Source: Haplodiscus bocki (lineage: Eukaryota). Taken from it: a stretch of DNA of 64,000 nucleotides. The position numbers were made by a program, and so were the translations under genes. Position 1 is the first letter of the stretch, and each line of letters starts with the position of its first letter. The stretch covers positions 66,092,001-66,156,000 of the forward strand of contig OZ296659.1 in the NCBI GenBank assembly GCA_965655095.1. The letters run 5' to 3'. Positions 1-64,000 of the stretch are shown here, piece after piece. A model generated the notes under the pieces. That model was not told the DNA's origin and made no database searches. It saw only the letters and a program-made list of their open reading frames with translations.

Positions 1-156
1 GTCAGATTTATAACAAGAGAGTTCCAGAACAACCTGCAGATCACGCGGATCTATCAACAGTGTCCGTGAGTCAAAAAGTTTGCAGGTCCAGAATTAGAAT
101 ATAACCCTGATCAACCCTAATAAATTGTTTATGATTCCATTCCGTGAAATCCGCTA

Positions 157-356
157 NNNNNNNNNNNNNNNNNNNNNNNNNNNNNNNNNNNNNNNNNNNN
201 NNNNNNNNNNNNNNNNNNNNNNNNNNNNNNNNNNNNNNNNNNNNNNNNNNNNNNNNNNNNNNNNNNNNNNNNNNNNNNNNNNNNNNNNNNNNNNNNNNNN
301 NNNNNNNNNNNNNNNNNNNNNNNNNNNNNNNNNNNNNNNNNNNNNNNNNNNNNNNN
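157..356. other. Assembly gap (200 N)
   Basis: Run of N from 157 to 356. Confidence 0.99.
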
Positions 357-770
357 TGAAAAAACAAGTTTCACCAAAATTTGTTAGAAATAAGAACGTC
401 CGTTGCAATGAAACGCGACTGAATATTTGTCAGTTTTGTATGAAAAACTATTTTTATCTAGCCAAATGTTCCGAAAATTTCTGAAGGCTGTAGGAATTTG
501 TTGCGATTTCGGGAAGGTGTTGTTTTTGGACAGTGTCGAAAAAATACAATCAATGTGTATTAGTTATCTTAAGCCTTGTGATTCTCACTAAAATCCCAAT
601 GATCGCTGCATAGCCTCACTGAAACACGCTTTGTTTGGCTGACGTCTTTTGTTGGAGATATAAATGAAGGTTCTGTGAACACTTTTTGGTTTCCGAAAAG
701 TTTATCGGTCTCTCAAATTGCTTGAGGTTGAATGCAAAAAAAGGAACCAATTTGATGTTCTATTTTTTAA
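357..770 (-). repeat. Copy 1 of a ~300-400 bp repeat matching the 3' distal region of the Gypsy element
   Basis: Direct homology to 1587-1990 (ctaaaatcccaatgatcgctgcatagc vs ctaaagtcccaatgatcgctgcatagc) and inverted homology to 1233-1530. Confidence 0.9.
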
Positions 771-1232
771 CTGTGATATAGACTTTTCAAATGTCAAGAG
801 GTAGCGAGATTTACATTGTTGTCTGCGAAGCAGCAGTTGGTGAGACTTTGTTGTTTGTCAAGTAGCTGCAGTATATATTTTCCTGATTTTAGTTAGGAAC
901 AGACGGAGTGGAAATTTAGCGATGAACGGAGCCAAAAAATTCTTCAAATAAAGTATCTTGCAGTGCAAAGACCAATGATTGTTTGAGGACTTGGTATCAA
1001 TGCACTTTCATCGGCTAGCGAGCTTCACTAAGTCATTGGCAGAAAGTTCCGGAAAAATGTTTTGACTTCCAAAGACTGGTCTGGTTTTAAAAAGTAAGGG
1101 ATCGAAGTCAAAGAGTATCTATCGAAATCAGCATTGTTCATTCCAATGAAATCCCAATGATCAGTTGGTAACTTCGTCGACAGAAAATTTGATTACAAGG
1201 TATGTTTCAAGAGAAAGATTGATGAAGGTTGT

Positions 1233-1534
1233 CAACAAAAGACGTCAGCCAAACAAAGCGTGTTTCAGTGATGCTATGCAGCCATCATTGGGACTTTAGT
1301 GAGATTCACAAGGCTTAAGATAACTAACACACATTGATTGTATTTTTCCGACACTGTCCAAAAAAAACACCTTTCCGTAATCGAAACAAATTCCTAGACC
1401 CTTCAGAAAATTTCAGAAAATTTGGCTAGATAAATCTAGTTTTTTCATACAAAATTAACAAATATTCAGTCGCGTTTCATTGCAACAGAAGTTCTTATTT
1501 CTAACAAGTTTTGATGAAATTTGTTTTTTCACCC
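1233..1534 (+). repeat. Inverted copy 2 of the same repeat
   Basis: caacaaaagacgtcagccaaacaaagcgtgtttcagtg... is the reverse complement of ~357-655; the copy ends ...ttgttttttcaccc. Confidence 0.9.
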
Positions 1535-2539
1535 GTATACAGTAACTTTATATATATATATAAACATAATATTGTTGTTTAAGGGTCAAAAAACAAATTT
1601 CACCAAATTTGTTAGAGATAAGAACTTCCTTTGCAATGAAACACGAATGAACATTTGTAAGTTTCGTATGAAAAGAATATACTTATCCAGCCAAATGTTT
1701 TGAAAATTTTCTGAAGAGTCTAGGAAATTGTTTTGACTTCGGAAAGGTGTATTTTTTGGAAAGTGTCGAAAAATAAAATGAAAGTGTGTTTGTTCTCTGA
1801 AGACTTGTGATTTTCACTAAAGTCCCAATGATCGCTGCATAGCATCACTGCAACACAATTTGTTTGGCTGACGTGTTTTGTTGGAGATGTAATCGACGGT
1901 TCCGGGAATAAGTTTCGATTTCTGGAAAGTTTATCTGTCTCTCAAACTGCCTGAGGTTGAGTGCAAAAAATAAGAACCAATTTGATGTTTTTTTTGTTTT
2001 GATATGCGGTCTAGTTTGAATTGACAGAAAGATTATCTGGAAAGATAATATATTGAAAAGTAAAGGCAGTTTAGTTTGATTTGAGCCGTTTTCATCCAGA
2101 GTGAAAGTAGTTTCTGGACGGAGGTATATGGCTATAGTAGTCTTTGCCAGGTTGTCGTCGAAGAAGGCAAATCGTTTGAGATTGAGAAAATGCGGAAATT
2201 TGGGAAAACTTGGCGCTTATTGGAGAAGTTGTTGGTGGAATGGTATCTTTTTTTTCTGATTTGTTTGAGATTTTGGCGTAGTAGGCGGTTGTTAATAAAT
2301 ATCAAGCATTAGTGGACAAAAAGTGACTTCATCGCGGGAGTTTTTTCGTGTGATGTCTGTCAGTTACATTGAAAAATTTGTGGCGTCGTTATACAAATCT
2401 TCTAACGAATTGTTTGGTGATCGCTGGGGTGAATATACTTCTTCGGCTGGGTTGAACGAGGACATGGTTATCTGTGGATAAGAGGCAACTGTTTTGATTT
2501 GTTGAATGAGTTTTTCTAAATCACGGACAACGGGATAAA

Positions 2540-3660
2540 ATGGGTTTAAATGATTCCGACTCGCAAAAAAACTTTACTTTGATTTCATAGTATGTCATAG
2601 TTCACATCTGTTAGTGGCGCATACTTTGATAGGGACATGTCTTTAAAAATTGTAGTTTTCAAAGAGGTTATGGAATAAATTTAGAAATTCTTTGCGAAAC
2701 GAAAAAACCCTCTTCTAAGTTTTTTTTTAATCTATGATTCAGTTCTGTTTCTGAAAGTAGTCGTTCTTTAACGTTCAGATATCAACAAGATTTGATACAT
2801 TGCATCGATTTTTCTATTCGTATAGTAGAGGAAAGTAAAATTGCGGTGAAGAGAGGTTGAACAATTGTGTTTTGATCTGACGTAGTGTTGTCAGAATGAG
2901 TTGATGATTTTCTACAAAAAAGACTAGTGCAAGTTTCCTGCTGACGACGTCTGATTTGTAGAAGTTTATCTAAAGAACACGGGGTTTTTTTGAAAATCTT
3001 TCGATTGGAGGTAATGTAGCGTTAGAAAACATTTGTGTAAAACTCAACTTGACCAGACAAACGAATATAATTTTGTTGTAAGCTAGCAAGAAAGACTCTG
3101 TCAAGATGTCTATTTTGGCATTCAGCTGATCCAAATTCCCGTGGAGCGTGAGGATGTTGCGGGCGATATATGAGATACATAATTCCAAAAAATTGACAGT
3201 TGCTTGGCGTTTCATTATCAAAAAGTTACGAGCCTTTATCTGTAACATGAACTACTGGTGGACCAAAATTGATATTTCAATTCTTCAAGAAAACATCAAC
3301 AGTGGATCAAGCATCGCTTTGTAAAGTTGGTTTTGTTTTTACAAACTGGGTGAAGGCATCACAAATAACAAAAATGTAACAATTTCTCTTTGGGGAAGGA
3401 TGTATTGGACCACGTGTATCCATACTTATACAATCATTAAAACCTTCAACGGCTTCAGCAATTTCTAATTGGGGAGCAGTGTTAAACCCATTTGAGACAA
3501 TTTGTTAGCTTAACAAGATATACAATCTTTAATTAGTAAATCAGTCCATCTGCTTAATCTTGAGAAATGAAAGCAAAGTTTAAAGTTACTGTTTATTCGA
3601 TTTTGTTCAAAATGACCGGAAAAATCAAACCAGTGTGTTCTCTAGAAAGAACTGAACAGT
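2540..3660 (-). pseudogene. Gypsy integrase (H2C2 finger, DDE core, GPY/F motif)
   Basis: Manual translation: HWFDFSGHFEQ...DCISC; FNDCISMDTRGPIHP...YIFVICDAFTQFV...FGPPVVHVTDKGS; CPYQ...LTDVNYDI...SRNHLNPFYP. Confidence 0.9.
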
Positions 3661-4639
3661 AGTTTCAGAGGTAGACAACATTGTACTTTTTCGGGAGAAT
3701 CCATTTGAAATTCAAAGTAAGTGCTCATAGAAGGAAAATCAGAGTCTTCAAATTTTGCAAAGTTTCAAAGCGCTGAAAAGACAAAATTAGAGCTCTGTTG
3801 CCTGTAACACTGGGCTTCTATTTGAAGTTTTGGGCTCAACGAATCTGTGAGTCAAGCTCTCGGAATTTTAGGGACAAAATCGAGTTTTTGACAACTTATG
3901 AAATTTTCCTTTCTAAGACTTAGGTTTTTCGTTGCCAAAAATCATGAAGTTTCATTGGACCAAAATCGAAAACGGAAGTCAATGGGTACTTTTGATCTGT
4001 TTCAACTTCTAGTGATTTGATTGAATGATCAGTGTATAAATGACGTAGCATGTTTGTATCCTTCGATGATTGCTGGTCACCAGATTTCAGCAGTTTTGAT
4101 CGGACATACTGTAGTTTTTCTTTTCTAGGAAATTTTTGTTAACAATATCATCCTCATCATTGAGTGAATCAGTATCATTCAAAAGTGCAGATGATTTTGC
4201 AATGGTTTTTTGCTTTTTCGATTGTTTTTTGTTTATGATATTGTTCAAAAGCAAATAAAACTTCAGAAAAACTTTATCTGCGGTAAGTGGTCTGATATTT
4301 ATTTTCTGGCCGTTGTCAAGTACTTGTAGGATGAGTTTTTCATGTTTTTTTTTCACAGTAAATTGGGTATATGATGTTGGGACAGCAGCTTGAGGTTGGT
4401 TCAGTATTAATTCCATTATAGGTTTGATGAACACTTTAAGGATCTTTCAAGGAAGTTTTTTGAAATTCTTTGGAAATCGGACTGTTTTCTGCATTTTTCG
4501 TTGTTATTGTAAGAAGCTGATATAAAACGTTCAACTTAGCAAGTGTGCTAAAGAAAGTTTTTTGGCTTGTGTTCAGAAAATGCTTGTTTATGAAAATCGT
4601 GAACAAAGATTTTGACGTCGGAAATAGCAAATTTTTTTT

Positions 4640-4910
4640 TACTTTTTCATGCGAAGAGACTGAGGATGGATTTACATTGGGTGAAAAATGTTATAGGACA
4701 CTTTGAGCGAAGTATCAGAAATTCATAGATCTCTAAGCATAAACAAAAGGGCTTGCTTCTCGATATAAAAATACAAATTTTCCGTTCGTTTCCAGTAAGT
4801 ATGCCAGAGTTATAAGAAAACACTTGTATTTGGCCTTTATCGTCAAGCCAGACCATAAAAGTACCTACGCCAATTGCAGAAGAACCAACCAAACTGAACA
4901 ACGGGGTTTT
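4640..4910 (-). pseudogene. Ty3/Gypsy RNase H
   Basis: ORF 4647-4901 reads GSSAIGVGTFMV...QVFSYNSGILTGNERK...YEFLILRSKCPITFFTQCKSIL, a degenerate DASxxGxG...SYxSRxL...ERxY...TDHKPL. Confidence 0.85.
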
Positions 4911-4949
4911 TTGTATTCGGAAGTGTTATTTCACATTTTGCGTGCGGTA

Positions 4950-5720
4950 AAGTTTGTTTTACTTTGAAGAATCACGTTCATGTTTTTCAATCCAGGGAAA
5001 AGGATTACCATCCTGAAGTAAGTTAAACAATGAAGCTGTAAGAAAACCTGAACCTTAGGCAAATAATTTGAAAAAAACTTGAACTCTTCTAGCAACTTCA
5101 TGACGGCTTTTTTCGAATCGGGGCGTTTCGTTTGTTGTATAGCTTCGATTTTAAAAATTAAAAGTTCACTTTTGTTCTGGGTAAAAAAATGGTTAAGAAA
5201 CTTAACAGTATTGATAACGAAACATTCTCAACTTGAACAAAGACATCATCAATTTATGTTGAACTTTCAATTCGTCTGATCAACAAAACAAAGAGAATGG
5301 TCTTTATTTGAGTGAAAAATCCAAGTGAGGCTTTTAATCCGAAAAATCCACGTTTATGTTTGTATTTTTGAATTCCGGCAACAAAATGGAATTTTTTCTG
5401 TGTTTCAGGATTGAGAGCACTTCGGTGATAATCCATAGAGACTTCTGTTGTGCTGAAGTTTTTGCCACTAAATGGAGGGTTTCAAACTTGAGCTGGTAAT
5501 AAAAGAAAAAGATACTTTGAACATCAGCTTTATCATTGAGAACTTCAGCATCAAAAACTATTTTTCAATTTTCGCATTTTGGTAGGATTATGATAGGATA
5601 AAAACATTCTGATCCAAGTTTTTTTTACTGGACGCATGCAAACGCGTTCGATTTTGACATTATGTTGCAAATATCAAGAATCTGTTGTATTTGATCTCGA
5701 TTAGGAATGTGAAAATTTGT
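4950..5720 (-). pseudogene. Ty3/Gypsy reverse transcriptase
   Basis: FSTTEVSMDYH...KYKHKRGFFGLKASLGFFTQ...ST*IDDVF; the YxDD motif is mutated to stop-IDD at ~5240-5256. Confidence 0.88.
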
Positions 5721-6399
5721 GATACGTTCTTTTTTCAATTTGGCAACTGCTTTCTTCATGTTATGTGAAAGTTTATCTACGACGCCAAAGTCATATTGAT
5801 AGTGTGAGTAAACATGTTAGAATTCACACAACATTTGCGTGAGGCTAAACAGTTCTTGTAAGACAACTTGGCAAAATGTGAAAGTTTTTTTATGGAGAAA
5901 AGAAAGGTATTCAGGATCGAGTTTATTTGATTGTACTAAATTTCCAGGGCTAGGATTTTTTGAGACATAAGTCACATCATTATTGGAAAGAGGTCAGATG
6001 GCTAGTCAGTAATGGGGAAATTTGTATCATGTACCTCAAATGTGTCTAGGTACATCTTAGAAAGCTTCATTTGTGTACCATGACTTAGCTCATAAAATTT
6101 ATATTGTTGCGGTGGAGCCTGTAATTCAAGATTTTCTCGTCGAAAATCAATATATCCGAGGACACCAGTCGGATTGGAGTAGACTTTTTTGTCGTAACTT
6201 CTAAAACAACATGAAGATACTGAGCTTGTGGATTCAGGTCAAATGTATCTGTGAAAAAAATGTTTATCTTGTTCTTGAAGTAATTGAAAAAAAGGTTTAA
6301 AAGTAATTGATATTAATACGTTTTCAACTGTCAACTGAAAACTTTTGATTAAAACAATGGTTTTTTATGAGAATTTTTAAAACCGGTTTTTGCTTGAGA

Positions 6400-6740
6400 C
6401 GAGTTGCATTATATGTGTTATTTATCAGAAAAAGACATCAAATTTCAGTTTCAAATGTTTTAATATAAGTTTGGAGAAGAAGAAGTCGAAGTAAATTGTA
6501 CTTTGTAACTGCGTTTCAAATGTTATTGTTAGTGTTGCATATCGATCGGTAAATGGAAATAGTGTAAGTTCAACAATACCTCCATTTAGTTGTGACTGAC
6601 CAAAAGCAGTTCCTAAATTTTTATCAAGATCTTGTTTGAGTTCGTCTTTAGTTGGTGAAAGGTATGTTTTCATCTCATTCCAAGCTTGAGTCTGTAAAAT
6701 ACAAATAGTTGCAACTGTCCGAAAACTTGTTCAGTTTTCC
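6400..6740 (-). pseudogene. Retropepsin aspartic protease relic
   Basis: Minus strand ~6700-6730 tcggacagt-tgcaactatttgtatttta gives DS(G)ATICIL across a frameshift, at the expected position between gag and RT. Confidence 0.6.
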
Positions 6741-7359
6741 AGGATGGCTTGTTTTTTGGGACATTCCACGGATTATATTAACTAGTGTTTGGCTGAGGTT
6801 CAGTTATCTTAATGGTTATATCAACAAACCATCATCAAAAAAATGTATTAGTTGAGGAATTCATCAATTGTCATAGTTTCATCTGGAAAAGCAACTTGAA
6901 AAAACTCTTTTAAATTATCTACAATTTGATTAACGAAAAGAAAAGGAGCAGATGAGCGTGACGATTTTCGAAACTTTTTGGTTGACATCTGCTATGGAGG
7001 AGTAACAGTGATATTTTGCGCGAGTGATTTTTTGCAATATGTGAATTGTGAAAAACAATGTTACGGTTGTTTGGGAGGATAGATCTAGAACGGTTGTTAA
7101 AAGTTCGGTTTCAACTAATTCGTTTGTCAAATGAAGAGGATCATTTTCCCGGAGTATAGGTTTGATTTCTAGAAAACCCTTGTCGGGAAGAACGGTAATG
7201 TTGTTTATGTGTTGAAACATAAGCGTTAGGGGCACTTTTCTTGGTAAAAATTGGTTACTTTTGAAGAAAACTTAAACATCCTCTGTGTATCAGTTTTAGA
7301 TTGAGCATCATATTGCTGCCTCGATTCAGAATTGACTTGACGATTTTTAATGGTTTTTC

Positions 7360-8100
7360 GTTTAAAACATCGTGAGATAGAAAGACCATTTTTTCTACAA
7401 TTGTTGCAGATTTTTTTTCAATTGTGGTGTTTCTTTATTTTCTCGGTCTGTTTGGTAACTTTTTGAGATCGTGATAATTGAAAATAGCGTTCATGAGGTT
7501 TAAGGTAAACAACTTCGTTGGAAAACTTTGGTGTCATATCATAAGCAAGGTGTTTTCTGTTAACAAAAGTTTTAAAAGTTTCAGTTGGAGTATTTGATTC
7601 ATCAACAGTACGATCGATCATGATCTAGTTTCTCTTCGTTAGCTTTGCATAATATTTCAAATGGGATTTCAAATAGAATTTTTTACCTGTTCGTTTTTGA
7701 GTCAATTTCAGGCCGTCCGTTTTTGACTAAGTCTTCAATACGGCAAACATAAACGGAAATTAATTCATGAGTAGCAAGCCAAGTTTCTTGAGCGTCAACT
7801 TGGACCTAAAATGTGATGTTTGCACTATCAAATTTGTTCAAAAACTTTGTTGAAAACGTAGACCAACCTTGGGTATCGGTTTCGCAGAAACCATTAGGCC
7901 AAGACGAAGCTGGGACATCGAAGGAAGTTGCAACAAAGCCTTTCTACGAATGTTTCAAATCCAATAATGTTCTGAATTTTTAGGTTCGGGACCAAGTTGA
8001 TAGATAGTACGAGCCTTGAAACCACTCAAAATAATTTCAGGACAGTATCGATAATCAGTACCATCAAAAAAATGTGATTGACTAGAAAATGGAACACACG
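7360..8100 (-). pseudogene. Gag (retrotransposon gag core + CCHC-type knuckle)
   Basis: FDGTDYRYCPE...KARTIYQLGPEP...FVATSFDVPASSW...WSTFSTKFLNKFDS; CNNCRKNGLSISRC (CX2CX4[H>L]X4C) at ~7365-7410. Confidence 0.75.
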
Positions 8101-9758
8101 TTGGAATTTTGAAATATATCATTAAGGAGCTGGTTGAGAATTTTATACCTGAGAAGTGTGTGGTATAAAGGTTGGAGGTTCAGTGAAAACAGAGGATGGT
8201 AGAGTATCCGTGGATGGTACAGTCCAGTGTTGGGAAAAATGATTCATGGGAAAAGACTCTGAAGGATTCGATATTCACAAAATAGGCATTGGTTGACTAA
8301 TAGGAGTTTGAATTTAAGGTTGATGTCGAATATTAGAAATTGCAGCGGTATTCTTCTGAACAAAGAACGATAGTTTAATTTCTGAGGGTTTTCAGAGGGA
8401 ATTGAGGTGTAAATGTACTACTTTGAGGTTGTGCTTTTGGAGACCGCGCCCTTAATGATGTTTGTGGCGAAGGTAGTCCTGAGGACGGGTAAGGAAATAG
8501 CGGTGTAGGAAGGCGGGAAAATAAATTTACTGCTGAAACAGTAATCTAAGCTGAAGGGTTTCATGAAACTTTCGAAGTGGTTTGTCAGAAATTAAACGTA
8601 GATTTGGATAAAGTGTATTCACCTGATTTCATTGAACATTTGGGGCGGATTTTGTTGCTGATAAACTTGCTGATTTATGTTATGGGAGAAAATCAGGATC
8701 AGAGGAAAAGAAAGCAGGGTGCCAAGATATTCCTCCAACTCCTGCTTGGTACACAAACCTAGTTCAGTAAAATGAGATACTGGCATGACAGGTGACATAT
8801 TACGACAATATTGAAAATCAAAAATTTCATGAAAAGGAACCAATGATGAGAGATACGTTGAAGGCAGTGTTTTATACTTTCAAATTGATTGTAATGTTTG
8901 AAAATGAAAAGTTTTTTCTGGTGAATACTAAAAAAAAGAGAGTATTAATACTTTTGATATAACTGGGTTTTCTACTAAGCTGAACTCATCAGATACAGAA
9001 CAAAAAACGATAGAGAGAAAGTCTAAAACTTGCTCAATATGGTTGGTAGGGTCATTTGGCATGAAGTTATGTCAAATATTAGATATAGTGTCTTGTAACG
9101 TTCCTAACACAGAAAGAATTTGGCCGAAATTTGAAGTGATGAGGGAAAAGGTCATAATCACTGTCGGTAACATGGGAGGTTTGATTTAAAAAATACGGAG
9201 AAAATGCTCGTAAACATGGAGAATATCTTGAGGAAAGAACGTAAGCTGGAAATTGTGGGTACGGGTTTTGTCTTATTCAAAATAAAGAGTAAAGGGTTGC
9301 TTATGTTGGATGTTTTGAAAGTCTTTTTTTTCTTGGTGGTTGAAAGCAAATGTCTATGGATCTGAGAAAGTTCAAGAGTGGACGGGTTTCATGTTTTTAC
9401 CAGTGGTATTTAAAGAAACAGGGTCAAAGTCATGATATTAAGCATTAAATTTACGAAAAGATGATAATCTACACTCGCGATTAATGAAAGAAGTTTTAGG
9501 TTAAGATTTCCAAGTGTTGTTGTAACGGAGAGTAGTGTAGTTGTTGGTTTTGTTCGTTAACAGTACTAGATGACATGATATTAGTAAGGAAGGAAAATGG
9601 AAATGAAAGAGAATGAAAAAAATTACCCTTTTCATTTTTTTGGTGGCTGAATTGAAGATGACGCGGTTGTACAAAAACGGTGAGATTACTCATTTGTGAA
9701 GCGAGATACTGGGAGAAATAATGAACTTGGAAAATGCCTTTTAGGAACGGCATCAAAA

Positions 9759-9768
9759 GGTCGCACCA
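9759..9768 (-). promoter_or_regulatory. Putative tRNA primer-binding site of the Gypsy element
   Basis: Minus strand ...agcccAACTGGTGCGACC lies upstream of gag; the priming tRNA was not identified. Confidence 0.5.
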
Positions 9769-9799
9769 GTTGGGCTAGGTAAGTTTGGTCAAAGCTTCC

Positions 9800-11590
9800 T
9801 GTGAGAATACTCTCCTGCCTCTGAGTTATTTAAATTTGCAGAGTGATGAGAAGAACACACCACTTCGGGACAGGGGTTGTTTAGGGAATGATCCCCAGTC
9901 GGCTCCCAGTTTTCTGAGTCGCTGTTCCTGGATGTTCACGGATCGACTGCAGAACAAGTCCGAACCTGTGGCTTCAGAAGAAATTTGTTAAGCATAAACA
10001 GAGCGCTGAAAATGCGAGACTCCGTGCGACTGATTTCTTTTCAGAGTTCTTAATTACTCTTCCTTCGATTGCTTCAAAAATTTGGGAGATGTAATTTTCA
10101 GCCATTTCTGGAGCAAGCGTGTTCTGTGACCTACTGTTGCTGGTACTTTCAGGTGTTCCTCCCGAAACTGCTGCTAGTTTTCTCTTGTTCCTCAAACTTG
10201 CCATGATACTGAGAGAAAAGTTCTGTCAGCAGTGAAGACTGAATTGAAGTTTTTAATTATTATCAACAGCGATAGTCTCCTCTTATTATGAGGTGAAAAA
10301 GGTTTCAATAAAATGCAAATCAAATGAAATGACTTTAGAATCACTACAATACCGAAAAGCTAAAATTGATATAATAATATTAGTAGTTTCATTTCTCTTA
10401 ATTATACCTTTCCTTGGCGGGAAACATAACTGTTTGCACGCCAGATCAAGGTACAAATAGGGAAAAGTACTTTAATCACATTATCTCTAAAGGAGAAATG
10501 CCGACTCAGGCGGGAAATAAACACCTCTCCGTCCATTTCTTCCTTCACGGACTGCGTCTTTCACATGCTTCGACAGTAAAAGTACGGGTCCAGTCCAACA
10601 GAGATAGATATCAAAGTGGTTAGTTCCGCGCCGACATAATAAATAACAACATGAACAAAAGATCAAAGAATTTTCTATAAGAGGAAATTGATGAAAATTC
10701 ATTGGAAAAATATTTTAAAAACATAAACTAAAAATCAAATAAATGCTGAAAAATTCATATTTACATGTGGTTACATACCGCATCGATTAAATCCACTGTT
10801 GGCAACAAAACTATGTTTTTTCCTAGTCCGTTCCACGTTTCTACCAGCTCACGCCTCACTTTGGCCGGAGCATTCCGGAGCGACTACGTAGCCGCTTGTA
10901 GCACTGCTCTCCCCAGTGCTACTGAGGAGAATGAATCGTGTGGCTACTTTGTCGTTCCGTGTCCGTCCAAAGTGAAACAGTATAGCAGCACAGCGGATTG
11001 GCTGAAATTCTAGTGACGTCACCTGATTGGTTACAAAGGAACACATACAGAACAAAACTTCACTTTTAAAGTCAAGCTCTGTTATACTAATAAATCGCTA
11101 TTGAAAACTTGTTAAAACTGTCAGTCTAGATAAAATACTGCACAATTTAAAGGTGGATTTATATAATAATCACTTAAATTTTTTATATAAAATAGCACCT
11201 AATAATAATATAGAAGTACATTAGGATAGTAAATGAATTTCCATTTGCCCCGTGTCTGTTCCGTCCCAATCAGGATCAGCTCACCAGAATTACACGTATC
11301 GGATACGTGCTTTTTCATGAACTACATATTTTGGAAAGATACGTAACTACTACGTATCGTTTACAAGAATTACATGTATGTATACAAGGTGGATACGTAA
11401 CTACTACGTATCCCTAAAATATAATTGATGAAAGATGGTGCCTTATTTGTAAGTGAAAGGAATTATAAGTTTAATAGTTCCATAAACATAGTTTTAGTGT
11501 CTTCAGAGTTTCAGTTCTTAGTTGACCGTCCTGTAAAGTCCTTTGCTGGGGGAATCACTTTTCCGCAGGCTTTGCAGGCGTGCTGCGACA
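9800..11590 (-). mobile_element. Solo LTR, family A (1,791 bp), with internal ORF MASLRNKRKLAAVS...
   Basis: TGTCG...TCACA termini; perfect 5-bp TSD CTTCC (9795-9799 and 11591-11595); homologous to 13489-14985. Confidence 0.92.
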
Positions 11591-12199
11591 CTTCCTATCC
11601 AAAGATGTCTCTCAATCTTAAGGCTATGGCCTCACCGGGACTTCTATAACTTCATTCCTTAAATCAGGTGTACCGATTGCGTGAATACTAAACTTCAACG
11701 GAAGACCTTTCTTGAAAAATCTTTATTCCTCCTTATTATTAGTCTTACAATTTCTTGGATTCAATATTGTATCTTGTTCTCATTAGTTAGCTCTTCAAAT
11801 AATTCTTTAAGAGTATTTACAATTCATTGGTTGATGATGTTTAATATAATTTATGCTTAGTTCAGTCTAGTGGCACATTTCGGGTGAAAATTGAAGGTTG
11901 GTGGTTTTTTGCCGAGGAACCCCGGTATTGTCGCCTATATCTTAAAAAAACACCACTAAATTATTTTCCGTAGTCTGAATTCCAATTTCGAAGATTTTTT
12001 TTTGAAGGTATCCAATAGTTGTCCTCGAGTTTTTGAGATAAAACAACAATTGACTTGATGTACTTTCAAAAGTTTCATACCACAAATTTGTGGATGTTTT
12101 TTTTTGTCTCGAAAGAAGCAAAAACAATTTTTTCTGGAAAAACTGTGATCATTATGTTGCGCACAGGCTGCTAAATTTCTAAGAAATGCCGTCAACCGT

Positions 12200-13110
12200 T
12201 GTTTCCGCTGATCCGCCGTTATCGTAGAAAACTTCAGTCAAAATTTCGACCCAAGTTTTTGTGGCAATCTGGAACTAGAAAGTGAACTAGGGGGTGTTCA
12301 TCAGAAGTTCGTTTACCTTGTACAAAACTACGCATTCTACGGGAGAATGTTTGACAAAAATTTGATAGTTGAAAAAAACTTCAGTGAACCTGTTCAGCTT
12401 TCTAGTGAAAAATTCAACTTGTCGAACATTACCATGCCGGTGGTCCGAGTTAAAGTCTGGACCGTTGAGTTCCGTATGAAACTAGTGAACGTGAGAAGAA
12501 AAGCCAAACTCTTGGTCGATTTCAATAGAAAGTTGTTTAATCTAGGAACACCCTACCCAACAAAGTTTGTTTAGATTTAGCCAATCTGCTGAAATGCTAG
12601 AAAAAAACGGTCGACTGTGCTGTAGTTTCTGAAAAGATTGAAGGCGGCAACATAATTCTGCAGCTGTTGCTCTGCTAGGCCAAACGTTTTCTAAAATCCA
12701 ATTTACAGCTGAGTAACGTTTCCCTATTTCAGCTGAAGTTGTGATCCCTTTGAATCGGGAACTTCTTTGAAAACTATAACTTGATGGAATCTTGCTTCTT
12801 CTCTGATATCAGAAAGTGATACCAGAAGGCTCGTTTTATCTTTTAAAGTCGGTCCAATGATCAACTTACAGACCGAAGTAATCTTAATTCTCCACACATT
12901 CAAGTTTCAATCGAACAACGGTAGAAATATCTCCCCAGATTGTTCTGTGGTAGCGTATTTCATCATATTCAACCAATTTTATTTTGTAAAAAAAAGCTCT
13001 GGATTTCAAAAGCCAGAAAATTTTCATTGCAGGATGTGTTTTTGCGAACGCCATCAAAACCCTCTGACGCTTTTGTTTGCTGTCAGAAATTGGCTGCACT
13101 GAAAACGAAA
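12200..13110 (-). pseudogene. hAT-family transposase relic
   Basis: DYFGL*VDHWTDFK (DxWT catalytic motif, ~12842-12883), RFKGITTSAEI, QNYVAAF (cf. DNAANMxAA) and WVGCS*IKQLSI (cf. CxxHxLQL), in the correct hAT order; heavily decayed. Confidence 0.5.
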
Positions 13111-13488
13111 GTTTTCGTTTAGTTTTCCCAAGATATTGGGATGTTTACATAGAAGCTTCAACTTTCCATTGCAGAAAAAAAATTAACAGAGTGCTCCGCG
13201 TAGCATAATTTACATTCATAAAGTTCCCCTCAAAAAACATTAAAAAGTTTTCCGCAAGTAATTTTATTTACTTGTCTTGGGTTTGCAGCGGTTACTAGAC
13301 ATAGTAAATGGAACACATGAACAAATGAGACACAGACACACTCATTATGAGCTTGATGCTTATTCTTTTGTTCGGAGCAACTCAAACACTGTCATTGCAG
13401 AAAATACCGTACGATCGAGTTCGAATGCTGTAACTCATCCTGAAAAAATATGTTTTTTTTCCAAATTGCGTGCTTTTGTTAACTGAAA

Positions 13489-14985
13489 TGTAGCAGCACC
13501 TTTGCGAGGTTTGTGGACAGTCACTTCCTGGGCCGAAGGACATACCAGGCTCGTCGTCAACAAACTAAAAACTCAAGACTGAAAACTTCATACACATATA
13601 ATGCAATAATTTCCATTATTTGTTTGTAAACGATACGCAGTAATTACGTATCGTTCCATAAATTTTACTTCATGGAAAAGCACGTATCCTATACGTGTAT
13701 TTCCGGTGAACTGATCCAGATTGGGACGGAGCAACTACGGAACAAAAGGATATTCATTTACTTTCCCTACTGTATATTTATATTGGTATTAGGTGCTAGT
13801 TTCATAACTAATTAGTATAAAAGTCCACTTTTTCAGTTGATTTGTGTAGTAACTTGAAGCAAGATTGACAGTGTCAACAAGTTTGCTATTATTACAGAGC
13901 GTGACTTTGAAAGTGAAGGCCAAAGTGAGGCGCGAGCTAATAGAAATGTGGAACGGACTGGGAAAAAGCTTAGTTTTGTTCCCAGCAATGGTCATAATCG
14001 ATGCAATATGTAAACACATGTAAACATGAAGTACATACATCCTTCATATGTACTTTATTTTATGCATTTTCTTTATTTTTTCGGTGCTTTTTTAGTAATT
14101 TCCTCTCATGGAAAACCTGTGTGATCTTTTGTTTATGTTATTATTTCTTGTGTCGGCGCTGGAATAGCCACTTTGATGTCCATTTCTGACGAATTAGACC
14201 CGTACCTTATCCGTCGAAAGATGCAAAAGACGAGGTCTATGAAGGAAGAAATGGACGGAGAGGTGTTTATTTACCGCCAGAGTCGGCATTTTTCCTTTAT
14301 AGACAATATGATTAAAGTACTTTCCTCCTGTTTGTACCTTGAACTGGCTTGTAAACATTTATGTTTCCCGCCAAGAAAGAGGTATAGATAGGAGAAACGA
14401 AAGTACTAATATTATTATATAAATTTGCAGCCTTTGGTATTACACTCATTTCTTGAAGTCAATAACTGTTTGCTTTCATTGAAACTTTTCCCTCATAATA
14501 AGAGGAGATATTCGCCTTTGTTATAAAATTAAAAAACCCAATTCAGTCTTCACAACTGACAGAACTTGTCCCTCAGAATCATGGCAACTCTGAGGAATAA
14601 GAGGAAATTAGCGGCAGTTTCGAGAGAAACACCCAAAAATACAAGAACAGTCAGTCGCAAAACACACTTGATCCAGGAATGGCTCAAGAGTAAATCCCGC
14701 AGGTTTCTGAAGAGATTGAAGGGAGGTTAACTAAAAAACTCTCCAAAGAATGCAGCCGTACGGAGTCACGTATTTTGGGTGCTTTGTCTAAGCCCGATGA
14801 ATTTCTTCTGAACCCACAAGTTCGGACTTGTTCCGTAGCTGTTCCGGGAACATCCAGGAAAAACGACTCAGAAAACCGGGAACCCACTGGGGATCGGTCC
14901 CTAGGCGATCCCTGACCCGAAGCGGTGTTCTCTACCTACAACTGTAGTAATTTAAAGGATTCAGAGCAGGAAGAGACTCATCACA
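13489..14985 (+). mobile_element. Solo LTR, family A (1,497 bp), with internal ORF from ATG 14581 (MATLRNKRKLAAVSRETP...)
   Basis: TGTAG...TCACA termini; flanks TGAAA/TGAAC (4/5 TSD match); lacks ~190 bp present at ~10865-11055 in the other copy. Confidence 0.9.
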
Positions 14986-15352
14986 TGAACTTTTAAGAAC
15001 CGTGAACGTTTTTCAAACACAGTTGTTTCATCTTTTGGAAATGCTGTACCAAAATCCAACTTGAGTTCAGATGCCAGCGTACCAAAGTAATTGATTTTAT
15101 TATTCTTTTCCATATCATGAAAAAGGTTCCCTGACGATTTGCATGGATTCAATAGAGCTGCAGCATTTTCACTACTGGAAAGGTTTTGTAATGTTTCTCC
15201 TTTTCTCTGAAACGTACTTCAGACACGACCAAACGTGATAAATAATATTACATTTTTCGGGCGTTTGAGACCTGATAGGGTGCTCACTTTTGAGGAATGT
15301 TCCAAGTTTCATCAAATGTTTCAGCACCTTGTACATTTCTTGCAGAAGCCCA

Positions 15353-17099
15353 CCCGGGTCGAAATAATGGCCGAAATTTTTCCGGTATAAGGGCGTTAAC
15401 GGCGGTCAAAATTAGCCACAGAAGCCGTTATTAACCGGAAAAATAGCGGCGTTAACGGCGTTTTTTTGTCGGTATAAAGGCGTTAACGGCGTTTAACCGG
15501 AAAAAATAGCGGCGTTAACGGCGTTTTTTTTGTCGGTATAAAGGCGTTAACGGCGTTTTACTTGTCGGTATAAAGGCGTTAACGGCGTTTTTTTGTCGGT
15601 ATAAAGGCGTTAACGGCGTTTAACCGGAAAAATAGCGGCGTTTTTTTGTCGGTATAAAGGCGTTAACGGCGTTTAACCAGAAAAATAGCGGCGTTTTTCT
15701 GTCGGTATAAAGGCGTTAACGGCGTTTAACCGGAAAAATAGCGGCGTTAACGGCGTTTAACCGAAAAAATAGCGGCGTTAAAACGGAAAAATAGCGGCGT
15801 TAACGGCGTTTAACCGGGAAAACAGCAGCGTTAACGGCGTTTCCGCTGATGTACCAGTAAATTGCTGGCCAAACTGAACATGGATCATGTAAGCAGGAAG
15901 AAATAAATTGAAGCAAACTTGAAAAAAGCATTCAGATTCAAACTGTTGGAACTTTGCAAGACTAGAACTAAGAAGTCAAGTCCGGATATGTTCAACCTTT
16001 ATGTAGTCTTGACTAGTCATGACACGGTTACTGACGTTGGCAGGGCTTCCACTTTTAGGCGCATTTTCAACTCCCGTTCATTACAAACGAAAAGTACAAA
16101 AAATGAAGGACCTTCCGAAAACATGGGTTTTAACGGAAAACCAGTTTGAATATTTCAGACGGTATAAAGAACAGAAACAATATTCTTGAACTTTCAGAAA
16201 AAACCCAATGGAAAACAAAGAACCCTACATGTGTCAATCGATCATGGCCCTCGTAAACAGTAAGGGTTAAAATAGAAAAAAACTTGAAAGAAAGAGAATC
16301 AAGATGAAAACCATTGGAAGTTTGCAAAACTAGAACTAAGAAGTCAAGTCTTGACATGCTCAACTTTTACGTAATCTCAATTAGTCATGACATGGTCAAT
16401 CATACTGACAGTTCTACCACGTGCCCGAGCAAATTCAAAGCTCCACCAACAAAAACAAAATTACAAAATGTGAAGCTCCTTCCGAAAACATGGGTTGCAC
16501 CAAATAACCCTTTGACGATTTCAGACCCAAAATTCAAAATTTTAAATTTGGGCATTAGAGAACAAAACGAAGGAACCACAAGACCCCAGAGGCAACAAAT
16601 GGAGATGAACCTTGTAACCAGGAAGAAATAAACTAAAATTAGTTTGAGAGAGGCATCCAAGTTAAAACTGTCAAAACTTCTGCAAGACTCCAACTAGTCT
16701 AGTAGTAAAATGAACTCTTTTGTACACTTGTTTGGCTGTGGCACGTTCAATGACACTATCAATACCGCCAGGTGCAGGCCCAGACTCCGGTCCCCTGCCG
16801 TTCTCCCACACTTTCGACGAAATATGCTCTAAAAGCTTCGTAATCTTTTGTCAAGTAAATGATTGACCGTGAGTTTCTCATTCTTCATGGAGTGAGAAAA
16901 TCAGTTTTTTGAAGACACAAGTTTTTTCTGGTATAACAGCGTTAACGGTATTCCTTGTCGGTATAAAGGCGTTAACGGCGTTTTTTTTGTCGGTATAAAG
17001 GCGTTAACGGCGTTTTGCTTGTAAGTTAACGGCGTTAGCGGCGTTAACGCCGCTATACCGGAAAAATAGCGGCGTTTTCCCAAAAAAGTTCGACCCGGG
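15353..17099. mobile_element. Non-autonomous EnSpm/CACTA (CMC)-type DNA transposon
   Basis: 11-bp TIR CCCGGGTCGAA / TTCGACCCGGG; 2-bp TSD CA; subterminal arrays of GGCGTTAACGGCG repeats at both ends; no transposase. Confidence 0.82.
15385..15842. repeat. Subterminal tandem array (GTCGGTATAAAGGCGTTAACGGCGTTT / CCGGAAAAATAGCGGCGTTAACGGCG)
   Basis: Many interleaved copies of two related units; a shorter array lies at ~16928-17078. Confidence 0.95.
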
Positions 17100-17701
17100 C
17101 ACCCATTAAGGCAGAATAATTTACAAAACTTGATGGTTGAGCAATAATTTCAGCGAACTTATTCAACTTTCAAGTAAGAAATTCAACTTGTGGAAAATGG
17201 CTTGCCGCGGTTAATTGACATAATATCTGAGAGACATGGACAAATGAAACATATTGATGGAAGAGATAAGGAATAAGGTTGGCTATGTTGTGTTAGGACA
17301 AAGTCTAGGCTGTTAAATAGACTTTCACAAAAAAATTGTTCAAGAATCTGACGACACTGACGACATGCGAACATCTACTGGCGACTAGCGAAACTGGCGA
17401 TGAAGGGCTTACTCCCGGCGCTCTGCTACAACAACCTGCGAGTTTTATGCGGCGTCGGTTATGACTTGTCATGCTGGTTATGACTTATCATGCTAATGCG
17501 TGTCACTTTCGTGCATAACCGCGGAATTTCAATCAATATAATTACGCGGAAATTGGCGATTTCACGCAACGAAGAAATTCAGCTATCCTACCAATTGGTG
17601 TTATTCAGTTATATGTTTTGCTTGCTCGCAGCTTGTATGAGCAGGGCCTGAAATTTAATTGGCTGACACTGGCGTCGAATTGAGCATCACGCATTGCTGA
17701 C

Positions 17702-18000
17702 TGTCGGAACGTTGACCCGACGATCTCGACCGTTCGGATGCCACGTTCCCTTCACTCGATCGGTTAGAACTTCTCTCGCTAAGTTCCCTTACCGACTGGA
17801 TCAGCGTTTTCAATTGTGTGGCGAGTGAGGAAACAATCGTGTTTATTCTCTTATCGACTTCGCTCGACACTATCTTTCGTTCTAATAGTTGGGGTTGTAA
17901 GTTATCCTCAAAATCACTAGCTGACTCTGCCGAAATGTGTGCATCACCAACCTCAACAATCTGCCAAGTTGGTGTTCTTTTTTATCAGAACTGTTAACTT
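17702..18000 (-). mobile_element. 3' part of an LTR (family C) containing ORF ...KRINTIVSSLATQLKTLIQSVRELS...SGQRSD
   Basis: Ends TCCGACA like family B, with a similar coiled-coil motif; the 5' end was not found. Confidence 0.55.
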
Positions 18001-18299
18001 CTAGGATGAGAGAAAGGAAAAATTGCGTTTAAGTTCCATTTAGGTTTTTCAATTGAGAGCATCGAGATTAAACATCCAAAAAATTTATTTACAAAAGTCG
18101 ATATTATGTAGTTAATTGCGAATGTATTGGTTTTATATTCGGGTGTCGTGTACTCTCTATGACTGGCAGTTGCGTACTACCACGCGTTTTGGCCTCTAAA
18201 AAAGTATAATTGTATTTCGTAACCGCGTTATCACCTGCTTGTTGGCTTCCAAAAATACTAATTTTCACACCTCACTTTAGCACCTTTTCCAAACAAATT

Positions 18300-19410
18300 A
18301 GTTAACGTACTGTTGACGATTTCGGTACAACATTGTGTTGGTGAAAGTATTGGATTTTCAATAAATGGTTTAAAAAATCTTCTGCGACGTTTTTTACAAT
18401 TCTACATACAAAATGCACCAATCAATTTATGATTTTGAGTTTTTGGGTTCATTTTAGTCTGTCCCTAAAAATTGACAGCACTATCGAGTGTTGTTGATCA
18501 AAACTCGTCCGATATTAATGAAAACTATTTCTTTAGTTCTTGTTCAATAATCTCGTCCCTTTCCGTTGCTTTCGTTGTAAAATGCGCTGGCCTATTTTAT
18601 AAATTTCATTTGAACTGTCCACCTAAGTAGATCGGTACGCGCATTCTTGGGACGTGAAATTCGTGTTCAAATTATATATTTCGTTTTGTAAAATCTACTG
18701 TACGCGTACACGTGTCTGAATCAAGACGCGCACATTGCAGTGTTAAAATTGTTCCAATTTCATATCTCTTTTCAGCGGAAGACTTCTTCGCTTCCGTACC
18801 CGAAAAAATCCGAAATGTAACTTGGGAGTAATAACGTCTTTCATTTATTCGTCCACGTGCTGCGATCAGTACCTGGTGCTGTAAAATCCGTTGTTTCATC
18901 CGTCAATATTGGTTAAGGGCGTGTCCGGTCTTGTTCCATTGACTATTTTGGGAGTAGGTGTTTCAGCTCAATCAGTTGGTGTTTCTCTCCGCATCCAATT
19001 CTGTTTATCATATTTTTTAGTCGCATTCATATCCTGTGGAAGGAAAGTACTAGAGCATACTGGCTCTTCTATCGGTTCATACAGGTTAATGCTTTAAATT
19101 TCTAACTGTAAGGTTATACTAGATAGATTAGTGGCGTCATAATAGGACATAGAGTAGTTGCATATTGTCACTTTTGTAGATGTTTTTTCTTCATGCTAGC
19201 ATGACATTCCTTTTCCTCCAGAAAAATAGTGGAGATGCAAAGTCCAGTGTTGCATGGGGGCTGATTTATAAAGACTTATCACCGGACCTTCGTTGGATCT
19301 CAGGAGCGAGGTAGTTCCTTCGCTTCTTATCATTTTCATTGGAGGGGAAAAATCTTTTACTTTCTACACCAGGTAGTGGAGTAGATTTTGAGTGCCATTC
19401 GGCGCCATCT
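18300..19410 (-). pseudogene. Probable Gypsy gag relic
   Basis: Fragments NLYEPIEEP, FSGTEAKK and KRNI*FEHEF resemble Gypsy gag N-terminal motifs; very decayed. Confidence 0.35.
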
Positions 19411-19938
19411 TGTCTCTGTCAACATTGCTGTTTGGCTCCACGCAGCTGTCGTTTATTCCAGTTTGTTGATGGCACTTATCTGAAAATTGGAAAAGAATGC
19501 GATTTTCTCTTTTTCTAGCCAATGGATGAGAGAACCGTGCAAAGGCTGACTGTCAGTCAAACGATTCTTGAAGTAAAAGGCGGAAAAAAAATGAGATTAG
19601 TTTTGTGTTAAATTTGACAAAGGGGTCTGTAACACATTACAAACAGTCAAACACGACATTGCCAGGCAGAGGACAGCGGAAAAAGCCATTGTATTCAGAA
19701 GTGCAAAAACTTGAACACACCGGTTTCCTTGTTGGGCTCAAGAAAAGCAAGGAATCGTTCCTCGATTGTCTAAGACTCAACATTTTGAGCTAAGTCTCAC
19801 TAAATGTAGACTCAAATACCTTTCTGTTTGTCATCCGTCTTGTGGATTTGGAATCTAGTGAGTTCCAAGAATAACTTCCTGAGGAAAAACCATTCAAAAA
19901 CTTACACTGCGTCAGTTTTTTTGGTTTTTTTTCAAGGA

Positions 19939-20875
19939 AGTAGTTACAATATTCGCATTTGAGGCCAAACGCGACGACGCACTACATCCAAAAAAGCTGC
20001 GGCCAGAGACATTATGAAAAAAAAATAAATTATGACGCAGACGTAAGATTTTAATAGCTATTTTACGTCAATTGGGGTTCACAGGAAATCACAAAATTTA
20101 TGCAAATGTATACTAAGTCAAAGAACGTGCACAGGATTGATGAAAAATCAGTAAAAAAAGACTTGACTTACCCGTTTTTTTCCACAGTATGGAAAAATCT
20201 TTAATAACAAAATTGTGGAAGCATTAGTAAAATGAATTTGCACGTCTATTTCTACGTCTATGCCAGATTGAAAAACTACCACTACCACATACCTATGTTT
20301 CATTTATTTTCTAGTTTCTCTCTCTTTATCTCGCCTCCCGCTTGTTGAATGATATATGAATGACAACGATAGATGTTGAGGCTTAGCTGGAGTGTTTGGA
20401 GTTCACTCCCCAATAACACGTATCCCCAGTCTTTCTCATACATTACCTGTGATTCTCCGAGAGAAACTGTCTTGCCATTACCTTGGTACAGATGGGGAAC
20501 TAGCGCCAGGAATGCTTGCACGGACTTGGAAGTTGGCAAGCAAGTTTTTTGCAAATTTTGTCAGGAAAATTGTTTTTACAAAACTTTGTTCTGAACTGTG
20601 CATCAAAGGGAATACACAGCAACAGTAAAAAATTGAAAATTTAAAAACTTCAAAGATAGTTACTATGCAAGATTGTTTTTACAAAAATTTTTCTGAATAT
20701 AATATAACAGCAGGCTCACAAAACCAAAAGTCACTCACGTAGAAAGTTGGTCACAGGAGTTTTTGTTGTTTTTATGAGTTAAAAATCTAGCAAAATATCT
20801 CGCATTTCTTTCTCCTCGTAAATTATAAATTTTAGATTTACCATTGTTTTTGAAATTTTTCGTCTTTTGAATATT
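19939..20875 (-). repeat. Polinton left TIR
   Basis: Reverse complement of 35720-36315, 43975-44918 and 53745-54675 (e.g. gtagtgcgtcgtcgcgt.tggcctcaaa.gcgaatattgtaactact). Confidence 0.92.
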
Positions 20876-21390
20876 CTCTTTTTATATAACCTTTTACTAG
20901 AACTAATTCCAAGATATACCTTCAGTGTCCTTCGAATAGTTACGTTTTCCAACAGAACTATTTTTTCTGTTTTATTTGAATTGAAATTTCTGGGTTTTTG
21001 AAACCGAGAAATGAACAGCAAAACAAAAGAGAAAAATAAACAAATGCAGAATGATGAAGGTGATGGCTAACATAATGATGAAGAAATAGTGCTGGAAAAA
21101 TAACGATTTTCAACAATCCCTCTGCTATATCTGACTGGAGATATTCAAAAAGATATTGGATTTCTTCAAAGAGCTGTTAAAATTAACCGTATGGCTATCG
21201 CCTGGATGTTTTTGATTTTGGTGATTAAAAAAATAGTGTTAGAAGCCACAACCCAATTATAAAGCTTTTAGATTTCCTGATAGCAGATGGAGAAAAAAAA
21301 AGCTTCGTCGGCAAATCAATAGTATCCTGAAATTGTTTCTCAAACCGACTATGGTTGTGAAAATCTTACACACATAGCTGTCAGGAAAAA

Positions 21391-21882
21391 CTAATTTTTA
21401 CAGATAACGCATTTTAACAAATCATAATCACTTTTATTTTGTTAACAATGTTCACAAAGACACTGATGACCACACAGTCGAAACACAAAAAAGCTAGGAT
21501 GTTCTAGACATATAACACATTTTTGATTAAAAATCCATACAACTTCGTTGCATCCATTGCAAAAGTCTGGTCTAAACAATGTTTCTTGTTGAGCCCACCA
21601 TTGTTCAAAGTGTCTTTGAGTTCTCCATATATCTTCATCCTCGTCGTTATCTCCGACTTCATCCGAGTAGTATAGATGGATTAGAAAATGCTCTACTTCA
21701 TTGCATACTTTTTCAACACATCTGAAAGCAAGATAATCAAACGGGTTCGGACTATCCACTGTGTTTTTTAATAAGGTTTCTTCTTCAATTTTATCGTTGT
21801 CAAAATTTTTACAACGGTCTGATAAGAAACATGTGTATTTTTTTCCGTAAGTTTCAGTTGTGGGACTCATGTTATTACCCAT
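21391..21882 (-). pseudogene. Polinton accessory RING-HC (C3HC4) protein with one internal stop
   Basis: MGNNMSPTT...KCVICLEHPSFFVFRLCGHQCLCEHC*QNKSDYDLLKCVICKN*; reading through the TAA at 21442-21444 in frame completes the RING. Confidence 0.85.
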
Positions 21883-21903
21883 GAGAGAAAGAAAATCCAC
21901 AAT

Positions 21904-22260
21904 TCAATCTTTTATATAATATTTTATAATCTCAAAACCCGAAAAGTAAACATGTTTTGATGACGTATGCTCTGGATTTGTAATACCTACTAAAAGAAAT
22001 GTTCCATCACATCCTACATCGACTTTAACTCCCAATTCGTCTGTAATTTTACAGAGTCGTCGTGATAAACCAATGGAAATCTTTTTAGATTGAAAACAAA
22101 GAAATGGTTCTTTAGTAAAAAAAAATAAACCAGCCAAGATAAAATTGTGCATACAAAATAAACAATAGAACGAATATGCTTGAAAATGTGTCAAATTTTT
22201 TGTCGCTTCGCTCAGCAAACATGTCAACTACGTCGACCGTATGCAAAACATGCATGTCAA
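21904..22260 (-). pseudogene. Small hypothetical Polinton ORF (probably frameshifted)
   Basis: Overlapping ORFs 21904-22227 and 22112-22348, co-oriented with the RING gene; no recognisable domain. Confidence 0.35.
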
Positions 22261-22399
22261 TTTTGTCGACACCACAAAGGAGCAGAATAAACACTTTAAA
22301 GTATTTTTTCTTTAAATTGTTTTTATTTAAAAACCTAACTGAGTGCAAAGCAATCTTTTTGTGTAAGTTAAAATTACCTTTTTTTCAAATAGTTTCCTA

Positions 22400-22760
22400 A
22401 AACTGGTAATTTTGACGCAAATTTAATACTACGACAATACAAACCAGATCTATTGTCCAGGTGTTTGGAGCATAAATCTATCAATCCCAAAAGAAAACAA
22501 GATCAAATAGAAAATGACTTAGGTTTTTCAAATCCTACTTTAGAACACTATAGACATGATATGTAAACGAAAAGTCCTTATAAATCAATTGTTCCCAAAA
22601 GAACCCAAAAGACCTCAAATGATGATTCCAAAACACCTCAAATGACCTCAAAGGAACCTGTGATTGATTATGCGAGAATAAAAGTGAAATGAAAAGTGGT
22701 AATTTATGTGACAACCATAGTCATGGAAGTGCTCTTATTGAACAAGCTTTCTCATAATAG
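22400..22760 (+). pseudogene. Small HTH-like protein relic
   Basis: GNFDANLILRQYKPDLL...KQDQIENDLGFSNPTLEHYRHDM resembles the QxxIAxxLGxSxxTL HTH pattern. Confidence 0.45.
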
Positions 22761-23299
22761 CACATTTTATGTCTGTTACAGGCGGAATGCGTAGAAATTT
22801 GAAAAAAAAGAATTCTAAGATACAAAATGAATTATCACATATCATTGAAAAATACAATGAAGAAACACTTGGGACGCAATTGAAAAGAAGACAGAACATT
22901 TTAATTCAAAGTAAAGTCTTTGAACAAGCAACAAATATAACGGGATACACTATTGAAAGTATGGATATAGAAAAAGAAATAAAAGATAATAAAAAAGAGT
23001 TTTTGGAAATTGAAATTGGATTACCATAATCTAAAATTATTGAGGAAAAGAAAAAATTAGGATTGAATGAAATATCAACGGAAAAATTAGTGATAGAATA
23101 TTGGATAGCTTTTATCAGTCGCTCATTATTGGCAAAAAAATCAAAAACGACAAAAGAACTAGAATTATTAAATATAGGTTTCGTTTTGATAATGATTTTT
23201 TTTATGAAACAATTTCGTTATTGTTTTCTATTTGCTTATCCATTTTTGTACTTTTTAGGTTGTTAAATTTTAGCTTATTTTTAATATGATAAATTATGC

Positions 23300-23700
23300 A
23301 GAAATGAATTTCATAGCAACGTCTCTGCAAAAAATGTAGTGCAACATTTGAATCTTAAGCAATTAGAACTCAAAGTAAACGATACTTTCGAAGAAGATGA
23401 GAGAATAACAAAAAATTTTGAACCTTCTAATGATGAACACGTTGTCAACCGGGCACATCAGAATGCAAAAAAATTCCAAAGTAGAGGGGGCCATATATCG
23501 TTTAAAGGAAAAGAATATAAAGGACAATTTTTGCATAACAATCAGAAACAGTCTGATGAAGAGTTTTTGATTGAAAGGGCTGTGAAATCAACTATAGAAA
23601 TGCTTTATGATAAAAGATTACATGATATTTATGATAGTGCGGATGAAGTATGAAAAGATTAAATACTGATTGAAATAGGCAGACCAAATTTGGAGGAACT
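23300..23700 (+). pseudogene. Hypothetical Polinton protein (possible fibre/stalk C-terminus)
   Basis: ORF 23339-23653; EPSNDEHVVNRAHQN loosely resembles the PxxDxDAVNKxYVD stalk motif. Confidence 0.3.
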
Positions 23701-24080
23701 AAATGATGATGTCATTCAATGATTTCAATCGAAAATTTAATTTCAAACATAAACCAACCTCAAAGATAAAAATCAAAAATCAATCAATCTGCAATGATAT
23801 AGACATATACTCAAGAGATGGCCCATTTGAGTCCGATTTTGGAAAGGTAACTTTGCACCCTACAAATAGAACGCACTTGGTTTTATGCATTAATTAAGAT
23901 TACTTCGATTCATATGGTTGTTCGCCTCCTTAAAAACTATCTTGGTTTATTTTCAGCGAAATGGGCATTGTTCATATTCTGACGACGAAATCCAGGGTCT
24001 AGATTCTTTTCGTGCAGTGTTTTGTTTTTACACTACTTGACAAATGTGTTAGGAACAGATTTTAAATCTGCTATCAAACG
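23700..24080 (+). pseudogene. Adenain-like cysteine (maturation) protease
   Basis: GKVTLHPTNRTHLVLCIN*DYFDSYGCSPP...EIQGLDSFRAVFC is a degenerate GxHW...YFDSYG...IQ...CG. Confidence 0.85.
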
Positions 24081-24289
24081 TGTTCGTAACAAGTAATTGA
24101 CGTTACGGAAAATCGCAAATTATAGTAGTGTTATATACGTCAACAGATATAAAGATGATCACTTGCATAGGGAACAAACGCCACCCATTTCAAAACAGAG
24201 GACAATAAACCAAACATTAAAAAGAGAAATGATTCCAATAAAAAACCTTCACAAAAGAATAAACATTTCTTTAACAACAATGTAGGACA

Positions 24290-25355
24290 AAGATTTAAAA
24301 TTTATATCTTATTAAGGGAGTCCTATTTTTATTTAAAAACATACTGATACACTAATTGAACAAACAAAGACAAAACCACAAGAAACATTTGAACTTGAGC
24401 TGAAAAAATTGAATTTCTTTTTCTTCTCTTTCTGAAGAAAGTAATTAGCTAACAGCAGTGACAAGTTTCGAAGCAACAAATTGCGTTTTTATTGAAACTG
24501 GTGAAAAAAAATCAAATTCAACACCAAACTTTTGGACCCCAAACGCTGTTGAAGAAGTAATTAACAAACTAAATGAAATATTATAGCTTAGATCTTAAAA
24601 TGATAATGAGTTACAAATTGAAGAAGTTAATGCAAAAGGGACTAGAACTGAAATAGAAAAGTGTGCATATAATTTAGCAGGTTTTGATCACTTTAAAAGT
24701 GATATATTTGCAGAAACAAGAGGAACAAAATATGATGCTCTCAAATTTGGTCGAAACATTGGCAAAAACCTTTGACAGACAGGTAGATATATTGGATATA
24801 AAGCATATTGCTTGATCAACTAATGCAAACACCCCACCACCAGGAAAATATGAAATTGGGGATCCTAACTTGATGTTATGGTCTTTACTTTTTGATGAGG
24901 TAAAAGTAAAAGTTATAGTTGATGATTTTAGACTATGATCAAATTTAACCACTGATAAAACAACAAAGTTTACTGAAAAATCCTTCTTCTATACCAAATT
25001 AGACTTTACTCCTTCCCCTTTAGGCCCTTCACGCAATATTGAAGACTTCGTTTAAAAAACACCAGCGTCATTTGAAAATAAAAAGCCCATTAATAAAACT
25101 GGAATTGATAAAGTTCAATTAAAAAGTAATTGCATCAATGGAAGCTTTGTCAATGGTGTTCGAGAACCTAATTTGAATAGTTTTGATCTTGATAAACCAC
25201 CCTGTCAGTAAATACACAAAGAACCAAAAATCAAACTTTTCAAAAAAGAATCTGTTTCGTCTCATATAACGTTTTATCTGGAAGATGATGATCACAAAGC
25301 GGTTGATTTTATTGGAGAAATGATAACCTTTGTTTGTCAACTAATCAAAGAATAA
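24290..25355 (+). pseudogene. Minor capsid (penton)-like protein, paralog 1
   Basis: C-terminus TGIDKVQLKSNCINGSFVNGVREPNLNSFDLDKPP...HITFYLEDDDHKAVDFIGEMITFVCQLIKE*, consistent with a Polinton mCP C-terminal jelly-roll; lies within the virion module. Confidence 0.65.
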
Positions 25356-25389
25356 GAAAAAAAGAAAAAAAGAACCTTGACATGGTTAG

Positions 25390-26450
25390 ACATGAAAATG
25401 AAGCAAAACATATTTTACTTTCAACAAACAAAAACTGTGAAACACTATTGAATACACACAGGAAACAACAAAAAACACTCGAATGCATACTTACCAAACC
25501 CGGGGGAAAATTTTCTCATTTGACTCATCTTTCAATCTTGAACTTGACTCTAAATCGATGATTGGATCAACAAGTTTATGAGCGTACAATTTTCTTTCAA
25601 AAAAAAACTAGGAAATAACAAATTTGAACTTTATAATGAAATTGTTAATGAGTTTTCATTCACAAAACTAAAAGATGAGCTTAAGGAGATCCTTGGTCTC
25701 TCAGATATTTCACCCAAGCAGCTACAGTTAAAACAGTAGGACCGCGTAATAATAATGCAACTAAAAACTTATCATCAGAAAAGAGACAGACTGTTGATTA
25801 ATATATGTTAATATTGTGTTATGCTTGATCTTCAATTCAAGATTCTGAAAGTTATCTTGGAATTTTAGTTTGTTTGGATAAAGATGATTTTCAGTTACTG
25901 TTAAAACTTTACTTTTCAAATTTTATCACATATGAAATGCCACCAGGCCTTTACTCAAATGAAGATATTCCAGAGGCCAGTCACCCAATGGGAGATCATG
26001 AGGGACCTTGCAAATTGAATATGATGATAGTAACGTGAAACAAAACCTATTTTTCCCGTTTTGGTGAAACTTTTAGAACCTTAAGGTTTGATGAAAAAGC
26101 TCACAGAATATTGGGGTCACACACCCACTAATGTTTTTCATGCTGATTCCTAGTTGTACAGACTAGAGAAAAAATTAAAAATTTAGGTACAATAGGTAAA
26201 ATTCATTTCAAATGTGATGTTTTGATGGCAGTGTAGTAAAAAGTATAAGACAAACAATACTAAACAATTTCGTTTTGGAAGAACCACTTGGGTATATAAT
26301 GTTTTTTGTGATCCTGAATTTATAAATTTTGAAAAAAAAATCAAATCTGTTTTGAGCAGTAAAACGTTTTGTTAAGAAAATGATGATCACAAAGAAGTTA
26401 ATTTAAATTGAAAAACGTTGACTTTTACTTTACATTTAGTAAAAATCTGA
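25390..26450 (+). pseudogene. Minor capsid (penton)-like protein, paralog 2
   Basis: GTIGKIHFKCDV/FDGSVVKSIRQTILNNFVLEEPLG...ENDDHKEVNLN*KTLTFTLHLVKI* aligns with paralog 1. Confidence 0.62.
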
Positions 26451-26529
26451 AACATTGAGAGTATAGAAAACACTTTCTTGGTTTTCAAGCCCAAAAAAGA
26501 AGTTTCCAAATAGTTAAAACTGATTCTTT

Positions 26530-26900
26530 TTGGGTTACAGGCAGGGATCTATCTGGTACTTTAATTCTTTATGAGGATATAACCTCTAAAGGTAGTAAAA
26601 TAATAAAAGGCGACTCTTCATTATGTATCAGAAAAAAAAACCTATGACTGTTAGTGTTAACGCTATAGCAGTGGAAAGTTTAGGTGACTATTTCAAGTCT
26701 CTTGGTAAAAAAGAACATAATGCTTCGAGAAAAATGGCAAAAAAAGTTTTAAAAACTAAAGGATGAGCATAGGGAATTGGAGCAAATGTTGGTAATGCAA
26801 TTGCATCTCGAAGCCCTAAAGCAGCTTTATCAAGTCTGCCAGAAGTGCTCAATTTCTGTCACATTGGAAAAGGGTTAAAGCTGGGGAATTTTGTATATTC
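26530..26900 (+). pseudogene. Small basic/amphipathic virion core-like protein
   Basis: ESLGDYFKSLGKKEHNASRKMAKKVLK...GIGANVGNAIASRSPKAALSSLPEV. Confidence 0.5.
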
Positions 26901-26929
26901 TCTAAAATTTCTTTCTTCTGTTCCAAGAT

Positions 26930-27470
26930 ATGACTGCACCTACATTACAGTTGTACCCATCTGCGCAACTAAAAAACAACATTGATATAGAACAGATAAT
27001 GAAACAGAAATTGAAATATGTGAATAGTTCCAATATCTTGATTAAAGTCATCAAGAAAATGATTACTTACTTCAAAGATTATCATCATAAATCAGAAAAG
27101 AAAAAGAAAAAAATACATATTGTTAAGTACAATAATAAAATCATTTTGATACATTTGTAATCATTGCCACTATATCTGTTTCCTCTACCTGGTCTCTCAC
27201 AGGCTTTGGTTCAAAACACTCCCAATATCAGCCAAGACAGCACGTGGATTAGCAGTTAGTAAAAAAGTAAAACATAGATAGTTATTCAAAAGATTCAAAA
27301 GTATAATAGGCATAAAAAAACTTATGGGAAAAAACAACGATCAAGTAAATTTATAAATTTATCGCTAGATTATTTTAAAAAAAGTTTGCAAGATAATCTA
27401 ATTGATAAAATTAAATACGAATCTCTATGTAATGTTTTGACTGAGTACGTTGTTGAAAGAAAAAAATAAT
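26930..27470 (+). pseudogene. Coiled-coil + hydrophobic-hairpin membrane protein relic
   Basis: LQLYPSAQL...KMITYFKD...SFDTFVIIATISVSSTWSLTGFG...TACGLAVS...SLQDNLIDKIKYESLCNVLTEY (joined across frameshifts). Confidence 0.5.
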
Positions 27471-27544
27471 CTTTTTTGAAACTGTACATAAAAAACTGGA
27501 AATTTTAGTACTTAAAAAAATCAACCTAGAACCTAGGATATAGA

Positions 27545-27845
27545 ACAAGAACGGTTCTGTCCTGTTAACATTAAAATGTTTGTTACGGAACTGTTCCGTT
27601 TATATTAGGACGACAACTGCTCTGTTTTCAGTAAGATGAGAGCTTTTGTCTTTACCACAAATGAGAACTGTTCTGCTATGCTTACAAAAAATGGAGAACT
27701 GTTCTGTTCTGTTTACCTTAAGATGAGAACTGTTATGTGTACATTACGATGAGAACTATCCTGCTTACATTAAATGAGTACTGTTCTGCTCACATTAAAA
27801 TAATAACTGTTCTGTTTACATTAAATTGATAACTGTTTTGTCTAA
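27545..27845 (+). repeat. ~26-30 bp tandem repeat (consensus ~ATGAGAACTGTTCTGTTTACATTAA), about 11 units
   Basis: Repeated aactgttctg...acattaa motif directly upstream of the ATPase. Confidence 0.88.
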
Positions 27846-27864
27846 TGAAAAAATCAAACGAGTG

Positions 27865-28620
27865 TTGAAAAATTTTGTTTTGTGTGTAAAATAAAAGCAG
27901 ATGAAAACAAGCACAAGAAAGATAGAGCTGTTTGCAGCAGCTGCTACATTAAGAAATACACAAAAACAACAGCTGACATCAAAAACAACTTCACACCTCC
28001 TGTGGAAAAGGAACTATTACTTCACACCAACAACGAAATAACTATATTATTAAAAGCAATGGAAACCTCATCATCAGAATTTCGAGTTGATGGAAATAAT
28101 ATCTAACGAGTTTTGTTCTACTTCGAAAACAAAAACCATTGTATAATTACAAAATCTTCAAATCAATATCATAATATCAAAGCTGAAACATCACATGAAA
28201 TTCACCCTTTAGAGACTAATGAAGACAACACTGTTGTTTTTGATGACATGTTGCTATCAAAACAAGCAAGCAATATTGATGTGTTTTTTTACAAGAGGGA
28301 GTCACAAAAATTTTAATAAATACTTTATATCTCAAACTTATTCTTACCTGTCAAAAAAAGTATTCGTAATTTTTTTAATAAAATTGTTTTGTTTAGGTTA
28401 ACACTAAGGGGTGTTTTACTACTATTATAATATATAGAAAGATTAGATAAGATTTTACAGGAATGGAACTAGCTATGTCGTAAGATTCTTGGAAATGAAT
28501 ATGAATTTTTACAGATAGACAGATTCGGTAAAAAACGAGAAGCTAACTATATTTTCAGGAATTGTAATAAAAGTAATTATAAAGATTGTACTCCCCAGGC
28601 GAAACATTTTGGAAGAACAT
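27865..28620 (+). pseudogene. A32/FtsK-like packaging ATPase with N-terminal Zn finger
   Basis: CFVCKIK...VCSSCY; degenerate Walker A (LIIRISS*WK*YL); Walker B VVFDDML; FFTRGSHKN...ISQTYSYL (cf. RGRHxN...SQxYFxLP). Confidence 0.85.
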
Positions 28621-28649
28621 GAGAAACATGCGCAATGAATTCATAGATT

Positions 28650-29487
28650 CTATGGGTGGTATTCAATTAAAAACAGAGTTGATTTGTAGAAATTAAACAA
28701 ATTAGTCTTGTCACAAAGACAAGATGAGGCTTTTTCATCAGGACAATTCATCATGAGGCAATGAAAAAAGTGTTTGAACAGGTTACTGAAACATTTAAAG
28801 ATGCCTCTGAAGATGTAACAAAAACCATGTTAGTAACTTCAGAAGAGAAAAACACCGCAGTAGCGAATTACAGCAACAAATTTTTAATCTAATGAAAGAC
28901 AAGGGTATATTACCATCTTATTTCCTGTCTCCTTTATCTAAAATCACTAACCCAGAAAATAATAGTCAATATAAACTAGTAAAAGATTTTGACTCGATTC
29001 GTGTCAATGATCTGTCAACAAGCAAAACAAAACCAGTTACTCCATATAACAATTTGCTAACCTTCCGGAATACAGACAAAAAATTTTGAAGTGGAAGGAG
29101 AATTTTTAAAATTCATGAAAACTGAAAAATACAATGTTGATCTTGCTAAATTATCGGATAAAAAACTAACGTCAGAGTTTGCGAAAGAAAGGCAGTTTTG
29201 ATGTTGAAGCTTAAGGTATTAAATGTACTAACTATAAACTTGTCATTAGGTTGCTCAAATTATTCGCAATACTGGCTTGTGCTTCTGGTGTTTCATTGTA
29301 TACGAGAATCTTTTTTTCCAATCTTGATAAACTATGTGATGGAATAAAAGTAGTACTACGAGAGAGACAGGCTGGAAATCCTTCAGATAAATTTAATGCT
29401 GAAATTGTCGCAACAGCGGATAAACTGTTAGATCGTAAGTGTATATCTGCGAAACAGCACAGATTTTTGCTACCTAAATTCAACTAA
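28650..29487 (+). pseudogene. Polinton hypothetical protein upstream of MCP
   Basis: ORFs 28892-29089 and 29251-29487 (LCDGIKVVLRERQAGNPSDKFNAEIVATADKLL), same strand, between ATPase and MCP. Confidence 0.5.
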
Positions 29488-29489
29488 GT

Positions 29490-30726
29490 TGAAAGTATGA
29501 AATAGAACGAAGAATCCTAAAGTGTGATTATTTAGGATTTTCACCTGCAGAGACATCTACAAGAAATACTGCTTATAGTCAAATATATATCAACATACTC
29601 GCGAAGATTCTGATGTTTCCTTGTTAAATAGTTATCTTGATTTAAAATTTGAAGTTATCGAAAAAACTGATGTTTCCATATGTGCAAATGGTAATGATAT
29701 AAATTGGTTTAATCTTGGCCCAATCGGTTTTTTTTTAGTAATTCTAGTTGGACAACATCCAGAGGTAAACAATTGGAAGCTTTTTGCCAAGCCCACCATG
29801 TTTCTTCAATGTGTAAACTATGACATCGAGTGGAGGCAATGTTGATTTATCTTTTTGATTCGTTCGGGAACGTATTAGGAGACAGTATGAGTTAACTAAT
29901 AAAAAAACATAAAAGATGAGTAACATGTAGGAATTAGTCTCGAAGACGTTTTTCGATTGGCCGAGGAAAAAGCTTGAAGCGGATTAAGTTAAATAATTAA
30001 CACCAACAAAAAATAAAGACGATGCCGTTCTTAACAAAGCTGATGCAATTGCTGATGTTGGAATGAAAATTGATAACATCCATTGGTGTGTACTTCATTA
30101 TACATACACACCTTCCATTCCTGAACAAGGGTAAATAAGTCAACAAGTTTTAAAAAATCACCCAGAGAGCACCGATAAATTGAACGATCTATTTTAAAGA
30201 AAAAAGTAATCAAGCAGAGTCTTTGGAGTTGCGATTTAGGTAGCCATGAAAGTATGAATGTTGCTATATGGATAATTGTACGATTTCAACAAAGAGGTGG
30301 ACGAGATTAGCAAAACCTGAACAATGACGCCTTTTATAGATTGCCAATTACTTGTGCCCAAGGCATAAAAGGTACAGAAAAAAACCCTAAAACTGGTACT
30401 TTTAAAAACTATAACAATGATGATTATAGTCAGGATTATGAACTGATTAAAAAAGTTTTTAGAGCTCTCACAAAAGATGACATCCTTCAACCAGATATAT
30501 CAGATCACGATTTTAGATCTTCAAATGTCGGGGCCGATGATAATGGTTAAAAATCATATGTTTTCGATTTACGATATCAGGGAACTTTTACAGCTGTCAA
30601 CGCAAATAATGTAGAATTTGAATTTGATGGAGTTGTTCCAAAAGATAAAAACGGATATGCTCTAGTACAAACAAATATATTGGTTAGTGTGAGTAGTGAT
30701 GGGCATTTGCATTTTGATGTAATTTG
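29490..30726 (+). pseudogene. Major capsid protein (double jelly-roll type)
   Basis: ~410 codons: SQIYINILAK/EDSDVSLLNSYLDLKFEV...WIIVRFQQR...LPITCAQGIKGTEKNP...YVFDLRYQ...VEFEFDG...GYALVQTNILVSVSSDG; size, motifs and position fit a Polinton MCP. Confidence 0.78.
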
Positions 30727-30729
30727 AAG

Positions 30730-31580
30730 TCTAAGAAACTTTGATCCCTCGTGGATTTATGTTTGAATTCTTCATCACATCTTCACGTTTTTTCTTTCTT
30801 AACTCTGTCTTTTTCAATAAGGCTCTATTATATTATTCGAGATGTTGATCGATTTTGTAGCTTAGTATTGTAACGTTAACAGTTTCTGTACTTTCATACA
30901 GTTCATTAAACCAGTTAGCTGTATCCGATTTTCAAGACGTTTTCTTTTTATTGGTTCTTTTGACCAGGATGTGAATTTTAAAATTTCGTTTTCTTTTCTT
31001 TCGTTTTTCCAAAAAATTTTGGTCAACATATCCTTCTTCTTTCTGAAGATGCATGGATTGGGGTTAATTTAGTAGAAAAAGGTATTCTATTCTTAAATTG
31101 TCTCGTTACTGTGGGTAAATTATCCACCCAAATACCATCACACCTTTCTAAAATAGGCTTTTTAGGTTGGTCTCTAAAAATACGGTTGAGCCTTTCAGCA
31201 AAAACTGCTCCTAAAGATGTAATTGTAGAACAACACATAATGTTATTGTTATTTAGGAGATTAGTAAAAGTTTTGTCGACAAACTCGGATCCGTCACCGC
31301 TTCCATTCGAATTTGCTCTTCTCTTCGTGGACTTGAGAATGTTTTCTAAAATGTTTGTTATTGTTTGAGCATTTTTATTTTTTAAAGGCACTGTCCATCC
31401 AAACTTGCTGAAGTTATCCAACACAACTGAAACTTATCTTTATCCTCTTTTATTTTCAGGACCATATTACCTCAAATCTGACATATGTGAACTCCAAGTA
31501 TCAGCAATAAGATAAACATTAGTTTCGTTGGTGCTGTAGTTCTTCGCTGATCCTTTGGAGTCTATTTCGTTTAAAAAAAA
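30730..31580 (-). pseudogene. Polinton retroviral-like (rve) integrase
   Basis: DTWSSHMSDL...VVLDNFSKFGWTVPLKNKNAQTI...GDGSEF...AVFAERLNRIFRD...STKLTPIHAS. Confidence 0.92.
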
Positions 31581-31779
31581 ACAATTGACTGGGCCAATTG
31601 CTAGCTGCGCCATAGAATCAACTGTTGCTCGAGTCAATTAGCTAACCTAAAATTTTGCAGGGTGAATTTTGGGAACCTTGTTGGTTCCTATTTAATCGTC
31701 CACAAGTATTATCAGTTAAAAAACATTTTTGCTGTCATATTAAGTAGAGGAAGAAACACATGCAGGATCCGGTCACACT

Positions 31780-34700
31780 TTGCATAGCGAACAATTTATA
31801 ATAAATGCGATCTTCGTAATAAACGATGCTTTGAGGATTATAACAAGAATCATCTAAAATCAAAAACTCATATTAAAACTCTTAATGGGTTTAATAATAT
31901 TTGAAAGTATTGTGATAGTTGCAAAGATGATATGAACAATTCAAATTGAAAGAAACAAATCAAAAAACTTGAAGGAAAATTGGCGGACGAAAGTTGACTC
32001 ATTTTTCTTCCAAAATTTTTAATCTGTCATTTATTTGAACAAAAATTTCAACTAATTAATTGAAATGCATATCATTATCTTTTTGTTGTTGTAACATTTT
32101 ATGCTTTTTTTCATAATATGTCTTTCGTTAGTTTGATATTTTATTTTTATTAAGATAGTAACAATTTGAAACTCTTTTAGTGATACAGGTTTTACAATCT
32201 GCTTTTCCTAAAGATATTTGATAAAAATTTCAGTTCTACAATTAGTACAAAGTTTACTCTCCATTTAATTGATATATTTCTCCTGAAAATATTTTTGCTT
32301 TCAATAAGTTCCTCCTCAATATAGGGAGACGAAAAATAGAGACAGCCGCAGATGTGATAAATGTAATTTTGATGTTCATATAGCATCCTTTGCGAAACTT
32401 TTCACAATTAAGAAGCCTGGAGAAAACTTACACTTTATCCACTCAAACGTTATTAATGAAAAAAGCAAAACCAAACCAAAAAAAATTTTTGAACCTAAAC
32501 CTTCAAAACAAATAGCAGGAGGAAGTTTTAAAATAGATGATAAACAATTAAACAAAGATTTAACTGAAGACACGAATAATCTTTACTATTTTGCTCACGG
32601 AGTATGAAAAGCCGGGTTTAATAATGAAGTAGATGGCCATCATACTATTCAAAGAAAGTTTAAATTAACTATTTGACCAAAATTTTTAGAAATTTAAGGA
32701 ACACTTGTCATTTACATAGTGAAAGAGATGACTAATATTTATGCAAGATTATTAAAATTTTACAATTATAAATATCAAACAGTGTTTCTGGCAAGATAGG
32801 ACGATCAAGATGAAAGCGATCAGGTATTAGATGAATTTGAAAATACAAAAACCTAATGACTAATAAAAATTTAACGGAATCTGATGGTGATAAAATTGAT
32901 GCTGGATATCATATAAAAAAACAACTCATTCAGAATCAGGAGTCAAAAGATAGTGTTTGAGATTTGAATAATTTAATTCAATGACATTATTTTTCGATAA
33001 CACTATTGAATTAAACGGATCAAGTTGTATAAAAGTTCCATAAAGAAATTCAACTATATTGAATTTTGAAAATGGTGATAATTTTTGTTTCCTTTGGTCA
33101 ATATTAGCTCATCCACATCCTTGTAAAATTAATCGTTTTAAAAGAGTGTCGAAAATTAAACGAAAATTTGATAAGTTAAACATTCAAAGATTCGATTTTA
33201 CTAAGGGTTTCAAATGCAGTGATGGTAATGAATTTAATAATTTAAATGAATAATCTTTGAACATCTTTGAATTAGGTTCCTGTCATGATCAAAAGGATTG
33301 GACACCTAAATTAATTCCTATTGAAAATAGTTAAAACGATTTTGACAGATTTGTCGACTTAATGATATATAGAAATCATTATATTCTAATCAAAATGTTA
33401 CATGTAGTTTTAAGTAATTATGACACTAAGTTTAAATGTAGACGAAGTTTGAGTTAGTATTCCCGTCTGAATATTATATTAAAACATAACCAGAGATGTG
33501 AACAACAGGAAAAACTGGCTATTAGAACATCAAATGATTTTATTTACTTTTGGAAGAAACGCGTTAATAAGAAAATCTTATCTTTCATGGTATATGCACA
33601 TATTGAAGCTGATAATGAAATTGATTATCCTAGTAAAGCAAATTAAACACTTAACATTTATAAACAGAATCCAGTTTGTAATGGTTGATATAAAGTATCT
33701 GAATTAAACGATGTTTTGCTGAGCAGTTTTTTTGAATCTCCTCTAGCATATGATGATGTTTACTGGTTTGTGGATGAAGTAATAAAAAATGAAAATACAT
33801 AGAAGATCTTCTTTCAAAACACTAAAAAACGCACTATAATGATTGGAGAAGATCAACATTTTTAGGGACAAATTTTTACGTGTCAAATTTTTCGAAAAGA
33901 AAAAACATTCTAATAAGGTTAGAGGTCGTTTTCACTTAACAGGTAAATATACAGGACCAGCTCATCAGAAAGGTACTAATAACGTTTTATTTTATTTCAT
34001 TCCGCTTAGCTAATTTGAGTATTCATGATTGTCATCTATTGTTTGAAAAATCAGTTGATGGAAGGAAAAGTTTGAGAATAAAAATTCCTGATTAAAGGAT
34101 TTATGTAAATAAAAAATTTACATATCTTGAGAATACTTCAAAAAATCGAAGTTTATCAAAAATCAGTTAGCAACTTAGAAAAAGAAGAATTCTTCAAAAA
34201 AGTATAAAACAACTGTCGTATCGATGAAGAGAAAGAACGATAAAAAGCAATTATTAAATTCGTTAATATTCAACATGGAGAAAAGGTAACGAAATTATAC
34301 TAAAGTGATTTTATTTTACTTCCATGTCTTTTTGAGAAAATTTTGAACGTATCAATTTTTGAATTTGATGTCAATCCTCGTTTTTGTGTAAACTAACCTG
34401 ATTCTTTTACTTGACTTTTTTGATTGAAATAATTTGGTATAAACTTACAGACACTTCAAGCTATAGAAACAAATTTGTTGTTGGAGAATAATATACGAGG
34501 AGGAATTTCATCAGTATTGGGTGATAGATATAAGAAGTCAGGTGGAAAAATTTTTTATAAAGAGATGCTACCATGTTATATGGTTGGGCCATGAGCGAAT
34601 CCCTACCATATGATGAAATTAAGTTTGATAAAAAAGTTAATTTAGAAGATATTTTAAATACTCTTGATGATTCGTGTATTGGTTGTTTCGTTGAGACTGA

Positions 34701-35690
34701 TTTACGATATCCAGATGAACTATAGGAAGAATCTAAGAATTCTCCAATTTGTCCAGAGAACAAAGTTAGTCCTCAAAAAAACTTTGGTGATTACATGAAC
34801 GAGAAGAAACCGAATAATAACACACAAATTAAGAAATTAATTTGTGATTTGACTGACAAAAAGAATTACTTAATTCATCATAGGATGTTGAAGTTTTATA
34901 GAAGACACGGAAAAATAGTTGATGAAGTTCCTCAGACAAATTATTTTAAACGGAAAAAATTGGTTGGAAAAAGATATAAATTTCAATACTCAAAAAAGAA
35001 AACAACAAAAAAATGATTTTGAAAAGGACTTATAATAATTACTAAAAAACGCTTTTTATGGGAAGACATTGGAAAAAGTTAGAAATAGACTAAAAACGAA
35101 CACTATTTAAAAAAAACAATTTTAAAGAAACTATCAATCCTTAATCAAAACTAAACATCAATGGAACCCATGAATCTTATACAGATTCTCATAGTAACAC
35201 ATTTGCACATAATGAAGTTCTTATGGATGAGGCAATTTAATTAGGATTCACCGTATTGCAATTGAGTAAATTGTTCATGTATGGAACATATTTTGATGCT
35301 ATTCCACCATCTTTTGGAGAGAAAAACACAGTGTCATTACATTGGTACAGATGCTTTTGTATCAAGTGTATATTCTGGAAACAGAATCAAAGACTTACAA
35401 ACTCTTGAATATTTTTTTGACTTGAGCAATTAAAAAAAATGATGATTTTCATAGTTTTAAAAACAACAAAGTGATCGTTAAAGTCGAAACAGAAACTCCT
35501 GAGAACGTTTTTGTAGATGAATTTTTATGCTTAAGAATTAAAGCATGTTCATTTATAGTGGAAGTGATAGTAAAAAAATTGAACAAATTTTCTAAATCTC
35601 ACTCGGAATTGTTGAATTCGATGAGAATTAAAATTCTTTTTTTTGAATGAGATTATCAAAAAGAACGTGATAAATATAGCTTGAAATTGA
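31780..35690 (+). pseudogene. Protein-primed family B DNA polymerase (N-terminal Zn-finger/TP region, EndoVII-like insert)
   Basis: NHLKSKTH; CFLWSILAH; YAHIEAD (ExoI); VRGRFHLTGKYTGPAH; NIRGGISS; DATMLYGWAMSESLPY (motif A); LLKNAFYGKT (motif B); HYIGTDAF (motif C). Confidence 0.93.
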
Positions 35691-35719
35691 AATTAAAAAA
35701 TGTTTATGAAAGTTAGAAA

Positions 35720-36315
35720 AATTTGAAAAACTAGAAACATCGAAAACAAAAATCGATCTAAAAACTATGTTTCACGAGGGGAAAGAACTTCGAGATTTTA
35801 TGATAGAATTTTAACTCATAAAAACAACAAAAACTCCCGTGACCAACTTTCTACGTGAGTGACTATTGGTTCTGTCAGCCTGCTGTTATAAGATATTCAG
35901 AAAAACTTTTTGTGAAAACGATCTTGCATAGTAAACATCTTTATAAATTTTGAGTTTTCAATTTTTTTATTGATCCGGTGAGTTCCCATTGATGCTAACT
36001 TCGGAACAAAATTTTGTAAGAATAACTTTCCCTTATAAAAAATTTAAAAAACATCGCCGGCCAAATTCCAAGACCATGCAAGCCTTCCTAGCGATAGTTC
36101 CCCATCTGTAACTTGGAACACTTGTGTACGTCCCTTGATTTAGTATACTTTTGCATAAATTTTGCAATTTCTTGTGAACCCCCTTGACGTAAAATGTTTA
36201 TTAAAATTTTACGTCTGCCTCCTATTTTATTCTTCATTATATTTCTTTCGGCAGCAGTTTTATTGGACGTAGTGCGTCGTCGCGTCTGGCCTCAAAAGCG
36301 AATATTGTAACTACT
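35720..36315 (+). repeat. Polinton right TIR (internal ~350-370 bp deletion near 36110)
   Basis: Inverted match to 19939-20875; lacks the segment present at ~44370-44725. Confidence 0.9.
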
Positions 36316-39300
36316 TGCGGATGTTCACTTTCAAGCGTTCATTACTGGACAAAACCTATTTTTTAAGTTAAGCAATGTAAAATGTAAAAATAATGTTGTT
36401 GTTTTGAAAATCAAAGAAATGATAAATATCGACAACATCAATTGGTAGCATCAACAAGTTTACCTCATCAAATCTGTTCCATAAATTTGATTAGGGGCCC
36501 AAGGCAGTCAATTTTCGTGCCTACAGTATGAATTGGTTTCGGAGGCGTAGAACTTGGGTTGAGTACTAATATTTGCATTGTTTGGACGATTTAGAGTTCG
36601 AACGACTGGGCCACTGGGCACCAGAAAGTAATACCAGTGTACTTTTCCTAGTTTTAGTCCATTGACTGATGGCGAAGCACAGCCACTCAGTCAACGCTTT
36701 TTGCTTGCTCGAATTAAGAAACCATTGGTATCCATTGATCCTTGTTCAAAGTTGGTAGACATTTGAGTACCGATTGTCAAGCTGGAAAAAAGCTGAACGG
36801 CTGAAATAACCGTTTTTTGCAAAGCAGACAGATTGACCAAATGTTGGATGTTACATCGAGACTTTGAAAAATTTCCAATCACCGGAGCATTCTATTGCAC
36901 CAGGAGATCTTCATGAAAAGTGGAACGTTATGACTTTCGATCGACGTTTTCAGGAGATTTGGAGAACAAGAAAAATACTTTTTCCACAAATTCTTCGATT
37001 AAGCTTTTGTCACTATGTTATATTTGAATTTCTCAAAAAAGTAGAATGTATAAAAATTCATTGCAATCAGTTTTAATATTTTCTAAATCTTGTGTAAAAT
37101 AAACAAGCGTGCACATCGTGTCCCCTAACCAAACCTCCTGAGACTACTTTCGAAAATTAAAAAATACTCAGGGCAAATGTTTCTTTATTTACACCTATTT
37201 TTGAGGATTTCCGGTCGGTACCACCACATGCAAGTACTGTTTTATTTTGGTAGGGTAGTAGTACTTCAAGTCTACTACTAAAATTGCAGAGACTGGAGCA
37301 CTGCCAACTATAAATGGAATTGAAAATTGATTTTGGCAGTTATGCGAAAAGAAGATTTTTCCGATTCTAATTGTTAATGCTCTCTGTTTTGTTTCAGTAC
37401 AGAGTCTGCTTAGTCAGGAATTTTTGCTGGAATTATGAGTAAATACAAATGTGTATTCCCTCTACACTGGTAAAACATACTGGAGATCAGGAAAGATGTG
37501 TGGTGTAGGATTTTTTGTTTTTTATTGCAGTTGGAAAGCAGTCTTCAGAGTTCTTCTGCAGTGCTAACAGTACTGTTTTATCATCCTGGTGCATGTTAAT
37601 TTGAATGCCTTTCACAGACAGTCATAGCTTGTGTTGTTCTTTTGTGAGCATAATATTTCGTGATTTCTGAGGAACACTTTTGTGACGTGTTTTGGTGTGG
37701 TTAAGTTTTGTTTTCGAATGGCTTATTTCTATTTTCTTGAGTAGTGATGGCTAATTTCCATCATCTCTGAATTATGTGTATTAAAGAAATCACTCTACAC
37801 TGTTTGGTATAAGTGCGCAGTGTCCAGATCACAATCAGGCATTAGTCGGTACTATAGACCATGCGGTAGTTACTATATCTTCGCGACAGGGGGATGCTAC
37901 ACTGGTTCCTTACCACTACTGGGCTCACGGCTTTCAATCAGCCACTGGCGGACCAGGACCTATTGGTTGAGGGTTGGAGATCGTGGCTATCGTGTGACGA
38001 AGTGTGGGCCCTTGCCCTCTTCTGTTGTCGTCGATGAATGATCTGTGAATATATCGTGTGGCGAAGTGAGGGCCCTTGCCTTCTTCTGTTGTCGTCGATG
38101 AAAATTGTAAAGATTTGTCTATCAAAATTGAAGAGAGATTCGAAGATAGTTTTAGACGTCGAACGTCGAATTATGAAGATACAAATATCAAGTTGAAGCT
38201 AAGCTGACAATTATATACTATCGAGGCGATGACTGATTTTTCGAAGAGATTTTCAAAATTAGAGAGAGATTCTGATCGAGAAAGGGAGACGTCTAACGTC
38301 AATTTTGCGACTGAGTTTCTCTTTTCAAAAATGGGTTGCTGAAACTGAGGTTGGCGATGCTGGTTTATATACTCTCTCCGGTGTGATCAATTTTCCGCTG
38401 GATTGGAATTGTTGTCCAGTTGGGTTCTTCTGGTGCAATTTTTGATAATTAATTTCGCCGAATGTAATTTGATTTCATTGAATATGTTGTAATTCTAGTC
38501 TGTCGTTAGGCCGTTGTTGTGGTGCGGTGGCCATCTCCAAGCGATTGTTACAACAACATTTTGATTGCATCATTTTAATTTTGAAGTGTTGTAATACTCC
38601 GTTGCAACTTTGATTTAATTGATTTCTTGCTTGAAGAGTCAAGACTAGGAGAATGGTTGGTATTCGGCATGAACAAGTGGCGTTGTTTGGATTTTCTGCC
38701 AGCGGCGTGATTACTTGTTCATTCATTGTTCATTTTCATCGAGCACCATCGGAGAGGTTAGTTCATCATTATTTATAATATAATATTAAGCATCGAAAAA
38801 GTTCAAGTTATTTCACGTTTGCGATAAGATATTTTGTTTTCTGATTGTCAGAATGTTTTGTTTTCTGATTGTCAGACTTTCAATGCTTCTAAAACCTCTG
38901 ATATACCGTTATCTTTTGATGGTGGGCATTTTTATTAATGCACAACAGTCTGGCAAGAGCTTTCTGAGAGCAATTTCAGGTGTTTTGAATCTATTTCGCA
39001 ATATTATTACCATTCAGAAGCAAACGCTTGTTTTTTTTCGTAAATGAGTTTATGCAGTTGGCCCCCTTGACATTGCATGCACTAAGGCAAAAAATTCTTT
39101 CGTGGCCATCAAAATTTCCTTTCAAAAACACTGTTGCAATTGGAAACTTTTTGTTGGTTGAAATATTGAATAAACGATCGGTTAACGTTTTCGCCATATT
39201 TGTGATACGGGAAGAAAATCATGCTTTGAAAGGGAACGTTTTTTCCAACCAATTTGCCAATTGTATTCACACTTGTTCACGTTTTTCACCAATTTAAAAC

Positions 39301-39970
39301 ACATTTGCCGTAGAATTCAACTGAAATGGTAGGATTTGTCAAAATGTTCAAAATTTAGTTTTTTTTTTGAAAAAAAAGATGGGGATTTTCCAGAAAAACT
39401 TCAGTTTTTTAGAAATCGGAAAAGGTGGCAAAATTGCAGTAGAATGCGTAACAAAACGTAATTTTCCAAAAATGTTTTTTCCGTATTAATTATGAGGTTT
39501 TTCTGGCAAAAAAAAACAAAAATTTCAGAAGTGGAAAAATTAGAAAACCTGATAATGAAGAATGTTGTTTCGAAAAAAAAATGTTTTCATCTTCTCAAAA
39601 GCCTTCTGTACAAAAATGGGAAGGCGGAAAAAATGCCGGTGGTAGCCGACCATCTTCTCTTATTCCTTATCTTTTGAAACTACAGCCATTCCCATGACAA
39701 ATGCCCGGGCTGAACTCTGTAACAAAAAACTTCTGCAACAAGAGCACATTGCTGGACGAAAAAAGACGAGAAAAGTGCCCGGTAACTCGTAGCAAAACAA
39801 CGGCAGCTACCGGCGTTTCGTGGTAAAACTTCGACGTTTGAAGATTTCTTTACATTTTACTTTGATTGTGTTTTCCTTCAAAAAGCGCTTCTGTGATGTG
39901 TATTATGCTTTTCAGATCAACACAGTGTCGGACTGAAGCATGGCCGTACCAGAAGTGGTACCAAGCTCAA
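36243..39970 (+). repeat. Near-identical segmental duplicate B (copy of 44846-49071)
   Basis: Identical ORF-track peptides at offsets 8603 then 9101/9102; only a few substitutions seen plus a ~498-bp indel. Confidence 0.97.
37868..38760 (-). mobile_element. Possible 3' end/LTR remnant of a retroelement ending ...AGTAACT
   Basis: Terminus AGTTACT at 37868 (46471 in the duplicate); a two-copy tandem repeat of ~63-bp period (tatcgtgtg.cgaagtg.gggcccttgcc...); the longer version is at 46471-47860. Confidence 0.3.
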
Positions 39971-40498
39971 TGTTGAGGTATGATTTCGGATGCCGTGAGA
40001 TACTCGTTCCCTGTACCAACCGAGTCAACTCCTCAAGCTGGCGAGTTGGAGGAACGATAAGCCCTCTATTTTGTTCGTTGACGGCCTCCTGTGTCAACAT
40101 CTGAATTTCTCGGGTTTCTCTTTCGACTTTTGCTAATGAACTTTTGTTGGAGTCTTCCTCTGTGCTACCGTGATTGTTCAATTTGCGTTCGATTGATGCT
40201 TGATAGCGTTTTCTCTTCCTAAGTTCTCTGTAGTCGTTGGATTGAGGCATCCAAGTTTCAACTCTTGAATTTCATTACGGTATGTTTGATGTTCGGTGCT
40301 CGTACAAGGTGGCAAAATTTTAGCGGGTTTTACAAATCAAGTGACGAGAAGCGATGTAAACTAAATACAAGCGAAACAAGTTTGGATCAGAGCACTATTA
40401 ATTCTCAAGGTACGTGGTTGTTCAGGTAAGCGCGAGGGGTGTTACGGATTGCGCTCAGTTAATGCCGGTGACCTGTGGATTTGCGTGGTCCCGTGACA
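39926..40498 (-). mobile_element. Solo LTR-like element, family B (573 bp), with internal ORF MPQSNDYRELRKRK...
   Basis: TGTCA...CCGACA termini; ORF from 40250 runs off the end; no TSD detected. Confidence 0.7.
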
Positions 40499-42084
40499 GA
40501 CGGTAGGACTAATTCCTACCATCGGAGTTTTCTCGTTGGTTCTTTGCCGATATCAGTAAAAAGTCAGTTAGGTTTTGAAACGCAAACCCACTGCAACTGT
40601 CGGGGCAACGAACACATGACATGGCAATTATGCAAATATGTTGCAGTATAATTGCAAAAGTCCATTATAGCGAAATATAACAAATCAAATAAGAGAAACA
40701 CCTCACCTGAATAGAAAGTAGAGAATCCGCATTTTTTCAGCATTTTTTTAAGGTCTCAATTGTAGAACTGCGTTATGAACAAACCATTTCATTTTTCATC
40801 GGCTTTCATCGTTCCATCTGTATCTACTCTTATTAATTGTCAATAAATGAGTGTCAGCTAGGTTTTAGTCTCGATGGAGTCCGATGTTATTTGCTAAAGT
40901 AAGTCCAAACCTCTATGTAGTTCGTAAAATTTTGAATTAGTTTGACACTGCAAAATATCGATAGATGAAGACAAAATCAAATGCTGACACCACTTGCCGT
41001 TAAAAATCAGTCACATTGTGTCACAGCTTTTGTTCTGTTGATGAAAAAGGATGTACCTTAAACAGTCTGTTAGTCAATAAGAGTGTTTTTCATCATTCGG
41101 ATGAAAACCGATGAAATAAAAAATGCTGCAAAGCGACAGAGTCATAGGTTTACACAGGTCAGATGTAAACCGAGGGAAATTGTTTCGTCCACTAAATCAT
41201 TCCGTTGTTACTTACAGGTTTGTATATACTCACCAAAATCACAATACTTACCAATATCATTACTTAATCTCTGGTGCATTACGTTCTACTATGTCTCTCA
41301 TTTAGAACGAAAAAATAGAAGGAAACATCATTCAAGTGTTTTCAGATGAAAAATATATTCGGCGTCTCATATTATCCTATTAGTCTAGCCGCTACAAAGA
41401 GGGCACTTGAAGTAGCTTGCAATATTCCAGTTGGCGCATTCCGAAATCTTTTTTGCTAGTCTTTCTTTCTTTTGAGCCGGCACCGGAATCTGTCGTTTTT
41501 CATCGAATTGTTCAACCACAATGTCTATGGTTGGATAGTGATGTTTATCTATGCTCAGCGATACTTTCTACATGAGACACTTTGTTATTTACATAATACA
41601 TATATCGCGTTCATACCGGGGGAACAGAAGTAAGAGAACATATTTTCATTCATACTTCTATGCCTTTTTGGCTACAGAAAATAATTTTGGATCTTAGTTG
41701 TGAAAATGGCTTCTTACCTATAAAACATACCGTAACATTAGGGATATGTAGATACCTCATATTTGCCTCAAGCGGGCATGACACTTCCTGGGTGCTTCTT
41801 CTGAAACTGGATTGCGGGCGCAATGTGCAGAGGTGCTGCTTTATGCATCGCACTTAGAGCTGTCTTTCGTTAGTCCGGGGAATCTTGGTTTTTCTTCGTT
41901 GGTTGCTGATGATTTTTCATCGCTACTTTTCCTTCGTTCGTTGTTGATGACTGTTCATCGTTTCTTCTCTTTTGTTCTGGGAGTGGCCCCGCACGCATCC
42001 ATTGTCTTATTTGTTGGTACTAGTCGGCTTATCGTGTTCTCGCTGAGCACGGCAATTCAAATTTCAAGAAGCCCCTTTTTTCTT

Positions 42085-44918
42085 CCACTGGATGAAGAAA
42101 ACAAAATGAAAAAAAGTTGAATTTTTGTTTAAAAACACAAGTAAACGTATTATATTCAACTGAAGAAGATGAACAACATTGGGGACATAAAAATACTTGT
42201 CAGTTTTTTTGAAAAAAAATTCTCGTAAGGTTAGAAATCATTGTCACTTAACAGGAAAAAATAGAGGAACAGCTCATCAAAAATGTAATTTTAACGTTAT
42301 ACAGAAACAAAGTACTTTTTTTCATCTGTCTTTGATAATTTATGTGTTTATGATTGTCATCTTTTCTTTAAACAGTCTGTTGATGATAGGAAAGATTCTG
42401 TAGGTTTTGATATTTTTTCCAACACAAACGAAGCATACACATCAGTAACGTAGAGTTGCATTAGGTTTATTGATAATTATCGATTGCTATCAAGCAGTTT
42501 AGAATACTTAGTTGAAACGCATTTTGATAACAAATATAAAAAACATTAAAAAGTTTGATAGAAGAAATTGCTGGAGATGGTATTATTTTGAATATTGTTT
42601 TTGAAAAAGAATCAATAATTAGTACAGATGGAACTATTGAAGATTTTAATAAAAAGATTATCAAGATGTAATTGAAAAATTGAAAGAGGTTTCAAATTTA
42701 TACAAATTTGAAAATGATCTGAGAAGTTTGAGAATAAAATTCCCTGATAAAGGGGAACATATCAACAAGAAATTAGCAGATCTTTAAGAAAACTTCAAAA
42801 GTATCGGAGATTATCACAAACCTGTTAGCAATTTAGAAAAAGAAGAAATCTTCAGTGAATTAAGAAACAACTGTCGTAGTGATGAAGAAATAGAACGGAC
42901 AAAAGCAGTTTTTATATTATTTTTTTAGTTATTATTCAAGATGGAGAAAAGGTAACAAAAATACACTTAAAAAGAGATGTTATTTTCCTTACATGTGTTT
43001 TTGAGAAGTTTATAAAAGTATCAGAAATCCAACTTGAATTCAATCCTTTCAATTGTGTAAGCTCACCTGGCTTACCTTAATATGTTGATTGAAAAATAGT
43101 GGTATAAACTTACAAACACTTCGAAGTAAAGAAACACTTTTGTTGTTAGAGAATAGTATACGAGTGGGAATTTCATCAGTATTGGTTGATAGATATGTGA
43201 GATCAGATAAAAAACTTATTACAAAGAGATGCTACGATGTAATAGGGTTGAACTAAGAACGAATCCCTACCTTATGATGAAATTAAAAATGATAAAAATG
43301 TTAATTTAGAAGATATTAAAAACTCCTGATGATTCGTTTATTGGTTCCATCGTTGAAGTTGTTTTAAGAAATCCAGATGAATTAAAGGAAGAAACTGAGA
43401 ACTTTCCTTTTTGTCCTGAGGAAAAAGTTAGTCCGCAAGATAATTTTAGTGATTATATGAACGAGAAGAAACCGAATAAAAACACACAAACTACGGAGTG
43501 TTTTCGTATTAATTATAATTTCCAGTAACATTATCAAAGACTTACAAACTCTCAATGATTTTTTTGACCTGAGCAATTTAAAAAAAATCATGATTTTTAA
43601 AGTTTTAGAAACGAGAAAGCGATTGGTAAACTCGAAAGAGAAACTCCTAAGAAGTTTCTGTAGATGATATTTCTTGTTTAAGAAGTAGAGCATATTCAAT
43701 TAAAAGTGGAAGTGATAGTAAAAAGAAACTAAAAGTTTCTCTAAATCTCATTCGGGAAAGCTAAATTTGATGAAAGTGAAAGTTGTGTATTTAGATGAGA
43801 TTACCAAAAGGAATGGGATATTTATATTATCGAATCAATTAATCATGAAATGTCCCTTCAAAGAGTACGTGAATCTACAATATCAGCTTTTACTGACAAA
43901 CGATGTTATGTAATTGGATTTGAAAGTATAGCTTGGAAGTGGAAACTAATAAAAGGTTAAAAAAGCAAAAAAAAACATAAATTTGAAAAAACTAGAAACT
44001 TCAAAAAACAAAATAAAATCTAAAAACCATGTTTTACGGGGGAAAAGAAATTCGAGATATTATGATACAAATTTAACTCATAATAACAACAAAAACTCCC
44101 GTGACCAACTTTCTACGTGAGTGACTTTTGGTTCTGTCAGCCTGCTGTTATATGTTATTCAGAAAATTTTATATGAAAACGATCTTGCATAGTAAATATC
44201 TTTATAGTTTTTGAGTTTTCAAGTTTTTACTGTTCCTGTGTATTCCTCCTGATGCACACTTCTGAACAAAATTTTGTAAAAATAACTTTTCTCAACAAGT
44301 TTTTCAAAGACTTCGCCTGCCAAATTTCAAGTCCATGCAAGCACTCCTGGCGTTAGTGACCCATCTGTACCAAGTTAATGGCAAGACAGTTCCTCTCGGA
44401 AAATCACACTATTGCAATGTATGACACATGCTGGGGATACGTGTTAGTAAGGAGTGAACCCCAGACACTCCAGCTGAGCCTTAACTTCTATCGTTGTCAT
44501 TCATGTATCATTCAACAAGCTGGAGGCGAGTTGAAGAGGTAGAAACTAGAATATAAATAAAACATAAGTATGTGGTAGTGTCAATATTCCAATCTCGCAT
44601 AGACGTAGAAATACACGTGCAAATTCATTTTACCATTGCTTCCACAGTATTGTTATCGAAGAATTTTCCATAATCTGGAAAAAAACGGGTCAGTTAGGTT
44701 TTTTTAGTGATATTTCATCATTCCTTTGTACGTCCATTGATTTAGTATACTTTTGCATACTTTTTGTAATTTCCTGTGTACCCCCATTGACGTAAAATGT
44801 TTATTAAAATTTTACGACTGCGTCCTATTAAGTTTTTTTTTATAATTCTTTCGGCAGCAGTTTTATTGGACGTAGTGCGTCGTCGCGTCTGGCCTCAAAA
44901 GCGAATATTGTAACTACT
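42085..44918 (+). mobile_element. Polinton fragment D: pPolB 3' half + complete right TIR
   Basis: KVRNHCHLTGKNRGTAHQKCN; homologous to 33770-36315; ends ACTACT at 44913-44918; ~0.5-kb deletion near 43495 removes motif B. Confidence 0.92.
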
Positions 44919-47900
44919 TGCGGATGTTCACTTTCAAGCGTTCATTACTGGACAAAACCTATTTTTTAAGTTAAGCAATGTAAAATGTAAAAATAATGTT
45001 GTTGTTTTGAAAATCAAAGAAATGATAAATATCGACAACATCAATTGGTAGCATCAACAAGTTTACCTCATCAAATCTGTTCCATAAATTTGATTAGGGG
45101 CCCAAGGCAGTCAATTTTCGTGCCTACAGTATGAATTGGTTTCGGAGGCGTAGAACTTGGGTTGAGTACTAATATTTGCATTGTTTGGACGATTTAGAGT
45201 TCGAACGACTGGGCCACTGGGCACCAGAAAGTAATACCAGTGTACTTTTCCTAGTTTTAGTCCATTGACTGATGGCGAAGCACAGCCACTCAGTCAACGC
45301 TTTTTGCTTGCTCGAATTAAGAAACCATTGGTATCCATTGATCCTTGTTCAAAGTTGGTAGACATTTGAGTACCGATTGTCAAGCTGGAAAAAAGCTGAA
45401 CGGCTGAAATAACCGTTTTTTGCAAAGCAGACAGATTGACCAAATGTTGGATGTTACATCGAGACTTTGAAAAATTTCCAATCACCGGAGCATTCTATTG
45501 CACCAGGAGATCTTCATGAAAAGTGGAACGTTATGACTTTCGATCGACGTTTTCAGGAGATTTGGAGAACAAGAAAAATACTTTTTCCACAAATTCTTCG
45601 ATTAAGCTTTTGTCACTATGTTATATTTGAATTTCTCAAAAAAGTAGAATGTATAAAAATTCATTGCAATCAGTTTTAATATTTTCTAAATCTTGTGTAA
45701 AATAAACAAGCGTGCACATCGTGTCCCCTAACCAAACCTCCTGAGACTACTTTCGAAAATTAAAAAATACTCAAGGCAAATGTTTCTTTATTTACACCTA
45801 TTTTTGAGGATTTCCGGTCGGTACCACCACATGCAAGTACTGTTTTATTTTGGTAGGGTAGTAGTACTTCAAGTCTACTACTAAAATTGCAGAGACTGGA
45901 GCACTGCCAACTATAAATGGAATTGAAAATTGATTTTGGCAGTTATGCGAAAAGAAGATTTTTCCGATTCTAATTGTTAATGCTCTCTGTTTTGTTTCAG
46001 TACAGAGTCTGCTTAGTCAGGAATTTTTGCTGGAATTATGAGTAAATACAAATGTGTATTCCCTCTACACTGGTAAAACATACTGGAGATCAGGAAAGAT
46101 GTGTGGTGTAGGATTTTTTGTTTTTTATTGCAGTTGGAAAGCAGTCTTCAGAGTTCTTCTGCAGTGCTAACAGTACTGTTTTATCATCCTGGTGCATGTT
46201 AATTTGAATGCCTTTCACAGACAGTCATAGCTTGTGTTGTTCTTTTGTGAGCATAATATTTCGTGATTTCTGAGGAACACTTTTGTGACGTGTTTTGGTG
46301 TGGTTAAGTTTTGTTTTCGAATGGCTTATTTCTATTTTCTTGAGTAGTGATGGCTAATTTCCATCATCTCTGAATTATGTGTATTAAAGAAATCACTCTA
46401 CACTGTTTGGTATAAGTGCGCAGTGTCCAGATCACAATCAGGCATTAGTCGGTACTATAGACCATGCGGTAGTTACTATATCTTCGCGACAGGGGGATGC
46501 TACACTGGTTCCTTACCACTACTGGGCTCACGGCTTTCAATCAGCCACTGGCGGACCAGGACCTAAGCGGGCTTCTACTTATATTGGTCCGCCCAATATA
46601 GGGTAATTTCAATAATAGTTACTATCAACTCTATGCAAACGAGTTGTTTCTTTGTTTTTCAATCCTTTCAAAAATCTAAATTCTATGACTTCTATTACTG
46701 GTGGTGGTGGTTCTTGTTCTGACTTTCTATCTCTTCAAAATTCAGCAAGCTCTGAACAAACTTCATTGTCTTTGGTTTTCTTTCGAATGCGTGTTTCTGG
46801 TTCTCGTCACTTATATAGTTTATTAGTAGTGAGCCTGGAAATACTCTACTACTATTGAATGGAAAAAGTAGTTTTAACTACTTTTGGGGTTACGGAAAAG
46901 GTATTTGTTTAAAGCTTGCTGTATAAAAGGTGAAAAGAAACAAATTTATGAAGTTGGTTGAATACTTTCTTTTTCGCTTTCGATATTTTTAAAGCAAATA
47001 ATTTTTACAGAAAATTATATATTATTTTCATTTGAACTCACGACATGATGCTGATCTTGAGAATTGATTGAGGGTTGGAGATCGTGGCTATCGTGTGACG
47101 AAGTGAGGGCCCTTGCCTTCTTCTGTTGTCGTCGATGAATGATCTGTGAATATATCGTGTGGCGAAGTGAGGGCCCTTGCCTTCTTCTGTTGTCGTCGAT
47201 GAAAATTGTAAAGATTTGTCTATCAAAATTGAAGAGAGATTCGAAGATAGTTTTAGACGTCGAACGTCGAATTATGAAGATACAAATATCAAGATGAAGC
47301 TAAGCTGACAATTATATACTATCGAGGCGATGACTGATTTTTCGAAGAAATTTTCAAAATTAGAGAGAGATTCTGATCGAGAAAGGGAGACGTCTAACGT
47401 CAATTTTGCGACTGAGTTTCTCTTTTCAAAAATGGGTTGCTGAAACTGAGGTTGGCGATGCTGGTTTATATACTCTCTCCGGTGTGATCAATTTTCCGCT
47501 GGATTGGAATTGTTGTCCAGTTGGGTTCTTCTGGTGCAATTTTTGATAATTAATTTCGCCGAATGTAATTTGATTTCATTGAATATGTTGTAATTCTAGT
47601 CTGTCGTTAGGCCGTTGTTGTGGTGCGGTGGCCATCTCCAAGCGATTGTTACAACAACATTTTGATTGCATCATTTTAATTTTGAAGTGTTGTAATACTC
47701 CGTTGCAACTTTGATTTAATTGATTTCTTGCTTGAAGAGTCAAGACTAGGAGAATGGTTGGTATTCGGCATGAACAAGTGGCGTTGTTTGGATTTTCTGC
47801 CAGCGGCGTGATTACTTGTTCATTCATTGTTCATTTTCATCGAGCACCATCGGAGAGGTTAGTTCATCATTATTTATAATATAATATTAAGCATCGAAAA

Positions 47901-49071
47901 AGTTCAAGTTATTTCACGTTTGCGATAAGATATTTTGTTTTCTGATTGTCAGAATGTTTTGTTTTCTGATTGTCAGACTTTCAATGCTTCTAAAACCTCT
48001 GATATACCGTTATCTTTTGATGGTGGGCATTTTTATTAATGCACAACAGTCTGGCAAGAGCTTTCTGAGAGCAATTTCAGGTGTTTTGAATCTATTTCGC
48101 AATATTATTACCATTCAGAAGCAAACGCTTGTTTTTTTTCGTAAATGAGTTTATGCAGTTGGCCCCCTTGACATTGCATGCACTAAGGCAAAAAATTCTT
48201 TCGTGGCCATCAAAATTTCCTTTCAAAAACACTGTTGCAATTGGAAACTTTTTGTTGGTTGAAATATTGAATAAACGATCGGTTAACGTTTTCGCCATAT
48301 TTGTGATACGGGAAGAAAATCATGCTTTGAAAGGGAACGTTTTTTCCAACCAATTTGCCAATTGTATTCACACTTGTTCACGTTTTTCACCAATTTAAAA
48401 CACATTTGCCGTAGAATTCAACTGAAATGGTAGGATTTGTCAAAATGTTCAAAATTTAGTTTTTTTTTTTGAAAAAAAAGATGGGGATTTTCCAGAAAAA
48501 CTTCAGTTTTTTAGAAATCGGAAAAGGTGGCAAAATTGCAGTAGAATGCGTAACAAAACGTAATTTTCCAAAAATGTTTTTTCCGTATTAATTATGAGGT
48601 TTTTCTGGCAAAAAAAAACAAAAATTTCAGAAGTGGAAAAATTAGAAAACCTGATAATGAAGAATGTTGTTTCGAAAAAAAAATGTTTTCATCTTCTCAA
48701 AAGCCTTCTGTACAAAAATGGGAAGGCGGAAAAAATGCCGGTGGTAGCCGACCATCTTCTCTTATTCCTTATCTTTTGAAACTACAGCCATTCCCATGAC
48801 AAATGCCCGGGCTGAACTCTGTAACAAAAAACTTCTGCAACAAGAGCACATTGCTGGACGAAAAAAGACGAGAAAAGTGCCCGGTAACTCGTAGCAAAAC
48901 AACGGCAGCTACCGGCGTTTCGTGGTAAAACTTCGACGTTTGAAGATTTCTTTACATTTTACTTTGATTGTGTTTTCCTTCAAAAAGCGCTTCTGTGATG
49001 TGTATTATGCTTTTCAGATCAACACAGTGTCGGACTGAAGCATGGCCGTACCAGAAGTGGTACCAAGCTCA
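44846..49071 (+). repeat. Near-identical segmental duplicate B'
   Basis: Matches 36243-39970 with an extra ~46565-47065. Confidence 0.97.
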
Positions 49072-49600
49072 GTGTTGAGGTATGATTTCGGATGCCGTGA
49101 GATACTCGTTCCCTGTACCAACCGAGTCAACGCCTCAAGCTGGCGAGTTGGAGGAACAATAAGCCATCTATTTTGTTCGTTAACGGCCTCCTGTGTCAAC
49201 GTCTGATAATCTCGGGTTTCTCCTTCGACTTTTGCTGATGAACTTTTGTTGGAGATTTCTTCTGTGCTACCGTGATTGTTCAATTTGCGTTCGATTGATG
49301 CTTGATAGGTTCTTCTCTTCCTAAGTTCTCTGTAGTCGTTCGATTGAAGCATCCAAGTTTCAACTCTTGAATTTCATTACGGTATGTTTGATGTTCGGTG
49401 CTCGTACAAGGTGGCAAAATTTTAGCGGGTTTTACAAATCAAGTGATGAGAAGCGATGTAAACCAAATACAAGCGAAACAAGTTTGGATCAGAGCACTAT
49501 TACTTCTCAAGGTACGTGACGGTTCAGGCAAGCGCGAGGGGTGTTACGGATTGCGCTCAGTTAATGCCGGGGACCGGCGGATTTGCGTGGTCACGTGACA
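49028..49600 (-). mobile_element. Solo LTR-like element, family B, copy 2 (573 bp)
   Basis: Same termini as 39926-40498; ORF 49014-49352 is homologous to 39912-40250. Confidence 0.7.
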
Positions 49601-49719
49601 GCTGGTAAGACTAATTCCTACCATCGGAGTCTTCTCGTTGGTTCTTTTGCGATATCAGTAAAAAAGTAATTAGGTTTTCAAACGCAAACTCACTGCAACT
49701 GTGGGGGCAACGACTACAT

Positions 49720-50340
49720 GACATGGCAATTATGCAAATTTATTGCAATATATTTGCATAAATTCAATACAGCGAAATATAACAAAACAATTATGAGAAA
49801 TAATTAAACCAAACGGAAACTAGAGAACCAGCATGTTTCTCACCAATTTCTAAGGTCTGAATTGTATATCTGCGTTATGAACAGACCTTTTCATTTTTCA
49901 TCGAAAATCATCGTTTCATCTGTATCTACTGTTATTGATTGTCAAAAATTGAAAGTCAGCCAGGTCTTAGTCTTGATGATTTCCGATATTATTTGCTAAA
50001 AAATGTTCAAACTCCTATGTATTCCGTAAAATTTTGCAGTATAATTGCATAGTTTCAATAAAGCAAAACATAACAAATCTTTTATGAAAAACACCTCACG
50101 CGAATCAAAAGTAGAGAATCAGCATATTTTTCACCATTTTTATAAGGTCTCAATCAAAGATCTGCGTTGTGAACAAACCATTTCATTTTTCATTGGCTTT
50201 CCTTGTTCCATCTTTATTTACTTTTAATTATTGTCAGTAATTGGAAGTCAGCTAGGTTTTTGTCTCGATGAATTCCGATGTTATTTGCTAAAGTAAGTTC
50301 AAACCTCTAGGTAGTTCGTAGAATATTGAATTAGAATGAT
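49720..50340 (+). repeat. ~320-bp tandem duplication absent from the 40.6-40.95 kb paralog
   Basis: ...taaggtct.aat...gaaca.acc.tttcatttttcat...gtcagc.aggt occurs at ~49850 and ~50145, but once at ~40750. Confidence 0.75.
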
Positions 50341-51490
50341 GCTGCAATAAATCGATGTAAAAAGACAAAATTAAATGCGCACACCACTCGCTGTTATAAA
50401 TCAGTCACATTGTGTCACGGTTTTTGTCCTGTTGATGAAAAAGGATGTACTTTACACAGTCTGTTAGTCTATACGAGTGGTTTTCATCATTCGGATGAAA
50501 ACCGATGAAATCTAAATTGCTGCAAAACGGCACAGTCATAGGTTTATTCAAGTCAGATGTAAACTGAGGGGAATTGTTTCGTCCACCAAATCATTCCGTT
50601 GTTACTTAAAGTTTTAAACATACTTGCCAACTTTACAAAACTCACCAATACCAATTCTTAAACTCTGGTCCAATACATTCTACTATGTCTCTTGTTTGGA
50701 AGGAAAAAGTAGAAGGAAACATCATTCGAGTCTTTTCAGATGAAAAAAGCTTTCAGGCTCTTTTCTTATACTAAAAGTCTCGCCCCTACAGAAGCTACTT
50801 GAAGTGGCTTGCAGTATTCTGGTTGTCGCAATCCGGTTGGCGCATTCCGGTATCTTTTTCGCTAGTTCTACTTTCTTTTGAGCCGGCACTGGAGTCTGTC
50901 ATTTTTCATCGAATTGTTCAACCACATTGTTTATGGATGGGTAGTGTTGTTTTTCTATGCTCAGCGGTACTTTCTACATAAGACATATTGTTGTTTACAT
51001 AATACAAAAATCGCAATCATAACAGGGAGAACAGAAGTGAAAAAACATAAGTTCACTCATACGTCTTCGCGTTTTTGACTACACATAATGCATTAGGATC
51101 TTAGTTGTGATAATGGCTTCATACCTGGAAAACAATCCGTAGCATTAGGGATATGTAGATACCTCATATTTGCCTCATGCGGGCTAGACACTTCCTGGGT
51201 GCTTCTGTTGAAACTGGAGTGCGGGCGTAATGTGCAGAGGTGCTGCTTGCGCATCGCACTTACATCTGTCTTTCGTTAGTTCGGGGAGTCTTGGTTGTCC
51301 TTCGTTGGTTGCTGATGATTTTTCATCGCTACTTGTCCTTCGTTCGTTGTTGATGACTGTTCATCGTTCTTCTTCTTTGTTCTGGGAGTGGCCCCGGACG
51401 CATCTTTTATCTTTTTTGTTCGTATTAATCGGCTTATCGTGTTCTTGGTGAGCATGGCATTTCAACTTTGAAAAGGCTTCTTTTTTCATC

Positions 51491-54400
51491 CACTGGATGA
51501 AGTAATAAAATTTGAAAATAAATTGAACTTCTTCTCCAAAACCTCTACAAAAACGTTTTTTGATGACTCTAGAAAATGAACAACATTAGGGACATAATAC
51601 TACGTGTCAATTGTTCTGAGAAAAAAATTTCTCATAAGGTTAGAGATCCTTGTCACTTAACAGATAAGTATAGAGGAACAGCTCATCGAAAAAGTAAAAA
51701 TAACGTTATACAGAGACAAAGTAACTTTATTTCATTTTTCTCTCCTATTATTAATAACTATGATTGGCATTTGTTGTTCGAAAAATCAGTTGATGAAAAG
51801 AAAGATTCTGTATACTCTGATATTTCTCGACAATAAACGAAGCTTACACATTAGTAACGTATGGTTGTATTGAATTTATTGACAGTTATCGATTGTTATC
51901 CAGCTGTTTACAAAATTTAATTGAAGCGCATTTTGATAACCAATATAAAAAACAATAAAAAGTTTGAAAGAAGAATTTGCTGGAGATGGTATTATTTTGA
52001 ATATTGTTAATGAAAAAGAATCATTAATTAGAAAAGATAGAACTATTGAAGATTTTAATTAAAAAATTATCAAGATGTAATTGAAAAATTGAAAAAAGTT
52101 TCAAATACAACATTGAAAATGATTTGAGAAATTTGAGAATAAAATTCCCTGATAAAGGGGAATATATCAACAAGAAATTAGCATATCCTTAAGAAAACTT
52201 CAATAGTATCGGAGAATATCACAAACCTGTTAGCAATTTAGAAAAAGAAGAAATCTTCAGTGAATTAAAAAAACAACTGTCGTAGTGATGAAGAAATAGA
52301 ACGGACAAAAGCATTTACAAAGTTAGTCAAAATTCAAATGGGAAAAGGAAACGAGAGTGAACTTAAAAATGATGTGATTTTACTTACATGTGTTCTTGAA
52401 AAACTTTTAGAAACATCAATTGAAGAACCTAATGTCAACCCTCTCTACTGTGTAAGCTCACCTGATATACCTGGTTATGTTGATTGAAAATCACTGGTAT
52501 AAACTTACAAACACTTCAAGGTAAAAAGATGTTTTTGTTATTAGAGAATAATACTCGAGGTATGTGAAATCTGATGGAAAAATTATTATAAGGAGTTGCT
52601 ACTATTTTATATGGTTGCGCTTTGAGCGAAACCGTACCTTATGATGAAAATAAATTTGACAAAAATGTTATTTTAGAAGAGATATTAACTACTCTTGATG
52701 ATTCGTATTTTGGTTGTTTCGTTGAGATTGATTTAAGATATCCAGATGAAACAAAGGAAGAAAAAATAAAAAACTTCCATCTTTTCCTGAGGAAAAAGTT
52801 ACTCCTGAGGATAAATTTAGTGATGATATGAACGAGAAAAAACCGAACAATAGCACACAAAATATGAAGTTAGATTGTGCTTGGACTGACAAAAAGAAAA
52901 TCTTTTATTCTTCATAGGATGTTGAAAATTTATGTTGGACACGGAATGATAGTTGATGAAGTTCATGAGACAATACCGTTTGAACAAAAGAAATGGTTGG
53001 AAAAAGACATAAATTTCAATACTCAAAAAAAGCAAGCGAAAAACGGTTTTGGAAGGAACTTCTATTAATTACCAAGAAACGCATTTCATAGGAAGACAAT
53101 GAAAAAGGTTAGAAACAGACTGAAAACAAAATTAGTTCAAAAAAATGTTAGAGAAATTATCAATCATCAATCAAGACTAAGCATGAATGGAACCCATAAA
53201 CCTTATACAGATTATAATAGTTACACATTTACACATAATGAAGTTCTTATGTAAGCCAATTTTCATAGGATTCGCGGTATTAAAACTGGGTAAGTTCCTG
53301 ATGTATGAAACATAATATGATGCTATTGAACCATATTTTGGGGAGAAAAGTACACAACGTCATTACATTGATACGGATGCTTTCGTATTAAGTATAGTTT
53401 CTAGTAACATTATCAAAAATTTACAAACTCTCATTGATTTTTTGACTTGAACAACTTAAAAAAACATGTTTTTTAAATTGTTAAAAACAAGAAAGTGATT
53501 GCAAAATTCGAAAAAGGAACTCTTAAGAACGTTTTTGTGGATGAATTTTTCTGTTTACGAAGTAAAGCATATTCATTTATATGAGGAAGTGATAGTAAGA
53601 AGAAATTGAAAAAATTTTCCAAATCTCATTCGGAAATGTTAAATTTGATGAGAACTAAAATTGCTTATTTAAATGAGATTATCAAAAAAATATGATAAAT
53701 TTAGCTTAGAATTGAATTTATTGAGTGGTTTCAAAAAACGAGAGAGAAATTTTAAAAACTAGAAACTTCAAAAACATTAATAAAACTAAAAACTACGTTT
53801 TGCACAGGGAAACAAATTTGAGATAGTCTGATAGAACTTTCTCTCATAAAAAAAACAACAAAAACTCCACTACAACAAAAACTTTCTACGTGAGTGACTA
53901 TTGGTTCTGTCAGCATGCTGTTATATTATATTCAGAAAAACTTTTTGAAAAAACAATCTTGCACAGTAAATATCTTTAAAGCTTTAGAGTTTTCAATTTT
54001 TTTTTACTGTTCCTGTGTACTCCCCTTGATGCATACTTCAGAACAAAGTTTTGTAAAAATAAATTTTCCTAAAAAAAAAGTTTGCCGGCCATCTTCCAAG
54101 TCCGTGCAAGCACTCCTGGCGCTAGTTCCCCATCTGTACCAAGTTATGGCAAGACAGTTCCTCTCGGACAATCACACCATTTTAATGTATGACAAACACT
54201 CGGGATACGTGTTATTAGGGAGTGAACCCCCGACACTCCAGCTGAGCCTTAACTTCTATCGTTGTCAATCATGTATCATTCAACAAGCTGGAGGCGAGAT
54301 AGAGAGATAGAAACTAGAATTTAAAGAAAACATAAGTATGTGGTAGTGTTAATATTTCAATCTAGCATAGACGCAGGTTAACTACACTTGCAAATTCTTT

Positions 54401-54675
54401 TTACCATTGCCTCCACAGTATTGATTTGAGGATTTTTTCATACTCTGGAGAAAAACGGGTAAGTTAAGTATTTTTTAATGATTTTGCGTCATTCATGTGT
54501 ACCTCTATTGATTTAGTATGTATTGCAAAAATTTTATAAATTCCCCTGTACCCCCATTAACGTAAAAAATGTAATAAAATTTTACAACTGCATCTTTTTC
54601 AATATTTTTTGGCAGCATTTTCCTGGACGTAGTGCATCGTCGCTTCTGGCCTCAAAAGCGATTATTGTAACTACT
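51491..54675 (+). mobile_element. Polinton fragment D': pPolB 3' half + complete right TIR
   Basis: KVRDPCHLTDKYRGTAH; HYIDTDAF (motif C); same left junction (ccactggatgaag) as D; ends ACTACT at 54670-54675. Confidence 0.92.
53894..54310 (+). CDS. 138-aa ORF inside the Polinton TIR (hypothetical)
   Basis: Open in this copy; the same peptide (SKSVQAxLALVPHLYQ...GYVLLGSE...LQLSLNxYRC...IIQQAGGEI) is in the left TIR ORF 20300-20554. Confidence 0.35.
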   Translation: MTIGSVSMLLYYIQKNFLKKQSCTVNIFKALEFSIFFYCSCVLPLMHTSEQSFVKINFPKKKVCRPSSKSVQALLALVPHLYQVMARQFLSDNHTILMYDKHSGYVLLGSEPPTLQLSLNFYRCQSCIIQQAGGEIER

Positions 54676-55234
54676 TGCGAATGTTCACTTTCCGGCGTTC
54701 ATGACTTGACAAAACCTATTTTGCAAGTTAGGCTGTGTAAAATTTAAAAATAATATTGTTCTTTTGAAAAACAAACAACTCATAAATATCGAAAACATTA
54801 TTCGCCTATGTCAAATTCAGCTGGGTGCGATTTGAATAGCAGAGAAAAAATGTAATGAATCTACATGACAAATATTCAAACGTTGATTGGAATTGTCAGA
54901 AACAGAATTTCCTTACACCAAAACATTTCAACTGGAAGAAACCGGATTTGAAAGAAATCTACAGAAAAAGGAACACAAACAGCTTGAAAAAACTTCTCAA
55001 AACCAGGAAATAATTCAACAGCTCCTGTTGTTGGCTTGGCCTTGGCAGCGAAATCAACGAATCTTGCGGTGGTTCACGCTACTACAAAAATTTGGAAAGG
55101 TTTGTCCGGAACGAAGGTAATGAAAGTAAATAATATGCATGGGAAAGGTTTCAGATTGCGAGTATTGTGATTTTATAGTTCAAATAAAGTTTTGTTATAA
55201 GCAGACTAGTTGTATTAAACATTTATTCGAATTT

Positions 55235-55900
55235 GATCTAGTGAAAAAAAATTGTAAATGTAAAGCGATAAGTTTAAAAACTAACTTTCAAAATCGATCA
55301 ACATCTAAAGGTGAAGTACACCCAAACTGTAAATCCTGTAGAAAACAATAATATGATCAGAATCGACAGGAAAGCAAAAGTTGAGGATTAGAAAAAAATG
55401 AAACCAGGATAAGTCTTTATTTGGAAAATCGCGATTGAAAAAAAAATAAAACTAATTAAAAACTTATAATGGGACTATTTCTCCTCAAATTGAATTAATT
55501 AAAAACAGAAAGAAGACTGATAATGATTTTCGTTCAAGTCATTTCATAAAAAACAGGATCTATCCAGCTCTAAAAACAGTCAAAATCATCATCTACAAAA
55601 AGAATTTTAGGATTGAAACTTACAAGAAATTGAAAAAATTCCAGAAGACTCTAGAGATGAACTGTTCAAATGTCGAGACTGATCATGTCAAACCATTTTG
55701 TTTTTCTGATGTATTCAAAAATGATGGAAAAAAAGAAGCGTTTAATTGGATGATCACCCAGCTCCTTTTAAGAAAGCAAAATCGGCATCAAGGAACTTAA
55801 TTTAATTTGTTGAATGATAGATTGCATTCTAATAACTAAATTCAATTTGTTAGATGTTGGATTGCATTTTATAAAAACTTATTATTTCCATGGGCTAAAT
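55235..55900 (+). pseudogene. HNH-like endonuclease relic (copies at ~59180-59850 and ~63130-63800)
   Basis: CKC...HPNCKSCRKQ...KSSSTK.IL...ETDHVKPFCFSDV...KEAFNWMITQLLL..QNRHQG (cf. IDHxxP...FxWxNxQPL...NxxKG). Confidence 0.65.
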
Positions 55901-55929
55901 CAAGAAAGATATCGTTAAAATCTTCATTT

Positions 55930-56480
55930 ATGAAAGTTTTGGTAAATCATCTATGGAAAACTATCCAACCAAGAAAATAAGATTTAATCATGTCGGTGAA
56001 AAATGGAGTGTTGCTGTGATGGATTTGTCTGACTACAAAAAATCGAACAAAAAGGAATTTCGAGATGTTTTCTCTAAAATCGATATTTTCTCGAAACATA
56101 CTTGGTGTATACCAATGATGAGTAAAAACGCTCAATTAATAACAGACGATTCTTCGAGAACTGTACCTACTTCAAATGGAACACCTCTCAAAATCAAGAG
56201 CAATCGAGGTAAAGAATATCAAAATAGCATTTTTCAAAAATTGTTGAGACAGAATGGTATTTATCATTATTCAAGATTCAGTGATAAAGGTCCTGCTATA
56301 CCCAAAACGGTCGCCAGAACGAAAAAGAATTCTAAAGAAACTAAAGAAAAAGTCACACACGTTACAATCTCTAGCAATAGAATCAACTATTCACCCGAGA
56401 GATACAATGAAAACTTATCAAGATCAACAAAACTAACTTTAGGAGAAATAGATCAAGTAGTGAAAAAACAAATTCATTTC
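55930..56480 (+). pseudogene. Polinton-type integrase, internally deleted (copies at ~59880-60430 and 63830-64000)
   Basis: ENYPTKK...EKWSVAVMDLSDY...IDIFSKHTWCIP...PLKIKSNRGKEYQNSIF...HYSRFSDKGP; jumps directly to the C-terminal PERYNENL. Confidence 0.85.
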
Positions 56481-57789
56481 AAGAAAGACACCGCTAGAAG
56501 ATGGAACTAATTGAAATTGAAAGAACTCAAAAGTATCCTAAACAATGTATGCACTGCATACGTAACACAATCCTACGTTTTGCAAACCAATGGACTTGTT
56601 AGAAGTGGATATAATGTAATCAAGAGAAAAAAACGAACTTACAGCAATACACCGGAAGAAATTAATTTCTTGCAACAGACTGATGTATGCTGAAAAAGGA
56701 TTACATGTATTTGCAAAAATGTACAAAAAATATATGAAGGTGATGATAAAGATAAATTGTTTGAATGATTATCAAGATTGGAAAACAAGAAAAAGAATAA
56801 AAGAAAAACTTACTTGAAAACACTATAAAAATGGATGACGAATTTGAAGAAAATTACTGTTCCAGAACAGCAAAAGGTATATATTGAATTGGATAAAACA
56901 GTGTAAGATTATTGAAAAAGTGGCAGATTTTGAGAGATATTTTGAAAACATAAGCTCCTTTGATACAATGGCATCGATTCATCACTTTTCGAAAGAAACA
57001 TCTGAATTGTAAATATTATGTAGAAGCAAAAGGTAAAAAAAAGTAAAATACGTCCAAATGAAAATAAAATGTCACGAGAACCAGAACCAGCAAAATCTTT
57101 GACTACTAAATCCCAGGATAAATTTGATACGAAGATAAGGAAAATCAAGAACTTGTTCAGAAAGGAAGAATTGAATTAGAAGTCAAATTTTATCTATAAA
57201 CAAAACAGAAGAAGACTTTTGAAAAACCTAAAAATTTTTTTGGAATGTGCAAGTTGTAGAAGTTGCAATTGAAATGATTATGAAAGAGGTTGTTTTACTC
57301 TAACTGGTAAATTTATTATTAAAAACCAAAAACCTCAATAGAAAAAGAAGTGCATGGACAAGAAAAAAAAGATTGCCTTATGCAAACAAAAAGATAAGAA
57401 AAACATACTTTTTATGGTGAATAAAAAATTTAAAACAAGAGAAGAAAAGATTAATAAAACACTTAGTTCGAATAGTAGAACAAAATTAAAAATTCATCAG
57501 AACTCAAGTAAATGTTATCATCAAATGAATAATATGAGACAAACTAATGTTTTTCAATTTGAAGAAGATCATTTTAGTAAAGGTGCTCAAGGTAGAGCTT
57601 TGTTAATGCATGAAGCTTTGTCTTTAAGGAAGTTTTTCCAGACGAAACATCAAGTTAAGAATAGGAACATAAATTATTATGACTTGTACAACGCTATCAT
57701 TTTATATTTATCGGATGAAAGAAGAGGCAACTGAGATCTCAGATAAATAAATTCAAGCTTTTTTCTCATACAAATAGAGACGCAAACTG

Positions 57790-57890
57790 GAAGATAGCCT
57801 CAAATGTGGTATTTGTAGTGTTGATGTTCATAGAGCATCTTTTGCAAAACACTTAAAAAGCAAAAGACATTTGGAGAACCAAAAATTTAT
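57790..57890 (+). pseudogene. C2H2 Zn-finger relic like the pPolB N-terminus (copy at ~61750)
   Basis: KCGICSVDVHRASFAKHLKSKRHLEN. Confidence 0.6.
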
Positions 57891-58522
57891 TCCTCCTAAG
57901 TTTGTTATAAAACGGAAAAACATGATCTTGAAAATAAATTAAAATCACTTAGAAATATTAATGAATATCAAAGAAAGAAATAAAAAAAGTTTTAAAAACT
58001 GAAAAACTTCTGATTTTATCTGAAACTTGAAGTAGATCATGCTCAGCAATAACATCACCCACCTTATCATTATTGAATGCAACAAACAGCATAGCTCTGA
58101 TTACATCGATAACTAATTTAATCACAAATGAATTTACTTCAGAATTTAAAATACGATAAACTAAATCAGGAGATTGGACAATTGTAGTTAGTGTACGATA
58201 TGAAAACGCTTTGAAACAATCTGGATACTGACAAAAGATTGATGTGAAAGAAGCACAGGAATTGAAAAAGATTTGTAATCATTACTTCGATAAAAGAACT
58301 GATATAGTGAAGAATACTAAGATTAAAGTAGATGATGGCTTTGGTGATATACCAAGTAAAATAGTACTTTGCCAGAAAAAAAGTAAACCTAACAATTTTT
58401 CAGCCACATTGATTTAAATCCTAATTTTAGTGTGAATGTAGGTTTACTTAAACCCAAAAAGAAAAGTTCATTCGATTTCGAAGCAAGTTCTCCTTCTGAA
58501 AATTCAAACTTTTAGAAAATAA

Positions 58523-59080
58523 ATGACAAAGACTTGGTGTGTTGGTGGTAGACATCATAAAGAAATGGTAAATCAGATTCTATATGAAAGAGTATACCTT
58601 AAAAGTCTAAATTTCGTTATAAAGTTATAGAGGGTAGTTGCTGTACCTGTGGACGAAACAAATCTCATCTTTTTGCTAAGTTAATGACACGAGGAGAAGA
58701 TTTTGAAAAGAGAGGAAAAAGCAAAATCAGACACTGTTCGCCTATGTCAAACTCAGCTGGGTACGATTTGAAAAGCGGAGGAAATATAGTGAAACTACAT
58801 GACAAATATCCAAACGTTGATTGTAATTGTCAGAGACAAATTTTCTTTACACCAAAACAATTCAACTGGAAGGAACCGGATTTGAAAACAATTTAAAAAA
58901 AAATTTTTGAAGGAACCCAAACAGCTTGAAAAAAATTTTTTTAAAACCAAGAAGTAATTCGACAGCTCCTGTTATTGGCTTGGCTTTGGCAGCGAAATCA
59001 ACGAATCTTGCGGTGATTCACGCTACTACAAAAATTTGGAAAGGTTTGTCCGGAGCGTAGGTAATGAAATTAAATAATAT
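58523..59080 (+). pseudogene. Small Zn-ribbon ORF plus basic/amphipathic core-like ORF (copy at ~62475-63030)
   Basis: MTKTWCVGGRH...GSCCTCGRNKSH; MTRGEDF...CNCQRQIFFTPKQF...GTQTA...APVIGLALAAKSTN. Confidence 0.45.
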
Positions 59081-62000
59081 GCACGGGAAAGGTTTCAGAT
59101 TGCGAGTAGTGTGATTTTTGAGTTCAAATAAAGTTTTGTTATAAGAAGACTAGTTGTATTAAACATTTATTCGAATTTGATCTAGTGAAAAAAAATTGTA
59201 AATGTAAAGCGATAATTTTAAAAACTAACTTTCATATTCGATCAGCATCTAAAGGTGAAGTACACCCAAACTGTAAATCCTGTAGAAAACAATAATATGA
59301 TCAGAATCGACAGCAAAGCAAAAGTTGAGGATTAGAAAAAAATGAAACCAGGATAAATTTTTATTTAAAAACTCGCGATTGAAAAAAAAATGAAAATAAT
59401 TAAAAACTTATAATGGGACTAATGCTCCTCAAAATGAATTCATTAAAAACAGAAAGAAGACTGATAATGATTTTCGTTCAAGTCATATCATAAAAAACAA
59501 GATCTATCCAGCTCTAAAAGTTGAGTCAAAATCATCGTCTACAAAAAGAATATTAGAAATTGATAATGAAACTTACAAGAATTGGAAAAAATTCCAGATG
59601 ACTCCAGAGATGAACTGTTCAAATGTCGAGACTGATCATGTCAAACCATTTTGTTTTTCTGATGTATCCAAAAATGATGGCAAAAAAGAAGCGTTTAATG
59701 GGATGATCAGCCAGCTCTCCTTAAAAAAGAAAAATCGGCATCAAGAAACTTAATCTAATTCGTGAAGGAAAGATTGCATTCTTTTAACAAAATTCAATTT
59801 GTTAGATGATGGATTGCATTTTATTAAAGCTTATTATTTTCAAGGGCTAAATCGAGAAAGATATCGTTTAATTCTTCAAATATGAAAGTTATGGTAAAAC
59901 ATTCAGGAAAAACTATGCAACCAACAAAATAATTTTTAATCGAATCGGTGAAAATTGGAGTGTTGCTGTGATGGATTTGTCTGATTACAAAAAATCGAAC
60001 AATGAAGAATTTCGATATGTTTTCATCAAAATCGATGTTTTATCAAAACATACTTGGTGCATACCAATAATGATTAAAACGCTCAAACAATAACAGATGA
60101 TTTTTCGAGGACTGTACCTACTTCAAAACGAACACCTCTCAAAATCAACAGCAATCGAGGTAAGGAATTTTAAAAAAGCATTTTCCAAGATTTGTTGAGA
60201 CAGAATGGTATTTATCCTTTTTCAAGATTCAGTGATAAAGATCCTGCTGTACCATCAACGGTCACTAGAACCAAAAAAGTATTCTGAAGAAACTGAAGGA
60301 AAAGTGACACACGATACAATCTGTAGCAATAGAATCAACTATTCATCCGAGAAGTACAAAAAAAATTTATCAAGTTCAACAAAACTAACATTAGGAGAAA
60401 ATGATCAAGTAAACAAAAAACAAATTTATTTCAAGAAAAACACTGCTAATAGGTGGAACTAATTGAAATTGAAAGAAGTCAAAAGTATCCTAAACAATGT
60501 AGGCACTGTACACGTAACACAATCTTACCTTTTGCAAACCAATGGACTTGTTAGAAGTGGATATAATGTAATCAAGAGAAAAAAACGAACTTACAGAAAT
60601 ACAACGGAAGAATTTAATTTCTTGCAACAGACTGATGTATGCTGAAAAACGATTACATGTATTTGAAAAAGTGTACAAAAAATATATGAAGTTGATGATA
60701 GTGATAAATTGTTTGAATGATTATCAAGATTGGAAAACAAGAAAATGAATAAAAGAAAAACTTACTTGAAAACACTATAAAAATGGATGACGAAATTGAA
60801 CAAAATTACTGTTCCAGAACAGCAAAACGTATATATTGATTTGGAAAAGACAGTATAAAATTATTGAAAAAATGGCAGATTTTGAGAAATATTTTGAAAA
60901 CATAAACTCCTTCGATACAATGGCATCCGTTTTGTCAATTTTCAAATGAGACATCTGAATTGTAAATATTATGTGGGAGCAAAAAAAAAACAACATTAAA
61001 TTCGTCCAAATGAAGTTAAAACGTTACGAGAACCAGAACCAGCGAAATCTTTGTGAGTCAAATCCATGGATAAAATTGATACGACGATAAGGAAAACAAA
61101 GAACATGTTGAGAAAGGAAATAATGAATTAGAAGTCAAATCTTATCCAAAAACAAAACAGAAGAAGACGTTTGAAAAACCTAATATTCTTTCGGAATGTG
61201 CAAGTTGTAGAAATCGCAATTGAATTCAATTGAAAAGAGGTTGTTTTTCTCCGAATGGTGAATTTATTTTCAAAAAACAAAAACCTCCCTCGATAGATAA
61301 AGAAGTGCTTGGACAAAAAAAAGATTGCCCTATGCAAACAAAAATATAAGAAAAACATACTTTTTATGGTAAATAAAAAATTTAAAACAACAGAAGAAAA
61401 GATTAATAAAAAAGTCAGTTCAAAAAATAGAACAAAATCTAAAATTCTTCAGATCTAAAGTAAATGTTATCATCAAATGAATTATTTGAGACAAAGTAAT
61501 GTTTTCCAATTTGAAAAAGGTCCTTTTAGTAAAGGTGCTCAAGGTAGAGCTTTGTTCATGCATGAAGCTTTGTCTGTAAGGAAGTTTTACCAGACGAAAC
61601 ATCAAGTTAACAAAAGGAATATAAATTAATATGACTTGTATTAGGCTATCATTTTATATTTATCAGATGGAAGGAGAGGCAACTGAGATCTCAGATAAAT
61701 AAATTCAAGATTTTTTCTCATACAAATAGAGACGCAAACTGGAAGATAGCCTCAAATGTGATATTTGTAGTGTTGATGTTCATAGAGCATCTTTTGCAAA
61801 ACACTTAAAAAGCAAAAGACATTTGGAGAACCAAAAATTTATTCCTCCTAAATTTGTTATAAAACGGAAAAAAATGATCTTGAAAATAAATTAAAATCAC
61901 TTAGAAAAATTATTGAATATCAAAGAAAGACATAAAAAAAGTTTTAAAAACTGAAAAACTTCTGATTTTAACTGAAACTTGAAGTAGATCATGCTCAGCA

Positions 62001-64000
62001 ATAACATCACCTACCTTATCATTATTGAATGCAACAAACAACATAGCTCTGATTACATCGATAACTAATTTAATCACAAATGAATTTACTTCAGAATTTA
62101 AAATACGATAAACTAAATCAGGAGATTGGACAATTGTAGTTAGTGTTCGATATGAAAACGCTTTGAAACAATCTGGATACTGACAAAACATTGATGTGAA
62201 AGAAACACAGGAATTGAAAAAGATTTGTAATCATCACTTGGATAAAAGAACTGATATAGTGAAGAATACTAAGATTAAAGTAGATGATGGCTTTGGTGAT
62301 ATACCAAGTAAAATAGTACTTTGCCAGAAAAAAAGTAAACCTAACAATTTTTCAGCCACATTGATTTAAATCCTAATTTTAGTGTGAATGTTGGTTTACT
62401 TAAACCCAAAAAGAAAAGTTCATTCGATTTCGAAGCAAGTTCTCCTTCTGAAAATTCAAACTTTTAGAAAATAAATGACAAAGACTTGGTATGTTGGTGG
62501 TAGACATCATAAAGAAATGGTAAATCAGATTCTATATGAATGAGTATACCTTAAAAGTCGAAATTTCGTTATAAAGTTATAGAGGGTAGTTGCTGTACCT
62601 GTGGACGAAACAAATCTCATGTTTTTACTAAGTTAATGACACGAGAAGATTTTGAAAAGAGAGGAAAAAGCAAAATCAGACACTGTTCGCCTATGTCAAA
62701 CTCAGCTGGGTACGATTTGAAAAGCGGAGGAAATATAGTGAAACTACATGACAAATATCCAAACGTTGATTGTAATTGTCAGAGACAAATTTTCTTTACA
62801 CCAAAACAATTCAACTGGAAGGAACCGGATTTGAAAACAATTTAAAAAAAATTTTTGAAGGAACCCAAACAGCTTGAAAAAAATTTTTTTAAAACCAAGA
62901 AGTAATTCGACAGCTCCTGTTATTGGCTTGGCTTTGGCAGCGAAATCAACGAATCTTGCGGTGGTTCACGCTACTACAAAAATTTGGAAAGGTTTGTCCG
63001 GAGCGTAGGTATTGAAATTAAATAATATGCATGGGAAAGGTTTCAGATTGCGAGTAGTGTGATTTTTGAGTTCAAATAAAGTTTTGTTATGAGAGGACTA
63101 GTTGTATTAAACATTTATTCGAATTTGATCTAGTGAAAAAAAATTGTAAATGTAAAGCGATAATTTTAAAAACTAACTTTCATAATCGATCAGCATCTAA
63201 AGGTGAAGTACACCCAAACTGTAAATCCTGTAGAAAACAATAATATGATCAGAATCGACAGCAAAGCAAAAGTTGAGGATTAGAAAAAAATGAAACCAGG
63301 ATAATTTTTTTATTGAAAAATCGCGATTGAAAAAAAAATGAAAATAATTACAAACTTATAATGGGACTAATGCTCCTCAAAATGAATTCATTAAAAACAG
63401 AAAGAAGACTGATAATGATTTTCGTTCAAGTCATATCATAAAAAACAAGATCTATCCAGCTCTAAAAGTTGAGTCAAAATCATCGTCTACAAAAAGAATA
63501 TTAGAAATTGATAATGAAACTTACAAGAATTGGAAAAAATTCCAGATGACTCCAGAGATGAACTGTTCAAATGTCGAGACTGATCATGTCAAACCATTTT
63601 GTTTTTCTGATGTATCCAAAAATGATGGAAAAAAAGAAGCGTTTAATGGGATGATCAGCCAGCTCTCCTTAAAAAAGAAAAATCGGCATCAAGAAACTTA
63701 ATCTAATTCGTGAAGGAAAGATTGCATTCTTTTAACAAAATTCAATTTGTTAGATGATGGATTGCATTTTATTAAAGCTTATTATTTTCAAGGGCTAAAT
63801 CGAGAAAGATATCGTTTAATTCTTCAAATATGAAAGTTATGGTAAAACATTCAGGAAAAACTATGCAACCAACAAAATAATTTTTAATCGAATCGGTGAA
63901 AATTGGAGTGTTGCTGTGATGGATTTGTCTGATTACAAAAAATCGAACAATGAAGAATTTCGATATGTTTTCATCAAAATCGATGTTTTATCAAAACATA

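Follow-up and report, generated by a model that had tools for sequence, protein, structure and literature searches.

What kind of element lies behind the open reading frame fragments at positions 19939..36315 of the window (the whole 64,000-nucleotide stretch of Haplodiscus bocki DNA that was analysed), and which of its parts goes with the ends that bound it? The interval had been read in a first-pass annotation as an endogenous Polinton/adintovirus-like genome, and it is indeed a full-length, decayed Polinton (Maverick). This copy is by itself routine. The more interesting result lies in its family, which has about 3,000 exact terminal-motif matches in the H. bocki genome and which combines one capsid/integrase backbone with four classes of protein-primed DNA polymerase B (pPolB), here called A1, A2, B1 and B2.

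The Polinton copy in the window

The AGTAGT-ended TIRs had been recognized correctly: AGTAGT starts at 19939 and its inverted counterpart ends at 36315. The genome is also hidden by decay, as had been proposed, with stops and/or frame changes in every gene. When the window frames were read with X and compared to Pfam, the RING and rve domains alone matched, both below the cut-off; the MCP, protease, ATPase and pPolB are too decayed for Pfam. Therefore, the genes were identified via relatives, by tblastn of open frames from less decayed copies in the same genome, with E-values from 1e-17 to 1e-102 for the matches. The frames of these other copies map to the window in the gene order and orientation previously suggested:

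19939..20924, plus strand: left TIR, about 1 kb, beginning AGTAGT; the class-A1 tip, a candidate replication origin, makes up its outermost ~45 bp
21397..22194, minus strand: two-domain gene with a C3HC4 RING finger at its end, broken; 39% identity to a relative, 2 stops
22399..22656, plus strand: HTH protein gene, broken, 144 aa in relatives; E 1e-17, with HTH_24 above cut-off in a relative
23270..23704, plus strand: conserved 144-aa gene, broken; E 1e-28
23706..24075, plus strand: maturation protease gene, taken to be adenain-like, broken; homology to relatives, with His, Asp and Cys motifs in their alignment
24325..25346, plus strand: mCP1 (penton), broken; homology, and the model of a relative
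25373..26447, plus strand: mCP2, paralogue of mCP1, broken; homology, with about 40% identity to mCP1 in relatives
26501..26895, plus strand: basic protein gene, 132-139 aa, broken; E 1e-29
26930..27478, plus strand: 177-aa gene, broken, encoding a possible membrane protein with a hydrophobic, Gly-rich stretch; homology to relatives
27870..28610, plus strand: A32-type packaging ATPase gene, broken; E 1e-26 in the window, with PF04665 above cut-off in a relative
28660..29484, plus strand: conserved 283-aa gene, broken; E 1e-41
29481..30724, plus strand: MCP gene, broken, 417 aa in relatives; window homology E 4e-86
30758..31577, minus strand: rve integrase (INT) gene, broken, 283 aa in relatives; homology to relatives
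32002..32229, minus strand: small accessory gene, a remnant, lying between those for INT and pPolB; E 4e-6
32332..35686, plus strand: pPolB of class A1, broken; matches A1 in pieces, 36-61% identity
35672..36315, minus strand: right TIR with an internal deletion; its A1-type tip ends at 36315
42089..44918, plus strand: second copy of the right end (3' part of pPolB and TIR), tandem duplicate
51494..54675, plus strand: third copy of the right end, tandem duplicate

A RING gene and a separate minus-strand ORF had been annotated; the RING finger and the strand hold, but both probably belong to a single gene with two domains, an arrangement found in two relatives. The RING domain (PF13920) scores E 4e-5 on the window ORF, below cut-off, and is above cut-off in two relatives; the integrase domain (PF00665) scores E 7e-6 on the window read with X, again below cut-off, and is above it in a relative. 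Two functional labels are not upheld: the 144-aa gene at 23270..23704, called stalk-like, is without a Pfam family at cut-off, and the basic-protein gene at 26501..26895, called core-like, finds nothing at that cut-off, with a sub-threshold match to Cupiennin (E 0.47) in a relative. The protease, which we take to belong to the adenain-like family, is without a Pfam match or, with the protease profile as the query, a PDB sequence match, and the His/Asp/Cys motifs are conserved among its relatives.

The genome had also been called complete, which is borne out for gene content but not for a single insertion, given that no 6-bp TSD is recognizable: the left flank CAAGGA and the right flank TGCGGA agree at 3 of 6 bases. 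For this copy, it is somewhat unlikely that the left and right halves are two different old insertions that were joined later, as opposed to one insertion with a decayed TSD. A 3/6 flank match has a probability of 0.06 at 82% per-site identity and of 0.15 by chance, which favors a later join, as does the tandem triplication of the right end, in which a unit of pPolB from about residue 380, TIR and flank has two extra copies ending at 44918 and 54675. The intact gene order and the A1 tips at both ends, which fit the A1 polymerase, argue instead for one insertion, as does the left TIR, whose identity to the three right copies (79-84%) is similar to that among those three. The right TIR is missing about 350 bp relative to the left and differs from it by 21% across 641 aligned columns.

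Capsid proteins and database searches

A double jelly-roll MCP, on which the first-pass annotation had staked its reading, is found in the predicted fold of a relative. The best matches of this model (pLDDT 75.5, pTM 0.80) are double jelly-roll capsid proteins, with 321 residues aligned to a PBCV-1 capsid chain (Z 23.8, rmsd 3.2), and the MCP of a relative matches Pfam PF21738 above cut-off. The mCP1 of a relative is modeled as a single jelly-roll penton with a helical insertion (pLDDT 65.7, pTM 0.44), for which 129 residues align with a PBCV-1 capsid chain (Z 12.4, rmsd 2.8) and 229 with the mavirus penton (Z 11.9, rmsd 9.8). The roughly 40% identity of mCP2 to mCP1 suggests that it is a penton as well.

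Sequence searches of the PDB with the MCP and two polymerases gave nothing useful, viral_contigs had no MCP match with single-protein patterns, and phage records had no match for the B1 polymerase. Homologue searches returned almost exclusively unnamed ENA proteins, and a cluster look-up of 10 listed MCP relatives gave one name, 'hypothetical protein'.

Four polymerase classes on one backbone

The A1 and A2 polymerases are 39% identical and B1 and B2 are 34-44% identical, with almost no similarity between A and B, for which a single weak local match was found (E 5e-4). PF03175 is above cut-off in one A1 and one B1 relative (58 and 77 bits vs 25.8), and another A1 frame does not reach the cut-off. 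The A1 pPolB of relatives carries an Endonuclease VII-like insertion. Class B is presumably like the Alpha and class A like the Beta lineage of adintovirus PolB (Polinton groups 2 and 1, respectively), as judged from Pfam scores. A shared N-terminal domain in A and B polymerases is unsupported, as 0 of 120 homologues of the A1 N-terminus matched a B reference. A motif search in the accessible part of the supplement of PMC8502044 gave no match.

The 38 copies chosen by capsid region comprise 16 of class A1, 6 of A2, 5 of B1 and 11 of B2; two locus pairs without MCP or INT (L077-L080) are excluded from all counts. The first-pass annotation had proposed a search for intact copies with 6-bp TSDs, and a perfect TSD is present in 23 of the 28 copies that have both ends.

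The capsid/integrase backbone reassorts freely relative to polymerase class. The MCP tree has 19 class changes vs 19.1 when shuffled (P 0.61) and the INT tree 18 vs 18.5 (P 0.47), so that both are random for class, and the protease-region tree has 17 vs 18.6 (P 0.21). Linkage to class is borderline for the mCP1 region (14 vs 16.7 changes, P 0.04) and for the region of the 137/177-aa genes (16 vs 19.1, P 0.053). On the MCP tree, a B clade is rejected by the AU test (p 0.0008), and one A1 and one B2 copy are 99.05% identical across 4,093 bp, a stretch that stops just before pPolB. The trees thus rule out four subfamilies that each descend from one ancient polymerase swap.

Gene content was scanned in 45 younger copies, via TAAATG-started ORFs of at least 90 aa in at least three copies, with the prospective loci described below entering without the element middle. 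Of the 27 resulting ORF clusters, the three polymerase clusters alone occur in every copy of one class and in no copy of the others. Non-homologous accessory genes cross classes, including ones that adjoin pPolB or lie at the left end; a 202-aa gene, for example, is found in 4/15 A1, 4/11 A2, 2/11 B1 and 3/8 B2 copies.

Terminal tips follow the polymerase

When four motifs were scanned on all loci, the outer ~30-45 bp of the TIRs matched the polymerase class in 64 of 65 ends, obtained from 37 of the 38 copies, a count that is partly circular because the motifs were drawn from 23 of these copies. In the 15 copies outside the motif definition, 18 of 19 ends match. The sole mismatch is in copy L041/L042, where the A2 polymerase has an A2 tip on its own side and the opposite end bears an A1 tip; this copy is without a TSD and so may be a post-insertion chimera, yet it is counted as a mismatch. 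Three distinct 6-bp end motifs are tied to class, with AGTAGT belonging to A1, and AATAAT and AGTATA also occurring. Perfect 6-bp TSDs accompany each of the four types of tip, with a single pool of integrases.

A prospective set of 20 elements was chosen by end motif alone (10 with the A2 tip and 10 with the B1 tip). The predicted class was found in 19 of 20 and another class in 0 of 20, with one element lacking a polymerase in the 16 kb fetched; the A2 tip led to an A2 polymerase in 10/10 and the B1 tip to a B1 polymerase in 9/10. A perfect TSD flanks 19 of the 20. In one B1-tip element, the polymerase is B1-like (56%) and the backbone is a different one (protease 31%, mCP 27%).

The TIR interiors are common to all polymerase classes, still leaning to their own class above the shuffled mean. 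For 52 ends, the best match is of the same class in 46/50 at a depth of 46-120 bp, in 36/52 at 151-400 and in 25/52 at 401-800, compared with about 12.5 when shuffled; at the tip, it is 52/52, which is circular by construction. Excluded from this analysis were copy L053/L054, which has an inverted end, elements with two polymerases or none, and copies in which no tip was detected on the side of the polymerase. Two minor variants of the A1 tip were considered as markers of A1 polymerase sub-lineages; in none of four segments do they track the polymerase tree (P 0.42-0.49), so that specificity, if real, is coarse. A literature search that covered few subscription papers returned no report of a Polinton end motif tied to polymerase type, nor one of TAAATG in Polintons.

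A model for the coupling and its alternatives

Protein-primed terminal replication of Polintons is, to our knowledge, an assumption carried over from phi29 and adenovirus, not a demonstrated fact. Polinton pPolBs are described as having a fused terminal-protein domain (PMC11161782), and the phi29 polymerase/TP heterodimer is described as specifically recognizing a minimal 12-bp terminal origin (PMC3351185). The sequences suggest, with good probability, that the decayed element in the window belongs to a high-copy family in which four pPolB classes share a backbone and in which the tips match class, likely as origins primed solely by the cognate polymerase and its fused terminal protein. The co-segregation of tip and polymerase is what makes an origin function of the tips likely.

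Free linear genomes would recombine often across the homologous backbone. A recombinant that joins a polymerase to a foreign tip would be unable to start replication at that end, and matched genomes alone would multiply and integrate. Alternatively, the far end may be overwritten from the polymerase-side end via TIR pairing. Adenovirus ITR repair is a precedent for overwriting one end from the other. The integrase would likely take its cue from the terminal protein or the common TIR interior, not from the tip sequence, and the TAAATG starts may suggest that the setting is a poxvirus-like helper's factory. With its A1 polymerase and A1 tips, the window copy falls in an older MCP grade, so that the coupling is old. 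A fuller picture is tentative, if possible: four mutually orthogonal pairs of polymerase/terminal protein and origin, with origins of a few dozen bases, would compete and recombine on one virion chassis in the factory of an unseen poxvirus-like helper, and a single integrase pool would insert all of them, guided by the terminal protein and not by end sequence.

Coupling could also arise without functional specificity if patch-like gene conversion, which needs homology on both sides, shuffles the backbone while the non-homologous polymerases and tips are inherited as haplotypes. Such neutral inheritance is improbable, although cross-class homology is least in the tips and polymerases, the TIR interior keeps a partial class signal and no crossover was directly observed. 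Other non-homologous markers, such as the 202-aa gene, do cross classes, a tract of 4 kb or more has visibly been exchanged, and a B1 tip is paired with a B1-like polymerase even where the backbone is another one. There is a very slim chance that the tip is read by another factor, either the integrase or a small class-linked gene, and that the polymerase follows by linkage. Integrases act on ends, and a 152-aa ORF is limited to B1 (8/11) and a 124-aa ORF to A1 (4/15), but the INT tree is random for class while perfect 6-bp TSDs occur with all four tip types, and among TAAATG-started ORFs of at least 90 aa in at least three copies no second gene is universal in one class and absent from the others.

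There is barely any chance that the mosaics arose as chimeras in the assembly or by ectopic recombination among chromosomal copies after insertion. The family is present in high copy, the window includes a tandem duplication, and 5 of the 28 both-ended copies, including the sole tip mismatch, are without a perfect TSD. A single join of unrelated loci would, however, lose matched TSDs and tips, and perfect 6-bp TSDs with matched tips are found in the other 23 both-ended copies and in 19/20 prospective elements; the TSD data therefore speak against chimeras.

With tips as cognate origins, the candidate origin is narrowed to a few dozen bases and four cognate polymerase-tip pairs can be named. 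The tips change along with the polymerase, suggesting how an element survives polymerase swaps.

Comparison with known systems

The 'end module' hypothesis for PLVs and polisuviruses (Barth et al., PMC11296320; bioRxiv 10.64898/2026.10.13.758929), in the portions of these sources available, holds that TIRs are both origin and integration substrate and change along with the replicase, and that ends are shared between pPolB and a DDE integrase by a common DNA specificity or an adapter; how they do so is posed there as an open either-or (bioRxiv 10.64898/2026.10.13.758929). In H. bocki, the tip tracks pPolB and not INT over dozens of recombinant copies, which favors an adapter or shared-interior model of integration. 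That work, as far as it could be consulted, is a cross-lineage comparison and a hypothesis, whereas here a within-genome population separates the parts.

The nematode pPolB1/pPolB2 Polintons, as presented in the sections available of Jeong et al. (bioRxiv 10.1101/2023.08.22.554363), likewise have very distant polymerases on a conserved backbone in one genome, with a nuclease-like insertion in one polymerase type, as here. Polymerase swapping is already known from nematodes, and, relative to that account, what differs here is the coupling of tip to polymerase class. Nematode TIRs are, by description, highly conserved across polymerase types, whereas here the interior is shared and the outer ~30-45 bp are class-specific. 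Polymerase replacement in nematodes is read in that account as rare horizontal transfer, in contrast to the four classes and repeated recent reassortment found here.

Vertebrate Mavericks (Barreat and Katzourakis, PMC8097293), to the extent of the text available, share the (AGT)2 end motif with class A1 and the window copy, and resemble the family in 6-bp TSDs, element size and a predominance of decayed fossil loci. Their layout of two convergent modules is described with a gene order that differs from that of the window copy. The end motifs given there are (AGT)2, (AG)3 and an AC type, with AATAAT and AGTATA absent from those given and motif not linked in that text to polymerase type.

Polintons/adintoviruses, as covered in the portion available of Starrett et al. 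(bioRxiv 10.1101/697771), have in common with the present family pPolB, an rve integrase, an A32/FtsK-type ATPase, a double jelly-roll MCP and a single jelly-roll penton, probably also an adenain-like protease, together with TIRs, 6-bp TSDs and a length of 16-19 kb. Chimeras between Alpha and Beta PolB lineages and virion operons are reported there as well. Relative to the adintoviruses so described, the present family differs in that four polymerase classes coexist and reassort in one genome, with end motifs tied to class, and in its two tandem paralogous pentons of about 360 aa.

Identity of the window element

The decayed Polinton (Maverick) starts with AGTAGT at 19939 and ends with the inverted motif at 36315, as in the first-pass annotation, which had described terminal inverted repeats (TIRs) ended by AGTAGT around a genome hidden by decay. 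The TIRs are about 1 kb long, with the right copy short by about 350 bp, and differ in 21% of 641 aligned columns. The decay was also borne out, as every gene carries stops or frame changes. Only 37 stop-to-stop ORFs of at least 70 aa are found in the element region (maximum 153 aa), and Pfam searches with 19 window frames or ORFs (X at stops where needed) gave no domain other than RING finger and rve, neither of which reached the cut-off. The flanks, CAAGGA at left and TGCGGA at right, agree at three of six bases, a match with a probability of 0.15 by chance and 0.06 from a decayed target site duplication (TSD), such that chance is slightly likelier.

The genes were identified via relatives in the 1.5-Gb host genome. 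With 5 kb of the element's morphogenesis genes as query, 13,029 first-look candidates were retrieved, and the matches in the 40 that were scored are mostly 66-75% identical. Forty locus pairs were fetched around morphogenesis-region matches and one TIR match, and the major capsid protein (MCP) and rve integrase (INT) are present in 38. The open frames of the relatives map onto the window in the gene order that had been stitched together from its fragments. Pfam places RING, HTH_24, Pox_A32, DJR-like_dom, rve and DNA_pol_B_2 above cut-off in the relatives, and gives no assignment for their 144-, 137-, 177- and 283-aa genes. The double jelly-roll (DJR) fold proposed for the MCP is supported by the predicted structure from a relative (pLDDT 75.5), which matches DJR capsid proteins with a best Z of 23.8 (rmsd 3.2, 321 residues), in agreement with its viral matches in Foldseek. 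The model of the minor capsid protein mCP1 is weaker (pLDDT 65.7); its six best matches are capsid or penton chains of DJR viruses (Z 8.7-12.4), including the mavirus penton, and mCP1 is about 40% identical to mCP2. The element is a Polinton by all tested hallmarks except its own TSD and the putative protease, a label taken from visible His, Asp and Cys motifs. On the MCP tree it lies on a long branch among older copies, with the nearest sampled copy 77% identical. Taken alone, this locus is a routine fossil, and its class has been described before.

Four polymerase classes share a backbone

The polymerase slot is occupied by four classes of pPolB, of which A1 is the type in the window. A1 and A2, each with an Endonuclease VII-like segment, are 39% identical; identity between B1 and B2 is 34-44%, and A and B polymerases share a single weak local match. 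In each of the six capsid-selected A2 copies (such as L013/L014, the two sides of one copy), the A2 gene faces the element interior, the reverse of the orientation in A1, B1 and B2.

Polymerase classes, terminus starts, copies among the 38, and exact genome-wide tip matches
A1: AGTAGT; 16 copies; 782 matches
A2: AGTATA; 6 copies; 78 matches
B1: AATAAT; 5 copies; 1,715 matches
B2: AATAAT; 11 copies; 471 matches

Class changes on backbone DNA trees are about as many as after shuffling (MCP, 19 versus 19.1; INT, 18 versus 18.5; protease region, 17 versus 18.6). Linkage to class is borderline for mCP1 (P 0.04) and for the 137/177-aa genes (P 0.053). The AU test rejects a grouping of the B copies as one clade in the MCP tree (p 0.0008). 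One A1/B2 pair, each copy with its own perfect TSD, is 99.05% identical across 4,093 bp, stopping just before pPolB, and 89-93% identical across most of the left half. Therefore, as judged from trees and alignments, the polymerase classes have been reassorted on the backbone repeatedly and in part recently.

Tips track polymerase class

Class-specific sequence covers roughly the outer 30-45 bp of the TIR, here called the tip (to about 100 bp in B2), and the TIR interior is common to the classes. Scanning all loci for the four motifs, which were derived from 23 of the 38 copies, found 65 ends in 37 copies, and 64 match the polymerase class. In the 15 copies outside the derivation, 18 of 19 ends match; the sole mismatch is the far end of a TSD-less copy. 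The annotation had proposed a search for intact copies with 6-bp TSDs; a perfect 6-bp TSD is present in 23 of 28 two-ended copies. Within A1, no agreement with the polymerase tree is seen for two minor tip variants.

In an independent test, the tip served as the sole selection criterion: 10 elements were taken from a list of 22 full-length A2 pairs, and a further 10 were the first full-length pairs on the B1 list. An A2 polymerase is present in every one of the 10 elements with A2 tips (80-92% identity, versus 40-43% to A1), and nine B1-tip elements carry a B1 polymerase (56-86%, versus 39-41% to B2); in the tenth, the polymerase is absent from the fetched ends. None of the 20 carries another class, and 19 have perfect TSDs. 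When ORFs of 45 younger copies were sorted into 27 clusters, polymerases alone occurred in every copy of one class and in no copy of any other.

With increasing distance from the terminus on the polymerase side, a copy of the same class gives the best match for 46/50 ends at 46-120 bp, 36/52 at 151-400 bp, 25/52 at 401-800 bp and 30/51 at 801-1200 bp (about 12.5 after shuffling). This indicates that the DNA between polymerase and tip has been exchanged across classes and the tip has not. In four TSD-flanked copies (L025/L026, L027/L028, L029/L030 and L017/L018), a good match between the TIRs is confined to the outer 44-365 bp, which would suit ends derived from two different parents that agree in the tip region only.

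Reversed-motif controls gave no genome-wide matches for any tip. The approximately 3,000 exact tip ends correspond to roughly 1,500 elements if paired, with part of the B1 tips on other backbones. Thousands of Polinton copies per genome are already known in corals (PMC11131425).

A candidate mechanism

Tip and polymerase co-segregate, independent of INT and MCP, and clean TSDs occur with every tip type. A terminal-protein domain is found at the N-terminus of Polinton pPolBs (PMC11161782). The polymerase/terminal protein pair of phi29 is specific for a minimal origin at the genome end, and it starts synthesis with a sliding-back step on a short repeat (PMC3351185). The tips are probably class-specific replication origins, primed only by the cognate polymerase. 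The main rival, considered unlikely, is neutral lock-in, by which patchy conversion would keep tip and polymerase together. If priming by each class is restricted to its own tip, recombinants would survive only with both ends matching, and such matching could arise by selection or by TIR pairing that copies one end onto the other. Repair of adenovirus ITRs, for which a literature search brought up no source, would be an analogue of the latter. Since the integrase accepts all tips, it would likely be guided by the terminal protein or the shared TIR interior rather than by the tip.

The site of recombination might, speculatively, be a poxvirus-like helper factory. Across L001-L040 there are 284 ORFs of at least 130 aa. 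In 156 of them the starting ATG immediately follows an in-frame stop, and the junction reads TAAATG, the poxvirus late-promoter motif, in 155; these starts offer a hint only.

Polymerase replacement in Polintons is already known. It was described with conserved TIRs in nematodes (Jeong et al., bioRxiv 10.1101/2023.08.22.554363), and Alpha/Beta chimeras were reported by Starrett et al. (bioRxiv 10.1101/697771). Joint turnover of TIRs and replicase has been proposed (Barth et al., PMC11296320), and Barth et al. (bioRxiv 10.64898/2026.10.13.758929) ask whether pPolB and integrase are specific for the same end sequence or are linked through an adapter. Several end motifs are known in vertebrate Mavericks, with no tie to polymerase type in the portion of text examined (PMC8097293). 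Coupling of tip and polymerase in a recombining family was not found in the literature searched, which consisted of openly available papers and preprint main texts. The novelty is in the family, not the locus, and with this family Polinton origin specificity becomes directly testable.

Other elements

Three further TSD- or tip-bearing elements differ in content. L093/L094, flanked by a TSD and with A2 tips, has two inverted A2 polymerase copies, and integrase, protease and mCP were not found in 8 kb from each end. In the ends of L111/L112 (TSD-flanked, B1 tips), polymerase, integrase, protease and mCP were not detected. L101/L102 combines B1 tips and a B1-like polymerase with another backbone, in which identity is 31% for the protease and 27% for mCP.

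In the window, the right end of the element and about 6 kb of flank occur as three tandem copies (33771-54798), with the pPolB part 77-82% alike and a 4.8-kb segment 96-99% identical between units 1 and 2, which points either to a duplication that is old but was recently converted or to one introduced by the assembly. A young repeat at about 37675-38880 (+), found again near 46280-47980, has copies elsewhere that are 85-98% identical and often come in twos on one strand, with a spacing of about 11-12.7 kb; given this pairing, it is probably a solo LTR. A 5.2-kb stretch at 9791-14994, between inverted repeats of about 1.1 kb (78% identity) and with weak homology to an ORF of L038, is probably another old TIR element. 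A Polinton-derived 3.95-kb tandem array (89-93% identity) fills 54795-64000 and contains an integrase frame:

55899-56510, same strand as the pPolB remnant, rve integrase frame (PF00665, E 4e-7)

The pPolB N-terminal remnant of this array is co-oriented with the integrase frame, whereas in the main family the two are divergent.
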